From: an uncultured Anaerofilum sp.
Lineage (GTDB): Bacteria > Bacillota > Clostridia > Oscillospirales > Ruminococcaceae
Assembly (NCBI GenBank): GCA_944385935.1
Contig: CALWZC010000004.1
Coordinates: 75,426 to 139,425, forward strand
DNA length: 64,000 bases
Direction of reading: 5' to 3'
Part shown: positions 1 to 64,000 of the stretch, in pieces
Numbering within the stretch: the first letter of the stretch is position 1
Layout of the letters: the number at the start of each line of letters is the position of its first letter
Made by a program: the position numbers and the translations under genes
Notes under the pieces: generated by a model
Told to the model about the DNA's origin: nothing
What the model saw: only the letters and a program-made list of their open reading frames with translations
Databases searched by the model: none

Positions 1-161
1 CTACTAGAAAAGATTCCACCGTACTGGGCCATGCCACAAAAAAGGCTTTTTTCCATAGCTCTTTGGTGGTGGGAAGGTCTCCTTTTGGGGGATATTTTCC
101 CAAAAGGGCGGGGGCAGAAATAAACTTGCTTGCAACAGACATGGTATTTTTTCGCCTCCCC

Positions 162-635
162 TTACAGAACTACAAATCCATCCCATAAGGGCAAGGCAGA
201 CAAAATGGCGGCGCATTGCTCCAGACCTTCCTTATCTTCTGGAGAAAAGCGGTTTTTGATGGGGCTGTCAATATCCAATACCCCAACAACAGAGCCATTT
301 ACAACCAGTGGTACCACAATTTCACTTTCGCTGGCAGCGTCACAAGCAATATGCCCGGCAAAGGTATGTACATCTTCTACCACCACTGTGGAGCGGCTTT
401 GTGCTGCATGACCGCATACACCACGGCCAAAGGGAATTTGCAAGCAAGCAGGTTTTCCGCCAAAAGGCCCCAAAATAAGTTGTTCCCCCTTAGTAAGGTA
501 AAATCCTGCCCAGTTAATTTGGGGTAGGCTGTGGTAAAGCAATGCCGCAGCATTGGACAAAGCAGACACCAGAGAAGGGCAATTTTGGGTGAGCCCCTGT
601 AGCTGTTGGCATATCTCTTTGTAAGATGGTTCCAT
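162..635 (-). CDS. GAF domain protein, free methionine-(R)-sulfoxide reductase (fRMsr/MsrC)-like
   Basis: ORF 162..701 trimmed to internal Met (MEPSYKEI) preceded by AGGAGG RBS; motifs GFY...LGPFGGKPAC...GRGVCG...GHIACD..SESEIVVP typical of fRMsr GAF proteins. Confidence 0.75.
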   Translation of the reverse strand: MEPSYKEICQQLQGLTQNCPSLVSALSNAAALLYHSLPQINWAGFYLTKGEQLILGPFGGKPACLQIPFGRGVCGHAAQSRSTVVVEDVHTFAGHIACDAASESEIVVPLVVNGSVVGVLDIDSPIKNRFSPEDKEGLEQCAAILSALPLWDGFVVL

Positions 636-812
636 GATACAATTCCTCCTTAGGGATTTTTGCCAGTATAAAAATGCAAGGAATGGCAAAAATTCTTTCA
701 TAATTTTACAAATATATTACTTATAATACTATGTTTCCCATAAAGTGTAAAGAGCAGCCCCCACAGAATTCAATCTGGAAGAGCTGCCCCAAAATCTAAT
801 ATTTTTTATATT

Positions 813-1427
813 TCATTCAGAAAGAATGGTAATGGATTCAATGACAGGTTGTTGTTCGGCTGAAATGGTTCCATTGGAGTCCTCAGGTTGTGCATCTTTG
901 CAGATGGCATCCACAATGTCCATACCTTCTGTTACATGACCAAAGCCAGCATAGCTGCCGTCGAGATAGGTAGAATCCTGCTGCACAATGAAAAACTGGG
1001 AGCTAGCACTGTCCATATCTTGCGCACGAGCCATGGAAATGGTTCCACGAGTGTGAGAAATGGGGTTTTCTATTCCGTTTTTAGAAAATTCCCCCTGAAT
1101 GGTGCTATCAGAACCGCCAGTGCCATCGCCTTTTGGGTCGCCTCCTTGTATCATAAAACCGTCAATAATGCGATGGAAAGTTAGCCCATCATAAAAACCA
1201 TCTTTGGCAAGGGTTACAAAATTTGTTACTGAAATAGGGGCAGTGTCTGCATCCAGTTCCACCGAGATGGTGCCATAGTCTTTTACTACAATTTCAGCTT
1301 CATATTTTCCCGAAAGTAGGTCTTGTTGTTGGGAGGAAGAAGCAGAAGAGGAGGCAGACTGTCCACAAGCAGAACACACAGCACATATAACCACTGCCAT
1401 CAAAAAGCCAACGAATCTTTTCGCCAT
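813..1427 (-). CDS. ppiB: peptidyl-prolyl cis-trans isomerase, cyclophilin type, secreted/lipoprotein
   Basis: Start at MAKRF (ATG 1425-1427, GTGAGG RBS); N-terminal signal peptide with Cys cluster; cyclophilin core FHRIIDGFMIQGGDP. Confidence 0.85.
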   Translation of the reverse strand: MAKRFVGFLMAVVICAVCSACGQSASSSASSSQQQDLLSGKYEAEIVVKDYGTISVELDADTAPISVTNFVTLAKDGFYDGLTFHRIIDGFMIQGGDPKGDGTGGSDSTIQGEFSKNGIENPISHTRGTISMARAQDMDSASSQFFIVQQDSTYLDGSYAGFGHVTEGMDIVDAICKDAQPEDSNGTISAEQQPVIESITILSE

Positions 1428-1577
1428 ATACAACCTCACTTTTATACTAGGGCAAAATTGCCCGAATTTGTTTTCCAGTATACCATTCTTATGGGCAGGG
1501 TGCAACGTGTTAAAATACAAAGAATTTGACACAACTGTACCAGCTAGATATACTTAGGGCAATTATTTTATAAGAAA

Positions 1578-2186
1578 ATGGGGGATTGTGTGAAACGTAC
1601 TAGCACTACCAAAAAACGGATTGTCACTGCTGCATGGAAGCTGTTTTATGAACAGGGGTATGACAACACCACAGTAGAGGAAATTATTTTTGAATCGGGA
1701 ACCTCAAAGGGTTCTTTTTATCATTATTTTGAGGGAAAGGACGCCTTGCTTAGTTCTCTATCCTATTTGTTCGATGAAAAATATGAGGAGCTGGTACATC
1801 AGCTCACACCAGAACAAGATGCTTATGAAAAATTGATTTTTTTAAATCGCAATTTATTTGAAATGATTGACAATGGAATTTCACCAGAGCTGTTGACCCG
1901 ATTGTATTCCACCCAGCTTACCACAAGGGGAGAAAAACACCTATTGAACCGCAGCCGATTCTATTACAAGTTGCTGCATAAAATTATGTTGGAAGGGCAA
2001 CAGGCAGACCAGTTGTGTCATGATATGACAGTGGGGGAATTGGTAAAATATTATGCCATGTGTGAAAGGGCATTGATTTATGAATGGTGTATGATAGGTG
2101 GAGAATATTCCTTGAGAGAATATTCGGCAAAAATTTTACCTAAAATGCTCCAAAGTATCCGTAGCCCACAATCAAATATTGAATAA
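1578..2186 (+). CDS. TetR/AcrR family transcriptional regulator
   Basis: N-terminal HTH TAAWKLFYEQGYDNTTVEEIIFESGTSKGSFYHYF typical TetR_N; alternative GTG start at 1590 possible. Confidence 0.8.
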   Translation: MGDCVKRTSTTKKRIVTAAWKLFYEQGYDNTTVEEIIFESGTSKGSFYHYFEGKDALLSSLSYLFDEKYEELVHQLTPEQDAYEKLIFLNRNLFEMIDNGISPELLTRLYSTQLTTRGEKHLLNRSRFYYKLLHKIMLEGQQADQLCHDMTVGELVKYYAMCERALIYEWCMIGGEYSLREYSAKILPKMLQSIRSPQSNIE

Positions 2187-2412
2187 AAAATTTTTGTCTG
2201 TATTATTATCTGATAGTTTCTCTAAAAAGAGTATAGAAATAAAAAACGTATTATCAATAAAAAACTGTAATTATTGCAAAAATGAACAGAATATAGTCTA
2301 TACTTTGTTCTGTATTGTAGTCTAATTTTGCTTATGATATGATACCCCCAATACAAGCAAAGCAGCAGAAAGACAGCAATGGAACTGTTGCCGAGAATAG
2401 GGGGAATTTGCT

Positions 2413-3951
2413 ATGACCAGTGAGCACATTATCATGAGTATCACAATTTTGGTTTACTTGGCAGGAATGTTATGGGTGGGGGTACTTTGCTCCAAACAGA
2501 ACAAAGATACCACAGATTTTTATTTAGGAGGAAGAAAGCTAGGGCCTTTGGTAACTGCTATGAGTGCAGAGGCCTCAGATATGAGTTCTTGGCTGCTAAT
2601 GGGATTGCCGGGATTGGCCTACCTAACAGGGGTGGCAGATGCTGGATGGACTGCCATTGGTCTTGCCATTGGAACCTATATCAACTGGTTCCTGGTGGCA
2701 AAACGGTTGCGGGTGTATACGCATATTGCAGGAAATGCCATCACCTTGCCGGATTTTTTCCACAACCGCTATCGGGATAAAAGCCGGTTGTTGATGTTGT
2801 TTTCCAGCTTAATGATAGTGTTGTTTTTTATTCCATACACAGCTTCAGGGTTTGCTGCTTGTGGCAAGTTGTTTTCTTCTCTATTTGGTGTGGACTACAC
2901 AACAGCTATGGTGGTTAGTGCCATAGTAATTGTGGGATACACAGCAACAGGTGGTTTTTTGGCAGCCTCCACCACCGATTTTATTCAGTCCTTAGTGATG
3001 TCGGTAGCCTTAGTTTTGGTGTTGCTGTTTGGAGTACACACAGCAGGGGGATGGTCTGTTGTAATGGAACGTGCAGCACAACTTCCCGGTTATTTGGGAA
3101 TGTTCCAAACCCATCAGCCAGAAACAGGCACCGCTGTGGCATATCCCGCTTTGAGTATGTTTTCTACCATTGCATGGGGACTAGGATATTTTGGAATGCC
3201 TCACATTTTATTGCGGTTTATGGCCATTGAGGACAAAGAAAAACTAACATTGTCCCGCCGCATTGCGACCATCTGGGTGGTAATTTCCTTGGCAGTGGGT
3301 GTGACCATTGGCATTGTGGGCATGGCTATGACAAAAACAGGTGTGTTGCCTGTGTTACAAGGAGCCTCTAGCGAAACAATTTTGGTGGTAATTGCGGATT
3401 TAATGAGTAAAAATGGATGGTTACTGGCGATTTTTGCAGGACTAATTTTAGCTGGAATCCTTGCCTCTACCATGTCCACAGCAGATTCTCAGCTATTGGC
3501 AGCCTCTAGTTCTGTTTCGCAAAACCTTTTGCAAGGAGTATTTCAGGTTCCCATCAACAAAAAAGCAGAAATGCTTTGTGCAAGAGGAACTTTAATTGCT
3601 ATTGCATTGTTGGGAATGTGGATTGCAAAAGACCCCAATAGCTCTATTTTTGGTATCGTTTCTTTTGCGTGGGCTGGTTTTGGTGCTTGTTTTGGCCCTG
3701 TCGTTATTATGGCTCTATTTTGGAAACGTTCCAACCGATGGGGGGCTTTGGCAGGAATGCTGGTGGGAGGAACTATGGTATTTGTGTGGAAATACCTTGT
3801 AATACCTTTGGGAGGTTTTTGGAATATTTATGAGCTTCTGCCGGCCTTTGTAGCTGCTTGCGTGGCTATCGTAGTAGTAAGCCTGTTGACAGCTCCACCG
3901 GAGAAAGAAATCTGCGTGGAATTTGACAAAGTTTGCAAAGAATGCCGCTGA
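2413..3951 (+). CDS. putP: sodium:solute symporter family, sodium/proline symporter
   Basis: 512 aa, 12-13 TM helices, SSF family sequence pattern; AGGGGGAA RBS before ATG. Confidence 0.8.
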   Translation: MTSEHIIMSITILVYLAGMLWVGVLCSKQNKDTTDFYLGGRKLGPLVTAMSAEASDMSSWLLMGLPGLAYLTGVADAGWTAIGLAIGTYINWFLVAKRLRVYTHIAGNAITLPDFFHNRYRDKSRLLMLFSSLMIVLFFIPYTASGFAACGKLFSSLFGVDYTTAMVVSAIVIVGYTATGGFLAASTTDFIQSLVMSVALVLVLLFGVHTAGGWSVVMERAAQLPGYLGMFQTHQPETGTAVAYPALSMFSTIAWGLGYFGMPHILLRFMAIEDKEKLTLSRRIATIWVVISLAVGVTIGIVGMAMTKTGVLPVLQGASSETILVVIADLMSKNGWLLAIFAGLILAGILASTMSTADSQLLAASSSVSQNLLQGVFQVPINKKAEMLCARGTLIAIALLGMWIAKDPNSSIFGIVSFAWAGFGACFGPVVIMALFWKRSNRWGALAGMLVGGTMVFVWKYLVIPLGGFWNIYELLPAFVAACVAIVVVSLLTAPPEKEICVEFDKVCKECR

Positions 3952-3960
3952 AAAGTGCCA

Positions 3961-4010
3961 AAAAACTCTGGATTTTGAGCTAAATTGACATCAAAGTCCA
4001 GAGTTTTTTG
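3961..4010 (+). terminator. rho-independent terminator after putP
   Basis: inverted repeat AACTCTGGA...TCCAGAGTT followed by TTTTGTT. Confidence 0.6.
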
Positions 4011-4150
4011 TTGAATTTTTCATGAATAAATTATTAAATTTTACAAAAAATGGTACAAAATATTCCAAAAACACCAAAAATATACATGCAAAATGATATT
4101 TTTCTCACAAATAAAGGGGCAATTTGCGGGTTTGCGTGGAATTTCGTGTA

Positions 4151-4180
4151 TTGAAGGCACAGTGGAATCTATCGTATAAT
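4151..4180 (+). promoter_or_regulatory. sigma-70-like promoter (-35 TTGAAG, 18-nt spacer, -10 TATAAT)
   Basis: TTGAAG 4151-4156 and TATAAT 4175-4180 read directly; upstream of small ORF and Spo0A-like RR. Confidence 0.45.
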
Positions 4181-4308
4181 GATGATGTTCCGAAATGCAA
4201 AGGAATAGTAAAAACTACACTACACCATGCAAGGTTGTATTTGTGGAAAAAGATGGATTTGCCTGCATGATGTAGAGATACTGTGTAAGAGTGGGCGGAG
4301 GATTTTTT

Positions 4309-4584
4309 ATGGAAACAAATTGCACTTTGATGTTGGAGAAAAGCTTTTCTCAGTTGGGCAAACTGCAAGACGAAATGCAGTTGCAGTACGCCATGAGTGT
4401 GCAACCCAATGGTGTAGAGTTTTGCGTTAGAAAAATACAAAACCACAACCAACAGTGGGAAAATAGCATGGTGGATGGATTGTCTTCAGAACAAGGAGAA
4501 CTGATTATAAACTTTATGCACCAAAATGCAGTTCCCTTTGAAAACTGGAGAGATATTCTGGAAGATTTGTTGTGCATTGTATAA
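4309..4584 (+). CDS. hypothetical small protein (91 aa), weakly Spo0E-reminiscent
   Basis: ATG 4309 preceded by GGAGG at 7-nt spacing; no confident family; segment SSEQGELIINF faintly resembles the Spo0E SQELDxLINEY motif. Confidence 0.35.
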   Translation: METNCTLMLEKSFSQLGKLQDEMQLQYAMSVQPNGVEFCVRKIQNHNQQWENSMVDGLSSEQGELIINFMHQNAVPFENWRDILEDLLCIV

Positions 4585-4725
4585 GGCAGCGGACCGGACT
4601 TTGAAAAAGGGCAACAGTAATATGTTTTGTCAGCAAGGGCTGCCCGTTTGGGTGGCTCTTTTTGCGTAGTAGCTCTTATGGGGCTGCTGGTGTAAAATGC
4701 CCATAGTAAAGGAGAGTAGAGTTTC

Positions 4726-5505
4726 ATGGCACAGGGCATTCGGGTACTTTTGGTGGAAGATAATTTGAATTTGGCAACTTTACAAGCACAAATGCTGAAA
4801 CTTCAACCCGAAAATTATCAGGTGCAGATAGCCTATACAGGGCAACAGGCAAAAGCTGCCTTGCAAGACTCTCTGCCAGATATTATTTTACTGGATTTAA
4901 CATTGCCTGCGCCAGATGGTCTTTCAATTTTGCGTTGGATGCAAACTCAGAAAAAGCCCATGCCACCAGTGATTGTCACTACCAGTTGCACCGAGGAAAG
5001 TGTTCAATGGGAGGCGTTGCGGCTGGGAGCAAAATATTTTATGATTAAGCCTTATCATTTGGATGATTTGTTAGGAAATATCCGAATGTTGCTACGAAAA
5101 CCTGCCAATGGATTTTTTGAATCTGGTATTCATCCAGAGAAAGTAGAATATCTACACCGTGTCAAAATGCTATTAAACCAGATGACCAGCCAAGTGGAAA
5201 GTGAAGGTTATCGCTATGTGTTGATGGCTATGGATAATTATTTTGACCATGGCAGACAGGGAATTTCCATCAAGGCATTAAGTGAAAAGGCAGGGCAACC
5301 TATAAACAACACCGGTGGAAATAATCTTATTGAGGCGGCAATTTATCGTTTGGTCTATCAAATTTGGAGAAAAAACTCTCCTGCATACCAACAGCTTTGC
5401 AGTTTTTGTGGATTGCCCAACGGAAGCCGAATGCCTGTCCGAAGATTTTTGTCTGCACTGGCACAGGTGGCACAAAGAGAACACACTTTGCCAAAGGAGA
5501 GGTAA
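4726..5505 (+). CDS. spo0A: response regulator with Spo0A-like C-terminal effector domain
   Basis: AAAGGAGAG RBS; receiver motifs LLVEDN, IILLDLTLP (phospho-Asp), VIVTTS, YFMIKPYHLDDLLGNIR; C-terminal part alignable to the Spo0A DNA-binding domain. Confidence 0.6.
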   Translation: MAQGIRVLLVEDNLNLATLQAQMLKLQPENYQVQIAYTGQQAKAALQDSLPDIILLDLTLPAPDGLSILRWMQTQKKPMPPVIVTTSCTEESVQWEALRLGAKYFMIKPYHLDDLLGNIRMLLRKPANGFFESGIHPEKVEYLHRVKMLLNQMTSQVESEGYRYVLMAMDNYFDHGRQGISIKALSEKAGQPINNTGGNNLIEAAIYRLVYQIWRKNSPAYQQLCSFCGLPNGSRMPVRRFLSALAQVAQREHTLPKER

Positions 5506-5506
5506 A

Positions 5507-6301
5507 ATGAAGGCTGAGCAAAACAAAGAATTGTACCATCAAATGAAAATGGTGACTGCTGTTGCCTATGACCTGCGAGACCCTGCAACGGTAATTTTAA
5601 TGGCCAAAGATGCTCTGGAAAAGTTGGTCATTGCCCAGCTGCCAGAGAAGGATCAAAAAAAGGCACAGGGGCCTTTGCGATATATCGAAAAAAGTGTAAA
5701 CCGATTGGAAAGAATCAGCATGAATCTGTTGGATATTTCCCGCAGTTCCACAGGAGAACTAAAACCCCACTGGGAGTCGGTTTGTATTTCAGCAGCATGT
5801 AAAGAACTATGTGAAGAAGCCAGAGCTATGCGCCAAGGGAAAAATATTGTTTGCAGTGTTCCAAAACATCCTGTTGTTATACAAACAGATTGCTATTTTT
5901 TTGACCGCATTTTACTAAATCTCCTTAGCAATGCTATGACAGCTTGTCCAGAGGGCAAAATTTGGGTGGAATTGAAGGAATACTCCAATGAAGTGGTTTT
6001 AGTGGTAAAGGACAGCGGGCCGGGCTTGGATGCCCACCGCTTGCAAAGCCCTTTTGCACCAGTCTACCGCACCGAGGATTCTTCCATGCGTTTGGGGCTG
6101 TATATTTCAGATTTGTTGGCAAAGCAAATGTACGCAACCCTTAGCGCAGAAAATATGCCTAAAGGTGGAGCAAGGTTTGTGTTACGTATTCCTGTGGAAG
6201 AGCAAGGTGGACAACAAGCCTTTTGTGCTCCTGTTCGACAGGAACAACAAACCCGAAAGCGATATGTTGAAGCAGAGTTTTCTCTATTTGACCCAATGTA
6301 A
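5507..6301 (+). CDS. histidine-kinase-like protein (HisKA+HATPase_c) with Tyr at phospho-acceptor position
   Basis: ATG 5507 immediately after RR stop (TAA 5503-5505); N-box LLNLLSNAM, G1 DSGPGLD, G2 LGLYIS present; H-box reads AYDLRDPAT (TAT at 5567-5569) versus KinA-type AHEIRNPLT; no TM segments. Confidence 0.65.
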   Translation: MKAEQNKELYHQMKMVTAVAYDLRDPATVILMAKDALEKLVIAQLPEKDQKKAQGPLRYIEKSVNRLERISMNLLDISRSSTGELKPHWESVCISAACKELCEEARAMRQGKNIVCSVPKHPVVIQTDCYFFDRILLNLLSNAMTACPEGKIWVELKEYSNEVVLVVKDSGPGLDAHRLQSPFAPVYRTEDSSMRLGLYISDLLAKQMYATLSAENMPKGGARFVLRIPVEEQGGQQAFCAPVRQEQQTRKRYVEAEFSLFDPM

Positions 6302-6476
6302 GGGTAAAGTCAGCAAAATATATCTTTTTCAAAAAGCCTTTGCCAGTAGTTTTGGTACAAGGGCTTTTTGCGGTTGTCGTAATTCCTGCATACAGTACCT
6401 TGTAAAACCATCAGGATTGTAGTATACTAAAACAGTATAGTCCAAATACACACAGGAATTTTATGAGGTATACAGA

Positions 6477-7859
6477 TTGAACCGGATTGATTTTACACAC
6501 AATACACAAGCGGCAGAGGTAATTGCTGCCCATTACGACAGCCCACCTTTGGCCTTTGTCCATTCTTATGGCTGTCAGCAAAATGTAAACGATGGAGAAA
6601 AAATCAAAGGTGTGCTGGTGGATGCTGGTTACGGCCTTTGTGACAAGTTTGAGGATGCAGACCTGATTTTGTTTAATACCTGCGCTGTGCGAGAGCATGC
6701 TGAGGAGCGTGTTTTTGGCAATGTGGGAGCACTCAAACAGCTAAAAGCTAAAAATCCCCGTCTGATTATTGGCATTTGTGGTTGCATGACCCAACAAGAA
6801 GGCGTGGTAGAGCGTTTGCGCAAAAGCTACCCCTTTGTAGATTTGGTCTTTGGGGTAAATGGCATTGACACACTGCCCCAACTGTTGGCGGAGAAAATGG
6901 GGGCAGGAAAGCGACTGCTAAAAACCCCAACCCAGCGATATGATGTGGTAGAGCAGATTCCCATTCAACGAGATTCTACCTTCCGAGCATGGTTGCCTAT
7001 CATGTATGGATGTGACAACTTTTGCTCTTACTGTATTGTTCCCTATGTACGAGGCAGAGAGCGCAGCCGGAAGAGCCAAGATATTTTGGCAGAGTTTCGC
7101 CAGCTGATAGAGCAGGGATACAAGGAAATTACCCTTTTGGGGCAAAATGTAAACTCTTACGGAAAAGGATTGGAGGAAACAATAGACTTTGCCGACCTGC
7201 TGGAGCAGCTCTGCCAGCAACCGGGGGATTACCATATCCGCTTTATGACCAGCCATCCTAAGGATGCTACCAAAAAGCTCATTGACACTATGGCAAAATA
7301 TCCCCAGCTTTGCAATCATCTGCATTTGCCAGTGCAAAGCGGCAGCAACCGAATCCTAAAGGAAATGAACCGCCACTATACTGTGGAGCAGTATATGGAG
7401 CTAATCAACTATGCAAAGGAGAAAATTCCTGGCATTACCTTCTCCAGTGATATTATTGTAGGATTTCCCGGGGAAACGGAAGAGGAATTTGAACAAACAC
7501 TAGACCTTATTTCCAAAGTGGAATATATGCAGTTGTTTACCTTCATTTATTCCAAAAGAACCGGAACCCGTGCCGCAGAAATGCCCGACCCCTTTACCCA
7601 CAAAGATAAAACCAACCGAATGGCAAGACTGTTGAAAACACAGGAGGAGATTGCCAGCCGTTTGGCAAAGGGAATGATAGGCAAGCAATGCCGTGTGCTG
7701 GTGGAGGGACATTCCCGACAACCGGGTACCCTTGCAGGTAGATTGGATAACAATCTTGTAGTGGAATTTGCAGGGGATGCTGCTCTCATTGGTAGCTATA
7801 CTACTGTAAACATTGAAGATGCTCGTGTAACCATGCTGAAAGGCAGCTTGCAAGCTTGA
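6477..7859 (+). CDS. miaB: tRNA-i6A37 methylthiotransferase MiaB (radical SAM)
   Basis: TTG start after GAGG; MTTase N domain, radical SAM CxxxCxxC (GCDNFCSYCIVPYVRG), TRAM C-terminus. Confidence 0.9.
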   Translation: MNRIDFTHNTQAAEVIAAHYDSPPLAFVHSYGCQQNVNDGEKIKGVLVDAGYGLCDKFEDADLILFNTCAVREHAEERVFGNVGALKQLKAKNPRLIIGICGCMTQQEGVVERLRKSYPFVDLVFGVNGIDTLPQLLAEKMGAGKRLLKTPTQRYDVVEQIPIQRDSTFRAWLPIMYGCDNFCSYCIVPYVRGRERSRKSQDILAEFRQLIEQGYKEITLLGQNVNSYGKGLEETIDFADLLEQLCQQPGDYHIRFMTSHPKDATKKLIDTMAKYPQLCNHLHLPVQSGSNRILKEMNRHYTVEQYMELINYAKEKIPGITFSSDIIVGFPGETEEEFEQTLDLISKVEYMQLFTFIYSKRTGTRAAEMPDPFTHKDKTNRMARLLKTQEEIASRLAKGMIGKQCRVLVEGHSRQPGTLAGRLDNNLVVEFAGDAALIGSYTTVNIEDARVTMLKGSLQA

Positions 7860-7966
7860 TAAATTGGATTTTGCTGGTACAAATTTGTACTTTCAAAATA
7901 AATACTTTTCCGCTTTTAAAAAACGGAAAGAATCCCTTCAAATAAAAGCAAAAGGAGATATACAAA

Positions 7967-8374
7967 ATGGATTGCATTGAACTGTTTAAAAAAGCCGCTG
8001 CCGCTATGCAGGCAGACCCTCGCTGTGTAGCTTTGAACACCACACAAAAAGCCTGCGACGAAGATGAAACCTTGCAGGATTTAATTGGTCAGTTTAACCT
8101 TGCTCGTATCGACATGAACGAGGAAGTGGGCAAACCAGAGCGCAACAACCAGCGCATTGCTGAGCTCAACGAGAAGGTTGGCAAAATCTACAACGAAATT
8201 ATGGAAAATCCCAAAATGGTAGCATACAACGAAGCTAAAAAAGAGGTTGAAGGTATGATTAACCATATCAATGCCATTGTAAACACCGCTGTAGAGGGTG
8301 GCGACCCCATGCTGGTGGAGCAACCTGCTGAGGCTTGCACTGGAAGCTGCTCCAGTTGCAGCGGATGCCATTAA
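7967..8374 (+). CDS. YlbF/YmcA-family regulatory protein with Cys-rich C-terminal tail
   Basis: AAAAGGAG RBS; helical YlbF-like architecture; unusual tail ACTGSCSSCSGCH. Confidence 0.5.
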   Translation: MDCIELFKKAAAAMQADPRCVALNTTQKACDEDETLQDLIGQFNLARIDMNEEVGKPERNNQRIAELNEKVGKIYNEIMENPKMVAYNEAKKEVEGMINHINAIVNTAVEGGDPMLVEQPAEACTGSCSSCSGCH

Positions 8375-8395
8375 AAGCAACCAGCAAGCCCATTG

Positions 8396-8435
8396 CACAC
8401 CGACCGGCACCATTTCCGGTCGGTGTGCCTTTTTG
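8396..8435 (+). terminator. rho-independent terminator
   Basis: CACACCGACCGG...CCGGTCGGTGTG 12-bp stem then CCTTTTTG. Confidence 0.8.
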
Positions 8436-8526
8436 CAAGATTGGGTTTGTGCTGTGGAATACCCGAAGGATAAACCCAATTTTACAAGGATACTGTTGAA
8501 GATGATATACAAGGAGGCGACTTTCA

Positions 8527-11124
8527 GTGGCAAAACTGTCCCCTATGATGCAACAATATTTCCAGTTGAAGGAAGATTATAAAGACGAAATTCTGTTCTT
8601 TCGCTTGGGCGATTTTTATGAAATGTTTTATGATGATGCTCTTTTAGCGTCTAAAGAGTTGGAACTCACCCTCACAGGAAGGGACTGCGGACAAGAGGAG
8701 CGTGCCCCTATGTGTGGGGTGCCCTTTCATAGCAGCGAAAGCTATATTGCCCGACTGATTGCAAAAGGGTATAAAGTTGCCATCTGTGAACAGGTGGAAG
8801 ACCCTGCCTCTGCAAAAGGACTGGTAAAACGGGATGTCATTCGTGTGGTTACTCCCGGCACAGTCATTGAAAGTAGCATGCTGCCAGAAGACCGCAACAA
8901 TTACATTGCCAGCATTGCGGTACAAAAGGGAAGGGCTGGAATCTGCTTTGCAGATGTTTCCACAGGAGAAGCACAAGTTACCCTGTTGGAAGGAGAAAAC
9001 TTGGCAGACCAGATTCTTTCGGAACTATGCCGCTTTTCTCCCAGTGAGGTGTTAATGAATCCCACTTTACTGGACTATAAACAGGTAACAGATTACATAA
9101 AAAATAAACTTTCCTGTTCTGTGGAAATGATGGAAGAAAAAGACTATAAACCCACTGTGGTGGATGCTGTTATGCAGAGGCAGTTTGGCAAGGAATATGC
9201 CACACAGTTGGATATGGATAGCAGCGACTTAGAATGTTCCGCTTTGGCGGTGCTGTTGGAATATATTCTCCATACCCAGAAAAAAGGCTTGGAGCGAATG
9301 AAAACCGTTCACCGCTATGCAGAAAAGCAATTTATGCACCTTTCTCCCACAACACGCAACAATTTGGAATTGACCCAAACCATGCGAGGCAAGGAGAAAA
9401 AAGGAACCTTGCTGTGGGTGCTGGACAAAACAGCCACTCCTATGGGTAGGCGACTTCTGCGGAAATGGGTAGAACAACCACTGGTTTCTGCGGTGGCTAT
9501 CAACCATCGGTTGGAAGCAGTGGAACAACTGGTACAGGATACTGTAGGGCGTGGAGATATTTTTCAGGTATTGGATTGTATCTTTGATATGGAAAGGTTG
9601 ACCACTCGCACGGTATATGGTTCTGCAAGCCCCAAAGAGGTATATGCTTTGTCCGTCGCCTGTCAACAAATGCCCCAACTAAAGCAATTTGCAGCCAAAT
9701 ACACAGGGCAGGAATTGCAGCAAATCAGCAAGGACATTGACCCCCTAGAAGATATTTGCCAATGTATTCGGGATGCACTGGAAGAAACAGCCCCTGCCAC
9801 TCTAAAGGATGGCAATGTAATTCGGGCAGGATACAACGCTGAAGTGGACGAGCTGCGAGAAATTATGCACGGGGGCAAGGGATATCTTGCTACATTGGAA
9901 GCAAAGCTAAAAGAAGAAACAGGCATCCGTACCCTAAAGGTGGGCTATAATCGGGTATTTGGCTATTATATCGAGGTAAGCCGCAGTTTTTCCAGTCAAG
10001 TTCCCGAAACCTTTATCCGAAAACAAACCCTTGCCAATGCAGAGCGATACATCACCGACGAGCTAAAACAACTGGAATCCAAGATTTTGGGTGCCAGCGA
10101 GCGACTGTTGAACTTGGAAAAGGAATTGTTTGACCAGCTTTTACAAAAGATTGCTCAGCAGCTTGTACGGATTCAGCAAACCGCCACAGCCGTGGCAAAA
10201 CTGGATGTTCTGTGCTCTTTGGCGCAAGTGGCAGTGGAAAACAACTATACTCGTCCCATTGTGGAGGAAAACAATCTATTGAATATCCAGCAGGGGCGGC
10301 ATCCTGTCATTGAAAAAATTATGACAGGAGGGCTGTTTGTTCCCAATGATACGGTGATGGATTGCGATAGAAACCGGATGTTAATGATTACCGGCCCCAA
10401 TATGGCGGGAAAATCCACCTATATGCGGCAAAATGCCCTAATTGTGCTGATGGCACAGATTGGCAGCTTTGTTCCTGCACAGCATTGCAGAGTGGGAGTA
10501 GTAGACGCAATTTTCACCCGTGTAGGTGCCGCTGATGATTTGGCGGCAGGTCAATCTACATTTATGGTAGAAATGAACGAGGTTGCCGAAATTTTGCAGC
10601 ATGCAACCCATAAAAGTTTGGTGATTTTGGACGAAATTGGCAGAGGTACTTCTACCTTTGATGGTATGAGCATTGCCCGTGCTGTGGTGGAATACATTGC
10701 AGACAAAACAGGGCATTTGGGTTGTAAGACCCTATTTGCTACCCATTACCATGAGTTGACCGAAATGGAACATACCACAGATGGCGTGAAAAACTATTCC
10801 ATTGCTGTAAAAAAGAGGGGAGATGACATCACATTCCTGCGCAGAATTATTGCAGGCCCCGCAGATGATAGCTATGGAATCCAAGTGGCAAAATTGGCAG
10901 GTTTACCAGAAGCAGTGATTGACCGTGCAAAAGAAGTGTTGCAACAGTTGGAAACCTCTATGCCCAGCCCAGACAAAGCAATTCAGATGGATTGGAGCCA
11001 GATGGAAGAAAAGCCACAAGAATTGCCCCAACAAATGGTGGAAAAACTGCAAAAGGTGGACTTGGAAACCGTAACACCTTTGGAAGCCTTAAACCTCCTA
11101 TACCAACTCAAACAAATGGTGTAA
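8527..11124 (+). CDS. mutS: DNA mismatch repair protein MutS
   Basis: GTG start after AAGGAGG; MutS domains I-V, Walker A GPNMAGKST, TFMVEMNE. Confidence 0.95.
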   Translation: MAKLSPMMQQYFQLKEDYKDEILFFRLGDFYEMFYDDALLASKELELTLTGRDCGQEERAPMCGVPFHSSESYIARLIAKGYKVAICEQVEDPASAKGLVKRDVIRVVTPGTVIESSMLPEDRNNYIASIAVQKGRAGICFADVSTGEAQVTLLEGENLADQILSELCRFSPSEVLMNPTLLDYKQVTDYIKNKLSCSVEMMEEKDYKPTVVDAVMQRQFGKEYATQLDMDSSDLECSALAVLLEYILHTQKKGLERMKTVHRYAEKQFMHLSPTTRNNLELTQTMRGKEKKGTLLWVLDKTATPMGRRLLRKWVEQPLVSAVAINHRLEAVEQLVQDTVGRGDIFQVLDCIFDMERLTTRTVYGSASPKEVYALSVACQQMPQLKQFAAKYTGQELQQISKDIDPLEDICQCIRDALEETAPATLKDGNVIRAGYNAEVDELREIMHGGKGYLATLEAKLKEETGIRTLKVGYNRVFGYYIEVSRSFSSQVPETFIRKQTLANAERYITDELKQLESKILGASERLLNLEKELFDQLLQKIAQQLVRIQQTATAVAKLDVLCSLAQVAVENNYTRPIVEENNLLNIQQGRHPVIEKIMTGGLFVPNDTVMDCDRNRMLMITGPNMAGKSTYMRQNALIVLMAQIGSFVPAQHCRVGVVDAIFTRVGAADDLAAGQSTFMVEMNEVAEILQHATHKSLVILDEIGRGTSTFDGMSIARAVVEYIADKTGHLGCKTLFATHYHELTEMEHTTDGVKNYSIAVKKRGDDITFLRRIIAGPADDSYGIQVAKLAGLPEAVIDRAKEVLQQLETSMPSPDKAIQMDWSQMEEKPQELPQQMVEKLQKVDLETVTPLEALNLLYQLKQMV

Positions 11125-11163
11125 GGATAGGTATTCCATAGAACGAGAAAAGGAGGAGATTGC

Positions 11164-13140
11164 ATGGCAGTCATTCATGTATTGGACAAGCATACCGCCG
11201 AATTGATTGCGGCAGGGGAGGTAGTGGAGCGTCCGGCATCGGTAGTAAAGGAATTGCTGGAAAATTCCATTGATGCTGGAGCCAAACAGATAACAGTTTC
11301 CATTGTCCGTGGTGGTGTGGCGCAAATTGAAGTGTCTGACAATGGAAGTGGTATTGAAGTAGAGTATATTGCCACCGCTTTTATTCGCCATGCTACTAGT
11401 AAAATCTCCTGCCAACAAGATTTGGAATCCATTGGAACCTTGGGATTCCGTGGAGAAGCTCTAGCCTCCATTGCCAGCGTTGCCCGAATACAGCTTGTCA
11501 CCTGCACCCCTCAAGATGAGTTTGCTTACTGCTACCGCATAGAGGGAGGCGAGGAAATAGGCATAGAGCCGGCGGCCCGTCCAGTGGGAACAACTATCAC
11601 TGTTTCGGACTTGTTTTACAATACTCCAGCCCGCATGAAGTTTTTGAAAAAGGATTCTAGTGAAGGAACCTTTGTGGCAGAAACCATACAAAGGATTGCT
11701 CTTTCTCATCCAGAAGTAAGCATTGCTTTTATTCGTGAGGGAAAGCAGCAATTTCGTACCCCCGGCACAGGAAAGTTGATGGATACTATTTACACTGTGC
11801 TAGGTAGGGAATTTTCAAAGGAATTGCTGTCTGTAGAAAGCCAGAGTGGAGCCTATCAGGTAAAAGGATGGATTACCCCGCCTCGTTGCTGTCGTGCCAG
11901 TCGAGCAATGCAATATTTCTATATCAATGGGCGTTTTGTAAAAAATAAAACCATGATGGCAGCCCTAGAAACGGCCTACAAGGGAACAGTTATGCAAGGG
12001 AAATTTCCCGGGTGTGTGTTGGAATTGCAGTTGCCCCCGGAATTGGTGGATGTAAATGTGCATCCAGCAAAAATTGAGGTGCGCTTTGCTCATGAACAGG
12101 ATGTTTTTGATGCTGTGTACAAAGGAGTAAAATTGGCTTTGTCGGTGCCACAAGCCTCCCAAAAGCAGTTGGAGTTTTCTACAAAGCCACAGCCAGAGCA
12201 TAAACAAATGCAAATGCCTTCCATTTCTGTGCCACCACAAACCTCTGTAATTCCCAAGCAGGAAACAATCATTTTGGCAAAACAGCAACCTACACTATCA
12301 CAAATTACACCAAACGTTTCTACAAAAGAGGAAATACGGCAAGAAAAATATGTGATTACCACGCGAAATCCAAAAGCATTTTCTGGGCTGTGTTCTTCCA
12401 GTTTGCCCTATACTGTGCACCACAAAGAACCAGACCTTGATGTTATGGTAGAGGAAGATGATTCTTTTCCTGTTGTGGAGCAGCCAGCAGCAGAAACAGA
12501 ATTACCTACCCAAGAGGAAGTAGTACCTTCTCAGATGGAACTGGTTTCCCAAGAGGAGGAGAACAAAGGTTCAGCCCCTTTGCAAATTGTAGGGGAGATG
12601 TTTGGAACCTATATCCTTGCCCAGCGAGGACAGGAAATGTGCTTTATTGATAAACATGCAGCCCATGAGCGTATTTTGTATGAAAAGTTAAAGAATCAGC
12701 AAATGGCAGATGGACAGCTGTTGATGGAGCCTGTAAGCGTGCAGCTTTCCGCAGAACAAAAAAATGCTGTGCTGCAACAGGCGGATTTGCTGGAACAGCA
12801 AGGAATCCAGTTGGAGGACTTTGGTGGGTCTACGGTGTTGGTGCGAACGGTTCCTTTGGATATTTCCCCCAGTGAAGTGGAACCTTTGGTTGAGGAATTG
12901 GCATCCAACTTGGTGCTAAACAATCGCCAAAGCCGAACAGAAAAAGCGGAATGGGTGTTGCATTCCATTGCTTGCCGTGCTGCGGTAAAAGCTGGTGACC
13001 ACAACAGCACAGAAGAACTGTTGCACTTGGCACAACAAATTTTAGAGGGGGAAATTCCCCTATTCTGTCCCCATGGCAGACCGGTGATTTTAAAATTGAC
13101 ACAAAAGGAGCTGGAAAAACAGTTTGGTAGACAAGGATAA
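11164..13140 (+). CDS. mutL: DNA mismatch repair protein MutL
   Basis: GHKL ATPase N-terminus (ELLENSIDAGA), long linker, MutL C-terminal dimerization domain. Confidence 0.95.
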   Translation: MAVIHVLDKHTAELIAAGEVVERPASVVKELLENSIDAGAKQITVSIVRGGVAQIEVSDNGSGIEVEYIATAFIRHATSKISCQQDLESIGTLGFRGEALASIASVARIQLVTCTPQDEFAYCYRIEGGEEIGIEPAARPVGTTITVSDLFYNTPARMKFLKKDSSEGTFVAETIQRIALSHPEVSIAFIREGKQQFRTPGTGKLMDTIYTVLGREFSKELLSVESQSGAYQVKGWITPPRCCRASRAMQYFYINGRFVKNKTMMAALETAYKGTVMQGKFPGCVLELQLPPELVDVNVHPAKIEVRFAHEQDVFDAVYKGVKLALSVPQASQKQLEFSTKPQPEHKQMQMPSISVPPQTSVIPKQETIILAKQQPTLSQITPNVSTKEEIRQEKYVITTRNPKAFSGLCSSSLPYTVHHKEPDLDVMVEEDDSFPVVEQPAAETELPTQEEVVPSQMELVSQEEENKGSAPLQIVGEMFGTYILAQRGQEMCFIDKHAAHERILYEKLKNQQMADGQLLMEPVSVQLSAEQKNAVLQQADLLEQQGIQLEDFGGSTVLVRTVPLDISPSEVEPLVEELASNLVLNNRQSRTEKAEWVLHSIACRAAVKAGDHNSTEELLHLAQQILEGEIPLFCPHGRPVILKLTQKELEKQFGRQG

Positions 13141-14104
13141 AACTACAATCATTGCCATTGGCGGCCCCACTGCCAGCGGAAAAACCAGCCTTTCGGTGGA
13201 ATTGGCAAAGGCATGGAATGGGGAGATTATTTCAGCGGATTCCATGCAGATTTACAAAGGGCTAGATATTGGCACCGCCAAAGCAACCCCAGAGGAACAG
13301 CAGGGAATCCCTCATCATCTGGTAGATATTCTATCCCCTGAACAACGGTTTAGTGCGGCAGATTTTGTGGAAAGGGCACAGCAATGTATTGAGGAAATTG
13401 TACAGCGTGGAAAATTGCCCATTGTGGTGGGGGGCACAGGGCTATATATAGAAAGTTTGTTGAAAGGGGTACAATTTACCAAAGAAGAATTTGACCCCAA
13501 TCTTCGCAATAAGCTGGAGCAGGAAGCCGCTTTGTATGGTGCAGAAGAAATGCACCGCCGGTTACAACAAATCGACCCAGAGTATGCAGCTACCTTACAC
13601 CCCAACAATCAGGGCCGTGTCCTTCGTGCTATAGAGCTGTATTTACAAACAGGAACCACCATGACCGAGCAGCGAAAAAACTCTTTGCCTCCACAGCAAC
13701 CATACAACAGCTTGCTGTTGGTTTTGGGTTGTGAAAATCGGCAAACGTTATATGACCGAATCAATCTTCGGGTAGACCAAATGGTACAGCAGGGCCTAGA
13801 ACAAGAGGCACGCTATGTATACCAACACAAACACACCTTTGCTACCGCTGCACAAGCCATCGGCTACAAGGAGTTTTTTCCATATTTTGAGCAACAGCAA
13901 ACCTTGGAAGAATCGGTGGAGCAGTTGAAACAGGCCACACGAAAATATGCAAAGCGACAACTTACATGGTTCCGACGGATGGAAGGGGTACATTGGTTGC
14001 AACTAGACCAAAATCCCTTGCAGGAGGCAATGTCCTTGGTAGAACAACACTTGCAAAAGGTTGAAGGGAACTGTGGAAAGGAAAAATTGCTATGGGACAA
14101 GTAA
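13124..14104 (+). CDS. miaA: tRNA dimethylallyltransferase MiaA
   Basis: P-loop GPTASGKT; IPPT family; TTG start overlapping mutL stop (start uncertain by a few codons). Confidence 0.9.
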   Translation: MVDKDKTTIIAIGGPTASGKTSLSVELAKAWNGEIISADSMQIYKGLDIGTAKATPEEQQGIPHHLVDILSPEQRFSAADFVERAQQCIEEIVQRGKLPIVVGGTGLYIESLLKGVQFTKEEFDPNLRNKLEQEAALYGAEEMHRRLQQIDPEYAATLHPNNQGRVLRAIELYLQTGTTMTEQRKNSLPPQQPYNSLLLVLGCENRQTLYDRINLRVDQMVQQGLEQEARYVYQHKHTFATAAQAIGYKEFFPYFEQQQTLEESVEQLKQATRKYAKRQLTWFRRMEGVHWLQLDQNPLQEAMSLVEQHLQKVEGNCGKEKLLWDK

Positions 14105-15330
14105 AACGATATCTGGGTATTACTGCCATGTTGCTATTAGGGGCAGCAGTTTTATACTTAGTTATGCAAATTTATGCAATTATGAACCCCAGCTACCGCA
14201 CCGAAACAGCCATCTACTATGAAATGTCGGAAAACATCGAAATGAAAGCAGCGGCTGTATTTCAACGGCAAACCATAGAAGGTGGAGGTACATTGGGCTA
14301 CTTGGTGGAGGATGGTGAGCGAGTGCACCCCGGGCAGGTGATAGCAGAGCGATATTCTAGCCCACAACAGGCACAAGCACAGGCACAATACCGCCAGCTT
14401 CAAAGGCAAGTAGAGATGTTGCAAAGCTCTAGCAAGGTGCAAGGAGTGGATGTAGGTGCCATTACAAGGCAGTTGCAAGATGGCCTATATTCACTTGTGG
14501 CAGACTTAGGACAGAGCAATTATTACGATTCAACGGAATATTTTAATAGTTATTTGGTAGCGGCAAATAAGGTACAATGTTTGACTGGAAAGACCAGTGG
14601 ATTTGACCAACGAATCGCCCAAATTCAGGGGCAAATGGAGGCACTGTCTGCCACAGTAGGAACCCCAGAAACCATAGGTTCTCCTGCCAGTGGCTATTTT
14701 GTGCGCAGCGAGCAAGCAGGAGTGCAGCCCTTTTCCCAAGAACAGTTGGAACAGATGACACCCCAGCAACTGCTGGAGGAATTGGATAAAACCTTCCCCG
14801 ACAATTCTCAGGGAGTGGGGGAAATTATTACAGACTATCGTTGGAGTTTGTATGGCACAACAGATTCATCATTAGCACAACAGCTAAAAGCGGGACAAAG
14901 TGTCACTTTGCGCCTTCCAGAACGGGGTGGGCTGGAATTTCCAGTAAAGGTGGAGCAGGTTCAGGCAGATAGAGAAAATGGGTTATACAAAATAAAACTC
15001 AGCTGTCAAAACATTACGCCACAAGCCTTGGGATTAGGTGTGGAACGGGTAGAAGTTGTGGTAAATGAATACGAAGGAATCCGTGTTCCCCGCAGTGCAG
15101 AACACATTCATATTTCCACCGATGAAAATGGGAAAGAAGTGGAAGAATATGGTGTATATGTAAAATTGGGAACCTTGATGTATTTCCGTAAAATTACAAA
15201 TAAGCTCTACCAAAATGAGGAATACATGTTGTTGCCTTTGAATCCAAGTGAAGAAGATGGCGACGAAGTGCGGTTGTATGATGAAGTAATTGTAGAGGGC
15301 ACAGATTTGGACAATGGAAAGCTGATTTAA
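14092..15330 (+). CDS. membrane-anchored HlyD/membrane-fusion-protein-like protein (orphan)
   Basis: N-terminal TM helix, lipoyl-like GERVHPGQVIA, long Q-rich coiled coil, C-terminal beta domain; no adjacent transporter. Confidence 0.4.
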   Translation: MGQVKRYLGITAMLLLGAAVLYLVMQIYAIMNPSYRTETAIYYEMSENIEMKAAAVFQRQTIEGGGTLGYLVEDGERVHPGQVIAERYSSPQQAQAQAQYRQLQRQVEMLQSSSKVQGVDVGAITRQLQDGLYSLVADLGQSNYYDSTEYFNSYLVAANKVQCLTGKTSGFDQRIAQIQGQMEALSATVGTPETIGSPASGYFVRSEQAGVQPFSQEQLEQMTPQQLLEELDKTFPDNSQGVGEIITDYRWSLYGTTDSSLAQQLKAGQSVTLRLPERGGLEFPVKVEQVQADRENGLYKIKLSCQNITPQALGLGVERVEVVVNEYEGIRVPRSAEHIHISTDENGKEVEEYGVYVKLGTLMYFRKITNKLYQNEEYMLLPLNPSEEDGDEVRLYDEVIVEGTDLDNGKLI

Positions 15331-15486
15331 GGTGTTTTTGTCGAAACAACAGAAAGTTTGCCGGAGTTGTTGACATTGCAAACAAAAAAAGAGATAATTA
15401 AAAAAACATCTCAACATGCTTCATGAAAAGAAAATGGAAATATGAACATGTGCCGTTTACAAATCGCATAAAAGGAGAAAACGGGT

Positions 15487-15939
15487 ATGTCTTTTTTAGG
15501 AAATATCAAAGGCTTTCTAAAGGGAGAGTCTGATGACGATTATGAGTACGAAGATTATGAAGAGGAAGAAATGGAAGAGCAGCCAGCCCCCGAACTGCCT
15601 GCATCTGTCCCTTCCGAGCAGGAAAATCGCCGTGGAAAAGTAGTTGCTATGGGTTCTGCTGCACCTTTGCAAGTGGTGTTAGTAAAACCAGAAAAGTTTG
15701 ATGATGCCAGCAGCATAGCCAACCACCTAAACCAGAAAAGAACAGTGGTATTAAACTTAGAGTCCACCAATAAAGAAATTTCTAAACGGTTGGTGGATTT
15801 TCTAACCGGTGTTGCCTATGCAAACAAAGCAAATATCAACCGTGTGGCTACCAATACATTCATTATTACCCCTCAAAATGTAGATTTGATGGGTGGTGAC
15901 ATTTTAGGAGATATGGAAAACAATGGCTCCTTCTTCTGA
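15487..15939 (+). CDS. sepF: cell division protein SepF
   Basis: N-terminal amphipathic MSFLGNIKGFL, acidic linker, C-terminal DUF552 core (VVLVKPEKFDDASSIANHL...TFIITP). Confidence 0.85.
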   Translation: MSFLGNIKGFLKGESDDDYEYEDYEEEEMEEQPAPELPASVPSEQENRRGKVVAMGSAAPLQVVLVKPEKFDDASSIANHLNQKRTVVLNLESTNKEISKRLVDFLTGVAYANKANINRVATNTFIITPQNVDLMGGDILGDMENNGSFF

Positions 15940-16720
15940 GAAACAGCCGGCAGCAAAGCGGGGGTTTATCCCCCCGCAAAATGCCGAGGAACAAATGTTG
16001 ATGCGTCGTGTGGAGGAGTTGTGCAAGCGAGTGCAGTATGGCCAGCGTCCTCGCAACACCGATTTCCTCAGCGACCGCCAACAGCAGTTGGCACAGGCAG
16101 CCATGAACCGTTGTGGCAGCGATTGCAGGATTCTATGGGATGGTGGATATGATGGCGCAGAGCGGAAAATGCTCACACTGTTGCCAGAAGGTATGGAATA
16201 TCAACAGCCCTTTTGTGGATTGCGTTTGTGCCCTATCGCCTCCAATGCCCATTTGCAACATAGAGATTGCTTGGGAGCAATTCTAGGGTTGGGATTGGAC
16301 AGAAAGAGCATAGGGGACATTTTGCTGCAAGAAGACGGCAGCAGTGTGGTGTTTTGTACATTTCCAGCAGCTGACCTTATTACACAAGAATTGGCCCAAA
16401 TTGGCAAAGAAACAGTGACTGTGGAACCCTATGAACAACTGCAAACACTTGCATTGCAAGCAACCTTGCAAACTGCCACTGTTGCTTCTTTGCGAGTGGA
16501 TGCCGTATTAGCAGCCATGCTCCATACCAGCAGAGAAAAGGCTGTCCAGCTCATTCGAGCAGGAAAGCTGGAAATAAACCATCTCCCTGTAACTGCCGCA
16601 CATATGCAGGTATATGAACAGGATGTGTTTACTGTTCGAGGTGTTGGGCGGTTTCGGTTGGAGCAAATTGGGGGGAAAAGTCGAAAAGACCGCATATTTA
16701 TTCAATATTACCAATATTAA
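15923..16720 (+). CDS. ylmH: YlmH-like S4 RNA-binding domain protein
   Basis: TDFL motif, C-terminal S4 domain; start 15923 vs 15995 uncertain. Confidence 0.75.
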   Translation: MAPSSEKQPAAKRGFIPPQNAEEQMLMRRVEELCKRVQYGQRPRNTDFLSDRQQQLAQAAMNRCGSDCRILWDGGYDGAERKMLTLLPEGMEYQQPFCGLRLCPIASNAHLQHRDCLGAILGLGLDRKSIGDILLQEDGSSVVFCTFPAADLITQELAQIGKETVTVEPYEQLQTLALQATLQTATVASLRVDAVLAAMLHTSREKAVQLIRAGKLEINHLPVTAAHMQVYEQDVFTVRGVGRFRLEQIGGKSRKDRIFIQYYQY

Positions 16721-16756
16721 GATAACCTTAGGTAAATAGGGAAAGGGGAATACTTT

Positions 16757-17311
16757 GTGTTAAAGAGTAGCGAAATTCGTGCTGTAACCTTTGATAAAAC
16801 AATGCGTGGCTATCGCTGTGAAGATGTGGATGCCTTCCTGCGAAAGGTTGCAGACCAAGTAGACGACCAAGATGCCACAATCGCAGATTTGGAGAAAAAG
16901 CTGCAAATTTTGGCCCAGCGTATTGAAGGATATCGAGCTGATGAAGATACCCTAAAAACCGCTTTGCTCAATGCTCAGCGTTTGGGTGAAAATGTTATCC
17001 ATGAGGCAAAGCAGAAAGCCGAAAGCATTCTGCGGGAAGCTTCCTTGAAGGCAGAAAGCCTTACTGAACAGGCAAAAGGACAAGTTCTAGAACAGAAGAT
17101 GGAACTGGAGAGAGTGCAAAGCGAAGTGGCACACTTTAAAGCCAGTGTTCTTAGCTTGTACAAAAGCCATATTGAATCCCTAAGCACTTTGCCTGGAAAT
17201 GAGCCAGAGCAACCAGAGGAAGAGGAGCAACCAGAGGAAACAGAGCAAGCCCAAGAGGAAATTGCACTGGAGGAGTTGGGAGAAGAATCCCAAGAGGGTT
17301 TGGAAGAGTAA
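16757..17311 (+). CDS. divIVA: DivIVA domain cell-division protein
   Basis: GTG start after AAAGGGGAA; N-terminal FDKTMRGYRCEDVDAFL DivIVA motif, coiled coil, acidic tail. Confidence 0.85.
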   Translation: MLKSSEIRAVTFDKTMRGYRCEDVDAFLRKVADQVDDQDATIADLEKKLQILAQRIEGYRADEDTLKTALLNAQRLGENVIHEAKQKAESILREASLKAESLTEQAKGQVLEQKMELERVQSEVAHFKASVLSLYKSHIESLSTLPGNEPEQPEEEEQPEETEQAQEEIALEELGEESQEGLEE

Positions 17312-17317
17312 AATGCA

Positions 17318-17359
17318 CAGGCGGTGTAGCCCCAAGGACACACCGCCTGCCCTTTTGTT
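17318..17359 (+). terminator. rho-independent terminator after divIVA
   Basis: CAGGCGGTGT...ACACCGCCTG stem then CCCTTTTGTTT. Confidence 0.75.
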
Positions 17360-17397
17360 TGTGGCTGTATGCAATATCCACTTTGTGGAAAGGATGA

Positions 17398-17901
17398 TTG
17401 TGTTTGAAAGATAAAAAAACATTGTTGTTTGTACTATTTTCTGTGGTAATGATTGCAGTAGACCAAGTGTTGAAAGTATGGGCAACTGCCGCCCTTGCCC
17501 CCATTGGACAGGCGGATTTAATTCCCGGATTTTTGGGGTTGCAGTATGTTCTGAATGACGGAATGGCTTTTAGTATGTTTGCAGGTGCCCGGTGGTTGTT
17601 GGTGGTTGTTACCTCCATTGCATTAGTGCTTTTGGTTGGTTATGTGGTAGTAAAAAAGCCCACAGGTTTGTTCTTTTGGGCCTGTGCCTGTTTATTTGCT
17701 GGTGGTGTAGGAAACTTGATAGACCGTATCCGCACCGGTTTGGTGGTGGATTATCTAGCATTCCAGTTTGTTTCTTTTCCTGTGTTTAACTTTGCGGATA
17801 TTTTGGTCACCACCGGAGCAGGACTGCTATTGCTTTGGGCGGTCTTAGATACCATACAGGAAAGAAAAAAGGCCAAGGAGCAACCCAATGGAACAGCTTG
17901 A
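17398..17901 (+). CDS. lspA: lipoprotein signal peptidase II
   Basis: 4 TM helices; NDGMAFSM and NFADI motifs; exact start (TTG 17398 or downstream) uncertain. Confidence 0.85.
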   Translation: MCLKDKKTLLFVLFSVVMIAVDQVLKVWATAALAPIGQADLIPGFLGLQYVLNDGMAFSMFAGARWLLVVVTSIALVLLVGYVVVKKPTGLFFWACACLFAGGVGNLIDRIRTGLVVDYLAFQFVSFPVFNFADILVTTGAGLLLLWAVLDTIQERKKAKEQPNGTA

Positions 17902-18802
17902 GTTTATATGTGAGGAACAGCAACCAACCAGACTGGACAAGCTACTGACGGAATTTTTGCCGGATTACAGCCGCAGCGCATTGAGCCAACTTATTGCAGA
18001 TGGAATGGTGCAGCTCAATGGCAAACAAGCCGCAAAAAGTGCAAAACCGAAAAAAGGAGATATTTTACTTGTTTCCTTGCCTGACCCAGTAGAGCCGGAT
18101 GCACAACCAGAGGATATCCCTCTAAATATTGTCTATGAAGATAACAGTTTGTTGGTAGTGAATAAACCCAAAGGAATGGTAGTGCACCCAGCAGCAGGAA
18201 ACTACAATGGAACATTGGTAAATGGCTTGTTGTATCATTGCAAAGGCAGCCTTTCTGGAATTGGGGGGCAACTACGGCCAGGTATCGTCCATCGCATTGA
18301 TAAAAATACCAGTGGACTTTTGGTGGTGGCAAAAACGGACACTGCCCATAGCTTTTTGTCCCAGCAGATGGCAGAACACACTGTACAGCGTACATACCAT
18401 GCAGTTGCCTATGGGAGATTTCGGGAGCAAGAGGGCTTTGTAGAAGGAAATATTGGTCGTCATCCCCAAGACAGAAAGAAGATGGCTGTGGTGAGCACAG
18501 GGGGCAAATATGCTTATACCGGATGGAAGGTATTGGAGCAATTTCAAGGATTTGCCTATTTACAGTTGCAGCTAAAGACCGGAAGAACCCATCAGATTCG
18601 AGTACATATGGCCAGCATAGGGCACCCTTTGGCAGGGGATGATGTATATGGCCCCAAAGCTGTGATTCAAAAATTACAGGGACAGTGCCTTCATGCAAAA
18701 ACACTGGGCTTTGTCCATCCCGAAAGCCGCCAGTGGATGCAGTTTGATTCCCCCTTGCCAGAATATTTCGAGCAATTTTTGCAAACGCTGAAAAAGGAAT
18801 GA
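17888..18802 (+). CDS. rluD: RluA-family 23S rRNA pseudouridine synthase (RluD-like)
   Basis: S4 domain N-terminus; catalytic HRIDKNTSGLLVVAK motif; conserved lspA-rluD pair. Confidence 0.9.
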   Translation: MEQLEFICEEQQPTRLDKLLTEFLPDYSRSALSQLIADGMVQLNGKQAAKSAKPKKGDILLVSLPDPVEPDAQPEDIPLNIVYEDNSLLVVNKPKGMVVHPAAGNYNGTLVNGLLYHCKGSLSGIGGQLRPGIVHRIDKNTSGLLVVAKTDTAHSFLSQQMAEHTVQRTYHAVAYGRFREQEGFVEGNIGRHPQDRKKMAVVSTGGKYAYTGWKVLEQFQGFAYLQLQLKTGRTHQIRVHMASIGHPLAGDDVYGPKAVIQKLQGQCLHAKTLGFVHPESRQWMQFDSPLPEYFEQFLQTLKKE

Positions 18803-18806
18803 GCCA

Positions 18807-19625
18807 ATGAAAAAAACATTGAAAGATGTATTGGTGATATGCAATTTAGATAATGCACTGATGACACCAGCACAAGAAATTCTTTCTTGCAATGTGGAAA
18901 TGGTGCGTTTGTTTTGCACGTTGGGGGGAAGGTTTACCATTGCCACTGCAAGAACTCTTTCCTCAACCAAAGAAGTAGTGAAAGACTTGTGTATCAATGC
19001 ACCAGTGGCAGTGTGTGGCGGGGGAATGGTAGTAGATTGGGAAAGTGAACAGGTGTTGCAAAAACACTGTTTAGACAGTCAAACAGCACTGCAACTGATA
19101 CAAGATGTACAGAGCAGATTTCCTGATACAGGCATTGAAATTGTGGACGATATGGGAAAAGTATTGGTATTACAGTCCTCAGCCTATACCAACGAGCATA
19201 TTATTCGTGAAAATCTGGAGTGTATTTATCAACCTCTAGAGGATATGCAATCCCCATGGACAAAAATTGTATTTACAGATTCTTCCAAAATGTTGCAGCG
19301 GATTTCTGCTTTTGTAGCAGATAGAAATTATTTCCAGTTACAGCCAGTGTTTACCAACCATATCTATTATGAAATAATGCCAGAAAAAGCAACAAAAGGC
19401 AATGCTTTAAAGACAATCTGCCAAAAAATTGATTTCCCTCTTGAAAACACTGTCGCAATCGGCGATTATTATAATGATATGGAGTTGTTAAAAACAGCCG
19501 GTTACGCTGTTGCAATGGGCAATGCCCCTTCGGAGGTAAAGCTCATCGCAGACCAAGTAACTGACGATTGCCAAGATGGGGGCGTCGCATCCTATTTATA
19601 CCATCTAATTAAACATTATGCGTGA
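18807..19625 (+). CDS. Cof-type HAD-IIB family hydrolase (sugar phosphatase)
   Basis: HAD motif I variant near N-terminus; GDYYNDMELL motif; Cof-like length. Confidence 0.75.
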   Translation: MKKTLKDVLVICNLDNALMTPAQEILSCNVEMVRLFCTLGGRFTIATARTLSSTKEVVKDLCINAPVAVCGGGMVVDWESEQVLQKHCLDSQTALQLIQDVQSRFPDTGIEIVDDMGKVLVLQSSAYTNEHIIRENLECIYQPLEDMQSPWTKIVFTDSSKMLQRISAFVADRNYFQLQPVFTNHIYYEIMPEKATKGNALKTICQKIDFPLENTVAIGDYYNDMELLKTAGYAVAMGNAPSEVKLIADQVTDDCQDGGVASYLYHLIKHYA

Positions 19626-19638
19626 GGTGTTAAAACAC

Positions 19639-20484
19639 ATGGAGCAAACTCGCAAAAGAGAGCTGCAAAAAATAGCCAACCGGATTCGTCAAGGCGTTCT
19701 GGAAGCCACTTTTTCCGCACAAAGCGGTCATCCCGGTGGTTCCTTGTCAATCTCTGACACATTGGCATACTTGTATTTTGAGCAGATGAACCTTGACCCT
19801 TCCAACCCCAAATGGGAAGAGCGTGACCGTTTGGTTTTGTCAAAGGGACATTGCTGCCCAGCCTTGTACACAGCATTGGCAGAGAAAGGATACTTTGACA
19901 AAAGTGAGTTGAAGGGATTCCGCCGTATTGGTGCAATGCTGCAAGGCCATCCTGATATGAAAAATATCCCTGGTGTGGACATGAGCTCTGGTAGCTTGGG
20001 ACAGGGTATTTCTGCTGCCTGTGGTATGGCATTGGCTGCAAAGCTGTCTGGAAAGAACTGGAAGGTATACACCATTTTGGGTGATGGCGAATTGCAAGAA
20101 GGTCAGGTGTGGGAGGCTGCTATGTTTGCAGGTTTCCGCAAGCTGGATAACCTCATCGCCATTGTGGACAATAACAATTTGCAGATTGATGGCAAGGTAA
20201 GCGATGTTTGCTCGGTCTACCCCATTGAAGATAAGTTTGCAGCATTTGGATGGCATACAATTTCTGTGGATGCCCACGATTTTGACAGTCTGGATGCAGG
20301 ATTTAAAGAGGCATTGACCATCACTGGAAAACCCGTTGTACTGGTACAAAAGTCTGTAAAGGGCAAGGGCGTTTCCTTCATGGAGAACAATGCTGGCTGG
20401 CATGGTAAAGCTACCAATGCACAAGAATATGAGCAGGCAATGGGCGAGTTAAAGGCCGCTTATGCAGAACTGGAGGTAGAATAA
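19639..20484 (+). CDS. transketolase, N-terminal subunit
   Basis: TPP-binding SGHPGGSLS, GDGELQEGQVWEA; start chosen at ATG 19639 with GTGAGGTG RBS. Confidence 0.9.
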   Translation: MEQTRKRELQKIANRIRQGVLEATFSAQSGHPGGSLSISDTLAYLYFEQMNLDPSNPKWEERDRLVLSKGHCCPALYTALAEKGYFDKSELKGFRRIGAMLQGHPDMKNIPGVDMSSGSLGQGISAACGMALAAKLSGKNWKVYTILGDGELQEGQVWEAAMFAGFRKLDNLIAIVDNNNLQIDGKVSDVCSVYPIEDKFAAFGWHTISVDAHDFDSLDAGFKEALTITGKPVVLVQKSVKGKGVSFMENNAGWHGKATNAQEYEQAMGELKAAYAELEVE

Positions 20485-20486
20485 CC

Positions 20487-21428
20487 ATGGCAGAAACCAA
20501 AAGAATTGCAACTCGTGACAGCTATGGCAAAGCATTGGCAGAGCTGGGCCGAGAAAACGAAAATATTGTGGTACTGGATGCAGACTTAGCAGACTCCACC
20601 CGAACTTCCGTGTTCCGCAAGGAATTCCCTGATAGACATATTGACTGCGGTATTGCAGAATCTAACATGATGAGCATTGCAGCAGGTTTGGCTGCCGCAG
20701 GAAAGATTCCCTTTGCTTCCAGCTTTGCCATGTTTGCCGCAGGTCGTGCCTATGAGCAGATTCGTAACTCCATTGGTTATCCTCACTTGAATGTGAAGAT
20801 TTGTGCAAGCCATGCAGGCATTTCTGTAGGTGAGGATGGTGCTACCCATCAATGCAATGAGGATATGTTATTGATGCGCAGCATTCCCGGAATGGTGGTT
20901 ATTAACCCCGCTGATGATGTGGAAGCTCGTGCTGCGGTAAAGGCTGCCGCTGCTTATGAAGGCCCCGTTTACATCCGTTTGGGCCGTTTGGCTGTACCTG
21001 TGGTAAATGACGAGGAAAGCTTTACCTTCCAGATTGGCAAGGCTGTTACATTGCGTGAAGGCAATGACATTACCATTATTGCCACTGGCTTGATGGTAGA
21101 ACGTGCATTGCAGGCCGCCGACCAATTGGAAAGCCAAGGCATTCATGCTCGTGTAATTGATATGCATACCATCAAACCCATTGACCGTGAGGCTATTCTG
21201 TCCGCTGCACGGGAAACCAAGGGTATTGTTACCGCTGAGGAACACAGTGTTATTGGTGGTTTGTATAGTGCAGTATGCGAGGTGGTGTGTGCTGAAGCAC
21301 CCTGCGAGGTCGCACCTGTTGCAGTAATGGATGAGTTTGGTTGTTCTGGAGCAGCATTGGACTTGTTGGAGCTGTACAACCTAAATGCCAAAACCATCGT
21401 GGAAAAAGCAAAAGAAATTTTGGCATAA
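20487..21428 (+). CDS. transketolase, C-terminal subunit
   Basis: pyrimidine-binding and C-terminal transketolase domains; adjacent to N subunit. Confidence 0.9.
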   Translation: MAETKRIATRDSYGKALAELGRENENIVVLDADLADSTRTSVFRKEFPDRHIDCGIAESNMMSIAAGLAAAGKIPFASSFAMFAAGRAYEQIRNSIGYPHLNVKICASHAGISVGEDGATHQCNEDMLLMRSIPGMVVINPADDVEARAAVKAAAAYEGPVYIRLGRLAVPVVNDEESFTFQIGKAVTLREGNDITIIATGLMVERALQAADQLESQGIHARVIDMHTIKPIDREAILSAARETKGIVTAEEHSVIGGLYSAVCEVVCAEAPCEVAPVAVMDEFGCSGAALDLLELYNLNAKTIVEKAKEILA

Positions 21429-21452
21429 ATTTATAACAAAATAGGATAAAAA

Positions 21453-21488
21453 CTACCCTGTACGGCTTTTTGTGCAGGGTAGTTTTTT
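21453..21488 (+). terminator. rho-independent terminator after transketolase
   Basis: CTACCCTG...CAGGGTAG stem then TTTTTTG. Confidence 0.8.
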
Positions 21489-21528
21489 GTAACCCTAGTA
21501 AATGATACTATATATTTATAGATATTAC

Positions 21529-21557
21529 TTGACAAAAATGTAATTGCAGAGTACAAT
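21529..21557 (+). promoter_or_regulatory. sigma-70-like promoter (-35 TTGACA, 17 nt, -10 TACAAT)
   Basis: TTGACA 21529-21534, TACAAT 21552-21557. Confidence 0.5.
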
Positions 21558-21597
21558 GAACATTGTTCAATTTCTGTTTACTTAAGGAGGAAGATGT

Positions 21598-22017
21598 ATG
21601 AAAATGAAAAGGTATTTTATGAACAGCAGTCTATTGTATACTGTACTGGCTATGGTTTTTGGTGTGTTTTATCGTGAGTTTACAAAATTCAATAGCTTTA
21701 TGGCTCCCACAAAATTATCCTTTATTCACCCTCATTATTTTGTGTTAGGAATGGTATTCTTTTTGCTGTTGTTGATTCTGGAAAAGCAATTTTCTTTTTC
21801 CACAGAAAAAACAAAAAAGATTTTGGTTGCATATCATGTTGGTTTGAATATTGCGGTAGCAGGATTTTTGGCAAGAGGAATTATGCAGGTGTGGGATATT
21901 GTGCCCTCTAAAGCACTGGATGCTTCTCTGTCTGGTATTGCAGGTATTGGCCATGTGTTGCTGGGCGTTTCTATGATTTTGATTTCTCTGCAAATTCGCA
22001 AGAGTGTAGCAGAATAA
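21598..22017 (+). CDS. small integral membrane protein (DUF2871-like)
   Basis: AAGGAGG RBS; 4 predicted TM helices, 139 aa. Confidence 0.5.
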   Translation: MKMKRYFMNSSLLYTVLAMVFGVFYREFTKFNSFMAPTKLSFIHPHYFVLGMVFFLLLLILEKQFSFSTEKTKKILVAYHVGLNIAVAGFLARGIMQVWDIVPSKALDASLSGIAGIGHVLLGVSMILISLQIRKSVAE

Positions 22018-22040
22018 AACCTAATTTCGTGAAAATTTTC

Positions 22041-22069
22041 TTGTCAAAAGCAGAAAATTTTTGTACAAT
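22041..22069 (+). promoter_or_regulatory. sigma-70-like promoter with extended -10 (TTGTCA, 17 nt, TG-TACAAT)
   Basis: TTGTCA 22041-22046, TGTACAAT 22062-22069. Confidence 0.5.
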
Positions 22070-22105
22070 GTTTTTGACGAAAAATAGCGAAAAGAGGAGA
22101 AAAAT

Positions 22106-22846
22106 ATGGGATTATGGGCAATGCTAAAAGGGGAGGAGCCGAGTTTCTTTCAACAGAAGTCTTTGCCACGAGATACCGGACAACGAGGGGAATATCTGAT
22201 TGCCTATGCACTGAAACATGGCAGACTCAAAGGAAAATACCGAATTTTTCAAAATTTGTATATCCCCACTGCAAATGGCACCACCGAAATTGATATTTTG
22301 CTTTTACATGAAAAAGGGCTTTTTGTGATAGAGAGCAAAAACTATCAGGGAAGTATTTTTGCTGACCCTCAAAATCGAAATTGGATGCAGGTTATCAAAA
22401 AGCAACCCTATGGATTTTTTAACCCCATCCGACAAAATCAAATCCATATTCATGCTTTGGCACAGTATTTGAATATCCCTACTGAGCATTGTACCTCCCT
22501 TGTGGTATTTTCCAACAAAAGTAGAGTAACAATTTTGCCACATACCTATCCACAAACTTTTGTTATCCGCCGAAAACAGCTTTTGTCTCTCCTTCGCAGA
22601 CAACTTAGACAGATGCAAAAATTGTATTTTTCTAGGCAGATAGATGATTTTTCTTTCTTGTTGGAAAGGACAATCAATGTGACATCGCAACAGAAGCAAC
22701 AGCATATTCATCAAGTGCAAAATCGTGTAGAGCCTCCCTGTTGCCCTATATGTTATAGCCCTATGGTAAGAAGAAAAGGACCCTATGGAGAGTTTTGGAG
22801 TTGCAGTAGCTACCCACATTGCCAATATACTTCAAAATTGCAATAA
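22106..22846 (+). CDS. NERD (nuclease-related domain) protein with C-terminal topoisomerase-type C4 zinc ribbon
   Basis: NERD core YLIAYALKHG...NLYIP...EIDILLLHEKGLFVIESKNY; C-terminal CPICYSPM...CSSYPHCQY. Confidence 0.7.
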   Translation: MGLWAMLKGEEPSFFQQKSLPRDTGQRGEYLIAYALKHGRLKGKYRIFQNLYIPTANGTTEIDILLLHEKGLFVIESKNYQGSIFADPQNRNWMQVIKKQPYGFFNPIRQNQIHIHALAQYLNIPTEHCTSLVVFSNKSRVTILPHTYPQTFVIRRKQLLSLLRRQLRQMQKLYFSRQIDDFSFLLERTINVTSQQKQQHIHQVQNRVEPPCCPICYSPMVRRKGPYGEFWSCSSYPHCQYTSKLQ

Positions 22847-22915
22847 AACCTCGTTTTGTAACCCATAATTTTTTAGTGACTGCGTAAAAAAGCGACAAAT
22901 TTCCCAAAAGGAAGA

Positions 22916-22944
22916 TTGACAAGCGGCAGGGAATACACTATCAT
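22916..22944 (+). promoter_or_regulatory. sigma-70-like promoter of guaA (-35 TTGACA, 17 nt, -10 TATCAT)
   Basis: TTGACA 22916-22921; TATCAT 22939-22944; about 40-nt leader, no riboswitch. Confidence 0.5.
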
Positions 22945-22985
22945 GTAAATAATTATACTTGCTTTTGTATTGCAGGAGGAATAGA

Positions 22986-24527
22986 ATGTCACAGAGTGTA
23001 TTAGTAGTGGATTTTGGTGGCCAATACAATCAGCTGATTGCAAGGCGTGTGCGTGAGTGCAATGTATACAGTGAAATTGTACCGTATACCAAAGCACTAG
23101 AGGCAGCCAAAGAGAAAAAGCCCATGGGTATTATCTTCACCGGTGGCCCCAATAGCGTGTATGAGGACAATGCACCTACCATCAACACTGAGATTTTTGA
23201 GCTGGGAATTCCTGTTTTGGGCATTTGCTATGGCTCTCAGTTGATGATGCATTTACTGGGTGGTCATGTATGCAAGGCTCCTGAACGGGAATATGGAAAA
23301 ACAGAGGTAATGGTAGATACTTCTAGCAAGATGTTCCAAGGAGTAAGCCCCACTACTATCTGTTGGATGAGCCATAACGACTACATCGAAACCGCTGCGC
23401 CGGGCTTTGCAATTTCTGCCCATACTGCCAACTGTCCCGTGGCAGCAGTAGAAATGCCCGAAAAGAATTTGTATGCAGTACAGTTCCATCCAGAGGTATT
23501 GCATACACAAGAAGGCAAAAAGATGTTGGCCAACTTTGTGTATAATGTATGTGGCTGTGCCGGCGATTGGAAGATGGATTCTTTTGTGGAGCAGTCTGTA
23601 GCAACCCTGCGAGAGAAAATCGGCAGTGGCAAGGTGCTTTGTGCTCTTTCTGGTGGTGTAGATTCCTCTGTAGCTGCTGTTATGTTGGCAAAAGCTGTTG
23701 GCAAACAGTTAACTTGTGTGTTTGTAGACCACGGTTTGTTGCGTAAAAATGAGAGTGAAGAAGTAGAGGCAGTGTTTGGGCCAAACGGGCCTTATGACCT
23801 GAACTTTATCCGTGTGGATGCTCGCCAGCGGTTCTATTCCAAGTTGAAGGGCGTAGAAGACCCTGAAACCAAACGCAAGATTATTGGCGAAGAGTTTATC
23901 CGTGTGTTTGAAGAAGAAGCCAAAAAGATTGGTACAGTAGACTTTTTGGTTCAAGGAACCATCTATCCCGATGTTGTAGAAAGTGGTTTTGGTGGAGAAT
24001 CTACTGTAATTAAAAGTCATCATAATGTAGGCGGTCTGCCAGATTATGTAGACTTCAAGGAGATTGTAGAGCCTTTGCGTGACCTGTTCAAGGACGAAGT
24101 TCGTCAGGCAGGCCGTGAAATGGGAATCCCAGAATATCTGGTAAGCCGTCAGCCTTTCCCCGGCCCCGGTTTGGCAATCCGTATCATTGGAGAGGTAACA
24201 GAGGAAAAAATTAAGATGGTGCAAGATGCAGATGCTATCTGGCGTGAGGAAATTGCTGCCAGCGGCGAGGATAAGCATTTAGGTCAGTATTTTGCAGCAC
24301 TTACCAATATGCGTAGCGTAGGTGTTATGGGTGATGAGCGCACCTATGATTATGCCATTGCTTTGCGTGCAGTAACCACCACTGATTTTATGACCGCAGA
24401 GCCAGCCTACCTACCTTGGGATTTGATTGCAAAAGTTACCAGTCGTATTGTAAACGAAGTGCCCCATATTAACCGTGTCATGTACGATTGCACAGGAAAA
24501 CCTCCCGCAACCATCGAATTTGAATAA
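22986..24527 (+). CDS. guaA: GMP synthase (glutamine-hydrolysing)
   Basis: Start [14 protein letters not shown] after AGGAGG; GATase1 domain, PP-loop SGGVDSSV, C-terminal dimerization ending TIEFE. Confidence 0.95.
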
Positions 24528-24536
24528 ATAATACAA

Positions 24537-24577
24537 CCCCGGAAATCCCGTATTTATGCGGGTTTCCGGGGTTTTTA
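24537..24577 (+). terminator. rho-independent terminator after guaA
   Basis: CCCCGGAAATCCCG...CGGGTTTCCGGGG stem then TTTTT. Confidence 0.85.
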
Positions 24578-24641
24578 TGCCTTGTTTGAAAGACATATTT
24601 CTCAAAGAAATATGTGTAAATAAAGAAAAGAGGATAGTGGT

Positions 24642-27299
24642 ATGGCAAAAAAGAACGTTGTAGAGGAAGCAAAAAAATCTGCTTATCAAACAGTAGAACA
24701 ACTGTGTCAACAACTAGAAATCACACCAAATGGTTTAAAAGAATCGCAAATAGAAACAATGCGACAAGGATATGGAGCAAATGTTTTTTACCAGAAAAAA
24801 AGAATGCGAGTTGTAAACGCTCTGGCAAAAGCATTTATCACTCCTTTTCATGGTATTCTGTTTTTATTGGCTGTAATATCTGTGACAACAGATGTGTTTG
24901 TAGGCCAGAATTTTGCGAGAAACACCAGTACGGCGTTTATTATTTTTGCAATGATTATCATTAGTGGTACAATCCGCTTGGTGCAAGAGTTACGGGCAAA
25001 GTATGCCGCAGACCAACTAGACAAGCTATTACATGGGAATGTTTTAGTAAAGCGAGATAACATCTGGAAAGAAATTCCCGCAGAAAAACTGGTTGTAGGG
25101 GATTTGGTTTCCTTTGCCGCAGGGGATAGAATCCCCGCAGATATACGCTTGACCCAGACAACAGACCTATTTATTTCTCAAGCTGCCATTACAGGGGAAA
25201 GTGCCATATTAGAAAAAAATAGTGATGTGGTGCCTCCTTTAGACAAAGGAGCTTTAACGGAAAAAAGCAATCTTGCCTTTACAGCCACAGTGGTGATAAG
25301 TGGAAAAGGGCAAGGCATTGTAGTAGCTGTGGGAGAAAATACCCTATATGGTAGTGCTGCAAAAACACAAGGAGCAAGAAAAAATTCCTTTCAAAAAGGA
25401 GCAAACTCCATTGCTTGGGTTATGCTGCGATTTATGGCTGTTTTAATACCTATTGTATTTGTTGTAATTGGTATTACAGGAGGAAAATGGGCAGAATCTC
25501 TTGCCTTTGCCCTTTCGGTGTCGGTGGTGCTAATTCCCGAAATGCTCCCTATGGTCATTACTGCCTGCCTCGACAAAGGTAGCCTTTCTATGAGCAAAAA
25601 GCAAACCATTGTAAAAAATATCAATGCCATGCAGAGCTTTGGCAGTATGGATGTACTTTGCATGGATAAGACGGGAACCTTGACCAATGAAAGCATTTTG
25701 CTGGAGTACTATATGGATGTGTTGGGCAACGAAAAGCCCAAGGTGCTGGATTTTGCCTATCTAAACAGTAGTTATCATTCTGGTGTGCGCAATCCCATTG
25801 ATAACGCCATTCTTGCTTGTCATACAATGCCCAATAAACAACAGCATTTTTGCAACCTAACAAAGCAGTATCACAAAATGGATGAAATCCCTTTTGATTA
25901 TACCCGAAAAATAGCAAGTGTTCTTGTACAAGATAATACAGGTAGCTGTGAAATGATTGTAAAAGGGGATATTGAGGAGGTAGTTCGACGCTGTACGTCC
26001 ATTGAGTATCAGGGGCAAGTATTGCCAATGGAAAACCAAAGCATGGAAAATGTATGGTCTGTGGTGGAAGAAATGCTGCAAGATGGAATGAAAGTAATTG
26101 CAGTAGCCAGCAAGCCTATCTGTGGTCAAACCATTTGCCAAAAGGATGAACAAGAATTGACCTTGATGGGGTACATTGCATTTTTTGATGCACCAAAAGC
26201 CACAGCCAAAGAATCTATAAAAGCATTGCAAAAGTTGCAGGTTGCCCCCAAAATACTTACAGGAGATAAAGCACAGGTTGCAATGTCCATCTGTCGGCGT
26301 GTGGGAATTTCTCCACAGGGACTGCTAACAGGAGCACAACTGGAAGAATTAACAGAACAACAGCTCGTTGACGCCGTGCAGAGAGTGAATGTATTTGCCG
26401 AGCTTACCCCCAGCCAAAAGGTGAGCTTGGTTGCCGCTTTGCAAAAAAACAATCACACGGTGGGATTTTTGGGGGATGGAATCAATGATATTCCTGCTAT
26501 GAATCAAGCTGATGTGGGAATTTCGGTGGATACCGCAGTGGATGCCGCAAAAGAGGCGGCAGATGTGGTGTTGCTGCAAAAGGATTTGAATGTTTTGGAA
26601 CAGGGAATTTTGGAGGGCCGCAGGATTTTTACCAACATGCTAAAGTACATAAAAATTACTGCCAGTTCCAATTTTGGAAACATTTTGTCCATTGTTTGTG
26701 CCAGTGCCTTTTTGCCTTTTTTGCCCATGACATCCATTCAGATTCTCTTACTCAACCTGTTGTATGACACTCTATGTATTGTTTTACCTTGGGATGCAGT
26801 AGATGATGAGGCTATTGCTTGCCCAAAGGAATGGAATGGAAAAACACTGGGACGTTTTATGAGATGGTTTGGCCCAATTAGCTCTTTGTTTGATATTGGA
26901 ACATTTGTGTTTTTATACTATATTATTTGCCCTATGTTGTGTGGGGGACAGCTATACCACACCATTTCAGACAGAGCATTGCAAATGCAATACATTGCTG
27001 TTTTTCAAACAGGGTGGTTTTTGGAATCCATGTGGACACAGATTTTGATTTTACACTTTTTGCGAACACCTAAAATTCCTTTTATCCAAAGTAGACCTTC
27101 TATTCCTGTTGTCTGTATCACCTTTGTTGGGCTTCTTGTCTTGACAGCACTTCCCTTTGTGGCAACAGGGGCATTGTTTGGGTTTACAAAACTTCCTTTT
27201 TGGTATTTTGGATTTTTGGCAGTGACAGCATTGTGTTATATGATATTAAGTACATTATGTAAATCCCGCTATCAAAAAAAATATCAGGAGCTTATCTAA
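24642..27299 (+). CDS. mgtA: magnesium-translocating P-type ATPase (MgtA-like)
   Basis: 885 aa; phosphorylation site CMDKTGTLT; TM4 IPEMLPMV (Mg-ATPase-type PEML); GDGINDIPA; 10 TM helices. Confidence 0.8.
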   Translation: MAKKNVVEEAKKSAYQTVEQLCQQLEITPNGLKESQIETMRQGYGANVFYQKKRMRVVNALAKAFITPFHGILFLLAVISVTTDVFVGQNFARNTSTAFIIFAMIIISGTIRLVQELRAKYAADQLDKLLHGNVLVKRDNIWKEIPAEKLVVGDLVSFAAGDRIPADIRLTQTTDLFISQAAITGESAILEKNSDVVPPLDKGALTEKSNLAFTATVVISGKGQGIVVAVGENTLYGSAAKTQGARKNSFQKGANSIAWVMLRFMAVLIPIVFVVIGITGGKWAESLAFALSVSVVLIPEMLPMVITACLDKGSLSMSKKQTIVKNINAMQSFGSMDVLCMDKTGTLTNESILLEYYMDVLGNEKPKVLDFAYLNSSYHSGVRNPIDNAILACHTMPNKQQHFCNLTKQYHKMDEIPFDYTRKIASVLVQDNTGSCEMIVKGDIEEVVRRCTSIEYQGQVLPMENQSMENVWSVVEEMLQDGMKVIAVASKPICGQTICQKDEQELTLMGYIAFFDAPKATAKESIKALQKLQVAPKILTGDKAQVAMSICRRVGISPQGLLTGAQLEELTEQQLVDAVQRVNVFAELTPSQKVSLVAALQKNNHTVGFLGDGINDIPAMNQADVGISVDTAVDAAKEAADVVLLQKDLNVLEQGILEGRRIFTNMLKYIKITASSNFGNILSIVCASAFLPFLPMTSIQILLLNLLYDTLCIVLPWDAVDDEAIACPKEWNGKTLGRFMRWFGPISSLFDIGTFVFLYYIICPMLCGGQLYHTISDRALQMQYIAVFQTGWFLESMWTQILILHFLRTPKIPFIQSRPSIPVVCITFVGLLVLTALPFVATGALFGFTKLPFWYFGFLAVTALCYMILSTLCKSRYQKKYQELI

Positions 27300-27315
27300 A
27301 AGGGGGTGTTGTGGA

Positions 27316-28014
27316 TTGAAACAGAAAATCAGCTTTGTTCCTTTGGATGCAGACTTGCAACTTTGGCTATTGGAAAAATTGTTAAAGGAGCCACCCCAAA
27401 GCCCCTACACAGCAGAGTTTTTGCAAGGGGTTCGCAATCTAATTTGTGGACAAACGAGCTCGCTACTTCTAGGAAGTCCTGAACAAAAGGGAGTAGTGGA
27501 ACAGGGATTGTCCGAAAGCATTGTAGTGGGAGAGTTGGAAATATCCCCTAAAAATAGAAAGGTCATCCTACAAGGGAAAGAGATAAGCCTCACCCCAAAA
27601 GAATTTGATATTTTGTATTTTTTGGTGGAAAATAGGGGAGGAGTGTTATTCAACGACTTGCCTGCCCATTTTAGTGGAGCAGAGTTGGCAGCGGTACAAG
27701 CAAAATATATCGGGCTATTTCAAGCCGGCTGGTTTGTAGAATCCATGTGGAGCCAAACATTGGTGATTCACATGATTCGTACCCCAAAATTGCCTTTCTT
27801 GCAAAGCCGAGCTTCTGCACCTGTCACACTGCTTACCATGGCGGGAATTGTGGTGCTTACTATCATTCCTTTCACTGGTTTTGGTGCTATGCTAGGATTT
27901 ACTTCTTTGCCCATTGTTTATTTTGCTTATCTCATTCCTTGCATTGTGCTGTATATGGCTTTGGCAACCAGCTTGAAAAAAGCCTACGTTCGCCACTATG
28001 GAGAATTGCTATAA
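27316..28014 (+). CDS. mosaic protein: OmpR-type winged-helix fragment fused to a diverged copy of the MgtA C-terminal two TM helices
   Basis: TTG start after AGGGGGTG; middle segment ISLTPKEFDILYFLVENRGGVL matches OmpR/PhoB trans_reg_C core; last ~105 aa about 50% identical to MgtA residues 780-885. Confidence 0.5.
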   Translation: MKQKISFVPLDADLQLWLLEKLLKEPPQSPYTAEFLQGVRNLICGQTSSLLLGSPEQKGVVEQGLSESIVVGELEISPKNRKVILQGKEISLTPKEFDILYFLVENRGGVLFNDLPAHFSGAELAAVQAKYIGLFQAGWFVESMWSQTLVIHMIRTPKLPFLQSRASAPVTLLTMAGIVVLTIIPFTGFGAMLGFTSLPIVYFAYLIPCIVLYMALATSLKKAYVRHYGELL

Positions 28015-28028
28015 AGGGGGGTACCTGC

Positions 28029-28184
28029 ATGAATTGGAAAGCTGTATGGATGACCCTATTTCATACCACCAATTGGATGGGCATTGATGTAGGATTTTGG
28101 GTTGTATTCACTGCTGTGCTGCTGATTGTAGTGGCAATGAACCTTGTATTTTGGAGTATGAAGCCAAGACAATCGAAAAAATAA
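28029..28184 (+). CDS. 51-aa single-TM membrane peptide
   Basis: ATG 28029 after AGGGGGG; one hydrophobic helix IDVGFWVVFTAVLLIVVAMNLVFW then basic tail KPRQSKK; terminator follows. Confidence 0.4.
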   Translation: MNWKAVWMTLFHTTNWMGIDVGFWVVFTAVLLIVVAMNLVFWSMKPRQSKK

Positions 28185-28192
28185 AAAACGAA

Positions 28193-28239
28193 AAATCCTT
28201 CAAAGGTCTTATTTCAAAGGCCCTTGAAGGATTTTTTTG
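28193..28239 (+). terminator. rho-independent terminator
   Basis: TCCTTCAAAGG...CCCTTGAAGGA stem then TTTTTTTG. Confidence 0.75.
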
Positions 28240-28247
28240 TTTACCTG

Positions 28248-28288
28248 TTGACAAGACTGTGCTATCTGTATATACTGTATATATACAG
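28248..28288 (+). promoter_or_regulatory. promoter (-35 TTGACA, 17 nt, -10 TATACT) overlapped by palindromic operator TGTATATATACA for the GntR/YtrA-like operon
   Basis: TTGACA 28248-28253, TATACT 28271-28276, perfect 12-bp palindrome 28276-28287 with upstream half-site CTGTATATAC. Confidence 0.5.
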
Positions 28289-28300
28289 ATAAGAGGTGAT

Positions 28301-28681
28301 ATGGTGCATATCTTTATAGATAATAAAAGTGGTGCTCCCATCTATGACCAAATCTATACCCAGATTAAAAATCAAATTATTAGCGGAGAGCTGGAGGAAA
28401 ATCAGCCTTTGCCTTCTATTCGTAATTTGGCGAAGGATTTGCGGGTGAGTGTAATCACAACAAAGCGAGCCTATGATGAATTGGAACGGGAGGGATTTAT
28501 TTACACATTGCCAGCAAAGGGGTGCTTTATTGCTCCCAAAAATGTGGAGCTTTTAAAGGAAGAAACCTTGAAAAAAATAGAACAACATATACAAGAAATT
28601 ATGCAGTTGGGTGCAGTTTGCAACCTTACAAACGAAGAACTATTAGAAATGGTTCGAGTGAATTTGGAGGAATTACCATGA
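28301..28681 (+). CDS. GntR family (YtrA subfamily) transcriptional regulator
   Basis: 126 aa; HTH IRNLAKDLRVSVITTKRAYDELEREGFI; short C-terminal helices; AGAGGTGAT RBS. Confidence 0.8.
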   Translation: MVHIFIDNKSGAPIYDQIYTQIKNQIISGELEENQPLPSIRNLAKDLRVSVITTKRAYDELEREGFIYTLPAKGCFIAPKNVELLKEETLKKIEQHIQEIMQLGAVCNLTNEELLEMVRVNLEELP

Positions 28682-29520
28682 ATGCTTTGGAAATTACCAA
28701 CCTAACAAAGAAATACAAGGATTTTCAACTGGATAATCTCAATCTTACATTACCAAGTGGCTGCATTTTGGGGTTGATTGGGGAAAATGGTGCAGGCAAA
28801 AGCACAACCATCAAATTGATTTTAGATATGATAAAAAAGGACAGTGGAACCATCACAATTTTTGGCAAAGACAATCAAACAGATATACACCTTACCAAAC
28901 AGGATATTGGCGTAGTTTTGGATGATGTGGGCATTCCTGAACAGTTTACCCCAAAGCAAGTGGGAAAAATTATGGAACATACTTTTGCTAATTGGGACAA
29001 TGCCTTGTATGAAAGATACATCAATCAATTACAAATTCCAAAGGAAAAAATCTTTAAAGAGTTTTCTCGTGGTATGAAGATGAAGCTGGGCATTGCAGTG
29101 GCAATGGCACATCATCCCAAATTGTTGATTTTAGACGAGGCAACTTCTGGGCTAGACCCTGTGGTTCGAGATGAAGTAGTGGAGATGTTTGGGGAGTTTA
29201 CTCGTGATGAAAGCCATTCTGTGTTGATTTCCTCCCACATTGTTAGCGATTTGGAAAAAATTTGTGATTATATCGCCTTTTTACACAAGGGAAAATTGCT
29301 TTTGATGGAAGAAAAAGATATACTTCTGGAGCAATACGGAATTTTGCAGTGCACACAGGAGCAACTTGCTCAGTTGCCCCAGCAGGCAATCAAGGGGAAA
29401 AAGGTGCTTCCCTATGGAGTGCAAGCACTGGTGCAAAAAGAATTTATTCCAGATGGAATGGATGTTCTTCCAGTAACCATAGAAGAACTGTTTATTTTTA
29501 TGGTAAAGGAGTGTGCTTGA
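28678..29520 (+). CDS. ABC transporter ATP-binding protein
   Basis: ATGA start/stop overlap with GntR gene; Walker A GENGAGKST, signature, LILDEATSGLD. Confidence 0.9.
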   Translation: MNALEITNLTKKYKDFQLDNLNLTLPSGCILGLIGENGAGKSTTIKLILDMIKKDSGTITIFGKDNQTDIHLTKQDIGVVLDDVGIPEQFTPKQVGKIMEHTFANWDNALYERYINQLQIPKEKIFKEFSRGMKMKLGIAVAMAHHPKLLILDEATSGLDPVVRDEVVEMFGEFTRDESHSVLISSHIVSDLEKICDYIAFLHKGKLLLMEEKDILLEQYGILQCTQEQLAQLPQQAIKGKKVLPYGVQALVQKEFIPDGMDVLPVTIEELFIFMVKECA

Positions 29521-29521
29521 T

Positions 29522-30145
29522 ATGAAAGGGCTATTGCTAAAAGATTTTTACATGACAATCAAATATGGTAAAACTTTGTTTCTGGTGGTCTTGGTTTTTT
29601 GGGCAATTTCTTGTTTTGATGATGGGGGAAGTTTTTTCCTGGTATACCCTATGATTTTAGCCGGAGTGCTTCCAATGTCCCTGATTTCTTTGGATGAACG
29701 GGAAAAATGGGTACAATACAGCGGAACATTGCCGTATACCAGAGCACAGTTAGTATCTTCAAAATATATCATAGGGCTTTTGTTGGGCGTTGGAGCATTT
29801 ATTCTTTCTATGGCGACTACTGCTGGCCGTATGTGGATGAATGGATATTTTTCTTTGTTAGAGTTTGGAACAATAGCCTCTCTTCTTCTTGTGTTGGGGT
29901 TGTTGCCGCCCACCATTTTACTGCCCTTTGTTTTCAAATTTGGAGCAGAAAAAGGCAGAATCATGTTTTATGTGGTGATTGGCTTGGCAACTGCTATTGG
30001 TACTTTATTGGCAGGGTTTGGATTTCAAATGCAGATGCAGACCAATGAATTTGCAATACTATTTGTAATGTGCACTGTGGCAGTATTGTTATATCTTGGC
30101 TCTTGGTGCCTTTCCGTTGCTTTTTATAAAAAACGAGAATTATAA
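29522..30145 (+). CDS. ABC-2 family transporter membrane protein
   Basis: 6 TM helices, follows the ATPase. Confidence 0.6.
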   Translation: MKGLLLKDFYMTIKYGKTLFLVVLVFWAISCFDDGGSFFLVYPMILAGVLPMSLISLDEREKWVQYSGTLPYTRAQLVSSKYIIGLLLGVGAFILSMATTAGRMWMNGYFSLLEFGTIASLLLVLGLLPPTILLPFVFKFGAEKGRIMFYVVIGLATAIGTLLAGFGFQMQMQTNEFAILFVMCTVAVLLYLGSWCLSVAFYKKREL

Positions 30146-30309
30146 TGTACAAAAAGGTTTTGTTTTTTCAAAAAGAGAACAGAACCTTTTTCTTTTGGTG
30201 TATTTTTCTGACAAAATGCCCTCTTTTTGCTAAAGTTCTGTTCACAAGTGAACAGAAATATGGTAGAATTACAAAAACATCTATCCATGACAAAGGAGGG
30301 AAAGCATCA

Positions 30310-31506
30310 ATGGACTTGACACAAGAAAAAGTGGAAAATTTTGTGTGCGAGAATTGCGGCGGAACATTAAAATGGAATATAGCAAAAAAGCAATTGGAGT
30401 GTGGGTCTTGTCACACTCCCTATACTCTGCAACAGGAATCTGTTATACAAGAGCATCCCTTTGAGGAATATCATCAGCGTGAGCAGCGAACAGAAGCATT
30501 TCCTGATGAAACAGTGGTAAAGTGTAACTCTTGTGGTGCAGAAGTAGTGTTTGATAGAGATGACACGGCAAAGGTCTGCCCTATGTGTGGGGCAACTCAG
30601 ATTTTGCCACAAAAGCAGGTGCAAGGTGTTCCACCAGATGGAGTTTTGCCCTTTGAAATAGATAAACAGGCAGCCCAGCAAAAATTTAAAAAATGGGTAA
30701 GAAGTCGTTGGTTTGCCCCCAATAAGCTAAAAACCGTTTACCAAGAGGGAAAACTGAATGGGGTGTATATTCCTTTCTGGACCTTTGACACACAAGCAAA
30801 TGGCGAGTACCATGGTAGAGGTGGCAAGGAGCATGTTCGAGAGGACAAAGACGGCAACAGACGTGTGGAAGTTCGTTGGATACCTGTAAGCGGGCATGTG
30901 GGAAAATTTTTTGATGATATCCAAATTTCTGCCTCCATGGGACAGGTGAATGAGGTTGTAGATAAGGTTTTACCCTATTCTACACAAACAAAGCTACATG
31001 GATATTCTCCTATGTATCTTTCGGGATTTTCGGCAGAACGATATGCCATTCCAGCAACACAGGCCGCCGAAACCATGAAAGAGAAAGTTCGGCGAGAGTT
31101 GAAACGGATGGCAGAGGAGGATATTCGGTCAAGAGGGTTTGACCGAGCAGATGTACAACACTTGAAACTGGATTTAGAAGATACTACCTATAAGCAAGTG
31201 TTGTTACCTGCATGGTTTTCTTCCTATGCCTACGGAAAAAAGCAGTATATGTACATTATCAATGGTGAGACCGGCGAAGTAGGAGGACAGAGGCCTTATA
31301 GCATCCCCAAAATTGCAGCGGCTGTTGTGGCTGCACTTGCGTTGGTGGGGCTAATTGTTTGGGGCTCTTCCGAAAAAACAGAGGCAGCCGTTTTTGCCAC
31401 ACCAACCACAGAGGTGGTTTATCAGCAGGAACAACCTGCAAATACAATTTTGATGAAAGAAGGAAATGCAAATGGCTTGGTTTGGACAAGGAAAGGACAC
31501 AATTGA
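30310..31506 (+). CDS. double-zinc-ribbon protein with C-terminal TM anchor (YdjG-like)
   Basis: Start MDLTQ after AAGGAGGG; two CxxC...CxxC ribbons (CENCGG..CGSCH; CNSCGA..CPMCG); central conserved domain; TM helix IPKIAAAVVAALALVGLIVWG. Confidence 0.5.
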   Translation: MDLTQEKVENFVCENCGGTLKWNIAKKQLECGSCHTPYTLQQESVIQEHPFEEYHQREQRTEAFPDETVVKCNSCGAEVVFDRDDTAKVCPMCGATQILPQKQVQGVPPDGVLPFEIDKQAAQQKFKKWVRSRWFAPNKLKTVYQEGKLNGVYIPFWTFDTQANGEYHGRGGKEHVREDKDGNRRVEVRWIPVSGHVGKFFDDIQISASMGQVNEVVDKVLPYSTQTKLHGYSPMYLSGFSAERYAIPATQAAETMKEKVRRELKRMAEEDIRSRGFDRADVQHLKLDLEDTTYKQVLLPAWFSSYAYGKKQYMYIINGETGEVGGQRPYSIPKIAAAVVAALALVGLIVWGSSEKTEAAVFATPTTEVVYQQEQPANTILMKEGNANGLVWTRKGHN

Positions 31507-32530
31507 GTGGGAAGAATTTCGAGATGATGTGCTATTTTACAAATGGCCCGGAAAGGAGATTAAAAAGGGTGCTCATCTAATTTTGCGCCCCGGACAAAAG
31601 GCAATCTTCTATGCAGATGGAGAAGTGGGAGCAGTATTTGAACGAGAGGGCAACTTTGATATTGCGTCGGAAATTGTACCCTTCTTTTCTACTCTAAAGG
31701 GATGGTTTAGCCTGCGAGGGGACAGCGGTATGCGGGCAGAGGTCTATTTTGTAAATGCAAAACAGCTTTTGCTCAACTGGGGAACCCGTCAGCGTGTAAT
31801 GATTCCTACCCCACAGGTTCCCGCAGGAATTCCAGTAGGTTGCAATGGTAATCTGGTGGTTGCTTTCCGAGATTATCAGCGGTTTATTCAAACAGTAGCT
31901 GGAGTACGCAGTACATATAGCCTAGAGGATATTTCTGAGCGAATTATGGGAGAACTAAGCCCCATTCTTTCTGAGGCAATTCTAGGCAAACAACAAATGA
32001 TAGGTGTCAATGCTTTGACAGGCCTCCAGCAAAACAGTAGAACCATTAGCAAGTTTATCTGTGAGGAATTGGACAAAGAGCTTTCTGATTTTGGTTTAGG
32101 TGTACAGGATGTCAATATTTTGGCATTCAATTACCCACCAGAAGTAGAAGCAATGGCTGCCAAAGTTGCTGGGCAAGCATTTGTAGGGGATGTAGGACGA
32201 TATGCCACCATCAGCATGGCAGATAGCTTTTCCACACCCAATGCAGCAGGTTCTGCAGCGGCTGGTGGCATGGGCTTAGCAATGGGTATGCAGATGGCAG
32301 GGCAGATGATGGGTACAATGGCAGGACAACAAAACCAGCAACCCCAACAACCCGCACAAACCTGTACAGCCTGTGGAATGAGTATACCCCAAGGGGCTAA
32401 ATTCTGCCCGGGATGTGGTGCAGCTGTGACCGCCGCACCCCAACAAACAGAAGGAGACCGCTTCTGTCCCAATTGCCGCAAAATGGTTTCTGGTAATTTC
32501 TGCCCAGATTGTGGAACAAAAACAGTATAA
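31472..32530 (+). CDS. SPFH/Band-7-like (Band_7_1, YdjI-like) protein with C-terminal double zinc ribbon
   Basis: SPFH-like N-domain; Gly/Met/Gln-rich linker; C-terminal CTACG..CPGCG and CPNCR..CPDCG ribbons. Confidence 0.55.
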   Translation: MAWFGQGKDTIEWEEFRDDVLFYKWPGKEIKKGAHLILRPGQKAIFYADGEVGAVFEREGNFDIASEIVPFFSTLKGWFSLRGDSGMRAEVYFVNAKQLLLNWGTRQRVMIPTPQVPAGIPVGCNGNLVVAFRDYQRFIQTVAGVRSTYSLEDISERIMGELSPILSEAILGKQQMIGVNALTGLQQNSRTISKFICEELDKELSDFGLGVQDVNILAFNYPPEVEAMAAKVAGQAFVGDVGRYATISMADSFSTPNAAGSAAAGGMGLAMGMQMAGQMMGTMAGQQNQQPQQPAQTCTACGMSIPQGAKFCPGCGAAVTAAPQQTEGDRFCPNCRKMVSGNFCPDCGTKTV

Positions 32531-32593
32531 AACGTAACTGACCTTATAGTTTATTGAAATATCTTGTTCTATCTGGACTATTGTTGCTTTTTA

Positions 32594-32635
32594 GCCGCAA
32601 AAACATGGATTTTTTCATGTTTTGCGGCTTTTTTT
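32594..32635 (+). terminator. rho-independent terminator
   Basis: GCCGCAAAA...TTTTGCGGC stem then TTTTTTT. Confidence 0.85.
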
Positions 32636-32786
32636 AATTGAATTTTTAGGGGAAATAGCTTTTTTTATTTGCTTTTTGTTACTAAATAACAAGAAAAATG
32701 AAGCATTTTTGTAACAGAAAGTTATTTTCTGTAAAATATGCCTGATTTTATTTGCAGTATGGGAAAAAAGTTTGTTTTTTTAACAC

Positions 32787-32814
32787 TTGCTTTCCTGTTA
32801 AGATGTGATATAAT
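32787..32814 (+). promoter_or_regulatory. promoter of V-ATPase operon (-35 TTGCTT, 16 nt, extended -10 TGaTATAAT)
   Basis: TTGCTT 32787-32792; TG 32806-32807; TATAAT 32809-32814. Confidence 0.5.
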
Positions 32815-32882
32815 TCTAACAGGTAATCTTTATATTAGAAAAATCTAATGAATTGTTTTGTGTTAGAAAGGGGTGCCTAAAA

Positions 32883-33206
32883 ATGAGTAATGAAACAAAT
32901 GTTTTGTTACAGTCGGTGTTGGAAATGGACCGGCAAGAACGGCTACGCACACAGGAGGCGGAGGACTACCGTGGAAAGGCCATGGCTCAGCTGGAGGACA
33001 GCCGTAAGGACATTCACCAAAAACACCAGCAGTTGGCACAGCAAAAAATAGAAGCATATACCCAACAGGAAAATGAACGTATGCAACAAACCTTGCAGAC
33101 CTTACAACAAAAAAGTGCAGCAGTAAAGCAAACACTAAACGCCACAAAGTCTGCCAAACAGGAACAATGGGTAGAAACAATTTTTGAGCGTGTTTTGGAA
33201 AGGTGA
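32883..33206 (+). CDS. V/A-type ATPase small coiled-coil stalk subunit (G/H-like)
   Basis: 108 aa, entirely helical, charged and Q-rich; first gene of the V-ATPase operon. Confidence 0.55.
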   Translation: MSNETNVLLQSVLEMDRQERLRTQEAEDYRGKAMAQLEDSRKDIHQKHQQLAQQKIEAYTQQENERMQQTLQTLQQKSAAVKQTLNATKSAKQEQWVETIFERVLER

Positions 33207-33214
33207 GGCGTTTT

Positions 33215-34273
33215 ATGGCAATTCCTTCCTTTGGTTCAAATGCAGTGTTGGCAAAGTGCCGTGCAATGTATGGCAAAAGCCTGACTGCTCGCAATTATAC
33301 AGAGTTGCTTGCCTGCCATACTGTGCCGGAAGTAGCAGCTTACTTGAAAACAAAAACCCATTATGCTTCTTGTTTGTCGGGGGTTACTCCTCAAGTAATT
33401 CACCGTGAACAGTTGGAAATTTTATTAAAGCGGTATCTGTTTGGACAATATGCTGCCCTTAGTCGATATGAAATTAGCTTAGGGCAGGATTTTTATTCCT
33501 ATTTTGTGGTAAAAAGCGAACTGGAAATGGTTTTAGCACAACTGCATAAAATCAATGCACAGGAACATATCCCTGTTATGGGCGCAGAGCCTGATTTTGT
33601 AAAAAAGTTTTCTCAGCTAAATGAAAGCAAAATTTCCTCTGCAAATAATCTCATGCAGTTGGCACACGCTTTGGATGGCACTCCCTATGGCAAAATTATT
33701 CATTCCTTTGTGGAAAAAACAACTTTTGATTTGCAAAGAGATGGCACATTGGAAATTGAAGCAGCCTTGATGGACTACGAGTATAGTGTCATGGAGGAGC
33801 TTTCCCAGAAACATCTAAAAGGAAAACAGTTGCAAGAAGTACTGGAAATTTTGAAACGTCAAAGCGATGTACAGGCAATTATCAATATGTTCCGTATGAA
33901 GAAGATGTTGCAATCTCCCAGTATGTATGTACGGCGCAGAGTTTCCATGCAACACACACAGCTTTCTTCTCAAAAAATCAATCAGCTTTTGGATGCGGAA
34001 AATGAGGAAGATTTTGTACGGGTGCTAAAAACTACCAGCTATGGAAAAGAACTGGCAAAGGTGGCATACGACTATATTGAAGAGGGAATGCAAAAGGTGC
34101 AGTACCATTTTCATTTAAAAAAATTCCGTTTTTCCACCAATCCCAGTGCAGTTATGCTGTGCTATTTGTTTTTGGCAGAAAATGAATTGACCAATGTTAC
34201 CCACATTATAGAGGGCATTCGATATGGAATGTCGCCAGAAGAAATTGAACGTCTTTTGGTAGGAATCCAGTGA
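33215..34273 (+). CDS. ntpC: V/A-type ATPase subunit C (V0 d)
   Basis: 352 aa helical protein, N-terminal pattern resembles NtpC/AtpC; operon context. Confidence 0.7.
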   Translation: MAIPSFGSNAVLAKCRAMYGKSLTARNYTELLACHTVPEVAAYLKTKTHYASCLSGVTPQVIHREQLEILLKRYLFGQYAALSRYEISLGQDFYSYFVVKSELEMVLAQLHKINAQEHIPVMGAEPDFVKKFSQLNESKISSANNLMQLAHALDGTPYGKIIHSFVEKTTFDLQRDGTLEIEAALMDYEYSVMEELSQKHLKGKQLQEVLEILKRQSDVQAIINMFRMKKMLQSPSMYVRRRVSMQHTQLSSQKINQLLDAENEEDFVRVLKTTSYGKELAKVAYDYIEEGMQKVQYHFHLKKFRFSTNPSAVMLCYLFLAENELTNVTHIIEGIRYGMSPEEIERLLVGIQ

Positions 34274-34290
34274 GGAAGGAGAGGTAAACC

Positions 34291-35253
34291 GTGTTTTTTG
34301 ATGAAAAAATACAGTTGGTATGGGTGGATGGCTCGGTGCAGCTTTTGGAAAGTTTTGTACAGAAGTGTTGCATGGGGGATGAACGTGTACATCCTACCAC
34401 AGCCAGCGATAAAATGAGCGCAGGCATGGGCTTTGCCCCCCCAGAAATAGAAAATAATTGGGCGCAGCGCATTGAGGAAATGGAACAGATGGCCCAAGGG
34501 CTGGAACTTCCAGTGGTAGAGCCTGCTTTTGAGGATGCTCGTTCTCCCAAATTGGATGGATATTTGCAGCGAGTCAAAACCGCTTTGGATGAGAAACGGA
34601 ATATTCTGAAAGATTTGGAGGCACAACAGGTTTTGTGTCAGCAGGGCATAGAGCAATTTTCCCATTTTGAAGAACTGGATGTGGATTTGAGCAAAGCTCT
34701 TGAATGTGAATACATTTCCATCCGTTTTGGAAAACTGCCCAAAGCTGGGTTTGAAACTCTGTTGAGGGAACACGGCGATGACCCTTATGTGTTCTTTATT
34801 CGGTGCAGCGAAGACAAGGATTTTTACTGGGGAATGTATTTTGCTCCCCGTGAAAAACGAGCTTTGGTAGATGGTATCTTTGCAGGCTTGTACTTTGAAC
34901 GAGTACGGTTGCCCGGTGCAGGGGGAACCCCAAAAGAAATTGTAGAAAATCTTCAACACAATGTAGAGATTTTGCGCAGCCAAATTTTGCAAGCACAAGA
35001 CCAACTACAACAGGTATGGGGAGCAGAAAAATGGCGTTGCGCTGGTATTTATGCCTCTTTTTGCAGTTTGGCCCGTGTAGCAGAGTTGTGCAAGTGTGCT
35101 GCTGTGCGGGGAGAGCATTTCTTCTATGCAGTATGGGTGGAACAAACTGCTATGGAAGCCTTTGTATCTCGCTGCGAATCTGTGGGCAAACTGCATATGG
35201 CAATGGATATGACCCTTCCCAGAAAGAAATGGAAACAGCTCCATCAGCAATAA
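34291..35253 (+). CDS. stand-alone paralog of the soluble N-terminal domain of V-ATPase subunit I
   Basis: GTG start after AGGAGAGG; 320 aa, no TM; alignable along its length to residues 1-330 of the downstream subunit I (shared IQLVWVDG/MKLVRVDG, DDPYVFF, YWG.YF.P, LYFER). Confidence 0.6.
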   Translation: MFFDEKIQLVWVDGSVQLLESFVQKCCMGDERVHPTTASDKMSAGMGFAPPEIENNWAQRIEEMEQMAQGLELPVVEPAFEDARSPKLDGYLQRVKTALDEKRNILKDLEAQQVLCQQGIEQFSHFEELDVDLSKALECEYISIRFGKLPKAGFETLLREHGDDPYVFFIRCSEDKDFYWGMYFAPREKRALVDGIFAGLYFERVRLPGAGGTPKEIVENLQHNVEILRSQILQAQDQLQQVWGAEKWRCAGIYASFCSLARVAELCKCAAVRGEHFFYAVWVEQTAMEAFVSRCESVGKLHMAMDMTLPRKKWKQLHQQ

Positions 35254-35294
35254 CGGCGGCTTATACCGCATGAGAAAGGACGATGAACTGATTC

Positions 35295-37226
35295 GTGGCC
35301 ATTGAAAAAATGAAGCTCGTCCGAGTGGATGGGCTGCTCAGTCAGTTGGATGATTTTATCCTGCGATGTTGCATTAATGGTGATTTTCAACCTGAACCTG
35401 CTATCCAGTATATGTCTGCTTCCAGTAAAAACATGTCCTTGGTGGAGGAAAACCCCTATCCACCTATGGTGCAGGCAGTAGAAGAATTGTTTGCTCTGGC
35501 AGAATATACCCCCCAAGAGGATAATAAAACCGAAAAAGAACGTACCATAGACCCCAAAGCCTTGGAAGCAGTGCAAACTGTAAAAGAAGAGTTGAAAGTT
35601 TTACAGCAACAGCAAAAAACACAACAGCGAGAACTGGCACAGCTTCAAGAGCGCAGCAACCAATATTCCCACTTTGAGTCGTTGGAAACTCCCCTAGAGG
35701 AACTGGAGGCGACAAAGTATATCAATATCCGTTTTGGATTTTTGCCGGGAGAGAGCTATCAAAAAATGCAGACCAGTTATGCAGATGACCCTTATGTATT
35801 TTTTGTGCCTTGCAGTCAGGAAAATGGCGGATATTGGGGATTATACTTTACCCCTCATCGGGTAGCAGATGAGATTGATGGCATTTTTTCCATGCTGTAC
35901 TTTGAGAGAATTTCTTTGGAAAACGATACTGGTACAGTAAAAGAAATTATGCAAAAGCTGCAAACACAAATCGACCAGTTGCAGCAAGAACTGGACAAAA
36001 CCAATGCAGCCATACAAAAGTTGTGGGAAGAAAATAAAGAATATTGCATTGGTGTGTACAGCCAGTTGAAATGGTTAGACCAAGTGTTTGAACTGCGGCA
36101 TTATGCAGCTTATCGGGATAACTATTTCTTCTATGTGGGATGGATTCCTGAAAGAGCTGTGCCAGAGTTTAGCAAGCAGGTAAAATCTCTGCGCAATATG
36201 AAAATTACCGTTACCGACCCCAGCAAACAGGACAAAATTGCTCCGCCGGTAAAGTTAAGGAACCTTTTACCCTTCCGGCCCTTTGAGATGTTTGTTGGAA
36301 TGTATGGCCTTCCCAGTTATGGAGAAATGGACATCACCGAATTTGTTGCCATTACATTTACTTTATTGTTTGGCATTATGTTTGGTGATATGGGACAGGG
36401 AGCTGTGCTTGCCATTGGTGCCTTTATCCTGTATAAGTGGAAGGGTATTGCTTTGGCGAAACTGGTTATTCCTTGTGGAATTTCTTCCATGTTCTTTGGG
36501 TTCATTTTCGGTTCGGTATTTGGATTTGAACATTTGCTAGACCCGGTATACCACGCCTTAGGCTGGAAAGGAAAGCCACTGGAAGTAATGGAATCCATCA
36601 ACACAGTGCTATTGGTTGCCATTGGTATTGGTGTTTCCTTGGTAATTGCTTCTATGTTGCTAAATGTTGTCGCTTCTGCACGAAAAGGACATTGGGGAGA
36701 GGCTATCTTCTCCAACAATGGTTTGGTAGGATTGGCAGTGTATATTTCTGGTGTAAACCTAGTAAGTGGATTTATGGGCGGCCCCAGCCCCATCCCTGCG
36801 CAAGTGGGACAATTCCTCATTGGTGCTGGTCTGGTTTTGCTGTTCTTTAAAGAGGTGCTGGTAGGTAAATTTGACGGGCACCCCGACTGGAAACCAGAAA
36901 GCTGGAGCGACTATGCTATGCAGAACTTGTTTGAACTACTGGAATATGTGCTTTCTTATTTTTCAAACACTGTTTCCTTCTTGCGTGTAGGTGCTTTCGT
37001 AATTGTCCATGCTGCTATGATGATGGTGGTATTTAGTCTGGCAGGAGACCCTGCAAACCCTGTGGTTGTGGTATTGGGCAATGCTTTGGTAATCTGTTTG
37101 GAAGGTTTGCTGTCTGGTATTCAGGGATTGCGTTTGGAATTCTATGAAATGTTTAGCCGCTGCTATGAGGGCGGTGGACGTCCTTTCCGGGGAGTTCGTC
37201 TTGCACCGGAAAAACAAAAGCACTAA
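35295..37226 (+). CDS. ntpI: V/A-type ATPase subunit I (a)
   Basis: 643 aa; N-terminal soluble domain plus C-terminal multi-TM domain; start MAIEKMKLV (GTG). Confidence 0.85.
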   Translation: MAIEKMKLVRVDGLLSQLDDFILRCCINGDFQPEPAIQYMSASSKNMSLVEENPYPPMVQAVEELFALAEYTPQEDNKTEKERTIDPKALEAVQTVKEELKVLQQQQKTQQRELAQLQERSNQYSHFESLETPLEELEATKYINIRFGFLPGESYQKMQTSYADDPYVFFVPCSQENGGYWGLYFTPHRVADEIDGIFSMLYFERISLENDTGTVKEIMQKLQTQIDQLQQELDKTNAAIQKLWEENKEYCIGVYSQLKWLDQVFELRHYAAYRDNYFFYVGWIPERAVPEFSKQVKSLRNMKITVTDPSKQDKIAPPVKLRNLLPFRPFEMFVGMYGLPSYGEMDITEFVAITFTLLFGIMFGDMGQGAVLAIGAFILYKWKGIALAKLVIPCGISSMFFGFIFGSVFGFEHLLDPVYHALGWKGKPLEVMESINTVLLVAIGIGVSLVIASMLLNVVASARKGHWGEAIFSNNGLVGLAVYISGVNLVSGFMGGPSPIPAQVGQFLIGAGLVLLFFKEVLVGKFDGHPDWKPESWSDYAMQNLFELLEYVLSYFSNTVSFLRVGAFVIVHAAMMMVVFSLAGDPANPVVVVLGNALVICLEGLLSGIQGLRLEFYEMFSRCYEGGGRPFRGVRLAPEKQKH

Positions 37227-37320
37227 GTGCTACTAAATGTTTGCCATGTTTCGCACATTGTGCGATATGGAAAGTGAAAATCACTTTTATAAAATCTTTT
37301 ATCATTTGGAGGAAGAATCT

Positions 37321-37773
37321 ATGAATACTCTGTTTCAACTGTTGTTTGCACTGGCTCCCGTAGCCATTTTGATGGGAGCAACCGCTCTGATTGCTCGCAA
37401 GGTAAGCGCAGGCAAAATTAGTGTGAAGAAGTCCTTTGGTATGAACTTGGCTGTCTTTGGTGTGATTATGGTAGTAGGCTGCATGATGGCTATGACTGTA
37501 TTTGCTGCTGATGGTGCCGCTGCAATGACCGCCGCAGAGCGTGCAGCAAGCAACCAGAGCATGGGTCTGGGTCTGTTGGCTGCTGCATTGGTAACCGGTT
37601 TGGCAGGTATCGGCGGTGGTATCGCTGTTGCCGCAGGTGCTCCTGCTGCTATCGCAGCTGCAAGCGAAGACCCCAAGAGCTTTGGTAAGTCCTTGATTTT
37701 CGTTGCTTTGGGCGAGTCTATTGCATTGTATGGTGTTGTTATCTCCATCTTGATTCTGAACAAGTTGGTATAA
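37321..37773 (+). CDS. ntpK: V/A-type ATPase proteolipid subunit K (c)
   Basis: Start MNTLFQLL after GGAGG; 150 aa, 4 TM, Gly/Ala-rich. Confidence 0.85.
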   Translation: MNTLFQLLFALAPVAILMGATALIARKVSAGKISVKKSFGMNLAVFGVIMVVGCMMAMTVFAADGAAAMTAAERAASNQSMGLGLLAAALVTGLAGIGGGIAVAAGAPAAIAAASEDPKSFGKSLIFVALGESIALYGVVISILILNKLV

Positions 37774-37795
37774 GCCGGAAGGAAGGCGAAATCCA

Positions 37796-38104
37796 ATGCG
37801 TTTTTATCTAATCAGTGATAATGTAGATACATTGGTGGGCATGCGTTTGGCAGGCATTGAGGGAGTAGTAGCCCACGAAGATGCCGAGGTACAGCAAGCT
37901 CTGGATGAGGTGCTGAAAGCCGATGATATCGGCATGATTTTGGTTACTGAAAAGTTGATGCGCCAATTTGGTGAGCATTTTGACCAAGTGCGCCAAACCA
38001 TGACAAAGCCCCTAATTGTGGAAATTCCCGACCGGCATGGTGCCGTAAACGGAAAAGACCGCATTACCAAATATGTGCGTGATGCCATTGGCGTCAAGAT
38101 TTGA
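37796..38104 (+). CDS. ntpF: V/A-type ATPase subunit F
   Basis: 102 aa; MRFYLISDNVDTLVGMRLAGIEG typical of subunit F. Confidence 0.8.
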   Translation: MRFYLISDNVDTLVGMRLAGIEGVVAHEDAEVQQALDEVLKADDIGMILVTEKLMRQFGEHFDQVRQTMTKPLIVEIPDRHGAVNGKDRITKYVRDAIGVKI

Positions 38105-38114
38105 GGTGTAAAGG

Positions 38115-38708
38115 ATGATTCAGCAACAAGAGCGTGCAGAAAAGTTTTTTCGGGCAATTCGCAGAGATGCTGAACGGCGGCGTAAGCAGATTATCAGCCA
38201 AATTGATGAATATATCGCCGCAGAAACCGAAAAAATAGAGCAGGCGGAATTGCAATCTGCCAATGAACGGGTACAATATGAAACCCAACGTATACAATCC
38301 CAAACCAACAGCCAGTTGGCAAAGGAAACCACCGAAATCAGTGCAGAGTTGGCTGCCTACCGTAGCGCAATTACCAAAGAGGTATTTGAACAAGTGGCAC
38401 AGAAGCTGGCAGTATTTGTGAAAAGCCAACAGTATCAGCAATGGTTGTCTGATGGATTGGGCCAAATGGAAAAACTTCTTGGTGCGGGGATGACAGTGTA
38501 TGCTGCCCCTGCTCAGGTGGAACAGGTAGAAAAAGCTGTTGCAATGGCAAAGGTAGACTGTACAGTCAAAGCAGACGAAAACATCCATTTGGGTGGTGTT
38601 CGTGCAGAAAAAGGCAGCAAAAAGGTGGATGACACACTGGACAGCCGCCTGAAAAGTCAAGAGGATTGGTTCTACCAGAACTCTGGTCTTTCCATTGCAA
38701 TTCAGTGA
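38115..38708 (+). CDS. ntpE: V/A-type ATPase subunit E
   Basis: 197 aa; long N-terminal helix, C-terminal globular domain; operon position. Confidence 0.75.
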   Translation: MIQQQERAEKFFRAIRRDAERRRKQIISQIDEYIAAETEKIEQAELQSANERVQYETQRIQSQTNSQLAKETTEISAELAAYRSAITKEVFEQVAQKLAVFVKSQQYQQWLSDGLGQMEKLLGAGMTVYAAPAQVEQVEKAVAMAKVDCTVKADENIHLGGVRAEKGSKKVDDTLDSRLKSQEDWFYQNSGLSIAIQ

Positions 38709-38723
38709 AACGAGGTGTAAGCG

Positions 38724-40502
38724 GTGAGTGAACCGATTCGGATTCATGGCATCAATGGCCCAGTTGTTACCATTCAGGGAAAAACTGGCCTTGGCATGAT
38801 GGAAATGGTGTATGTAGGCGACCAGCGACTGGTGGGTGAAGTCATCGGGCTGGATAGCAATAAAACCACCATTCAGGTATATGAGGAAACAGGCGGCCTT
38901 CGTCCCGGTCAGCCAGTATTCTCTACTGGTGGCCCCATGTGTGTAACATTGGGCCCCGGCATTTTAAAAAATATTTACGATGGTATTCAGCGGCCGCTGC
39001 CTGCCATTGAGAAACAATCAGGGGCATTTATTGGCAAGGGTGCCGATGTTCCTGCTCTAGACCCCGATGCAGTATGGGATGTAACTTTGACTGTAAAAGA
39101 GGGGGATACTCTCTCTGCTGGTCAAGTGTACGCCACTTGTCCCGAAACTCCCATCATTCTACATAAATGTATGTTGGCTCCGGGCAAAAGTGGAACCATT
39201 GTATGGGTTGCTCCAAACGGAAGCTACCGAGTCAATGATGTTGTGGCAAAATTGCAACGGCAGGACGGAACCATTGAGGAGTTGACCTTGTGCCAAAAAT
39301 GGCCCATCCGTACTCCTCGCCCAGTAACCAACCGCATGGGTGCAACCCGCCCCTTGATTACTGGTCAGCGTGTAATTGATACCATGTTCCCCATTGCAAA
39401 GGGCGGTGCAGCCGCCATCCCTGGTGGATTTGGTACCGGTAAAACTATGACCCAGCACCAGTTGGCAAAATGGTGTGACGCAGATATTATTATTTACGTG
39501 GGCTGTGGCGAACGTGGTAATGAGATGACACAGGCTTTGACCGAGTTCGGTGAGATTACCGACCCCAAGTCTGGCCGTCCCCTAACAGATAGAACCGTGT
39601 TGATTGCCAATACTTCCAATATGCCTGTGGCTGCCCGTGAGGCTTCCATCTACACAGGCGTTACCTTGGCAGAATATTACCGTGATATGGGCTATCATAC
39701 TGCTATGATGGCAGACTCTACCAGCCGTTGGGCGGAGGCATTGCGTGAAATTAGCGGACGTTTGGAAGAAATGCCTGCGGATGAAGGCTTCCCCGCATAT
39801 CTGCCCAGCCGTTTGGCAGAGTTTTACGAGCGTGCAGGTTATGTGTCTACCTTGAACGGGCAAGAAGGTTCTGTCACCTTGATTGGTGCAGTTAGCCCAC
39901 AGGGTTCCGACTTTTCCGAGCCTGTTACCCAGAATACAAAGCGGTTTACCCGTTGTTTCTGGGCATTGGATAAGGCATTGGCTTATGCTCGTCACTATCC
40001 GGCCATCAACTGGAACGACAGCTACTCAGAGTATACCAGCGATTTGGCACATTGGTACTATGACCATGTAGGCCCTGACTTTATGGCTTACCGTGAGGAA
40101 TTGGCAGGAATTTTGTTGCAGGAAAACAGCTTGATGGAGATTGTAAAGCTGATTGGTTCCGATGTATTGCCCGATGACCAAAAACTGGTTATTGAGATTG
40201 CTCGTGTGGTTCGGGTAGGATTCTTGCAGCAAAATGCTTTCCACAAGGATGACACCTTTGTACCTATGGAAAAGCAATTAAAAATGATGCAGGTAATTTT
40301 GCACCTGTATCACAAATGCCAAGATATTGTGGCACGACAGGTGCCCCTTTCCCAGATTATTAAATTGGGATTGTTTGATAAAGTGATTAAGATTAAATAT
40401 GATGTACCCAATGACCAACTAGATTTGCTGGATGGGTATATCACAGAAATCAATCAGGCGTTGGGGCAGTTCCTCAACACCGATTACAGAAAGGGGGAAT
40501 AA
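38724..40502 (+). CDS. ntpA: V/A-type ATPase catalytic subunit A
   Basis: 592 aa; P-loop GGFGTGKT; non-homologous region; GTG start after GAGGTG. Confidence 0.95.
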
Positions 40503-40505
40503 GGG

Positions 40506-41882
40506 ATGATTCTGGAGCATATTGGTCTTTCTCAGATTAACGGTTCTCTGGTAGTTCTAGATGATGTGGAAGATGCCAGCTATGATGAAATGGTGGAAAT
40601 GCACCTAGACGACGGCAGCCACCGTGTAGGCCGTGTGGTTATGATTGAAGGTAGTCGTATTGTTGTTCAGGTGTTTGAGGGAACCCGTGGTCTTTCTTTG
40701 GATAATACCCGCACCGTACTTACCGGCCATCCCATGGAAATTGACCTTTCCCCGGAAATTTTGGGCCGTACCTTTGATGGATTGGGTCGCCCCATTGATG
40801 GCATGGGAGCCATCTTCCCACAGGTTCGCCGGGATGTAAATGGTTCGCCCATCAACCCCGTTTCCCGTGTCTATCCCCGAAACTACATTCGTACTGGTAT
40901 TTCCAGTATTGACTGCTTAGCCACCTTGATTCGTGGTCAAAAACTGCCCATTTTCTCTGGTTCCGGTATGAAACACAACGAATTGGCAGTACAGATTGTA
41001 CAGCAGGCAAATGTATCGGATGGAAGTGAATTTGCCATCGTATTTGCGGCAATGGGTGTAAAAAACGATGTAGCGGAGTACTTTAAGTCCAGTTTTGAAA
41101 AAGCCAATGTTATGGACAGGGTTGTTATGCTGCTAAATTTGGCAAATGACCCCATCATTGAACGTATTTTGACCCCCCGTTGTGCATTGACTATTGCAGA
41201 GTATCTTGCCTTTGATTTGGGCATGAATATTCTGGTGGTTATGACCGATATGAGTAGTTATTGTGAGGCGTTGCGTGAGTTCTCCTCCTCCAAAGGAGAG
41301 ATTCCAGGAAGAAAAGGCTTCCCCGGCTACCTCTACTCCGACCTTGCCAGCTTGTATGAACGTGCCGGCATTGTGCAGGGCAAAAAGGGTTCTGTGACTC
41401 AGATTCCCATTTTGACTATGCCTGGTGATGATATTACTCACCCTATTCCTGACTTGACCGGATATATCACCGAAGGCCAGATTGTTTTGGATAGAAGTCT
41501 GGATGCTACTGGTGTATATCCTCCTGTTAGTGTGTTGCCTAGCTTGTCCCGTCTGATGAAGGACGGCATTGGCGCAGGCTATACCCGCGATGACCATTCG
41601 GCATTGTCTAACCAGTTGTTTGCATTGTATGCCCGTGTGCAGGATGCAAAGGCATTGGCCAGTGTTATTGGTGAAGATGAGCTTAGTCCGGCTGACAAGC
41701 GAGTATTGCAATTTGGTAAAGCCTTTGAACAGCGTTTTGTAGGGCAAGGCTTTACCAACCGAACCATGGAAGAAACCCTAGATTTGGGCTGGGAGCTGTT
41801 GGGTATGCTTGACCGCAGCGAGCTTGACCGTGTGGATGATGCTATCCTAGACCAGCACTACAAGCCCTATCAGGCGGAATAA
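40506..41882 (+). CDS. ntpB: V/A-type ATPase subunit B
   Basis: 458 aa; typical B-subunit sequence. Confidence 0.95.
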
Positions 41883-41915
41883 TGCCTTTAGGCTGGGGCA
41901 AGGAGGGAAAGCAAC

Positions 41916-42542
41916 ATGGCACAACAGGTATTTCCTACAAAAAGCAATCTAATGGCAACCAAAAAAAGCCTTGCTCTGTCCAAACAGGGCTATGAACTCA
42001 TGGACCGCAAACGAAACATTTTGGTGCGGGAAATGATGCAGTTGATTGACCGTGCTGCTGAGATTCAAACAAAAATCGAGGTAGCATATTCCAGTGCATA
42101 CCGCGCTTTGCAGCGAGCCAATGTAACACTGGGAATGGTTGGCAAATTTGCCAACAGTGTGCCCCAAGAGGAAGGCTTACAACTGGAGTTTCGCAGTGTA
42201 ATGGGTGTGGAATTGCCCATCGTAAAGCTGGAAAGCCAGCAGCCAACACAGTTTTACTATGGATTGTACTCCACCAACAGCCAGCTTGATGATGTATATG
42301 AGCAGTTTGAGGAAGTAAAGCGGTTGACTGTGGAATTGGCAGAAGTAGAGGGAAGTGTTTATCGTCTTGCGGTAGCCATCAAAAAGACCCAAAAACGAGC
42401 CAATGCCTTAAATAACATTATGATTCCGAAATTCACTGCCACTATCAAGTTTATTACAGAGGCTTTGGAGGAAAAGGAGAGAGAGGAATTTTCTCGCCTA
42501 AAGGTTATTAAAAGCCAAAAGGACAAGGCCGAACAACAGTAA
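41916..42542 (+). CDS. ntpD: V/A-type ATPase subunit D
   Basis: 208 aa; helical; MAQQVFPTKSNLMATKKSLALSKQGYELMDRKR characteristic of subunit D. Confidence 0.9.
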   Translation: MAQQVFPTKSNLMATKKSLALSKQGYELMDRKRNILVREMMQLIDRAAEIQTKIEVAYSSAYRALQRANVTLGMVGKFANSVPQEEGLQLEFRSVMGVELPIVKLESQQPTQFYYGLYSTNSQLDDVYEQFEEVKRLTVELAEVEGSVYRLAVAIKKTQKRANALNNIMIPKFTATIKFITEALEEKEREEFSRLKVIKSQKDKAEQQ

Positions 42543-42674
42543 TTTGTTGCCATAAAAACAGCACCTTATTTTTTGCCACTGTAGCAAAGAATAGGGTGTT
42601 TTTTGTATTGCAATTACCTGTGGAAAAAATAGGGTGTGTATGATACAATAGACAAAAATCAAAGGAGGACAAGA

Positions 42675-43421
42675 ATGCATAAAGAACGATTTGGAATGCT
42701 GGACGGATTGCGAGGGTTTGCCCTTGCCAATATGATTATTTATCATACATTGTATGATATTGTGTATATCTTTGGTCATCCTATGGCATGGTATCAAGGC
42801 ACAGCAGGATATTTATGGCAACAAAGCATTTGTTGGTGCTTTATTTTGCTTTCTGGCTTTTGTTTTTCTATGGGCAGTCGTCCTCTCAAGCGGGGAGCAA
42901 TGATTTTCGCTTTTGGGTGTGCCATTAGTTTGATAACTGCTGTGATGATGCCAGAACAACAGGTATGCTTTGGAATTTTAAGCCTTGTGGGAAGCAGTAT
43001 GATGATTACCTATCTTACAGAACCTTTTTTGAAGGGTGTAAAACCACTGTTGGGCTTGTTTATTTGCTTTGGTGTGTTTTTGATAACAAAGTCTGTTCCA
43101 ATGGGTGGCATTGGTGTAGGAGATAACATAGTATCAACCTTGCCCCATGTTCTTTACCAGTGGGAGTGGGGCTATCCATTGGGGTTCCCCAGTGCAGGCT
43201 TTTTCTCCAGCGATTATTTTCCCTTGTTGCCATGGCTGTTTTTGTATTGGACTGGATGGTATGGAAAAAGAGTGGTGGGGGATTTATCCAGATTTTCGTG
43301 GTTAAAGCCCACACCGCCAATACTGGGATGGATGGGGAAAAATAGCATTTGGTTGTATCTTGTCCATCAACCGGTGGTTTACATCATTCTATTTCTACTA
43401 AACCAATGGAAGATTGTATAA
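42675..43421 (+). CDS. DUF1624/HGSNAT-like membrane acyltransferase family protein
   Basis: Start MHKERFGMLDGLRG after AAGGAGG; 6-7 TM; N-terminal motif as in heparan-alpha-glucosaminide N-acetyltransferase-like proteins. Confidence 0.55.
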   Translation: MHKERFGMLDGLRGFALANMIIYHTLYDIVYIFGHPMAWYQGTAGYLWQQSICWCFILLSGFCFSMGSRPLKRGAMIFAFGCAISLITAVMMPEQQVCFGILSLVGSSMMITYLTEPFLKGVKPLLGLFICFGVFLITKSVPMGGIGVGDNIVSTLPHVLYQWEWGYPLGFPSAGFFSSDYFPLLPWLFLYWTGWYGKRVVGDLSRFSWLKPTPPILGWMGKNSIWLYLVHQPVVYIILFLLNQWKIV

Positions 43422-43549
43422 AAGACATGTGGCAAAATATCTGATTTTTTTTGTCCAATTGTGGAACAAAATAGTTACTCTTTGCAAAAAGAAAGTTTGC
43501 GCAGTATAATGAGGGCAAAGAAAAGATAATTTTGCAAGGAGGGTTATTT

Positions 43550-44959
43550 TTGCAGAAGAAAAATATTTTGTGGATTATGACCGACCAACACCGCTTTGAT
43601 GGTCTTTCCTGCATGGGAGGGCTTTCGGGGCTAACACCACACTTGGATGCACTGGCAGCAGATGGCATTGTTTTTGAAAATTGCTATACACCGTCCCCAG
43701 TGTGTGGACCTGCCCGCACTGCGCTAAAAAGTGGCCGCTTTCCAGCCGCTTGTGGGGCAGTAAAAAACTGGGTTCCCAGCCATTCTCCCGACTGGCTTCC
43801 TGAACGGTTGCAAAAGGTTGGATACCACACAGGCATGGCAGGAAAACTCCATATTTGCCCTTGTGAGGAAAATTATGGCTTTGATTGGAAAGTCCTCAGC
43901 GATGCGCCCTATTCGGTATATGCCAACGATGACAAACATTCCAAATACATAGAGTGGTTGCGTGAAAAATGGAATGGAAAAGACCCAGTTCCTCTCTTTG
44001 ATAAGGACGAGTCCTCCTATGACAATGATTTCTACCATTTTTGTGCCGGAAGCGGATTCCGCACTGTAGAAGAGCATGAAACAGGCTGGACTACAGACCA
44101 ATTTTTCCGCTATTTAGAGGAACGAGATAAGCAAAAGCCATTTTTCTTTTTCCTGTCCTACTTTGGGCCCCATCATCCTTATTTGCCGCCGGCTCCCTAT
44201 GATAGCTGGATTGCTGCGGAGGATGTTCAGCTTCCCCAAAGCTACTATGATGACCTGATGAAAGACCATCCTGTTTTTGAACGGACAGCCCGTGTACTAC
44301 GAGAAAAAGTAAAGGCAGAGTTGACAGAAGAACAGGTAAAACAGTTGGTAGCCCAATATTATGGTCAAATTAAAATGCTGGATGATTCCATCGGGCAAGC
44401 AATCGAAACCCTAAAACAGCAAGGACTATATGAGGATACCACAATCATTTTCACCTCTGACCACGGCGACCATATGGCACAATATGGTCTATTTTTCAAA
44501 AGCCAAATGTATGACTCCTGCTGCAAGGTTCCCTTGATTATCAAGCCGGCTGGAGGTTGCGTTCCCTTCCGCACAAAACAGGTGGTAAGTAGTTTGGATT
44601 TGTATGGAACCATTTTGGATTTGGCAGAGGACAAAGACTGGAGAAAACCAGATGTGGAGGCAGGTTCTCTGGTTCCCTTGACACAGGAAAACTTTGAACA
44701 AGAAGGAGAGGCGTACTCCATCTATGGCCCCAATCATGACAAAGCACTGGCAATGCTGCGGCAAGGGCCTTGGAAATTGATTCGTTTGGCAGATGGCAGC
44801 AAAACACAAGCCGTTTATGAACTGTACAACATGGAGCAAGACCCACAAGAAACAAAGGATTTATACCCCAACCAAAAAGATACAGAACTTTGCAAACAAC
44901 TGCAAAACAAGCTAGATGATTGGTTCTATGCACAATATGACCGGTATCCCAAACTGTAA
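43550..44959 (+). CDS. Cys-type (formylglycine-dependent) sulfatase
   Basis: TTG start after AAGGAGGG; IMTDQHRFD; active-site CTPSPVCGPARTALKSGRFP (C-x-P-x-R); sulfatase fold; no signal peptide evident. Confidence 0.8.
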   Translation: MQKKNILWIMTDQHRFDGLSCMGGLSGLTPHLDALAADGIVFENCYTPSPVCGPARTALKSGRFPAACGAVKNWVPSHSPDWLPERLQKVGYHTGMAGKLHICPCEENYGFDWKVLSDAPYSVYANDDKHSKYIEWLREKWNGKDPVPLFDKDESSYDNDFYHFCAGSGFRTVEEHETGWTTDQFFRYLEERDKQKPFFFFLSYFGPHHPYLPPAPYDSWIAAEDVQLPQSYYDDLMKDHPVFERTARVLREKVKAELTEEQVKQLVAQYYGQIKMLDDSIGQAIETLKQQGLYEDTTIIFTSDHGDHMAQYGLFFKSQMYDSCCKVPLIIKPAGGCVPFRTKQVVSSLDLYGTILDLAEDKDWRKPDVEAGSLVPLTQENFEQEGEAYSIYGPNHDKALAMLRQGPWKLIRLADGSKTQAVYELYNMEQDPQETKDLYPNQKDTELCKQLQNKLDDWFYAQYDRYPKL

Positions 44960-45146
44960 CAACTTGCAGAAAAAACGGATTTTTTTATAAAATCCCTTGC
45001 ATTTTATTGGGAATTATGATATCCTATTAGGGCGTTAGTGTCCGCTGGCTCCACCAGTGGGGTTAATGTAAATCATTAAACGGATGGTCCTCTGACGGCA
45101 GAATTGTCGGGTATGAACATCTTATAAAAAATGGAGGATGAATAGA

Positions 45147-45491
45147 ATGGACGCAATGAAGATTATCACCGAAGGCATGATTAAAGAGAACCGCCCCGAG
45201 TTTAACGTAGGTGACACTGTTCGTGTTTCTGTACGTATTAAGGAAGGCGAGCGTGAGCGTATTCAGGCTTTCGAAGGAACCGTTATCGCAAAGAAACATG
45301 GCGGTGTTGCTGAGACCTTTACCGTTCGCCGCACCTCTTATGGCGTTGGCGTAGAGCGTGTATTCCCTGTAAACTCTCCCTTTGTTGAGAAGGTTGAAGT
45401 AGTTCGTAAGGGTAAAGTTCGCCGTGCAAAATTGTTCTACCTGCGCAGCCGTACTGGTAAGGCAGCTAAGGTTAAAGAGCAGATTCGATAA
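45147..45491 (+). CDS. rplS: 50S ribosomal protein L19
   Basis: strong identity pattern to bacterial L19 ([32 protein letters not shown]). Confidence 0.95.
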
Positions 45492-45504
45492 TCAAGGCGC
45501 AAAA

Positions 45505-45547
45505 AGGGGGAGCAGCCACAGGTTGTTCCCCCTGTTTTTGTTTTTTA
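45505..45547 (+). terminator. rho-independent terminator after rplS
   Basis: GGGGGA...TCCCCC stem then TGTTTTTGTTTTTT. Confidence 0.7.
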
Positions 45548-45579
45548 TGGAAAACAGGAAGGATAAAGGAGGAAATGCC

Positions 45580-46491
45580 ATGGCACAGGAATTTGTAAAT
45601 CGCCGTAATATTCAGTGGTTCCCCGGCCATATGATGAAAACCCTTCGATTGATTGAAAAGGATGTAAAAAATGTGGATGCGGTGTTGCAACTTTTGGATG
45701 CTCGTATCCCTTACAGCAGCTTGAACCCAGAAATTCAACGATTGGTAAAACATAAACCCCGTTTATATGTATTAAACAAAGCTGACCTTGCTGACCCAGC
45801 GGTAACAACTCGATGGACAAACTGGTTTAAACAACAGGGGGCTGGATGTGTTTCTATTAGCAGCAAAACCAAGGGTGCCGCTGCCGCTGTTCGCACACAG
45901 ATTGAAAAAGAACTGGCAGAGTTGATTGCCCGCCGTGAGGAAAAAGGTACCCAAGGTGCCGCCATTCGTGTAATGGTGTTGGGCATTCCCAATGTAGGCA
46001 AGTCCACTTTTATTAACTGTTGGGCAGGAGCTGCCAAGGCAAAGGCTGCCGACCGTCCCGGTGTTACCCGTGGTAAACAGTGGATTAGTGTACCGGGATA
46101 TGAATTGCTGGATATGCCAGGTGTCCTTTGGAAAAAATTCGACTCGTTGGAAATTGCCACCAATTTGGCTTTTATTGGCTCCATCAAGGATAACATTCTT
46201 GATATTGAGGAGTTAGCAATGGGCTTGTTGGCACAGGTGAAAGAAATGTACCCCCAACGGCTTTTGGAACGATACAAGCTAAAGGAAGAAGATTTGCAGC
46301 TAGACCCATGGGAGCTACTAGAGGCCATTGGTCGCCGTCGAGGGATGCTGATTTCTGGCGGAGAGGTAAACACCGAACGGGCAGCCATTATGGTGGTGGA
46401 CGAGTTCCGTGCCAGCAAATGGGGAAGAATTTCTTTGGAACAACCCCCTGCAAAAAGTGAGGAAGAAACCAATGAAACCAGAGCTTTATGA
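45580..46491 (+). CDS. rbgA: ribosome biogenesis GTPase A (YlqF/RbgA)
   Basis: Start MAQEF after AAAGGAGG; IQWFPGHM; circularly permuted GTPase motifs ([14 protein letters not shown]). Confidence 0.9.
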
Positions 46492-47077
46492 GTTTGACCG
46501 CAAACTAACAGAAACATGGGGCACAATTTGTGGTGTAGATGAAGCAGGGCGAGGGCCTTTGTGTGGCCCAGTTGCAGTGGCCGCTGTAATTTTAGACCCA
46601 CAAGCCCCTATTTTAGGTGTAGATGATTCAAAAAAGCTGTCCGAGAAAAAGAGAGAAGCCCTCTACCAACAGATTATGGAAAAAGCATTCGATGTGTCTG
46701 TGGTACTGGTACAGCCAGAGGAAATTGACAAGCTGAATATCTTACACGCCACCATGAAGGGCATGGCGCAGGCTATTTCTAATCTTAAGGAAGTGCCCGC
46801 TTTGGCGTTGATTGATGGAAACCGCTGCCCTCCCACAGATGTGAAGTGTCAAGCTGTAGTAAAGGGAGATGCCAACAGTGCAGCCATTGCCGCCGCTTCC
46901 ATTGTGGCAAAGGTAACCCGTGACCATTATATGATAGAGCTAGACAAGGAATACCCACAATATCAACTTGCAAAGCATAAAGGATACCCCACTAAATTGC
47001 ACTATGAATTGCTGGATGCTTATGGAGTGGCACCCTTTTACCGCAAGAGCTTTTTGAAAAAACGGGGCTATGTGTGA
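46472..47077 (+). CDS. rnhB: ribonuclease HII
   Basis: [21 protein letters not shown] catalytic motif; ylqF-rnhB pair. Confidence 0.9.
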
Positions 47078-47453
47078 TATGGAAAAACGCTCTTTGTCTA
47101 ATATTGTAGGGGCCAAAGGGGAGGAAATTGCTGCAAAGTGGTATAAAAAGAAAGGCTTTCGAGTATTGCAACAAAACTACCGCACACCATTGGGAGAAAT
47201 TGACCTGATTGTGGAAAAAAGGGGCAGGTGGTTGGTATTTGTGGAGGTAAAAACCCGCACAGGAACCCCTCTGGCTCGCCCTTGTGAAGCTGTAGATGCT
47301 CGCAAACAGCGAAAACTCATTGCCGCCGCCCAACAGTATCTTTGTGACATACCTCAAACAGAAGAAAATATCCGCTTTGATGTCATGGAAATATGGCTTG
47401 ACGAAAAAGGGCATCCAACCATTTCTTGCATTGAAAACGCCTTTTGGTTGTAG
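47070..47453 (+). CDS. yraN: YraN family (UPF0102) putative endonuclease
   Basis: [31 protein letters not shown]...VEVKTR typical of YraN. Confidence 0.8.
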
Positions 47454-47614
47454 TAAGTGTATTTGTATAGAATACAACTGTAACTTTAATAGAAAAACAC
47501 TGTACAAAAACATCTGATTTTTGGTTACAGTATCACTGTGAATTTTTTCTTAGGTATGGTATGATTTTAAGTAGAAATTTCGCCAATACCAAAACAGAGA
47601 GGAACGAAAAAATT

Positions 47615-49087
47615 ATGATGTTTACCAGTACACGAAACAACAACCTTTCGGTTTCGGCAGCACAAGCCATTTTGCAGGGGCTTTCCACAGAGGGCGGTCT
47701 GTTTGTGCCCCAGCAGTTTCCTCAACTTTCCGTAGAAACAGTATACCAAATGGACTACTGCCAAATGGCAGAAAAAGTATTAGGTAGTTTTCTTACAGAT
47801 TATGACCCACAGTTTTTACAGCAGGCAGTAAAACAGGTGTATGGTTCTGCTTTTGGTACAAAGGCTGGTTATGTACAGCAGGTAAATAAAAACACTTGGT
47901 CTTTGGAATTGTGGCATGGACCTACCTGTGCCTTTAAGGATTATGCCTTGCAGATGATGCCTAAATTGTTGGTACAAGCAAGAACGATGTTGAGCAGCAC
48001 AGATACCACCGTAATTTTGGTGGCAACCTCTGGTGATACAGGAAAAGCTGCTTTGGAGGGGTATCGGGATTTAGAGGGAATCCGAATAAAGGTATTTTAT
48101 CCCACCGGAGGAACCAGCGAAATTCAGCGGTTGCAAATGGCAACCCAGCAGGGCAACAATGTAGAGGTGTATGCTGTAGAAGGCAATTTTGATGCAGCAC
48201 AAACGGGGGTAAAAAAAGTATTTGCTGACCAAGCCATTGGACAGCTTTTGAAAGAAAAGGGTGTGTCCCTATCCAGTGCCAATTCTATCAACTGGGGCAG
48301 ATTGGTGCCACAGATTGTCTACTACTTTTACAGCTATTCTCAACTGGTAAAACAGGGAGTGATAGCCTTGGGCAATCCAGTGGATTTTTGTGTGCCCACT
48401 GGAAACTTTGGAGATATTTTAGCCGGCTGGTATGCCAAACAAATGGGTCTGCCTGTTGGCAAACTGATTTGTGCTTCCAATAAAAACAATGTTCTCAGCG
48501 AGTTCTTTGCAACTGGTGTCTACAATGCAAAGCGGGAATTTTTCAAAACTACATCTCCTTCTATGGACATCTTGATTTCTTCCAACTTGGAACGGCTTCT
48601 TTACCATGTGAGTGGAGGAAATGATACATTAGTGGCAGAGTTGATGGACAGCCTTTCAAAAACTGGAAGCTATACTTTGCCAAAAGATTTATTGGAAAAA
48701 ATTCAGCAGGATTTTGCAGCAGGTTGGGCAGATGACCAACAGGCCGCCGACGAAATAAAACATAGATGGGATACAGATGGGTATTTGTGTGACCCCCACA
48801 CAGCAGTTGCATTCCGAGTGGCAGAGCAAACCGCCCATACCAAGGATGCGCCTTGTGTGGTGCTTTCCACAGCCAGCCCTTACAAATTCCCTATGGCTGT
48901 TTTGCAGGCTTTGGGTTGCCCTGTGCCACAGCAGGATTTTGAGGCATTGCGCCAGTTGGAAACCTTTAGTGGTGTGCAAGCACCAACCCAACTAAAAGAA
49001 CTGGAGCAAAAGCCCCAACGATTTAGCAAAGTGATTTTGCCTTCTGACATTGTGAAGGCAGCAACAGAGGAAATTTCTGCGCTATAA
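47615..49087 (+). CDS. thrC: threonine synthase
   Basis: Start MMFTSTRN after GAGAGGAAC; PLP-dependent ThrC N-terminal domain (STRNNN..GLSTEGGLFVP), PLP lysine region FKD, long-form about 490 aa. Confidence 0.85.
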   Translation: MMFTSTRNNNLSVSAAQAILQGLSTEGGLFVPQQFPQLSVETVYQMDYCQMAEKVLGSFLTDYDPQFLQQAVKQVYGSAFGTKAGYVQQVNKNTWSLELWHGPTCAFKDYALQMMPKLLVQARTMLSSTDTTVILVATSGDTGKAALEGYRDLEGIRIKVFYPTGGTSEIQRLQMATQQGNNVEVYAVEGNFDAAQTGVKKVFADQAIGQLLKEKGVSLSSANSINWGRLVPQIVYYFYSYSQLVKQGVIALGNPVDFCVPTGNFGDILAGWYAKQMGLPVGKLICASNKNNVLSEFFATGVYNAKREFFKTTSPSMDILISSNLERLLYHVSGGNDTLVAELMDSLSKTGSYTLPKDLLEKIQQDFAAGWADDQQAADEIKHRWDTDGYLCDPHTAVAFRVAEQTAHTKDAPCVVLSTASPYKFPMAVLQALGCPVPQQDFEALRQLETFSGVQAPTQLKELEQKPQRFSKVILPSDIVKAATEEISAL

Positions 49088-49105
49088 AGATGAATTTTTA
49101 CAGAT

Positions 49106-49150
49106 AACAAAAAGCCGGAACCGCCCTTTTGAGGCTGTTCCGGCTTTGGT
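49106..49150. terminator. bidirectional rho-independent terminator (thrC on +, DUF1540 gene on -)
   Basis: AGCCGGAAC...GTTCCGGCT stem; T-run on the - strand reading (AAAAAG on +), weaker T-run on +. Confidence 0.7.
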
Positions 49151-49173
49151 GAGCGCAAAGGAATAGATGGGGA

Positions 49174-49323
49174 TTATTCTGCACAGAAGGTGCTGCACAT
49201 GGTGGTTTTGGGGGAACCACAACAGTTTACTTCAATTTGTGCGGCATTGCAGCCATTGCCGCCATCGTGGTAAATGCACCGTTCTACAGTGCAGTGTACT
49301 CCATTGGTGGGACGCTTGTTCAT
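49174..49323 (-). CDS. DUF1540-like Cys-rich small protein (49 aa)
   Basis: Start MNKRPTNG with GGAGG RBS 8 nt upstream; motif HCTVERCIYH...GCNAAQIEVNCCG. Confidence 0.55.
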   Translation of the reverse strand: MNKRPTNGVHCTVERCIYHDGGNGCNAAQIEVNCCGSPKTTMCSTFCAE

Positions 49324-49434
49324 TGTAAAAACTCCTTCCATCATTGGGTTTGTATCCGCTGCGGCAGGTCTTTGTAAGAACTTGCCGTACACAAAGAGTA
49401 TCCCCATAAAAGTAACTTTTAAACGGAGGGATTT

Positions 49435-50136
49435 ATGGCAATTTTTGTAATTGCAGATTTACATCTTTCTTTGGGGTGTGAAAAGCCTATGGATATTTTT
49501 GCTGGCTGGGAAAATTATCAGCAGCGACTAGAAACAAACTGGAGAAATCTGGTTCAACCACAGGATACTGTAGTAATTGCTGGGGACATTTCATGGTCTA
49601 TGCGACTGGAGGAGTGCAAAGCAGATTTTGCTTTTTTGCACAGTTTGCCAGGTAAAAAAATATTACTCAAAGGAAACCATGACTACTGGTGGAGCACCAA
49701 AGCAAAAATGGATAAATTTTTGCAGCAAGAGGGCTTTGACACTTTGCAAATTTTGCACAACAACAGCTTTTTTGTGGAAGGTATGTGGATTTGTGGAAGC
49801 CGAAGCTGGATGTTTGACCTGCAAGAAGAAGCAGATGAAAAAGTAATGGCACGAGAGCTGGGTAGGCTTGCCGCCAGTCTTTCCAGTGCAGGAGAGGGAG
49901 AAAAGCTGGTGTTTTTGCATTATCCTCCTGTTTACCCCGGTGCAAGTTCTCAAGGTGTAGTAGAACTGTTGCATCAATTTGAAGTGAAAAAGTGCTTTTA
50001 TGGGCACTTGCATGGAGCAGCTACCCGTTTTGCTGTGCAAGGGGAGAGAGACGGCATTCAATACAAGCTGGTTTCTGCGGATGCTTTGGAGTTTTGTCCA
50101 TATAAAATTTATTCAGGAACAGTACTGGAAATTTGA
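49435..50136 (+). CDS. metallophosphoesterase (calcineurin-like) family protein
   Basis: MAIFVIADLHL (D-x-H), GDIS, GNHDYW motifs. Confidence 0.8.
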   Translation: MAIFVIADLHLSLGCEKPMDIFAGWENYQQRLETNWRNLVQPQDTVVIAGDISWSMRLEECKADFAFLHSLPGKKILLKGNHDYWWSTKAKMDKFLQQEGFDTLQILHNNSFFVEGMWICGSRSWMFDLQEEADEKVMARELGRLAASLSSAGEGEKLVFLHYPPVYPGASSQGVVELLHQFEVKKCFYGHLHGAATRFAVQGERDGIQYKLVSADALEFCPYKIYSGTVLEI

Positions 50137-50362
50137 AAAAGAATGTGATATAATACTCGGCAGGTGTTTATTATACTGGTGTTTGCAAAACAGATACGGC
50201 AACCTTGCATTGATAGCAAAGGGCTGTTTTGGCAAAGGATACAACCGGGCTTGTTGTCCGGCAAGAGTTCTGCATATTTTGCAGAAGATTTACCACAAAC
50301 CTATTGTTTTTTTGGGGTTTATGGTATAATAAACCAAAATTCGTTTATCTGGAGGAAATACA

Positions 50363-51715
50363 ATGAGTCTGGTAAAATGTGAAAAACTGGAAAACAGCAT
50401 GGTAGAGTTGGAGTTCTCTGCAACTGCAGAGGAGTTTAAGGCTGCTGTTGATAAGGTTGCAAAGCGTGAGGCAAAGAAATACACTCTGCCCGGTTTCCGT
50501 AAAGGTAAGGCACCCCGCCACCTGATTGAGAAAATGTATGGTGCAGATATTTTCCATTATGATGCAATCAACGACCTGTTCCCTGCTGCATACGCTGCTG
50601 CTGTGGAAGAGGCTAATGTAGAGCCTGTAAGCCGCCCCGAAGCAGATGTTGTTTCTTCTTCTTTGCAAGATGGCGTTGTTTTGAAGGCTAAGGTATATGT
50701 AAAGCCTGAAATCACTGTTGGTGAATATAAGGGTTTGAAAGCTACTAAATCTGTCAATCCTGTAGAGGAGAGCCGTGTAGACGAGGAAATCAGCCGTATG
50801 CAGCAGCGCAATGGCCGTGTAGTTACTCGTGAGGGCAAAGCTGAAAAGGGCGACGTTGCAAAGTTTGACTTTGAGGGCTTTGTAGATGGTGTTGCTTTTG
50901 AAGGCGGCAAGGCTGAAAACTACACCTTGGAGCTGGGCAGCGGTCAGTTTATCCCTGGCTTTGAAGACCAGATGATTGGCCACGAGGCTGGCGATGAATT
51001 TGATGTAAATGTAACCTTCCCCGAGGAGTACCATGCAAAAGAGTTGGCAGGTAAGCCCGCTGTATTCAAAATTAAGCTCCATGAGGTTACCACCAAAGAG
51101 CTGCCCGCTTTGGATGACGAGTTTGCAAAAGACGTTAGTGAGTACGACACTCTGGACGAGCTGAAAGCAAGCATTCGCAAGGGTATGGAGGAGCAAGCTG
51201 AGAAACAGGCTGAGCTGGAAGTAGAAAATGCTTTGGTTGACCAAGTAATTGAAACCATGCAGGGCGACATTCCTCAGGTAATGTTTGACAATCGTTTGGA
51301 CGAGATGGTAAACGATTATCGTTTCCGTTTGGAGCAGCAGGGCTTGAAGTTGGAGATGTATCTGCAATATTTGGGCCAGACTGTAGAGGAGTTCCGTGAG
51401 GGCTTTAAGGAGCAGGCTGAAAAGCAGGTAAAGATTCGTCTGGCTTTGGAGGCTATCGCTGCACAAGAGAAGATTGAGGCAACCGAAGAGGAGTTCGAGG
51501 CTGAAATCAACCGCATTGCAGAGATGTACAAGATGGAAGCAGACAAGGTAAAATCTTTGGTAAATGAAACCGAAGTAAAGAAAGACTTGGCTGTAAATAA
51601 GGTAATTGATTTCATCAAAGAAAACGCCAAAATTACCCAAAAAGCTGCCCGCAAAACCGCAGGCCGCAAAAAAGCAGCAAAAACCGAGGAAGCAGCAGAG
51701 GAAACCGCTGAATAA
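50363..51715 (+). CDS. tig: trigger factor
   Basis: ribosome-binding N-domain GFRKGKAPR, FKBP PPIase domain, C-terminal arms. Confidence 0.95.
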   Translation: MSLVKCEKLENSMVELEFSATAEEFKAAVDKVAKREAKKYTLPGFRKGKAPRHLIEKMYGADIFHYDAINDLFPAAYAAAVEEANVEPVSRPEADVVSSSLQDGVVLKAKVYVKPEITVGEYKGLKATKSVNPVEESRVDEEISRMQQRNGRVVTREGKAEKGDVAKFDFEGFVDGVAFEGGKAENYTLELGSGQFIPGFEDQMIGHEAGDEFDVNVTFPEEYHAKELAGKPAVFKIKLHEVTTKELPALDDEFAKDVSEYDTLDELKASIRKGMEEQAEKQAELEVENALVDQVIETMQGDIPQVMFDNRLDEMVNDYRFRLEQQGLKLEMYLQYLGQTVEEFREGFKEQAEKQVKIRLALEAIAAQEKIEATEEEFEAEINRIAEMYKMEADKVKSLVNETEVKKDLAVNKVIDFIKENAKITQKAARKTAGRKKAAKTEEAAEETAE

Positions 51716-51759
51716 GCCACTGCTGTTTACATAAGCCGGCTTTTGGATAAGGATGACCG

Positions 51760-51797
51760 ATACGGCGTGTGTTCGTATCGGTCATTTATACATCGGC
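51760..51797 (+). terminator. putative partial terminator/attenuator hairpin between tig and clpP
   Basis: TGACCGATACG...CGTATCGGTCA 11-bp stem followed by a short T tract (TTTAT). Confidence 0.4.
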
Positions 51798-51836
51798 AGG
51801 TTTAGACATTTTTTTACAAAAGGAGTGACAACTACA

Positions 51837-52421
51837 ATGAGTTTGGTACCTTACGTTGTGGAGCAAACTGCTCGTGGAGAGCGTTCCTATGATATTTTCT
51901 CTCGTCTGTTGAACGACCGCATTATTATGCTGTCGGATGAGGTAAATGATGCCACTGCTAGTTTGGTGGTAGCACAGCTTTTGTACTTGGAAGGACAAGA
52001 CCCCGAAAAGGACATCAGCCTATATATCAACAGCCCCGGCGGTTCCATCAGTGCAGGTTTGGCAATTCATGACACAATGAAATATATTAAGTGTGATGTT
52101 TCTACCATCTGCATGGGTATGGCTGCCTCTATGGGTGCATTTTTGCTGGCAAGTGGAACCAAAGGCAAAAGAATGGCTTTGCCCAATAGCGAGATTATGA
52201 TTCATCAGCCTTTGATGGGAGGCTTGAAGGGACAAGCAACCGATATCAAAATTCATGCTGACCATATTGTACGCACCAAAGAGCGTTTAAATAAGATGTT
52301 GGCAGAGTATACCGGACAGTCTATTGAACAGATTTGTCTGGATACCGAGCGTGACAATTTCCTCACCGCACAACAGGCTTTGGAATATGGTCTGATTGAC
52401 ACAGTAATTGAGAAGCGATAA
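51837..52421 (+). CDS. clpP: ATP-dependent Clp protease proteolytic subunit
   Basis: catalytic triad context GMAASMGA (Ser), HQP (His); typical ClpP length. Confidence 0.95.
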
Positions 52422-52434
52422 AAGGTGGAAGCAA

Positions 52435-53742
52435 ATGGCAAATACAACACAAAAAGGTGGCAAAGATAAGCCACTGATTTGCAGTTTTTGCGGAAAGAGC
52501 CAAGATGATGTAGAACGCATGATTATAGGCCCTGGTGTGAATATCTGCAACGAATGTATTGAACTTTGCTCCTCTTTGCTGGATGAGGAGACACCTGCTG
52601 CCCCCAAACAGCGCAGAGGACAAAAGCAGCCTTCTCCATCGGAGGAGGGAATCAATATCCTTACTCCTAAAGAGATTAAGGAAGGATTAGACCAATATGT
52701 CATTGGGCAGGATGAAGCAAAAACTGTTCTGGCAGTATCGGTTTACAACCATTACAAGCGTATTTTTAATGGCCAAGATAATAATGTTGACCTGCAAAAG
52801 AGCAATGTGCTGTTGCTGGGTCCCTCTGGTGTAGGAAAAACCCTGTTGGCACAAACTTTGGCAAAGATGTTAAACGTTCCCTTTGCCATTGCAGATGCAA
52901 CTACTCTCACAGAAGCTGGCTATGTAGGCGAAGATGTGGAAAACATTTTGCTGAAGTTGATTCAAGCTGCTGATTTTGACATCGCCCGTGCAGAAACTGG
53001 TATTATCTATGTGGATGAGATTGATAAGATTACCCGTAAAAGTGAGAATCCCTCTATTACTCGTGATGTAGGTGGCGAGGGTGTACAGCAGGCACTGCTG
53101 AAAATCATTGAGGGTACCGTCAGCAATGTACCTCCACAGGGTGGACGTAAACATCCGCAACAGGAGTTTATTCAGATTAACACCAAAAATATTTTGTTTA
53201 TTTGTGGTGGTGCCTTTGATGGTTTGGAAAAACATATCCAAAGGCGTACCGATACCTCTGCTTTGGGCTTTGGCAGTAAGTTGAAAGAAGACCACGAAAA
53301 AATCAAGGAAAACCTTTTGAAAAAGGTAGAACCAGATGATTTGGTCAAATTTGGACTAATTCCAGAGTTGATTGGTCGGTTGCCCATTGTAACTGTACTC
53401 AATCAACTGGATGAAGAGGCACTGATTCGGGTATTGAAAGAGCCTAAAAACAGCCTGTTGCGCCAATACCAAGCATTGTTCCAGATGGATAATGTGGAAA
53501 TTGAATTTACAGATGAGGCATTGCATGAGATTGCATCCAAAGCACTGAGCCAAAAGAGTGGTGCTCGTGGATTGCGTAGAATTATGGAACATATTCTCAT
53601 CCCCATTATGTATGAGATTCCCAGTGATAATACCATCATAAAAGTGACCATTGACAAGGATACAGTGGATGGTGGTCAGCCTATTTTGGAACATGGAGCA
53701 AAGCAGCAAAGGTATACAGGGGAAACTTTTCCCATTGGATAA
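52435..53742 (+). CDS. clpX: ATP-dependent Clp protease ATP-binding subunit ClpX
   Basis: C4 zinc finger CSFCGK...CNECI; Walker A GPSGVGKT; tig-clpP-clpX synteny. Confidence 0.95.
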
Positions 53743-53754
53743 TAGCTAAAAATA

Positions 53755-53800
53755 CGGCGGAAGTAGCTTTTTATAGTTTACTTCTGCCGTAAATTTTTTG
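53755..53800 (+). terminator. rho-independent terminator after clpX
   Basis: ACGGCGGAAGTA...TACTTCTGCCGT stem (one G-U) then AAATTTTTT. Confidence 0.75.
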
Positions 53801-54120
53801 TAAAATATAACGTGAATGAGAACAAAAACTTTACAAATAAAATATTTGTAAAGAATTTGATAATTATGTAACAATTTGTAGAAATCGGTATTGAAGTAGG
53901 TAACTATTTATGTTAAAATTATGTTAATAAAATGAAGGTGGAAAAATTTGCATTTTAAATTTGTTACCGGACTATGTTGATTAAAGGAGGCAATGTAGAG
54001 ATAAGTATGAAGGGCAGATTTTGTCTATGACTTCATAGAGTTGTGTCTGTAGGAATGAAAGAACTCTCTTACAGAATAAAATGTTGGTGTAAGACCTGTA
54101 TGGAAAGAGGGATATTACAA

Positions 54121-55914
54121 ATGAAAAACTTAAAATTGTTCCACAAGTTTTTGCTTTCTTTTGGAATTATTTTGTTGTTAATTGTAACAATTGGCGTTGC
54201 ATATTTGCTTTCTGCTAACCGATTGAGCGGTGTAACAGATGTATATGCTACTCAATCCATTCCAGCAGTAAAAGAGATGTGGGCTTTGCGCAGGAATGTT
54301 CTTTCCACCCAAAGATACGCTCTGGAAACAATTGTTGCCGATAATATGGATGACTTTTCTACCACCCAGAATGATTTGGAAACAGAACGACAAAAAATAA
54401 ATGAGGGAATTGATAAATTATTGGTATTAACACCTCCCTACAAGGAGGAGCTGGAAGAAATCAAGACCCTATTAGGCGATGCTGGACAATATCGAGAGCA
54501 GATTGTTGCAGAAGCACAAAAACTTACAGACGAAGGAAAAGCCAAGGCATACGACATTTATCAAAACAGCTATGAACCCGCTTTTGTCAAAGCAGCAGAT
54601 GCAATAGTTGCTTTACAAGCACAGCTGGATACTGCCATTGAAAATCAATATACAAGGTCTGTAAATACACAAAATACTGCTATTGTAATTGTAATTGTTT
54701 TGGTATCAGCTACACTGGCGGTTTCTGCGTTTATCACAGTTTCTCTGACTAAATCTATTATTCATCCTGTCAAAGAAATTAAAGATGCTATGAATGCCTT
54801 CTCTAAAGGTGAGTTTTCTAAGGCAAAAATTACATACGAATCCAAGGATGAGATGGGCGATGTGTGCAATTCTGCACGAGAATTGGTACAGCATATTGAA
54901 CGTATGGTAGACGATTTGTCCGATGGCTTGCAGGGAATTTCTAAAGGTAACTTCACCGTACAAAGCTCCGATGATAATATGTATGTAGGCAATTTTGCTC
55001 CTTTGGCAGTTTCTACTTATAAAATTTTGGATAGCTTGAGTGAAACCATTCGTAAAATTGGTATGGCTGCCGACCAGGTGGCTAGTGGTGCTGACCAAGT
55101 TTCTGGCGGTGCACAAGCACTAAGTCAAGGTGCAACAGAACAGGCTAGCAGTGTACAAGAGCTATCTGCAACTCTGTCTGAGATTTCCAACCAAGTCAAC
55201 CAGAATGCAGAAAATGCACTGAAAGCCCGGAAAGAAGCAGAAAAAGTCAACGAAGAAGTGCAGACAAGCAATGAACAAATGCGCGACATGATTGCTGCCA
55301 TGGGCGATATTAGCGGAAAATCCAACGAGATTGGAAAGATTATCAAAGCTATTGAGGATATTGCCTTCCAAACCAATATTTTGGCATTGAATGCAGCTGT
55401 AGAGGCGGCTCGTGCTGGTGTAGCGGGCAAAGGCTTTGCTGTGGTTGCAGATGAAGTACGTAACCTTGCACAAAAATCCAGTGAGGCTGCAAGTAACACT
55501 ACTTTGCTGATTGAAGAAACTGTGCAGGCTGTAAATCGTGGTGTATCCATTGCAAACAATACTGCTGAATCTATGCAAAATGTAGTAAAAGATGTTGCTC
55601 AAGCGGTAGCATTGATTGATGAGATTGCACAGGCTTCGGAAGACCAAGCAGTGGCAGTTACACAGGTAACTACTGGTATTGAACAAATTTCTAGTGTTGT
55701 ACAGACAAACAGCGCAACGGCAGAGCAGAGCGCAGCTGCTAGTGAGGAATTGTCTGGTCAAGCAGCACTTATGAAAGAGCTGGTAAGTGTATTTAAGTTG
55801 GTAGATAACGGATATGAAACATCTCTGGTAGATTCCAACAGTATGGGTGCATATCCTTCCTCGGCACAAAGTGTGTCCAACGAGTTTGATACCATGGGTA
55901 GTGGAAAATATTAA
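54121..55914 (+). CDS. methyl-accepting chemotaxis protein
   Basis: Start MKNLKLF after GGAAAGAGGG; two TM segments flanking a periplasmic helical sensor, HAMP, conserved MA signalling domain (highly conserved hairpin [19 protein letters not shown]). Confidence 0.9.
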
Positions 55915-55935
55915 AAATATTTGCTTTGTCACAAT

Positions 55936-55970
55936 AGGAGAGGTAGTTTATAAGCTACTTCTCCTTTTTG
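55936..55970 (+). terminator. rho-independent terminator after MCP
   Basis: GGAGAGGTAG...CTACTTCTCC stem then TTTTTG. Confidence 0.7.
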
Positions 55971-56023
55971 AGTCTAGTTCATGGATTTGAATGAAGTCAA
56001 AAGGATATATTTGCAGAAAATAC

Positions 56024-56075
56024 AGCAATGGGATAAGGTTGGGTTGTTGCAATCCATTGAAAAATCAGGTAAAAT
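56024..56075 (+). promoter_or_regulatory. promoter (-35 TTGCAA, 17 nt, -10 TAAAAT) with overlapping 9-bp-arm palindrome AAAATGATAactgTATCATTTT
   Basis: read directly upstream of the radical SAM gene. Confidence 0.4.
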
Positions 56076-56172
56076 GATAACTGTATCATTTTGGGCAAAG
56101 ATTATGTGAATTGTTAGCACAACTTTGCTCTACCATATTTCCAAACAATTTGTTTGGACAGGAGGAACCTGA

Positions 56173-58032
56173 ATGTTTAACGAAACGTTGAAAGCTGCTC
56201 TTGCTGCTGTGCAAAAACCGGGCAGATACACTGGCGGTGAGCCGGGCTGTGTATACAAAGACAAAACCCAGTTGGATTTGCGCTTTGCCTTTTGCTTTCC
56301 AGACACCTATGAGGTTGGAATGTCCTTTTTGGGAATGAAAATTCTGTATGAGGAACTGAACAAAAATCCTCGTTGGTGGTGCGAAAGAGCCTTTATGCCT
56401 TGGGTGGATATGAAGGAAGAAATGGAGAAACGGAATATTCCCTTGTACTGCCTAGAAAGCAAAGACCCCTTAACCGATTTTGATATTGTGGGCTTTACCT
56501 TGCAGTATGAGCTTTCCTATACCAATATTTTGGCTATGCTGGATATGGCTGGAATCCCTTTGCGCGCTGCTGACCGTGGAGAGGACATGCCTCTGATTGT
56601 GGCAGGTGGCCCCTGTGTTTGCAATGCTGAACCTTTGGCAGATTTTTTTGACATGATGATGTTAGGCGAAGGGGAAGAGCAGCTTCCTGCTGTATGTGAA
56701 TTGACTGTAAAGGCAAAAAAAGAGGGATGGAGCAAGAAAAAACTGTTGCGAGCCATGGCAGATATTCCTGGCTGCTATGTCCCTAGTTTGTATCAGGTTA
56801 ATTATTTTGAGGACGGGCGAGTAAAAGAAATTTTGCCCTTGGATGGTGTGCCGGCTGTTGTGACAAAGGCAATTATTAAGGATATGAACACCCAGCCCAT
56901 TCCTACCAATTTTATTGTGCCAATGGTAGGGGCTGTCCATGACCGTGGTCAAATTGAGGTATTGCGTGGTTGTGTTCGTGGCTGCCGTTTCTGTCAAGCT
57001 GGATTCTTGTACCGTCCCATGAGAGAGCGTAACGCTGATATGCTCAACAAGGGCGCACAAGATTTGTGTGGCAGCACTGGTTATGATGAGGTAAGTTTGA
57101 CCAGTTTGTCCACCTCTGACCATAGCCAACTGGAAACTTTGCTGGATGAAATGCTGGAATGGACTCCCGAACAACATGTAAATATCGCTTTGCCTAGCTT
57201 GCGTATTGATAATTTTAGTGAAAGTTTGATTGAAAAGACCACAAAGGTTCGCAAAAGTGGCTTGACCTTTGCTCCTGAAGCAGGCACCCAACGACTGCGT
57301 GATGTTATCAACAAAAATATCACGTGGGAAGAGATTGAAAAAAGCTGTCGTATTGCCTTTGAAGCAGGCTATACCGGCGTAAAGCTGTATTTTATGATGG
57401 GCTTACCCACCGAAACCATGGAAGATATCGAGGGCATTGCAGAAACTGCCCAGAAAATTGTGGATTTGTACTATCAAAATCCCAACAAGCCAAAGGGCAG
57501 GGGAGTACAAGTAACAATTAGTGTTTCCTGTTTTGTGCCAAAACCACACACGCCATTCCAATTTTGTCCACAAGACACCAAAGAAATGCTGGAGGCAAAA
57601 CAAAAACATCTGGTAAGCAGTGTGAAAAGCAAAAAAATTACTGTCCGTTATCATGACAGCAAAACCAGCTTTTTGGAGGCAGTCTTTGCCAAAGGTGACC
57701 GACGTTTGGGGGCTGTTTTGGAGGAAGCATACCGCCGTGGTTGTTATTTTGATGGCTGGGATGACCAGTTTAAGTATGACACATGGCTGGAAGTATTCCG
57801 AGATTTAGGGGTAGATATGGAATTCTATGCCAACCGCTTTATCCCTACCGATGAAGTAACTCCTTGGGAGCATTTACACTATGGTGTCACAAAGCGGTAC
57901 TTGATTTCCGAGTACGAAAATGCTTTGAAAGCTCAAACAACTCCTCCCTGTAACCGTCATTGTGCAGGATGTGGAGCCAATAAACTGCTGGGAGGTGCCT
58001 GTTTTGAATACAATACGAGCATGGTTCACTAA
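56173..58032 (+). CDS. B12-binding domain radical SAM protein (TIGR03960 family)
   Basis: N-terminal B12-binding-like domain; radical SAM cluster RGCVRGCRFCQAG; 619 aa. Confidence 0.8.
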   Translation: MFNETLKAALAAVQKPGRYTGGEPGCVYKDKTQLDLRFAFCFPDTYEVGMSFLGMKILYEELNKNPRWWCERAFMPWVDMKEEMEKRNIPLYCLESKDPLTDFDIVGFTLQYELSYTNILAMLDMAGIPLRAADRGEDMPLIVAGGPCVCNAEPLADFFDMMMLGEGEEQLPAVCELTVKAKKEGWSKKKLLRAMADIPGCYVPSLYQVNYFEDGRVKEILPLDGVPAVVTKAIIKDMNTQPIPTNFIVPMVGAVHDRGQIEVLRGCVRGCRFCQAGFLYRPMRERNADMLNKGAQDLCGSTGYDEVSLTSLSTSDHSQLETLLDEMLEWTPEQHVNIALPSLRIDNFSESLIEKTTKVRKSGLTFAPEAGTQRLRDVINKNITWEEIEKSCRIAFEAGYTGVKLYFMMGLPTETMEDIEGIAETAQKIVDLYYQNPNKPKGRGVQVTISVSCFVPKPHTPFQFCPQDTKEMLEAKQKHLVSSVKSKKITVRYHDSKTSFLEAVFAKGDRRLGAVLEEAYRRGCYFDGWDDQFKYDTWLEVFRDLGVDMEFYANRFIPTDEVTPWEHLHYGVTKRYLISEYENALKAQTTPPCNRHCAGCGANKLLGGACFEYNTSMVH

Positions 58033-58657
58033 GACAGGGGAGGCATCCTATATCTCCCATTTGGATTTGCAGCGAGTAATGGGTCGTGCCATGCGGCGGG
58101 CAAAGTTGCCAGTGTGGTATTCCAAAGGCTTTAATCCCCATATTTATATGACCTTTGCCCTTCCTCTCCCACTGGGACAAGAAAGCCTTGTAGAGAGTGT
58201 GGATTTCCGCAGTGAGGAAGAAAATTTAGACTTTGAAGCCATGGCAAAAGCCCTTAGTGAGGCCCTGCCTCGTGGTATTGATGTAAAAAAAATGTACCTT
58301 GCAGATACTGATGCTGCTAAAATTGCATCTGCAAAATATCAAGTGCGGGTTCCCGGGGATTGGACAAAAGCAATAGAGCAATACAATGCACTGTCTGAAG
58401 CAATCGTTGAGAAAAAGACCAAACGAGGCACAAAACCATTGAACCTGAAAGAGCAAATTCCTTCTGTGGAGAGTTGGCTGCGGGATGGTCAAACCTGTTT
58501 CACCTTGACTTTGCCAGCAGGCAGCAGCGGACTGAATTTGAATCCCACCTTGTTGCTGCAATATTTGCAAGAGCAATATGGTTTGCCTGTTTCCACAGCG
58601 GAGATTTTGCGGGTAGCAATTTATACCGAAGATGGTAATAAATTTTTGGGTGAATAA
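58004..58657 (+). CDS. TIGR03936/DUF2344 family protein (partner of TIGR03960 radical SAM)
   Basis: TTG start after GGAGGTG; ISHLDL...RAMRRAKLPV..SKGFNPH motif; overlaps the upstream gene by 29 nt. Confidence 0.75.
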   Translation: MNTIRAWFTKTGEASYISHLDLQRVMGRAMRRAKLPVWYSKGFNPHIYMTFALPLPLGQESLVESVDFRSEEENLDFEAMAKALSEALPRGIDVKKMYLADTDAAKIASAKYQVRVPGDWTKAIEQYNALSEAIVEKKTKRGTKPLNLKEQIPSVESWLRDGQTCFTLTLPAGSSGLNLNPTLLLQYLQEQYGLPVSTAEILRVAIYTEDGNKFLGE

Positions 58658-58705
58658 AAAAGCAATACCCCAATAGAATCCTTATATCGTTTATTGAAAA
58701 TAAGA

Positions 58706-58753
58706 GTTTTATTGTATAAAAAAGCACCAAACCCAGCCAAATGGTTGGATTTG
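58706..58753. terminator. bidirectional rho-independent terminator
   Basis: AGCACCAAA...TTTGGTGCT stem flanked by A-run and T-run. Confidence 0.8.
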
Positions 58754-58774
58754 GTGCTTTTTCTATATTCTAGA

Positions 58775-61246
58775 TTAAATAAACAGGTTTACATTGGATT
58801 CTTCGGCATCCCCCAGATAGGCACCTACACCACCCAATTCTACACCATCAATCAATTCTTCCTTGCGGATACCCATAACCTCCATACTCATGGTGCAAGC
58901 AACAATTTTTACACCGGCAGCCATTGCCTTTTTGATGAGGGTTTCCAGAGAGTCCACATTTTTATCTGCCATAATTTTTTTCATCATAGCAGTGCCCATA
59001 CCACCCATATTCATCTTAGACAGCTTTAATTTGCTGCTGCCTCGGGGCATCATAGCACCAAACATAGACTCCATAAAGGTCTTTTTGATGGGCTGTTTCT
59101 GGGATTTTCTCAGGGCGTTTAATCCCCAGAAGGTAAAGAACATAGTAACAGGACGCCCTAAAGCAGCGGCACCATTGGCAATGATGAAGCTGGCAAGAAC
59201 TCGGTCAAGGTCGCCTGAAAATACCACCAAGGTTTTTCCCTCGGGGGTATCTTTTATAACAGGAGCCGCTGCACCGCCCTTTTGCAGCAGTGCTGTATAG
59301 TCGCTTCCATTGCGGCCGGTGGAAAGAAGTTGGTTTCCAGTTCGGCGGCACCATGCCCCTACATCTCGCAAAAAGCCGGGGTCAGATGCGGACACTTCTA
59401 CCACGTCCCCATCTTTCATTTCCTTCATGGTTTCAAATACCTTCATGATGGGGCCGGGGCATTGCATTCCACTGCAATTTAGACGGATAGAAGTGGCAGG
59501 AGCAGACTTAGAAGGGCAAGGGGTTACATCTCCATTATCCGAAACTGTGCCACAGTTTCCACTGGGAGAAGCGGGGGAAAGGGGCTGTGGTTTGGTGTGT
59601 AAAGACTGATAAAAACGGCTGCCACCGGGATACACTTTCACATTGGAAAATCCATTTTGCATAAGGATTCGAGCACCATTATAAGCCCGCACACCAATGG
59701 CACAAAATACAATGATTTCACGGTTTTTGTCCAACTCCTTCCAGCGGTTGCGCAACTGCCCCAAAGGAATGTGTATCGCATTGGGGATGGAAAATGCCAT
59801 TACTTCCATATCCTCTCGCACATCCAAAAGCAGGGCACCGGGATGTTGATGATGGACATCCCAATGAGCAAAGCGAACCAATCCCGTCAAAATATTTTCT
59901 GCCACAAAACCAGCCATATTTACAGGGTCTTTTGCAGAAGAATAGGGAGGTGCATAAGCAAGCTCTAATTCCTTCAACTGCACAACATCAGCCCCCAGCC
60001 GCATAGCAACAGCAAGGGTATCAATGCGCTTGTCAACACCATCTAAGCCCACAATTTGCGCTCCCAAAATGGTGGAACCATCCGTAGTAAACAGCACCTT
60101 TATGGTCATGGGTTGAGCACCGGGGTAGTAGCCTGCATGGGAATTTTGGGTAATGATAAGGGTTTCGTAATCTTTGCCTTTTTCCAAGCCTTTTTTCTGC
60201 AAAGCCTTTTCATTGGCACCAGTGGATGCAGCGGTAAGGTCAAATATTTTTGCTACAGAGGTACCCTGTGTGCCTTTGTATGTTTGATTTCTGCCAGCAA
60301 TATTGTCAGCAGCAATGCGCCCTTGTTTGTTGGCAGGCCCTGCCAAAGGAATCATAGTGGGGGATTTTAGTACAAAATCTTCCACCTCAATTACATCGCC
60401 CACGGCATAAATATCAGGCTGAGAGGTGCGCAAATATTCATCCACAACAATGCCGCCACGTTCATTAACAGCAAGCCCAGCTTCTTTCGCCAGCTCTCCA
60501 TTGGGGCGCACTCCAATGGAAAGAATCACTAGGTCTACCTTGATAATTTCACCGCTGTTTAAGTGAACATCCACACCATTGCCGTTATCTACAAAGGAGC
60601 TTACCCCATTTTTTAGATATAAGTGAACGCCGTTTTGCACCAGATGTTCATGGAGAAGCTGTGCCATCTCAAAGTCCAACGGTGCCATTACCTGTTCAAC
60701 GGCTTCAATCAAGGAAACTTCCAGTCCTGCATGACGAAGATTTTCTGCCATTTCCAAACCGATAAAACCGCCACCAATAACCGCTGCAGTTTTTACATTT
60801 TCCTGTTGTACCATTTTGCGGATACGGTCAGTGTCGGGGACAGTCCAAAGGGTTTGAATACGGGGAGAGTCAATGCCGGGAATGGGAGGGCGCACAGGAG
60901 AAGAACCGGTAGAAATAACCAAAGAATCATAGCTTTCCTCATAGGTTTCGCCAGTGGCCAACCGTTTCACAGTAATAGTTTTGCCAGTAGGATGGATGGA
61001 CAACACCTGATTTTGTACACGAACATCAATGTTAAATTTCTTTTGCATGGCTTCTGGTGTTTGCAACAGCAAAGCATCACGGGAAGAAATTACATCTCCC
61101 ACATGATAGGGCAAACCACAGTTGGCATAGGAGATATACTCTCCACGTTCCAAAAGAATGATTTCTGCTTCTGCATCCAATCGACGCAAACGGGCAGCAC
61201 AGCTTGCACCACCAGCTACACCACCAATAATAACAACTTTACTCAT
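58775..61246 (-). CDS. CoA-disulfide reductase/NADH oxidase-rhodanese-TusA-DsrE four-domain fusion protein
   Basis: N-terminal FAD/NAD(P) pyridine nucleotide-disulfide oxidoreductase (GGVAGG, redox Cys YANCGLPYH); rhodanese (active-site CAIGVRA); TusA-like CPGP motif; C-terminal DsrE/DsrF-like domain. Confidence 0.85.
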   Translation of the reverse strand: MSKVVIIGGVAGGASCAARLRRLDAEAEIILLERGEYISYANCGLPYHVGDVISSRDALLLQTPEAMQKKFNIDVRVQNQVLSIHPTGKTITVKRLATGETYEESYDSLVISTGSSPVRPPIPGIDSPRIQTLWTVPDTDRIRKMVQQENVKTAAVIGGGFIGLEMAENLRHAGLEVSLIEAVEQVMAPLDFEMAQLLHEHLVQNGVHLYLKNGVSSFVDNGNGVDVHLNSGEIIKVDLVILSIGVRPNGELAKEAGLAVNERGGIVVDEYLRTSQPDIYAVGDVIEVEDFVLKSPTMIPLAGPANKQGRIAADNIAGRNQTYKGTQGTSVAKIFDLTAASTGANEKALQKKGLEKGKDYETLIITQNSHAGYYPGAQPMTIKVLFTTDGSTILGAQIVGLDGVDKRIDTLAVAMRLGADVVQLKELELAYAPPYSSAKDPVNMAGFVAENILTGLVRFAHWDVHHQHPGALLLDVREDMEVMAFSIPNAIHIPLGQLRNRWKELDKNREIIVFCAIGVRAYNGARILMQNGFSNVKVYPGGSRFYQSLHTKPQPLSPASPSGNCGTVSDNGDVTPCPSKSAPATSIRLNCSGMQCPGPIMKVFETMKEMKDGDVVEVSASDPGFLRDVGAWCRRTGNQLLSTGRNGSDYTALLQKGGAAAPVIKDTPEGKTLVVFSGDLDRVLASFIIANGAAALGRPVTMFFTFWGLNALRKSQKQPIKKTFMESMFGAMMPRGSSKLKLSKMNMGGMGTAMMKKIMADKNVDSLETLIKKAMAAGVKIVACTMSMEVMGIRKEELIDGVELGGVGAYLGDAEESNVNLFI

Positions 61247-61381
61247 ATACATTTACCTCCCCAATACAGGAACTGGAATTATATCTGTTTACATTGGTAT
61301 AGTATCAGTTTATGCAGCTTTTTTCTGTGACAAACTCACATAAAAGAGTTTTTTTGAAGGGTAAGTACAAAATAAATGGAA

Positions 61382-62206
61382 TTACAATAGTTTTCGGTAC
61401 TGGGTGGGAGAAATGCCGAAACAGTTTTTAAAAGCAGATGAAAAATGATAGGGGGTGCTATACCCCAAAATCTCACTTACCTGACCAATGGAATAGTCTT
61501 TATTGCCTAGGAGAGAACAGGCTCGCCTTAGTCGTACTTGTTGTAAATACTCCATAAGGGTATGACCTGTATATTGGCGAAATAGTCGAATAAAGTAATA
61601 TTTGGAAATGCCTAATTTTTCGGCTAAAAAATCCAGTGATATGGTGTAGTCGGTGGTAGTTTCTATGTATTGTACTGCCATACGAATGAGGTTTGTCTGC
61701 TGACTTGATAAAGCAGAGGTTTGTACATAATCCACCAAGCTACACAAAATTTGGGTAAGGAGAGATTCCGCAAACAAAACATCTGCAAACCCTCTGGCAG
61801 TCCGCAATTTTTCAAGCAACTGCTGAAAAAGTCCTATAATGCCTGAGGCAGGCAAAGGGAGTATTTCTGAGGGGTAAATTTGCTCACAAAGAGCATGCAA
61901 TGTTTCTCCTGTACAATGAAGCCATAATAGACTCCATCCATTTTCTGCGTTGCCATAGGAGTGGGGAACTTCTGGGGGTAGCAGAATAATTTCCCCTGCT
62001 TTTACTGGGATTTTTTCTTTTTTGTCCAGTTGAACCCATCCACTTCCTCCCACACACAGCAAAATAACCCACTCACAGATGGTGCGGGGAGCCAAAAAGT
62101 GGTGGTGCATATCTTGATAATTTCCAGCCAAAAGGATACGCATATCTCGCTCCGCAATAGAGGCAGTTTGATACATTGGTACAGAGATAGATTCAATGGT
62201 TTCCAT
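61382..62206 (-). CDS. AraC family transcriptional regulator (N-terminal cupin-like sensor domain)
   Basis: Start METIES after TAGGAGTG; C-terminal two HTH AraC motifs (ISKYYFIRLFRQYTGHT, GYSTPYHFSSAFKNCFGISP). Confidence 0.85.
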   Translation of the reverse strand: METIESISVPMYQTASIAERDMRILLAGNYQDMHHHFLAPRTICEWVILLCVGGSGWVQLDKKEKIPVKAGEIILLPPEVPHSYGNAENGWSLLWLHCTGETLHALCEQIYPSEILPLPASGIIGLFQQLLEKLRTARGFADVLFAESLLTQILCSLVDYVQTSALSSQQTNLIRMAVQYIETTTDYTISLDFLAEKLGISKYYFIRLFRQYTGHTLMEYLQQVRLRRACSLLGNKDYSIGQVSEILGYSTPYHFSSAFKNCFGISPTQYRKLL

Positions 62207-62386
62207 AAGAAAAAACACTCCTAAGGGATGGATAAAAGTGAAGTAAAACAAAAGAAAAACGAAAGAGCAATTTTTTGTATTTTTTAGACAATGTGGCGCA
62301 TTTTGATGAACCTTTCACCGTGCTATAATCGATGGTGATAATATTGGTAATTCCTGAAAGGATGAACCAAAAGGAGAGAAGAAGCA

Positions 62387-63626
62387 ATGATGACCCAAAC
62401 CGAACTGGAAAGGCTGCGTATGTTGGCCCAAAAACAGTTGGAGGTATATCACAGCCCTGTAAATCAGGAACGCATTCAACAATGGTTCCGCCACAATGCC
62501 TGCCAGCCGGGTCGCCCCATGGTGCATGTGGAAATGGATACTTTTGAGGAAGAAGTATTGATGTCAAAGCTGCAATGTGAAAGCCCCATTGCACGGCGAC
62601 TGGAGGCGGATTTGTACCGCAATTTTATGAATATCACAGAGTTTGATGACGACTGGGTAACACCAAACTTCTTTGGTATTCGCTGGGAAAGCTGGTTCCA
62701 TCCTCTGGGCCATGAAATTACCGCCCATTCTGCCACAGATACCAGCGGCAGAACTGTTGGACATCAGTTCGATTTTATCATTGAGGACTTGGAGGACGAC
62801 TGGGACAAGCTGGGGGAAACAAAGTTTGGTGTAAACAAAGAAAGCACCGAAAAATACTTCCAAGCTGCACAGGAAGCCTTTGGGGATATTTTGCCTGCAA
62901 AGATGATTATGCAAAGCCCGGGAGCAGTTCCCACACAGCAGGTTGTCCACCTGATGGGCATGGAAAACATGTGCTTTGCCATGTATGATTATCCCGATTT
63001 ATTTAAAGAACTGATGGACCGCATTGCAGATGGCTATTTAGCATATTTCAATTATTTGACCAAAGAGGGCTTTTTGTTGCCCACTGCTGGCTTTGAGCTG
63101 TTGAATCAGGGCAGCAAGTGCTTTACAAAGGATTTGCCTGCTGACCATGTAACAGACATGAAGCAGATGTGGGGCTTTATGGATTCTCAGGAAACTGTAA
63201 GCATTTCGCCAGAAATGTTCCACGAATTTATCTTCCCTTGCTACCAAAAAATTGGTGCACGGTATGGAAAACTTTCCTATGGTTGCTGTGAGCCTGTAAG
63301 GGCAGTGTGGGATGACATCAAAACCTTCCCCAACTTGTGCAAGGTAAGTATCTCTCCTTGGTGTGATGAGGAGTTTATGGGACAACAACTCAAGGGAAGC
63401 AAAATTATTTATCATCGTAAGCCAAGCCCCAACTATCTGGGTGTTGGAGAAACAATGGATGAAGAAAGGTCTGCGTAAACACATTCAAAAGACACTGAAA
63501 GCCGCTGAAGGCTGTACCTTGGAATTTACCCAGCGTGATGTATACACAGTAGCAAACAACCCCCAAAAGGTTCGCCGCTACATTGAAATTCTTCGACAGG
63601 AAATTGAAACTCACTGGAAGGGATAA
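62387..63626 (+). pseudogene. URO-D-like (uroporphyrinogen decarboxylase/methyltransferase-like) family gene interrupted by a +1 frameshift
   Basis: ORF 62387..63478 ends GETMDEERSA*; reading continues in the next frame (63468 onward: GLRKHIQKTLKAAEGC...ETHWKG, stop 63626); shift lies in the GAAGAAAGG run at 63461-63469. Confidence 0.5.
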
Positions 63627-63637
63627 CACCACAAGGG

Positions 63638-64000
63638 CTATTTTTTCCAGCAGTGAAAATACTCGGCAGGGGGCACACCAAACCGCTCTTTAAAGGCACG
63701 GGAAAAGTGTGCCAAACTGCTGAAACCGGTGTCCAACGCCACATGGCTTAAGGGGTAGTTTCCTTTGTGGGCAGACATCAATTCCACCGCTTTGCTAAGC
63801 CTAAAATACACAAGATAGGAAGCAAAAGAAATATTTAGATATTGCTTAAACAGTTTGGAAAGCTGACGACAGGAAATTCCACATTCCAATGAAATATTTT
63901 CAAGAGAGATTGTTTCGCTGTAGTGGTTTTGTATGTAGGTCAAGACCAACAAAAGGTGACGATTTTGGAAAAAGGTAAAGCGGGAACAATCGTGGTAAAC
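63638..64000 (-). CDS. AraC family transcriptional regulator (C-terminal HTH part; N-terminus beyond window end)
   Basis: HTH_AraC motifs ISLENISLECGISCRQLSKLF and GFSSLAHFSRAFKERFGVPP; ORF continues past position 64000. Confidence 0.8.
   Translation of the reverse strand, partial: VYHDCSRFTFFQNRHLLLVLTYIQNHYSETISLENISLECGISCRQLSKLFKQYLNISFASYLVYFRLSKAVELMSAHKGNYPLSHVALDTGFSSLAHFSRAFKERFGVPPAEYFHCWKK

Follow-up and report, generated by a model that had tools for sequence, protein, structure and literature searches.

A predicted three-gene operon pairing a histidine pseudokinase with a Spo0A-fold response regulator in Anaerofilum

In the 64,000-nucleotide stretch of DNA analysed here (hereafter the window), which comes from an uncultured Anaerofilum sp., a response regulator gene is directly followed by a histidine-kinase-like gene whose product has a tyrosine, Tyr21, where histidine kinases have their phospho-acceptor histidine. 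The locus therefore raises the question of whether this tyrosine is genuine and, if so, what a kinase-like protein may do for its regulator once the acceptor is gone. The answer that we favour, drawn by analogy and given a probability of roughly 60%, is that the locus encodes an operon trio in which a pseudokinase maintained by selection controls a Spo0A-fold regulator by binding, in the manner of DivL.

Layout and distribution of the trio

The trio lies downstream of a sodium:solute symporter gene, after which a terminator-like hairpin sets the 5′ limit of the module (Table 1); searched against Rfam, this hairpin returned spurious miRNA hairpin models only. The ORF positions, the TAT codon, the N, G1 and G2 boxes and the 91-aa ORF described in the earlier note all match the sequence, as does the promoter that it placed ahead of the 91-aa ORF, a putative site recognized by consensus match alone and the best one within 3900-6520. 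The ATG of the kinase-like gene begins 1 base past the stop codon of the regulator gene. At the 3′ end, the second hairpin was not picked up by a simple terminator scan; the RNA fold of 6300-6390 reaches -24.6 kcal/mol, with z = -2.7 against shuffles. Taken together, the three genes, the candidate promoter and the probable terminator make up a predicted three-gene operon, the genes of which are translationally close-packed.

Table 1. Features of the trio and of its immediate surroundings in the window
Feature	Position	Strand	Remarks
Sodium:solute symporter gene	2413-3951		Upstream neighbour of the trio
Terminator-like hairpin	3959..4010	+	20-nt arms, 95% complementary inverted repeat, then T-run
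Sigma-70-type promoter-like site TTGAAG-18-TATAAT	4151..4180	+	10/12 consensus positions
Small conserved protein gene, 91 aa	4309..4584	+	First in operon; preceded by GGAGGA
Response regulator gene, 259 aa	4726..5505	+	TAA at 5503-5505
Histidine-kinase-like pseudokinase gene, 264 aa	5507..6301	+	ATG at 5507
TAT codon (Tyr21) at phospho-acceptor His position	5567..5569	+	
Terminator-like hairpin, then TTTTT	6330..6372	+	Probable 3′ end of operon

Rfam gave no leader RNA or riboswitch at the cassette, the upstream region yielded nothing above chance-level short repeats when searched for repeated operator-like motifs, and no sporulation genes were seen across about 50 kb of the window. We also considered, and rejected, a recent arrival of the cassette by horizontal transfer, as no sign of it was found and the GC content, 42.6%, compares with 42-46% in the flanks.

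The family is very rare and, in every named genome that carries it, the organism is Anaerofilum. The trio is complete in every locus, across two different genomic settings. A more degenerate version (L090/L091) is located upstream of pyrH; it has lost both the acidic pocket of the receiver and the canonical H-box, while the CA motifs and the small protein are kept, which suggests that the core function of the trio does not require His-to-Asp transfer.

The small protein is as constant a member as the two others: each of the 13 loci whose flank reaches far enough has an orthologue directly ahead of the regulator. A word-indexed homologue search returned its own cluster only, and orthologues were taken from neighbouring loci. 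Their alignment displays two conserved motifs, FSxLG and YENAVP.E.W.D, and an invariant Ser14, with dN/dS values of 0.06-0.29. Judged by this conservation, the 91-aa ORF is a real, conserved and always co-occurring third gene of the operon. The protein has no match in Pfam, NCBIfam or PDB sequences. It had been described as reminiscent of Spo0E on account of the string SSEQGELIINF, which is indeed present, but a single Gln of this string is conserved among orthologues; in addition, no Spo0E match was found in Pfam or NCBIfam at E <= 1, nor any match to Spo0E-like structures in the PDB. With neither a profile nor a PDB match and with the motif not conserved, we rejected a Spo0E-like identity.

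The regulator: Spo0A fold, distant sequence

The regulator begins with a receiver domain (~residues 1-125; Response_reg E = 7.6e-20). The residues E11, D12, D57 and K108 are invariant there, and the orthologues have T or S at position 86; every receiver active-site residue is kept. The best PDB sequence matches of this receiver are Spo0A receivers. It is followed by a C-terminal six-helix domain (~residues 137-251, nt 5134-5478). As the fold search with a two-domain model was swamped by receiver matches, the C-domain was modelled alone, and this model matches the Spo0A C-domain and nothing else. The predicted output domain is the Spo0A effector fold, six helices with a helix-turn-helix.

The sequence searches did not prove homology of the C-domain with Spo0A_C. 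Pfam Spo0A_C (PF08769), with its cut-off of 25, gives 13.0 bits for the full protein and 15.2 bits for the isolated C-domain, and is matched in only one of eight family members; TIGR02875 reaches 80.3 bits versus a cut-off of 200, over model positions 3-126, i.e. on the receiver only. A family profile run against the PDB found no Spo0A C-domain, and hhalign against the 1LQ1 sequence gave a probability of 0.2. A profile search over 1.84 billion representatives returned seven hits only, none of them a canonical Spo0A; among the weak hits, P0192, P0194 and P0195 (the latter a cluster-mate of hit P0193) themselves match Spo0A_C at E = 0.003-0.017. The only alignable stretch reads SRVERAIRHAIEVAW in Spo0A and NLIEAAIYRLVYQIW in the regulator: both retain the Glu and the Trp, whereas Leu, Ala and Tyr replace the three Arg of the Spo0A recognition helix, the DNA-contacting residues that read the 0A box.

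What decides for homology of the C-domain with Spo0A is the comparison of modelled folds, and that comparison alone. Since Spo0A_C stays sub-threshold and the TIGR02875 equivalog matches on the receiver only, the regulator is probably a distant Spo0A-fold paralogue rather than Spo0A itself. The Spo0A-like label that it had been given thus stands for the receiver, which best-matches Spo0A, and for the C-domain model, which fits Spo0A only, but not at the level of the Spo0A_C profile, with 13-15 bits versus 25. Among the papers searched, none mentions Anaerofilum together with spo0A.

A kinase fold without its phospho-acceptor

In the kinase-like protein, a DHp-like region (~residues 8-85) is followed by a CA/ATP-binding domain (~120-231) and by a conserved C-terminal tail of 30 aa; there is no sensor or membrane domain, and only 20 residues precede the H-box. 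In Pfam, HATPase_c matches at E = 1.6e-17 and HisKA at 21.9 bits over residues 14-82, under its cut-off of 26.9; the HisKA score is the same in a His-bearing relative, P0010 (22.0 bits). The N-box (ILLNLLSNAM), the G1 box (DSGPGLD) and a G2-like box (RLGLYIS) are present, and N138, D169, G171, G173, F183 and L196-G197-L198 do not vary within the family, whose G2 box is x-[RK]-LGL where kinases read GxGLGL. Aligned with canonical kinases, Y21 falls in the column of the acceptor His (AVAYDLRDP versus SHELRSP, THEIRNP and SHDLRNP). The sub-threshold HisKA match, an HMM check of H-box placement that the earlier note had called for, puts Y21 of the window and H21 of P0010 at one profile position. 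No second conserved His was found in the DHp region, either in the alignment with canonical kinases or from conservation in the family, and by these three lines an H-box elsewhere in the protein is ruled out. The earlier suggestion of a pseudo-kinase that keeps its ATP-binding domain intact but lacks the acceptor His is borne out.

As its canonical acceptor is missing, the pseudokinase presumably cannot autophosphorylate on the canonical site and would therefore not be the phosphodonor of its regulator. Most likely it still docks on the receiver of the regulator via its DHp helices and, once docked, would control the regulator by binding, either by sequestering it or by sensing whether it is phosphorylated, and both nucleotide binding in the CA domain and the small protein may modulate this control. 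If the regulator is phosphorylated at all, the phosphate would have to come from another kinase or from a small-molecule donor. A residual phosphatase activity of the pseudokinase is possible, and is not favoured.

The alternative that survives best turns this activity into the main one: the His-less protein would be a dedicated phosphatase that binds the phosphorylated regulator and dephosphorylates it, acting as a constitutive or nucleotide-stimulated off-switch. The conserved receiver active site, the H-box neighbours kept in the family (Asp/Glu at +1, Arg at +3) and the ATP-binding motifs fit a His-independent phosphatase equally well, and the phosphotransfer protein PtpB of C. difficile represses Spo0A without needing its conserved His (PMC11210211). 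However, HisKA phosphatase activity is defined by the Thr or Asn at His+4 within the D/E-x-x-T/N motif, which follows the His and serves both kinase and phosphatase catalysis (as cited in PMC12963549), and the family has acidic residues at this position, Asp where the His is lost and Glu in the clade that keeps it, with no Thr or Asn in any member. Moreover, the L090-type receiver, devoid of its acidic pocket, offers nothing to dephosphorylate, and yet the trio persists. We consider a dedicated phosphatase possible, if unlikely.

SpoIIAB exemplifies another use of such a fold, sequestering sigma-F and phosphorylating SpoIIAA. By partner switching of this kind, the GHKL domain would sequester the transcription factor and phosphorylate the small protein, e.g. 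on Ser14 in FSxLG, and the strict co-occurrence of small protein, transcription factor and GHKL ATPase, an ATP site that stays conserved although the His acceptor is gone and the invariance of Ser14 would all be explained. Such a scheme is nevertheless improbable, with no STAS or other detectable domain in the small protein and a kinase-like protein of the DHp+CA type, not of the SpoIIAB/RsbW type (HATPase_c_2 reaches no more than 14 bits).

The remaining alternatives concern the acceptor position itself. The TAT codon of the window recurs in L001, L002, L003 and L007, and the codon is TGC in L008, GGC in L087, AAG in L009 and CAC or CAT in L004, L088 and L089. Tyrosine is thus the commonest replacement of the His, found in four lineages, as would be expected if it served as a functional alternative phospho-acceptor. 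This is very improbable: compared with one Tyr-bearing orthologue, a protein at 88% identity has Cys at the site and one at 75% has Gly, and Lys occupies it in another lineage, all under purifying selection, and the Tyr of DivL is dispensable as acceptor (PMC4211667).

The sister clade keeps the His within a canonical-looking AHDLRE, and the His-less proteins form one clade in a neighbour-joining tree rooted on the distant L090 homologue. This fits an ancestral acceptor His lost once, in the ancestor of the Anaerofilum-like clade, a reading that comes from a simple tree of 11 sequences with which independent losses could still be reconciled. After the loss, the site appears to have drifted between Tyr, Cys, Gly and Lys, but this drift did not extend to the remainder of the gene: between the window and L005/L006, the pseudokinase gene differs by 4 synonymous and 0 non-synonymous changes, and dN/dS is 0.07 for the window and L001, 0.13 for L002 (Tyr) and L008 (Cys) and 0.27 for L002 and L087 (Gly), for 0.09 inside the His clade. 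Values of 0.07-0.27, about equal with and without the His, indicate purifying selection on the remainder of the protein, with the H-box neighbours, every ATP-binding motif and the C-terminal tail included, and identify it as a selected pseudokinase. A decaying relic, i.e. a non-functional leftover of a two-component system, would account for the loss of an essential catalytic residue and for a DHp region under the Pfam HisKA threshold, but is scarcely credible for a gene with a dN/dS range as in the His-bearing clade, a full-length ORF intact in 12 of 12 loci and invariant catalytic-domain motifs.

Finally, it is virtually out of the question that the Tyr stems from faulty sequencing or assembly, or from a very recent mutation that inactivated an otherwise normal kinase. 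Both had been proposed earlier, and both require only the CAT to TAT transition, but TAT is shared by two independent assemblies from other samples (L005 and L006; 98.9% and 99.4% nucleotide identity), AVAYDLRD is kept in 14 of the 14 species-level protein variants covering the site, on dozens of contigs, and Tyr is also found in orthologues at 77%, 60% and 54% identity, with Cys, Gly or Lys in others and His in the sister clade. Overall, these comparisons of genes and proteins show the kinase-like partner to be an evolutionarily fixed pseudokinase.

Significance and comparison with known systems

The locus is a new bacterial pseudokinase module. To our knowledge, very few bacterial histidine pseudokinases have been studied (DivL and PsmA), with the partner encoded elsewhere in both cases; here, a minimal pseudokinase and its own regulator, which apparently can still be phosphorylated, lie in one predicted operon. 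The His-keeping sisters and the pocket-less deeper relatives offer a ready evolutionary comparison for what becomes of a kinase fold after phosphate transfer ends. Regulators predicted to have the Spo0A effector fold, missed by standard profiles, now become visible as a family, and, as the host belongs to a gut lineage reportedly without spore-protein genes, they bear on the roles of Spo0A-type regulators outside sporulation. Practical consequences are limited, as the family is restricted to a poorly studied group.

A bolder reading, which we regard as doubtful, is that the whole trio is a phosphotransfer-independent switch derived from a Spo0A-type regulator and its kinase. The bare DHp+CA protein would gate the Spo0A-fold transcription factor by nucleotide-dependent binding alone, and the small protein, as third partner, would carry the signal. 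The lineages would then represent stages in the loss of the chemistry, with the His intact in one Anaerofilum clade, gone in others, and, in the L090-type relatives, both the receiver acidic pocket and the H-box lost. If true, they would form a natural series of a two-component system becoming a partner-binding module.

With a kinase fold kept, an acceptor His absent and a gene maintained by selection, the protein fits the class of histidine pseudokinases. In DivL of Caulobacter crescentus, Tyr stands in place of the His and every kinase box is retained; the protein shows no kinase or phosphatase activity and binds DivK~P via its regulator-docking face (PMC4211667). Both proteins thus have the acceptor His changed to Tyr with the remaining boxes kept, and in both families the site sometimes holds something else: in Magnetospirillum DivL it is Ala, and among the relatives of the pseudokinase Cys, Gly or Lys. 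However, there is no homology past the generic kinase core, and DivL is an alphaproteobacterial, membrane-anchored protein with multiple PAS domains, whereas the present one is a bare 264-aa DHp+CA core in Clostridia. At His+4, DivL has Thr (T557) and the pseudokinase Asp. The partner of DivL, DivK, is a single-domain protein encoded elsewhere; here it is a regulator of the DNA-binding type, predicted to be co-transcribed together with a small protein. Orthology with DivL was rejected, as no PAS or other domain stands ahead of the H-box and the host is clostridial. Note that phospho-specific recognition and output proceed via the PAS domains in DivL; as the pseudokinase has none, the analogy is partial.

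In PsmA of Streptomyces, the residue at the His site is variable (E, D, Q, V or Y) amid conserved neighbours, and, as in the pseudokinase, the D/E-x-x-T/N motif is incomplete (PMC12963549). PsmA is, however, a large hybrid protein containing PAS and receiver domains, and its binding partner is DivIVA, at hyphal tips; it is unrelated to the pseudokinase in lineage, context and partner.

The regulator differs from Spo0A by a C-domain identity of only 10-16%, by a longer turn in the helix-turn-helix and by adjoining its cognate kinase-like gene, without sporulation-gene neighbours. Clostridial orphan kinases and phosphotransfer proteins that act on Spo0A, such as PtpA, PtpB and PtpC of C. difficile, differ from the pseudokinase in keeping the His, in having sensor or membrane domains and in not being co-transcribed with their target, which is a genuine Spo0A; what they have in common with the module proposed here is that proteins of the kinase fold repress, rather than activate, a Spo0A-type regulator.

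Acceptor site and selection on the pseudokinase

The genes for the small protein, the regulator and the pseudokinase look like one operon. The pseudokinase gene starts a single base past the TAA of the regulator gene, a promoter-like site lies upstream of the small gene, and hairpins are found at the end of the upstream transporter gene and 3' of the pseudokinase gene. The closest other species, represented by L001, has an extra 152-aa ORF without Pfam match (L001:4728-5186) between the small gene and the regulator gene, where the window has a spacer of just 140 nt (4585-4725).

Features of the cassette and residues at its acceptor site, in window coordinates unless a locus from another assembly is named
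Feature	Position or locus	Strand	Description
Hairpin	3959-4010		strong; end of upstream transporter gene
Promoter-like site	4151-4180		TTGAAG-18-TATAAT, upstream of small gene
Small-protein ORF	4309-4584	+	91 aa
Regulator ORF	4726-5505	+	259 aa
Pseudokinase ORF	5507-6301	+	264 aa
Acceptor codon 21	5567-5569	+	TAT = Tyr
Terminator-like hairpin	about 6330-6372		3' of pseudokinase gene
Divergent trio	L090:5713-7652; L091:2852-4791		93-aa protein, 268-aa regulator-like protein, 283-aa HATPase_c protein
Acceptor Tyr	window; L001 (77% identity); L007 (60%); L002 (54%)
Acceptor Cys	L008		TGC
Acceptor Gly	L087		GGC
Acceptor Lys	L009		AAG
Acceptor His	L004, L088, L089		CAC/CAT

The kinase motifs quoted in the earlier note (ILLNLLSNAM, DSGPGLD, RLGLYIS and AVAYDLRDPAT) are all found in the window, and the Tyr it placed at the H-box acceptor position is borne out. 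Against Pfam, the pseudokinase matches HATPase_c with E = 1.6e-17 and HisKA over residues 14-82 with 21.9 bits, below the cut-off of 26.9. Since Y21 falls in the phospho-acceptor His column of an alignment with canonical kinases, and since the HisKA profile, matched equally weakly by the His-bearing relative P0010, places the His of P0010 at that same position, the H-box is correctly placed. By class the protein is a bacterial histidine pseudokinase, lacking the acceptor His that defines a histidine kinase.

The same note had considered a base-call error or a very recent inactivation. The TAT codon recurs in two metagenome assemblies independent of the window, which match it at 98.9% and 99.4% DNA identity, AVAYDLRD is present in 14/14 site-covering protein variants of the 90%-identity cluster (dozens of contigs, drawn from NCBI, ENA and Logan), and Tyr also occupies the site in L001, L007 and L002. 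As assemblies, variants and relatives agree, a recent accident was ruled out together with a sequencing error, to which we give hardly any weight. In a neighbour-joining tree with a distant-homologue root, which is a simple distance tree, the three His proteins are sister to a single clade of all His-less proteins; the simplest history would be one loss of His, then drift at that one site. The possibility that Tyr serves as a substitute acceptor has a very low probability, because Cys, Gly and Lys replace it in close relatives.

Between the window and L005/L006, two near-identical independent assemblies, the pseudokinase gene shows 4 synonymous and 0 non-synonymous differences. Its dN/dS is 0.07 for window-L001, 0.13 for L002(Tyr)-L008(Cys), a pair 88% identical, 0.27 for L002-L087(Gly) and 0.09 inside the His clade, with dS saturated for deeper pairs. 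The neighbours of the lost His are kept (Asp/Glu at +1, Arg at +3, Asp/Glu at +4), as are the ATP-binding residues N138, D169xGxG173, F183 and LGL196-198 and a C-terminal tail of roughly 30 residues ending AEFS; the ORF is full-length in 12/12 loci examined. Since dN/dS and conservation show selection, the His-less gene is still functional: judged from these alignments it is a maintained pseudokinase and not a pseudogene, and we regard a decaying relic as highly improbable.

Within the tail (6203-6298), which lies past the CA domain and is without counterpart in ordinary kinases, Q237, Q248, R250 and A256-E257-F258 are invariant. Invariant cysteines are found in both proteins, at C93-x4-C98-x3-C102 (start of the CA domain) and C147 (past the N-box) in the pseudokinase, and at C88 and C225-x-x-C228 in the regulator, where the distant L090-type proteins, too, retain C225. 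These cysteines might serve as an input for redox state or metal, or else just occupy buried positions in the protein core.

Regulator and small protein

The receiver of the regulator (Pfam, E = 7.6e-20) is complete, with E11, D12, D57 and K108 invariant and Thr/Ser at position 86 in all orthologues. The best four PDB matches of the family profile are Spo0A receiver domains, 1dz3 scoring 7e-26 versus 7e-20 for the top non-Spo0A receiver. For the C-terminal half, sequence comparison does not secure a Spo0A_C assignment, whereas comparison of its predicted structure gives a clear answer. In Pfam, Spo0A_C scored 13-15 bits where the cut-off is 25, in 1/8 family members, and the TIGR02875 equivalog gave 80 bits versus 200, over the receiver part only; a profile search of the PDB returned no Spo0A C-domain, and hhalign with the sequence of the B. 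subtilis domain, verified as 1LQ1, was negative. Predicted alone, the C-domain folds into six helices (pLDDT 84.7, pTM 0.79), and in Foldseek every one of its best seven matches among 350,000 PDB chains is a Spo0A C-domain chain (TM 0.55-0.76), the next match having a TM of 0.26. Thus the Spo0A-like assignment of the earlier note holds for the receiver and the predicted effector fold and not for the Spo0A profiles; we conclude that the regulator would be a divergent paralogue with Spo0A architecture, and not Spo0A. Within the C-domain, only the recognition helix can be aligned with Spo0A by sequence, with Glu and Trp retained and three Arg changed to Leu, Ala and Tyr, and the DNA target probably differs from that of Spo0A. 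In some Clostridiales, paralogues of Spo0A have been described (10.1101/2022.02.25.481979). Spore-protein genes are reported to be missing from Anaerofilum, Faecalibacterium and Gemmiger isolates that keep the other genes needed for sporulation (PMC6069880), a gene content that does not settle the question of a canonical spo0A.

In 13/13 loci with enough flank, the gene next upstream of the regulator is an orthologue of the small-protein gene. With a dN/dS of 0.06-0.29 and a conserved motif towards either end, FSxLG (N-terminal) and YENAVP.E.W.D.L (C-terminal), the gene is genuine. The Spo0E-like string read in it earlier is not conserved among orthologues, and the protein matches no Pfam family, NCBIfam family or PDB sequence. 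Because the pseudokinase is without any sensor domain, the small protein could supply an input or act as a partner.

Distribution and genomic setting

Among 5.8 billion proteins, the pseudokinase family comprises about a dozen clusters, after which the next matches are generic kinases near 30% identity. With one genome per species, the matches listed include only MAGs labelled Anaerofilum (Oscillospiraceae), the window's own species being absent among them; we call the host Anaerofilum-like. The GC content of the cassette (42.6%) equals that of its flanks. Cassette-bearing loci span 38-64% GC, a spread that makes the family an old one. The low-GC loci L001 and L007 (38%) and the high-GC loci L002, L008, L088 and L090 (61-64%), where named, are all labelled Anaerofilum, a label that probably covers several deeply diverged lineages.

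Two settings are found. In the window, L001 and L005, the cassette is flanked by a sodium:solute symporter gene on one side and miaB-ricA-mutS-mutL on the other; in L002, L004 and L008, it is directly upstream of pyrH-frr-uppS-cdsA-dxr, a site that L009, L088 and L089, whose flanks are partly read, appear to share. The window carries miaB, a Com_YlbF/YmcA-family gene (7967-8374), mutS and mutL in order (6477-13140), with no cotE-like gene between, an arrangement that we take to resemble the ymcB-ymcA-cotE-mutS-mutL region of B. subtilis. YmcA/RicA-type proteins act on the Spo0A phosphorelay in Bacillus; next to the cassette, this gene looks like ordinary synteny. Elsewhere in the window, a complete P-type ATPase gene (24642-27299; 885 aa) is directly followed by a 232-aa ORF (27316-28014) that may be a duplicated or truncated fragment, its match to the Cation_ATPase_C model being confined to the C-terminal part. 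The ORFs at 30145-31506 (453 aa) and 34291-35253 (320 aa), the latter inside a V-type ATPase operon (33203-42542), have no Pfam match at E <= 1e-5.

Searched against 1.84 billion representatives, the regulator C-domain profile recovered 7 proteins: 3 family clusters and 4 weak matches. Two of the weak matches, P0192 and P0194, as well as P0195, which clusters with the match P0193, in turn match Spo0A_C weakly (E = 0.003-0.017). The P0195 locus (L090/L091) carries a much more divergent trio directly upstream of pyrH-frr-cdsA-dxr, the position that the cassette also occupies in L002 and L004. The small protein there is a clear homologue, the receiver of the regulator no longer has the acidic pocket or the conserved Thr, and the kinase-like protein combines a non-canonical H-box with intact N, G1 and G2 boxes. 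The trio thus predates the genus, and it is kept even with His-to-Asp transfer chemistry visibly eroded on both sides.

Proposed mechanism and comparison with known pseudokinases

The pseudokinase lacks the acceptor His and is under selection, the receiver of its partner is intact, and the three genes are inseparable. We infer that the pseudokinase would be unable to act as phosphodonor for the regulator and, most likely, would still dock on its receiver via the DHp helices, regulating by binding, a model to which we assign a probability of about 0.6. That L090-type relatives keep the trio with eroded chemistry argues that phosphotransfer is not the core function. A dedicated phosphatase acting on the regulator is an unlikely but serious competitor: in C. 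difficile, repression of sporulation by PtpB does not depend on its His (PMC11210211), whereas the HisKA phosphatase-defining residue, Thr/Asn at His+4 (PMC12963549), is Asp/Glu throughout the pseudokinase family. Partner-switching receives very little credence.

Regulation by binding has a precedent in DivL of Caulobacter, which, like the window pseudokinase, carries Tyr at the His site. DivL keeps all kinase boxes, is devoid of kinase and of phosphatase activity, and uses its regulator-docking face to bind DivK~P (PMC4211667). In PsmA of Streptomyces, the residue at the His site varies and its neighbours are conserved (PMC12963549), as in the family described here. The window pseudokinase differs from both in having no PAS domains, another lineage and another partner, and it belongs to neither family. 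It offers a clean, unusual evolutionary case in an obscure lineage. New with respect to these systems are a minimal, sensor-less pseudokinase predicted to share a transcript with an intact regulator of its own and with a small protein as third member, a Spo0A-fold output domain unseen by standard profiles, and a set of related organisms whose versions keep the His, lack it or are doubly degenerate.

Follow-up and report, generated by a model that had tools for sequence, protein, structure and literature searches.

Two ordinary, separately transcribed membrane operons lie side by side in the region described here. Module A (28248-30200) contains genes for a GntR regulator, an ABC ATPase and an ABC-2 permease, and module B (30236-32636) contains homologues of ydjG and ydjI. 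Every gene is on the plus strand and the two gene sets are 165 nt apart. In the following, the window means the whole analysed stretch of 64 kb.

Layout of the locus

Hairpin-plus-T-run terminators flank both modules. The features are, in order:

28191-28243, plus strand: intrinsic terminator of the upstream unit and left edge of module A (20-nt arms, 90% complementary, then a T-run)
28248-28276, plus strand: sigma-70-type promoter of module A, TTGACA-17-TATACT (11/12 matches)
28263-28291, no strand: putative operator, a perfect inverted repeat TATCTGTATATA-N5-TATATACAGATA with 12-nt arms (repeat scan)
28301-28681, plus strand: YtrA-subfamily GntR regulator, 126 aa (Pfam PF00392, 5.4e-15, residues 15-77)
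28678-29520, plus strand: ABC ATPase, 280 aa (ABC_tran, 1.8e-27)
29522-30145, plus strand: ABC-2 type permease, 207 aa, ~6 TM (ABC2_membrane_5, 5.3e-33, full length)
30151-30200, plus strand: AT-rich hairpin and T-run, probably the terminator of module A, moderately strong (repeat scan and RNA fold)
30236-30257, plus strand: perfect 22-bp palindrome TCTGTTCAC-AA-GTGAACAGA over the -35 box of module B (repeat scan)
30241-30269, plus strand: promoter-like TTCACA-17-TAGAAT of module B with a TG extension (promoter scan)
30310-31506, plus strand: YdjG/SamG homologue, 398 aa (full-length homology to B. subtilis YdjG, 28% identity, E 2e-44)
31472-32530, plus strand: YdjI/SamI homologue, 352 aa, soluble SPFH protein (Band_7_1, PF13421, 1.5e-31; DZR, 5.7e-9)
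32593-32636, plus strand: intrinsic terminator of module B (dG -21.5 kcal/mol, z -5.8, then U7)

All genes and motifs of the initial annotation were found again with minor coordinate corrections. The 126-aa GntR gene is present as described, but it starts at 28301; the start given before, 28248, is the -35 box. The unit upstream of module A consists of an mgtA remnant and a 51-aa ORF, and its terminator folds with dG -26.1 kcal/mol (z -6.0). The terminator of module A is AT-rich and only moderately stable (dG -17.9 kcal/mol, z -3.0), so that read-through into module B is possible. The V-ATPase operon begins at about 32883, past the module B terminator. The wider neighbourhood consists of core housekeeping genes (mutSL, guaA, V-ATPase, tig, clpPX). 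An Rfam scan of the whole window gave no family at the gathering score, and only noise was obtained for 27900-33000 at E<=1.

The GntR-ABC operon and its putative operator

The regulator of module A has the features of the YtrA subfamily, an N-terminal winged helix-turn-helix and a short C-terminal domain with a total length of ~120-130 aa. Its closest solved relatives are the YtrA-type proteins 4HAM, 3NEU, 4R1H and 3BY6 (125-134 aa). Its residues 3-124 align collinearly with positions 2-123 of the 125 in the PmtR model. PmtR and PmtA of S. aureus, represented by the curated equivalog models NF047563 and NF047565 of NCBIfam, were the best-scoring curated models for module A. Both stayed below the equivalog cut-offs, with 114.3 bits for the GntR protein (cut-off 200) and 245.1 bits for the ATPase (cut-off 350).

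The ATGA overlap of the GntR and ATPase genes and the ABC-2 permease behind them had been reported before; the overlap is seen in the sequence at 28678-28681, and the genes were recovered by Pfam matches. Judged by this overlap, the ATPase gene is translationally coupled to the regulator gene. The permease gene starts 1 nt past the stop of the ATPase gene and has the ribosome-binding site AAGGAG. About six hydrophobic segments were detected in its product by hydropathy. The permease had no match to the PmtB/D models, and a literature search on ABC2_membrane_5 (PF13346) yielded nothing on substrates. Besides the regulator, the stretch between promoter and terminator encodes just a single ATPase and a single ABC2_membrane_5 permease. 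The three-gene unit is conserved in loci of Pseudoflavonifractor, Faecalibacterium intestinavium and Massiliimalia.

The promoter of module A is the top-scoring site of the promoter scan, the total of which was near chance (13 sites seen, 11.8 expected). Its TTGACA box is invariant in the orthologous promoters of the three other genera. The initial annotation described a palindrome overlapping this TTGACA/TATACT promoter, and the positions bear this out (28248-28276 for the promoter, 28276-28287 for the 12-bp palindrome TGTATATATACA). As evidence on its own the 12-bp palindrome was rejected, because such palindromes are no more frequent in the window than chance predicts (11 seen, 18.3 in shuffles). 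Perfect 14-bp palindromes such as CTGTATATATACAG at 28275-28288 are likewise at chance level (5 seen, 4.35 in shuffles). This 14-bp palindrome lies inside the larger inverted repeat 28263-28291, and of perfect repeats of this kind with 12-nt arms only 0.05 are expected per window. The repeat also holds CTGTATATA twice in tandem and extends over the -10 box and the probable start of transcription.

Across four genera, this one and the three others, the 23-bp core CTGTATATACTGTrTATnnACAG is invariant and the flanks diverge. In Pseudoflavonifractor the putative operator has TGTGTATACACA, two substitutions that leave the palindrome perfect. Since the inverted repeat is near-invariant in the orthologous operons, it is a credible candidate for the auto-operator of the GntR protein. 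The motif CTGTATATACTGTATATATACAG can be regarded as the conserved candidate operator of a GntR-ABC operon which gut bacteria of the Oscillospiraceae type very commonly carry.

The 126-aa protein is a predicted autorepressor. As a dimer, it would occupy the conserved inverted repeat at the -10 box and start of transcription, and would shut off its own gene together with the ATPase and permease genes. ATPase and 6-TM permease would probably form an NBD2-TMD2 exporter. For repression, inducer and substrate we infer by analogy with PmtR/Pmt that a membrane-active peptide or amphiphile may free the repressor and may then be pumped out.

The ABC-2 permease architecture is the typical layout of exporters, the closest ATPase models belong to exporters or immunity systems (PmtA, lantibiotic protection, DrrA), and module A has no gene for a substrate-binding protein. 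Against this background, a non-transport or cell-wall-modulating role like that of YtrBCDEF, or a role as importer, appears unlikely, although the sequence reveals no substrate and although Ytr of B. subtilis, which cell-wall inhibitors induce, has an unclear role in antibiotic resistance (PMC12772383).

The ydjG-ydjI operon

The first protein of module B was described before as membrane-anchored with two N-terminal zinc ribbons, and this is correct. Four CxxC motifs at residues 13, 31, 72 and 90 form the two ribbons; all eight cysteines are invariant in 40 homologues and align with the ribbons of YdjG. A central cytoplasmic alpha+beta domain of the YpeB/PepSY/NTF2-like type, as in the YdjG family, is followed by a single C-terminal TM at residues 332-350. 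By BLASTP, residues 8-352 align with YdjG 2-339 including this TM. The remaining 45-aa tail is unconserved and has low confidence in the predicted model. The core of this family has no Pfam model, and the source names "transposase" and "RNA-binding Zn-ribbon protein" are misleading. The family, so far "hypothetical protein", can now be named YdjG/SamG-like.

A fusion of YdjG and YdjH functions, as previously suggested for this protein, was ruled out. The protein is collinear only with YdjG, and no similarity to YdjH (TPM domain) was found by BLASTP (E 30).

The second protein is 44% identical to Bacillus YdjI over the full length (BLASTP, E 3e-84). Like YdjI, it has a Band_7_1 domain, no TM (maximum 19-residue hydropathy 0.93), a low-complexity linker and C-terminal zinc ribbons. 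The linker is rich in Gly, Met and Gln, and the double ribbon contains four CxxC motifs. Thus, the Band_7_1 SPFH protein with two C-terminal ribbons and the resemblance of the pair to YdjG/YdjI, both proposed in the initial annotation, were borne out by profile search and BLASTP. Only the length of the SPFH protein changes, from 353 to 352 aa. With the start at 31472, the product is 100% identical to that of a 352-aa gene of the same species (contig L001), which begins at the equivalent position; the alternative start 31466 gave no exact protein match and was discarded. The two genes of module B overlap by 35 nt, so there is no room for a gene in between.

Module B has a strong ribosome-binding site. 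No further copies of the palindrome over its -35 box occur in the window, and it is absent upstream of the ydjG homologues in eight related loci. The sigma-W promoter motif TGAAAC-N16-CGTA has no match anywhere in the window.

As stated before, no pspA is adjacent. The gene immediately upstream of the ydjG homologue encodes the ABC-2 permease, and no pspA was detected in the 64-kb window by tblastn, a PspA profile built from 12 sequences (best E 0.022) or Pfam searches of the flanking unknown ORFs. TPM/YdjH gave no match in the window either, by tblastn and a shallow profile of four Bacillus sequences. In a survey of 84 YdjG loci, 80 of them the best-scoring 80 of at least 591 metagenome matches with redundancy kept, YdjI directly adjoins YdjG in 65 (in two gene orders), pspA lies immediately upstream of ydjG in 8 (L040, a 49% identical relative, and 7 others), and a TPM gene beside ydjG was seen only in Bacillus. 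In six loci with genes between ydjI and ydjG, these genes are heterogeneous and include one second YdjG paralogue and one zinc-ribbon protein; a TPM-like protein was found in none of the six. This evidence points to YdjG and YdjI as a conserved core pair.

In B. subtilis, YdjI is soluble, its membrane foci need YdjG and YdjH, and PspA needs YdjI (PMC8581546; bioRxiv 10.64898/2026.02.06.704340). From these data and the adjacency in 65 of the 84 loci we infer how the pair may work here. The tail-anchored YdjG-like protein would expose its two ribbons and the YpeB/NTF2-like domain to the cytoplasm and would bring the soluble SPFH protein to the membrane. The latter would assemble into a sub-membrane scaffold, which stabilises or monitors the membrane and may also dock PspA encoded elsewhere in the genome. 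In two-hybrid assays of the B. subtilis proteins, YdjI and PspA contacted YdjH directly and not YdjG (PMC8581546). YdjH is absent here, and the anchoring step may therefore work differently.

It is conceivable, and we suggest it tentatively, that the pair is a self-sufficient membrane sensor or scaffold without PspA, and that PspA and TPM are lineage-specific add-ons. The lack of both genes in the window and their patchy occurrence in the survey are consistent with this, as is the observation that some SamGHI phenotypes of B. subtilis are independent of PspA (bioRxiv 10.64898/2026.02.06.704340). On the other hand, the eight loci with pspA immediately upstream of ydjG indicate that the PspA link exists outside Bacillus.

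Some SPFH and zinc-ribbon proteins are found in phages and defence islands, and PspA is reported to be tied to CBASS regulation (PMC11153139). Nevertheless, it is highly improbable that module B serves in defence against phages or is the cargo of a prophage. The context is of housekeeping type with no integrase or phage genes nearby, and as PADLOC and PHROGs gave only generic ABC or zinc-ribbon matches below relevance, this explanation was dropped.

Relation of the two operons and comparison with known systems

The initial annotation combined both modules into a possible envelope-stress cluster. Modules A and B do not make up such a cluster, because their adjacency is confined to one species. 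The arrangement is kept in contig L001 (98.6% nucleotide identity). Outside this species, a GntR-ABC operon beside ydjG was found in 0 of 84 YdjG loci, and ydjG-ydjI beside the GntR-ABC operon in 0 of the 3 other genera with that operon, where the neighbours differ. Together with the terminators of both modules and the second promoter-like site, this favours two independent units, a predicted self-repressed ABC exporter and an operon for a YdjG-like anchor and a YdjI-like SPFH scaffold, a reading that we hold with considerable confidence.

A single functional envelope-stress island, with both modules induced together, for instance through transcription running on from the GntR-controlled promoter, is improbable. 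The common strand, the short gap, the weak intervening terminator, the plausible membrane relation of both modules and the conserved arrangement in contig L001 would fit it. The missing adjacency elsewhere argues against it, as do the promoter-like site and strong ribosome-binding site of module B and the palindromes of the two promoters, which differ in sequence and spacing. We give as little weight to a related idea, in which SamG-SamI (YdjG-YdjI), an old, self-sufficient pair needing neither PspA nor YdjH, came to lie behind the leaky terminator of a YtrA-controlled exporter, so that one membrane-active inducer could switch on both efflux and scaffolding.

Module A had been said to match the B. 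subtilis ytrA operon. This holds at subfamily level only: in both cases an ABC system is under a YtrA-type GntR autorepressor, a predicted one here. The ytrGABCDEF operon has seven genes, including two ATPases (YtrB/E), YtrC/D, the FtsX-like YtrF and a small YtrG (PMC12772383), whereas module A has three genes. The ytr operon is linked to cell-envelope antibiotics and induced by cell-wall inhibitors (PMC12772383). Module A is also similar to pmtR-pmtABCD of S. aureus, the phenol-soluble modulin (PSM) exporter. PmtR, a repressor of the YtrA type, binds across the start of transcription, and genes overlap in its operon (PMC5080381). Both systems begin with a repressor gene of this subfamily (~125 aa) that overlaps an ATPase gene, and have the operator, putative here, at or near the transcription start. 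In contrast to pmt with two ATPases and two permeases, one of each is present here, and no PSMs are known from the host, a gut bacterium of the Clostridium type.

In operons of the SPFH-NfeD type (FloA/YqeZ, FloT/YuaF, QmcA/YbbJ), an SPFH scaffold is encoded beside a dedicated membrane partner. Module B likewise pairs an SPFH gene with a gene for a membrane partner. This partner is a tail-anchored zinc-ribbon/NTF2-like protein and not NfeD, and the Band_7_1-type SPFH protein lacks its own membrane anchor. YuaF/YqiJ are mentioned in PMC11237479, where the architecture of YdjG and YdjI is also described.

The closest known relative of module B is pspA-ydjGHI (pspA-samGHI) of B. subtilis, with full-length homologues of ydjG and ydjI in the same order. 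Two zinc ribbons, a YpeB/NTF2-like domain and a C-terminal TM are shared with YdjG, and Band_7_1, a low-complexity linker and a zinc ribbon with YdjI. In contrast to B. subtilis, module B has neither an upstream pspA nor a TPM-domain ydjH between the genes. The B. subtilis operon is regulated by sigma-W (PMC8581546), whereas here a sigma-70-like site and a 22-bp palindrome replace the sigma-W-type motif. Furthermore, the SPFH protein has two C-terminal ribbons where YdjI has one, and the YdjG homologue carries its extra 45-aa tail. These results do not overturn current understanding, and their value for annotation and comparison is modest. A YdjG-YdjI core with patchy pspA, and with TPM/YdjH only in Bacillus, bears on how far the PspA-SamGHI model of B. 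subtilis can be generalised.

Genes of the two modules and identity of the YdjG-YdjI pair

The window carries a GntR-ABC ATPase-permease operon (module A) followed by a ydjG-like and a ydjI-like gene (module B). All five genes are co-directional and lie where the initial annotation had placed them. The regulator gene starts at 28301; position 28248, given initially, is that of the -35 hexamer.

Features of modules A and B
28191-28243 (+): hairpin with T-run; dG -26.1, z -6.0
28248-28276 (+): module A promoter, TTGACA-17-TATACT; 11/12 positions matched, top site of the scan
28301-28681 (+): GntR regulator, 126 aa; GntR wHTH 5.4e-15
28678-29520 (+): ABC ATPase; start within the regulator stop codon (ATGA at 28678-28681)
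29522-30145 (+): permease; ABC2_membrane_5 5.3e-33, full-length; about six hydrophobic segments
30151-30200 (+): hairpin with T-run; dG -17.9, z -3.0
30236-30257: palindrome TCTGTTCAC-AA-GTGAACAGA, perfect 10+10; overlaps the module B -35 box
30241-30269 (+): module B promoter-like site, TTCACA-17-TAGAAT with TG extension, ahead of the ydjG-like gene
30310-31506 (+): ydjG-like protein, 398 aa; four CxxC forming two ribbons; one TM segment (332-350)
from 31472 (+): ydjI-like SPFH protein, 352 aa; Band_7_1 1.5e-31, DZR 5.7e-9
32593-32636 (+): hairpin with T-run; dG -21.5, z -5.8

The Bacillus pspA-ydjGHI operon, retrieved via the published ydjG primer (PMC8581546), was used as reference. Residues 8-352 of the 398-aa protein align with residues 2-339 of YdjG (28% identity, E 2e-44), and the alignment spans both ribbons, the central domain and the TM segment. 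The SPFH protein matches YdjI over the full length with 44% identity (E 3e-84). Thus, the assignment of this pair to YdjG and YdjI was right. The proposed fusion of YdjG with YdjH, in Bacillus a TPM_phosphatase-domain protein, was wrong, because YdjG is aligned through its TM segment and no similarity of the 398-aa protein to YdjH was detected (E 30). None of the eight ribbon cysteines varies among 40 homologues; the extra tail of 45 residues lacks conservation and is modelled with pLDDT below 50. The Band_7_1 match of the SPFH protein was confirmed with HMMER. It ends in four CxxC motifs and lacks a TM segment. Position 31472 is preferred as its start, since the same start was called for the identical gene on the same-species contig L001; its gene and the ydjG-like gene share 35 nt.

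The GntR-ABC operon and its putative operator

The same three-gene operon, headed by GntR homologues with 78-82% identity, was found in loci assigned to Pseudoflavonifractor, Candidatus Faecalibacterium intestinavium and Massiliimalia. The PmtR model aligns collinearly with the regulator, whose nearest solved structures are short YtrA-type proteins (4HAM, 3NEU, 4R1H, 3BY6). From these two comparisons we assign it to the YtrA subfamily. Identification of module A as a Pmt system was ruled out, since regulator (114 bits, cut-off 200) and ATPase (PmtA model, 245 bits, cut-off 350) score below the cut-offs. There is no gene for a binding protein, and the nearest models to the ATPase are exporter or immunity types. 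Hence, module A most likely serves the inducible efflux of a membrane-active compound; a literature search for the transporter substrate gave nothing. In the Pseudoflavonifractor loci (L094-L097, 755-4815, -) the orthologous operon divergently adjoins a module of OmpR-type response regulator, PAP2 phosphatase, ABC ATPase with permease and histidine kinase, which resembles bacitracin-type resistance loci.

The promoter scan of the window gave a total site count at chance level. The palindrome TGTATATATACA (28276-28287) by itself is weak evidence for an operator, since perfect palindromes occur in the window at about chance frequency (12 bp: 11 in the window vs 18.3 in shuffles; 14 bp: 5 vs 4.35). 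It sits inside a perfect inverted repeat (28263-28291; arms of 12 nt), of which 0.05 are expected per window. In aligned upstream regions of the GntR operons attributed to the three other genera, the flanks diverge while neither TTGACA nor the core CTGTATATACTGTrTATnnACAG varies. In the Pseudoflavonifractor loci a double substitution gives TGTGTATACACA, and the palindrome stays perfect. As evidence for an operator, this conservation across genera carries more weight than the palindrome statistics. The conserved repeat looks as the operator of a dimeric repressor should, overlapping the -10 box and transcription start, and is regarded as a putative operator.

Conservation of the neighbourhood and transcription units

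Contigs with homologues of the 398-aa protein and 80 metagenome loci, the best 80 of at least 591 matches and not de-replicated, were compared with iterated profiles. This species and Bacillus were left out of the 84 loci counted. The YdjI-like gene directly follows ydjG in 19 loci (G then I) and directly precedes it in 46 (I then G); it lies one gene away in 6 and was not found in 13, several of them at contig ends. Directly upstream, pspA occurs in 8/84 loci, which all fit the G-then-I order; one pspA-bearing relative has 49% identity to the 398-aa protein. No TPM gene was found outside the Bacillus loci with a shallow TPM profile, nor by Pfam-free inspection of ORFs between the ydjG- and ydjI-like genes. 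Two tandem YdjG paralogues follow ydjI in one metagenome locus (L055, 2769-5032), and a 225-aa Zn-ribbon protein lies between ydjI and ydjG in another (L065). In one relative (L007 9573-13204, L008 3111-6742) ydjG-ydjI is followed by a 247-aa gene, a VWA-domain protein and TelA (toxic-anion resistance); this stretch may be a larger stress locus.

The GntR-ABC-permease operon adjoins ydjG-ydjI only in the window and on L001 (98.6% nucleotide identity), and in the three other genera unrelated genes follow the GntR operon. Thus, by the criterion that the initial annotation itself had set, a single cluster is refuted for gene adjacency. A single co-regulated island of both modules is unlikely. The palindrome at 30236-30257 resembles the putative GntR operator in its outer CTGT...ACAG, but the spacing differs; it has no further copy in the window, and eight related ydjG genes lack it in their upstream regions. 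The middle terminator (30151-30200) is the weaker one and read-through is possible. Module B has its own promoter-like site, and a strong ribosome-binding site precedes the ydjG-like gene. Two operons are the simplest reading.

The absence of an adjacent pspA in the window was confirmed: neither pspA nor TPM was found by tblastn with Bacillus proteins or by Pfam scans of unassigned ORFs, and a 12-sequence PspA profile gave a best E of 0.022 against all 282 window ORFs of at least 60 aa. The window, with mutS/mutL, miaA, sepF, divIVA, transketolase, guaA, mgtA, a V-ATPase operon, tig and clpPX, is core chromosome. A defence or phage role of module B found no support.

Directly after the intact mgtA (24642-27299) lies a 232-aa chimeric ORF (27316-28014, +). 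In it, part of a winged-helix output domain of OmpR/VanR type (residues ~60-115) is followed by the C-terminus of a second MgtA (residues 126-232), which is 50% identical to the final 107 aa of the intact protein. The ORF resembles the scar of a deletion that joined a response-regulator gene to the 3' end of a paralogous mgtA. A 51-aa ORF (28030-28185, +) lies between this remnant and the strong terminator (28191-28243). It has a good ribosome-binding site and a single hydrophobic helix, and may encode a small membrane protein belonging to the Mg2+-transport locus. Throughout the 64 kb all Rfam families stayed below their gathering scores, and no M-box (Mg2+ riboswitch) was detected ahead of mgtA (24300-24641). 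Furthermore, a separate gene at 34291-35253 (+) encodes a 320-aa paralogue of V-ATPase subunit I that comprises its cytoplasmic N-terminal half alone. This paralogue is 33% identical to residues 4-314 of subunit I (643 aa), whose gene follows directly; L001 carries the paralogue too, and no Pfam hit is on record for it.

Comparison with known systems

In B. subtilis, the soluble YdjI depends on the membrane proteins YdjG and YdjH to form foci, PspA requires YdjI, and two-hybrid contacts were reported for YdjG-YdjH, YdjH-YdjI and YdjI-PspA (PMC8581546). For the same proteins under the names SamG, SamH and SamI, a 2026 preprint describes SamG-SamH as a membrane sensor that SamI keeps in check, and reports phenotypes without PspA requirement (bioRxiv 10.64898/2026.02.06.704340). 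In the window and most loci examined, the G and I components occur alone and tightly linked. On this basis we propose that the YdjG-like protein itself would tether the SPFH protein, and that the YdjG-YdjI pair would form the conserved core; their contact is inferred from conserved adjacency. The results are evidence for PspA and TPM as patchy additions to this core and give an unannotated protein family, that of the 398-aa protein, a proper label. The conserved putative operator motif is a by-product.

In general, both modules belong to known kinds. Module A is not a copy of ytrGABCDEF: that operon comprises seven genes with two ATPases and the FtsX-like YtrF (PMC12772383), whereas module A has three genes and one ATPase. 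Its putative operator overlaps the transcription start, as does the PmtR footprint at pmtR-pmtABCD (PMC5080381).

Follow-up and report, generated by a model that had tools for sequence, protein, structure and literature searches.

The V/A-ATPase operon of the window (the whole stretch of 64,000 nucleotides that was analysed, from a gut member of the Clostridia) encodes, between ntpC and ntpI, a soluble stand-alone paralogue of the cytoplasmic arm of NtpI, a protein of 320 aa referred to here as S (34291..35253, + strand). BLASTP comparison, AF2 modelling and omega estimates confirm S as a genuine gene and an extra, diverged copy of the NtpI arm; it is judged to be a diverged stand-alone paralogue because of its sequence similarity, its fold, its conserved length and synteny, and the purifying selection acting on it. 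By similarity, two-lobe fold and operon location, S belongs to the subunit a/I cytoplasmic arm superfamily. It is not subunit I proper, as the curated thresholds are missed and the membrane domain is absent. The analysis suggests that S is an unrecognised accessory subunit of the rotary motor.

The two open reading frames reported in a first-pass annotation, 34291..35253 for S and 35295..37226 for ntpI (both + strand), exist exactly as described. S has a GTG start, its own ribosome binding site (GGAGAGG, 7 nt upstream) and its own stop codon. The adjacent ntpI is full-length (643 aa, Pfam PF01496) and comprises the cytoplasmic arm that is the parent of S (residues 1-325, 35295..36269, + strand, from BLASTP; aNT profile 1-326), followed by the membrane domain, the ion channel half of the protein (36270..37226, + strand, PF01496), whose closest solved relative is E. 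hirae NtpI (8wci_P, E=1.2e-21). The annotation had claimed that S aligns along its length with the N-terminus of NtpI, and pairwise BLASTP bears this out, with S 5-315 aligned to NtpI 4-314 at 104 of 314 identical positions (33%), 53% positives, 6 gaps and E=4e-50. All the shared blocks it had quoted (EKIQLVWVDG/EKMKLVRVDG, FSHFEELD/YSHFESLE, DDPYVFF, YWGMYFAP/YWGLYFTP, DGIFAGLYFER/DGIFSMLYFER and W..E....GIY) lie inside this alignment. As it had also stated, S has no hydrophobic transmembrane segment, against approximately 8-12 in full-length relatives. The C-terminus of S, residue 320, falls within the linker, and the multi-helix membrane domain with its ion half-channels is missing; the spacer of 41 nt between S and ntpI is too short to hold a degraded membrane domain.

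Relatives of S form 10 clusters, all of 319-321 aa, with the frame intact across 49-100% identity. Omega for S is approximately 0.08, and its dN is equal to that of the NtpI arm. The junction between S and ntpI (35272..35294, + strand) consists of GAAAGGA, 2 nt, a Met-Asn-stop mini-ORF (35283-35291), 3 nt and the GTG of ntpI, and it is invariant in the window and in loci L007, L008/L009 and L014, despite saturated coding dS. The junction spacer of locus L005 is slightly shorter. S has no Pfam match at E<=0.01, including to PF01496 and V-ATPase_C, and NCBIfam subunit I models (PRK05771) score it at 20-37 bits against cut-offs of 670-777, that is, below threshold. A profile of the S family recovers several hundred subunit I proteins, and relatives of S are named "hypothetical protein" wherever any source gives a name.

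Structure prediction, which the first-pass annotation had proposed as a check, yielded a confident AF2 model of S (pLDDT 86.4) in which a long antiparallel helical hairpin links two alpha/beta lobes, and the best fold matches of this model are subunit a/I arms. The hairpin (34552..35091, + strand; helix 88-124 and helix 214-267, from DSSP on the AF2 model) brackets the distal lobe (residues 125-213, 34663..34929, + strand), which identity comparison marks as the best-conserved module. The distal lobe of S is 48% identical to that of its own NtpI, compared with 8-41% in the remaining regions; among independent short families the corresponding values are 38% for the distal lobe and 6-19% elsewhere. 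This lobe, which binds the EG stalk in NtpI, is the best-kept part in every short family examined, and the NtpI-invariant residues F146, G147, P150, F169, W180, G181, Y183, P186, D194, F197, F202, E203 and G212 are largely kept in the short families. With the a/I arm as previously described (a_sol, aNT or I_NT; T. thermophilus 6r0z chain N, M. ruber 3rrk and E. hirae NtpI), S shares the two lobes, the helical hairpin and the distal-lobe motifs RFGxLP, WGxYFxP and DxIFxxLxFE. It differs in being a separate polypeptide that lacks the membrane domain and is additional to a complete NtpI, and in its diverged proximal C-terminal part and linker. The proximal lobe and tail are strongly diverged from NtpI, and the protein ends in a basic tail (MTLPRKKWKQLHQQ, 35206..35250, + strand, assigned by charge), the counterpart of the NtpI juxtamembrane linker. 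The last 18 aa carry a net charge of +3 and the body one of -15, a pattern also found in 26 of 35 and 44 of 48 short proteins of other families. Mapping onto S of the residues that contact d in T. thermophilus (L144, R196, A197 and E201) was dropped, the arm being too diverged for alignment to solved structures.

The S-type gene is not peculiar to this genome: it is present in several Bacillota lineages and apparently arose more than once. Among the operons of 80 Oscillospirales species, a phylogenetic profile of the kind suggested in the first-pass annotation finds a stand-alone arm gene at this position (G-C-[short]-I-K-F-E-A-B-D) in 11, and in a twelfth an arm copy is fused in frame to NtpI. 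Further lineages also have it: the short gene is present in three of three loci from Izemoplasmatales-type, "Tenericutes" and Clostridiaceae MAGs. In all the short-gene loci examined, ntpC and ntpI flank it. Other variants are fused proteins of the type arm-arm-membrane and nested duplications of the distal lobe. S has been gained and lost among close relatives, with natural pairs with and without it in Fimenecus relatives, and Gemmiger sp. An194 and An87 are among the cultured carriers. A scan of metagenomes with P0013 gave no match. On the sequence comparisons, the short genes most likely arose by repeated tandem duplication, because each short protein is nearest to the NtpI arm of its own operon and there is no sign of recent conversion. 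A single ancient clade of short genes, as seen in a first NJ tree, was abandoned when denser sampling and bootstrapping moved the groups beside the NtpI arms of their own lineages. Recent gene conversion was rejected on third-position identity (0.40-0.49), the longest identical run (11-20 nt) and same-codon excess (z = -1.0 to 2.7); these values leave room for ancient conversion. The motif Q-x3-C-x2-G with C139, considered as a derived character of the short proteins, proved to be ancestral, occurring in 22 of 34 and 29 of 34 NtpI arms from operons that lack S, respectively. This cysteine motif is lost in the NtpI of the window.

Our preferred reading, to which we would give somewhat less than an even chance, is that S functions in the V/A-ATPase as an accessory subunit, an arm duplicate giving an E-G stalk an additional anchor in the stator collar. 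The 5' half of ntpI, encoding the cytoplasmic arm, would have been duplicated in tandem, giving a membrane-free copy upstream of the intact gene. The distal lobe of S would most likely bind the partner of the NtpI distal lobe, namely the membrane-proximal end of the E-G peripheral stalk, and S would add a further anchoring arm to the stator collar, with the basic tail that derives from the juxtamembrane linker probably keeping it on the membrane surface beside NtpI. Incorporation of S into the complex and its stoichiometry are likewise predictions. Given the three-fold symmetry of the A3B3 head and the two stalks of prokaryotic enzymes, the simplest outcome would be a collar that is cross-braced or holds a third stalk, as with the soluble subunit C in eukaryotic V-ATPases. 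It is possible, though on balance doubtful, that the stator of some Bacillota V/A-ATPases resembles the eukaryotic one in having three stalks, the third E-G stalk being held by a free or fused arm paralogue, and that this arrangement evolved repeatedly, each time by the same simple duplication in tandem.

Subunit C (Vma5p, ATP6V1C; PDB 1u7l) is, like S, a soluble protein without a membrane anchor in which a helical segment joins two globular ends; it is a further E-G stalk anchor beside the arm of subunit a, and we propose it as a functional analogue of S. No sequence match between the two was found in PDB, and homology was rejected, the resemblance being a weak architectural one. Eukaryotic a isoforms (Vph1p/Stv1p; a1-a4) are likewise paralogues of this subunit, with N-terminal arms that diverged towards separate roles, but they are alternative complete subunits, one per enzyme, whereas S is arm-only and shares its operon with a complete subunit.

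Among other explanations, S may regulate or brake the enzyme, either by docking its distal lobe on rotor subunit d or by sequestering free E-G stalks; under some conditions it would then block rotation, leakage of ions or wasteful hydrolysis of ATP. This is unlikely, but it has a precedent in the auto-inhibition of isolated Vo of T. thermophilus, where the distal lobe of the arm, the lobe that S conserves, touches subunit d and mechanically inhibits the complex (PMC7367684); there, the membrane subunit's own arm acts and not a separate protein. Retention of the distal lobe in all short families examined, with the proximal lobe free to diverge, would suit such a role, as would the dispensability of S and its gain and loss between near relatives, a pattern expected for a modulator. 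However, the fused arm-arm-membrane proteins and the nested lobe duplications fix the module to the stator in a 1:1 ratio, which is odd for a conditional inhibitor, and S, which has neither a sensor domain nor a separate promoter, appears from the operon to be co-transcribed constitutively with the structural genes. The same fused forms, which cannot be released, tell against S as an assembly factor, that is, a soluble surrogate arm that would pre-assemble E-G and V1 in the cytoplasm, hand them over to NtpI and be absent from the mature enzyme. We consider this role, which the first-pass annotation had suggested beside altered stalk contacts, improbable: loss of the membrane domain with retention of the partner-binding lobe, a gene directly upstream of ntpI in the operon, and dispensability are all compatible with it, but S of the main family evolves in step with the structural arm and not faster, and bacterial V-ATPases are not known to require such a factor.

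S might instead have been recruited to work apart from the ATPase, perhaps as a membrane-peripheral scaffold of another complex, its place in the operon reflecting historical linkage; this could account for a proximal lobe and tail so far from NtpI. Such recruitment is very unlikely given that the gene always lies between ntpC and ntpI in the short-gene loci examined, that the NtpI-invariant distal-lobe residues are kept, and that fusion to NtpI occurs. The missing Pfam match, the "hypothetical protein" label and the often transient nature of tandem partial duplicates might point to a decaying duplicate or an artefact, whether a pseudogene remnant, a frameshift-split gene or an assembly duplication. 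This explanation is effectively refuted. Besides the intact frame of constant length, omega is approximately 0.08-0.23, with dS saturated. A frameshift split, named in the first-pass annotation as the finding that would overturn its view, is contradicted by a complete arm in both genes and a full-length NtpI; a stop codon lies directly upstream of the ntpI start in its frame, and S and ntpI are in different frames. The annotation's judgement that S is not an assembly duplicate also stands, as the copy is diverged and the same arrangement recurs in independent assemblies and isolates.

The collar of prokaryotic V/A-ATPases has been described as subunit a/I alone, holding two peripheral stalks, and a third stalk and soluble collar subunits as eukaryotic inventions without a prokaryotic counterpart (PMC6131620). 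A search of the literature turned up no relevant account of a separate arm gene, of a prokaryotic third stalk or of subunit C originating from the arm. A soluble arm paralogue such as S, encoded in the operon, kept by selection and evolved recurrently, would represent the first bacterial candidate for an additional collar subunit and, if the three-stalk reading is true, a living model for the evolution of the eukaryotic collar and subunit C from a two-stalk prokaryotic ancestor. The pairs with and without S among Fimenecus relatives, together with the cultured carriers, make the long-standing question of how stators grew more complex in rotary ATPases experimentally approachable. The carriers are abundant gut anaerobes, with the V-ATPase as a central bioenergetic enzyme, and an annotation gap, that of short genes without a Pfam family, could be closed.

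The first-pass annotation gave the genes in their correct order (G, C, S, I, K, F, E, A, B, D), but it had called this order unusual, which does not hold: ntpC is directly upstream of ntpI in essentially all 80 species-representative loci, and each fully annotated related locus has C immediately before I, followed by K-F-E-A-B-D. Only the inserted arm gene sets the operon apart. All its parts are on the + strand. The sizeable intergenic gap before G, the only one, contains a promoter-like site (TTGTAA-17-TAAAAT, 32709..32737), a weak match in a consensus scan (9 of 12 positions). The first gene, as in all related loci, encodes a 107-aa coiled-coil protein, putatively peripheral-stalk subunit G (32883..33206). 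It has no Pfam match, its coiled coil weakly resembles chloroplast ATP synthase b (E=0.007), and the basis of its probable identity is its size, its position and this resemblance. The mechanical ORF start of G is at 32853, and homologues begin MSNETN. Next is ntpC (33203..34273; PF01992, E=1.8e-56), which encodes the rotor-socket subunit d/C. Downstream of ntpI are ntpK for the c-ring subunit (37321..37773; PF00137 on the C-terminal hairpin), ntpF (37796..38104; PF01990), ntpE for peripheral-stalk subunit E (38115..38708; PF01991), ntpA (38724..40502; PF00006, PF16886 and PF22919), ntpB (40506..41882; PF00006 and PF22919) and ntpD (41916..42542; PF01813). Homologue starts place the true start of ntpK at MNTLFQ. 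The interval between S and ntpI has no terminator-like site comparable to the intrinsic-terminator-like hairpin at the operon end (42560..42600), a 17-pair stem followed by a T run, which is the strongest such site on the + strand in 32.3-43 kb.

The V/A-type ATPase operon comprises ten genes on the + strand of the window, bounded by a promoter-like site (32709-32737, +) and a strong terminator-like hairpin (42560-42600, +). Pfam assigns the genes for C/d, I, K, F, E, A, B and D; at the operon head stands a 107-aa coiled-coil protein, probably stalk subunit G, as its size and position and its weak similarity to a chloroplast b subunit suggest. As the first-pass annotation had described, ntpC and ntpI are separated by an additional gene, S (34291-35253, +), encoding 320 aa without a hydrophobic segment; it has a GTG start and a GGAGAGG ribosome binding site. 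In BLASTP, S and the adjacent 643-aa NtpI (subunit I/a, 35295-37226, +) are 33% identical over 314 residues (E=4e-50), co-linearly from residue 4/5 through 314/315. All of the shared sequence blocks quoted earlier are present in this alignment, bearing out the claim that S matches the N-terminal part (the cytoplasmic arm) of subunit I along its length. S is indeed not a frameshift-split half of ntpI: the genes are 41 nt apart in different frames, and the ntpI frame has a stop codon just 5' of the ntpI start. In the K (c-ring) subunit (37237-37773), the C-terminal hairpin can be recognised as ATP-synt_C but the N-terminal one cannot; the ORF as called mechanically is too long at its 5' side, homologues starting at MNTLFQ (37321). 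Just 5' of the operon (30145-32530) are two overlapping genes, neither having an evident ATPase link: one encodes 453 aa with several zinc-ribbon motifs and a TM segment at the C-terminus, the other an SPFH/Band-7 protein of 354 aa whose end is a double zinc ribbon.

Structure prediction, suggested earlier as a check, gave a confident AlphaFold2 model of S (pLDDT 86.4) of the two-lobe arm type, in which a long helical hairpin connects two alpha/beta lobes. S is homologous to the arm domain of subunit a/I; having no membrane domain and scoring under the curated thresholds of the Pfam (PF01496) and NCBIfam subunit I models, it is not a subunit I. Its relatives form 10 protein clusters (49-100% identity), every one of 319-321 aa, the single named member being labelled “hypothetical protein”. 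In four comparisons S, the NtpI arm and subunit C show equal dN, and omega is 0.08-0.23 where dS is unsaturated; that S is a pseudogene or artefact is effectively excluded.

S-type genes are not unique to this genome. The order G-C-S-I-K-F-E-A-B-D, with S always between ntpC and ntpI, recurs in Anaerofilum, Allofournierella, Fournierella and Gemmiger relatives (the nearest NtpI, at 78%, is from an Anaerofilum MAG, followed by the other genera in that order). Operons of this type therefore normally have this order, at first called unusual, and the inserted gene alone is special. Scanning species-representative genomes with an NtpI alignment yielded 80 Oscillospirales operons. In 11 of them (L014-L019, L030, L039, L040, L042, L051) C and I are separated by a stand-alone arm gene; in 68, I follows C directly, and one, L054 (Acutalibacteraceae), encodes a single 943-aa arm-arm-membrane protein. 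An exhaustive profile search with the S family returned further proteins without TM segments (306-338 aa), as well as subunit I proteins of 749-946 aa in which two or three stretches resemble the arm. Fimenecus-type operons have a second short family (~315 aa) in the C/I slot. A third, larger set (~48 clusters, 317-349 aa, mostly “hypothetical protein” where named) comes from Izemoplasmatales, Acholeplasmataceae, “Tenericutes”, Bacillota and Clostridiaceae MAGs. At all three loci examined from this set the short gene lies in the C/I slot beside a complete 640-aa NtpI, and one member models confidently as an arm (pLDDT 86.9; TMq 0.66-0.71).

Proteins P0237-P0245 are subunit I-like, only ~480-510 aa long, and align over 90-100% of the arm query, several with a PF01496 match; subunit I may be shortened in them, or the gene calls may be partial. 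On one metagenome contig (L003:13079-14803) the K-F gene pair is repeated in tandem with the first F truncated (72 aa); the repeat is either genuine and local or was produced by the assembly. Immediately 5' of the operon, the Fournierella-type loci L001 and L003:642-7992 have an integrase, HTH and Fic gene block where L002:1-8156, with an identical short protein, has the housekeeping genes dnaX, recR and smpB instead, suggesting that a mobile element inserted there in L001/L003.

Extra lobes are also found within a single chain, since in P0014, P0017, P0021, P0037, P0055, P0062, P0080, P0081, P0092, P0097, P0134 and P0139 (subunit I proteins of 749-905 aa) a part of the arm, mainly the distal-lobe region, occurs two or three times before the membrane domain. 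L054:5014-7845, P0043 (939 aa) and P0089 (946 aa) combine a complete arm, a second arm without the first ~50 positions, and the membrane domain. Two subunit I proteins of ~790 aa carry a distal-lobe-like segment (profile positions ~123-210) in the C-terminal membrane half (P0066 residues 571-651, P0084 residues 549-634), as if inserted in a cytoplasmic loop. In the open-access literature, including a 2025 paper on a database of rotary ATPase operons in prokaryotes, we came across no separate arm gene, no prokaryotic enzyme with three stalks, and no subunit I of the fused or lobe-duplicated forms seen here. The anatomy and distribution of S-type genes are solid, and unexpected to a rotary-ATPase specialist; their function we infer.

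Region-by-region comparison of the three short-protein families singles out the distal lobe (S residues 125-213) as the conserved module in every family. It is 48%, 44% and 67% identical to the cognate NtpI; in the two older families the corresponding figure for the C-terminal part near the membrane and the tail is 8-24%. When short families of independent derivation are compared with one another, identity is 38% in the distal lobe and 6-19% in other regions. The NtpI-invariant distal-lobe residues (RFGxLP, WGxYFxP, DxIFxxLxFE, G212) are mostly retained in all three, and Y269, G281 and P284, NtpI-invariant and near the membrane connection, are gone from the window's S family. The short-protein bodies are acidic (net about -13 to -15), and their ends carry basic tails of at least +2, corresponding to the NtpI juxtamembrane linker, in 26 of 35 and 44 of 48 cases.

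In the solved T. thermophilus enzyme each arm lobe binds one E-G stalk (PMC7367684). According to reviews, subunit a is the sole collar component in prokaryotes, where there are two stalks, whereas the three stalks of eukaryotes are held by the arm together with soluble subunits C and H; for C, “no homologs in A and F-type ATPases” are stated (PMC6131620, PMC3470569). We tentatively prefer, at somewhat below even chance, to read S as an accessory collar subunit whose distal lobe would bind an E-G stalk end, providing an extra stator anchor and possibly, at the third A3B3 site that would otherwise stay empty, a third stalk, with the basic tail keeping S at the membrane. In isolated T. thermophilus Vo, the distal lobe docks instead on rotor subunit d and blocks rotation (PMC7367684); a brake or regulator acting through this contact is the main rival, and an unlikely one, and an assembly factor is less probable still. 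A freely diffusing decoy or released chaperone is counted against by the arm modules covalently built into subunit I (arm-arm-membrane chains, nested distal-lobe duplications), from which extra arms would act in cis, as a permanent stator part.

An initial neighbour-joining tree united all short proteins in a single clade, which was undone by denser sampling and bootstrapping: each short-gene group now lies beside the NtpI arms of its own lineage. The two arms fused in L054 pair as sisters (98% bootstrap), so this fusion is an independent in-frame duplication. Identity to the own NtpI arm is 60% (L095), 53% (L096), 47% (L030), 41% (L094), 32% (window S) and 29% (L010), and across lineages short proteins are only 14-36% identical. 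Without exception, the short proteins are most similar to the neighbouring NtpI or to arms of their own lineage, by a small margin for the window's S (32% versus 30-31% for arms of other lineages). The simplest reading of these relationships is that the 5' half of ntpI has repeatedly been duplicated in tandem, by which the copy would automatically fall between ntpC and ntpI; surviving duplicates would be those truncated at the domain boundary. One older origin with episodic ancient conversion is a possible alternative; of recent conversion between short gene and ntpI there is no sign (third-position identity 0.40-0.49, longest identical run 11-20 nt, same-codon excess z = -1.0 to 2.7). Among closely related Fimenecus-type operons, L010, L012, L039 and L040 carry an old short gene (28-30% identical to their own arm), L030 and L042 a younger one (47%), and L031, L033 and L076 none, which indicates that the extra arm was lost and re-gained, or replaced, within this lineage. 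Judging from these gene-free relatives, it is not essential for a functional enzyme.

The S-ntpI junction (35272-35297) reads GAAAGGA-N2-ATGAACTGA-N3-GTG, an RBS-like element followed by a Met-Asn-stop mini-ORF that ends 3 nt before the ntpI start. It recurs at L007:4075-4094, L008:5919-5938 and L014:7984-8003 and is invariant in the window, L007, L008/L009 and L014, L005 departing in spacer length only, despite saturated synonymous sites in the flanking genes. In the Fournierella/Gemmiger group its place is taken by an upstream ORF of nine codons, out of frame, which overlaps the TTG start. Such conservation may reflect translational coupling or control of the S:NtpI ratio.
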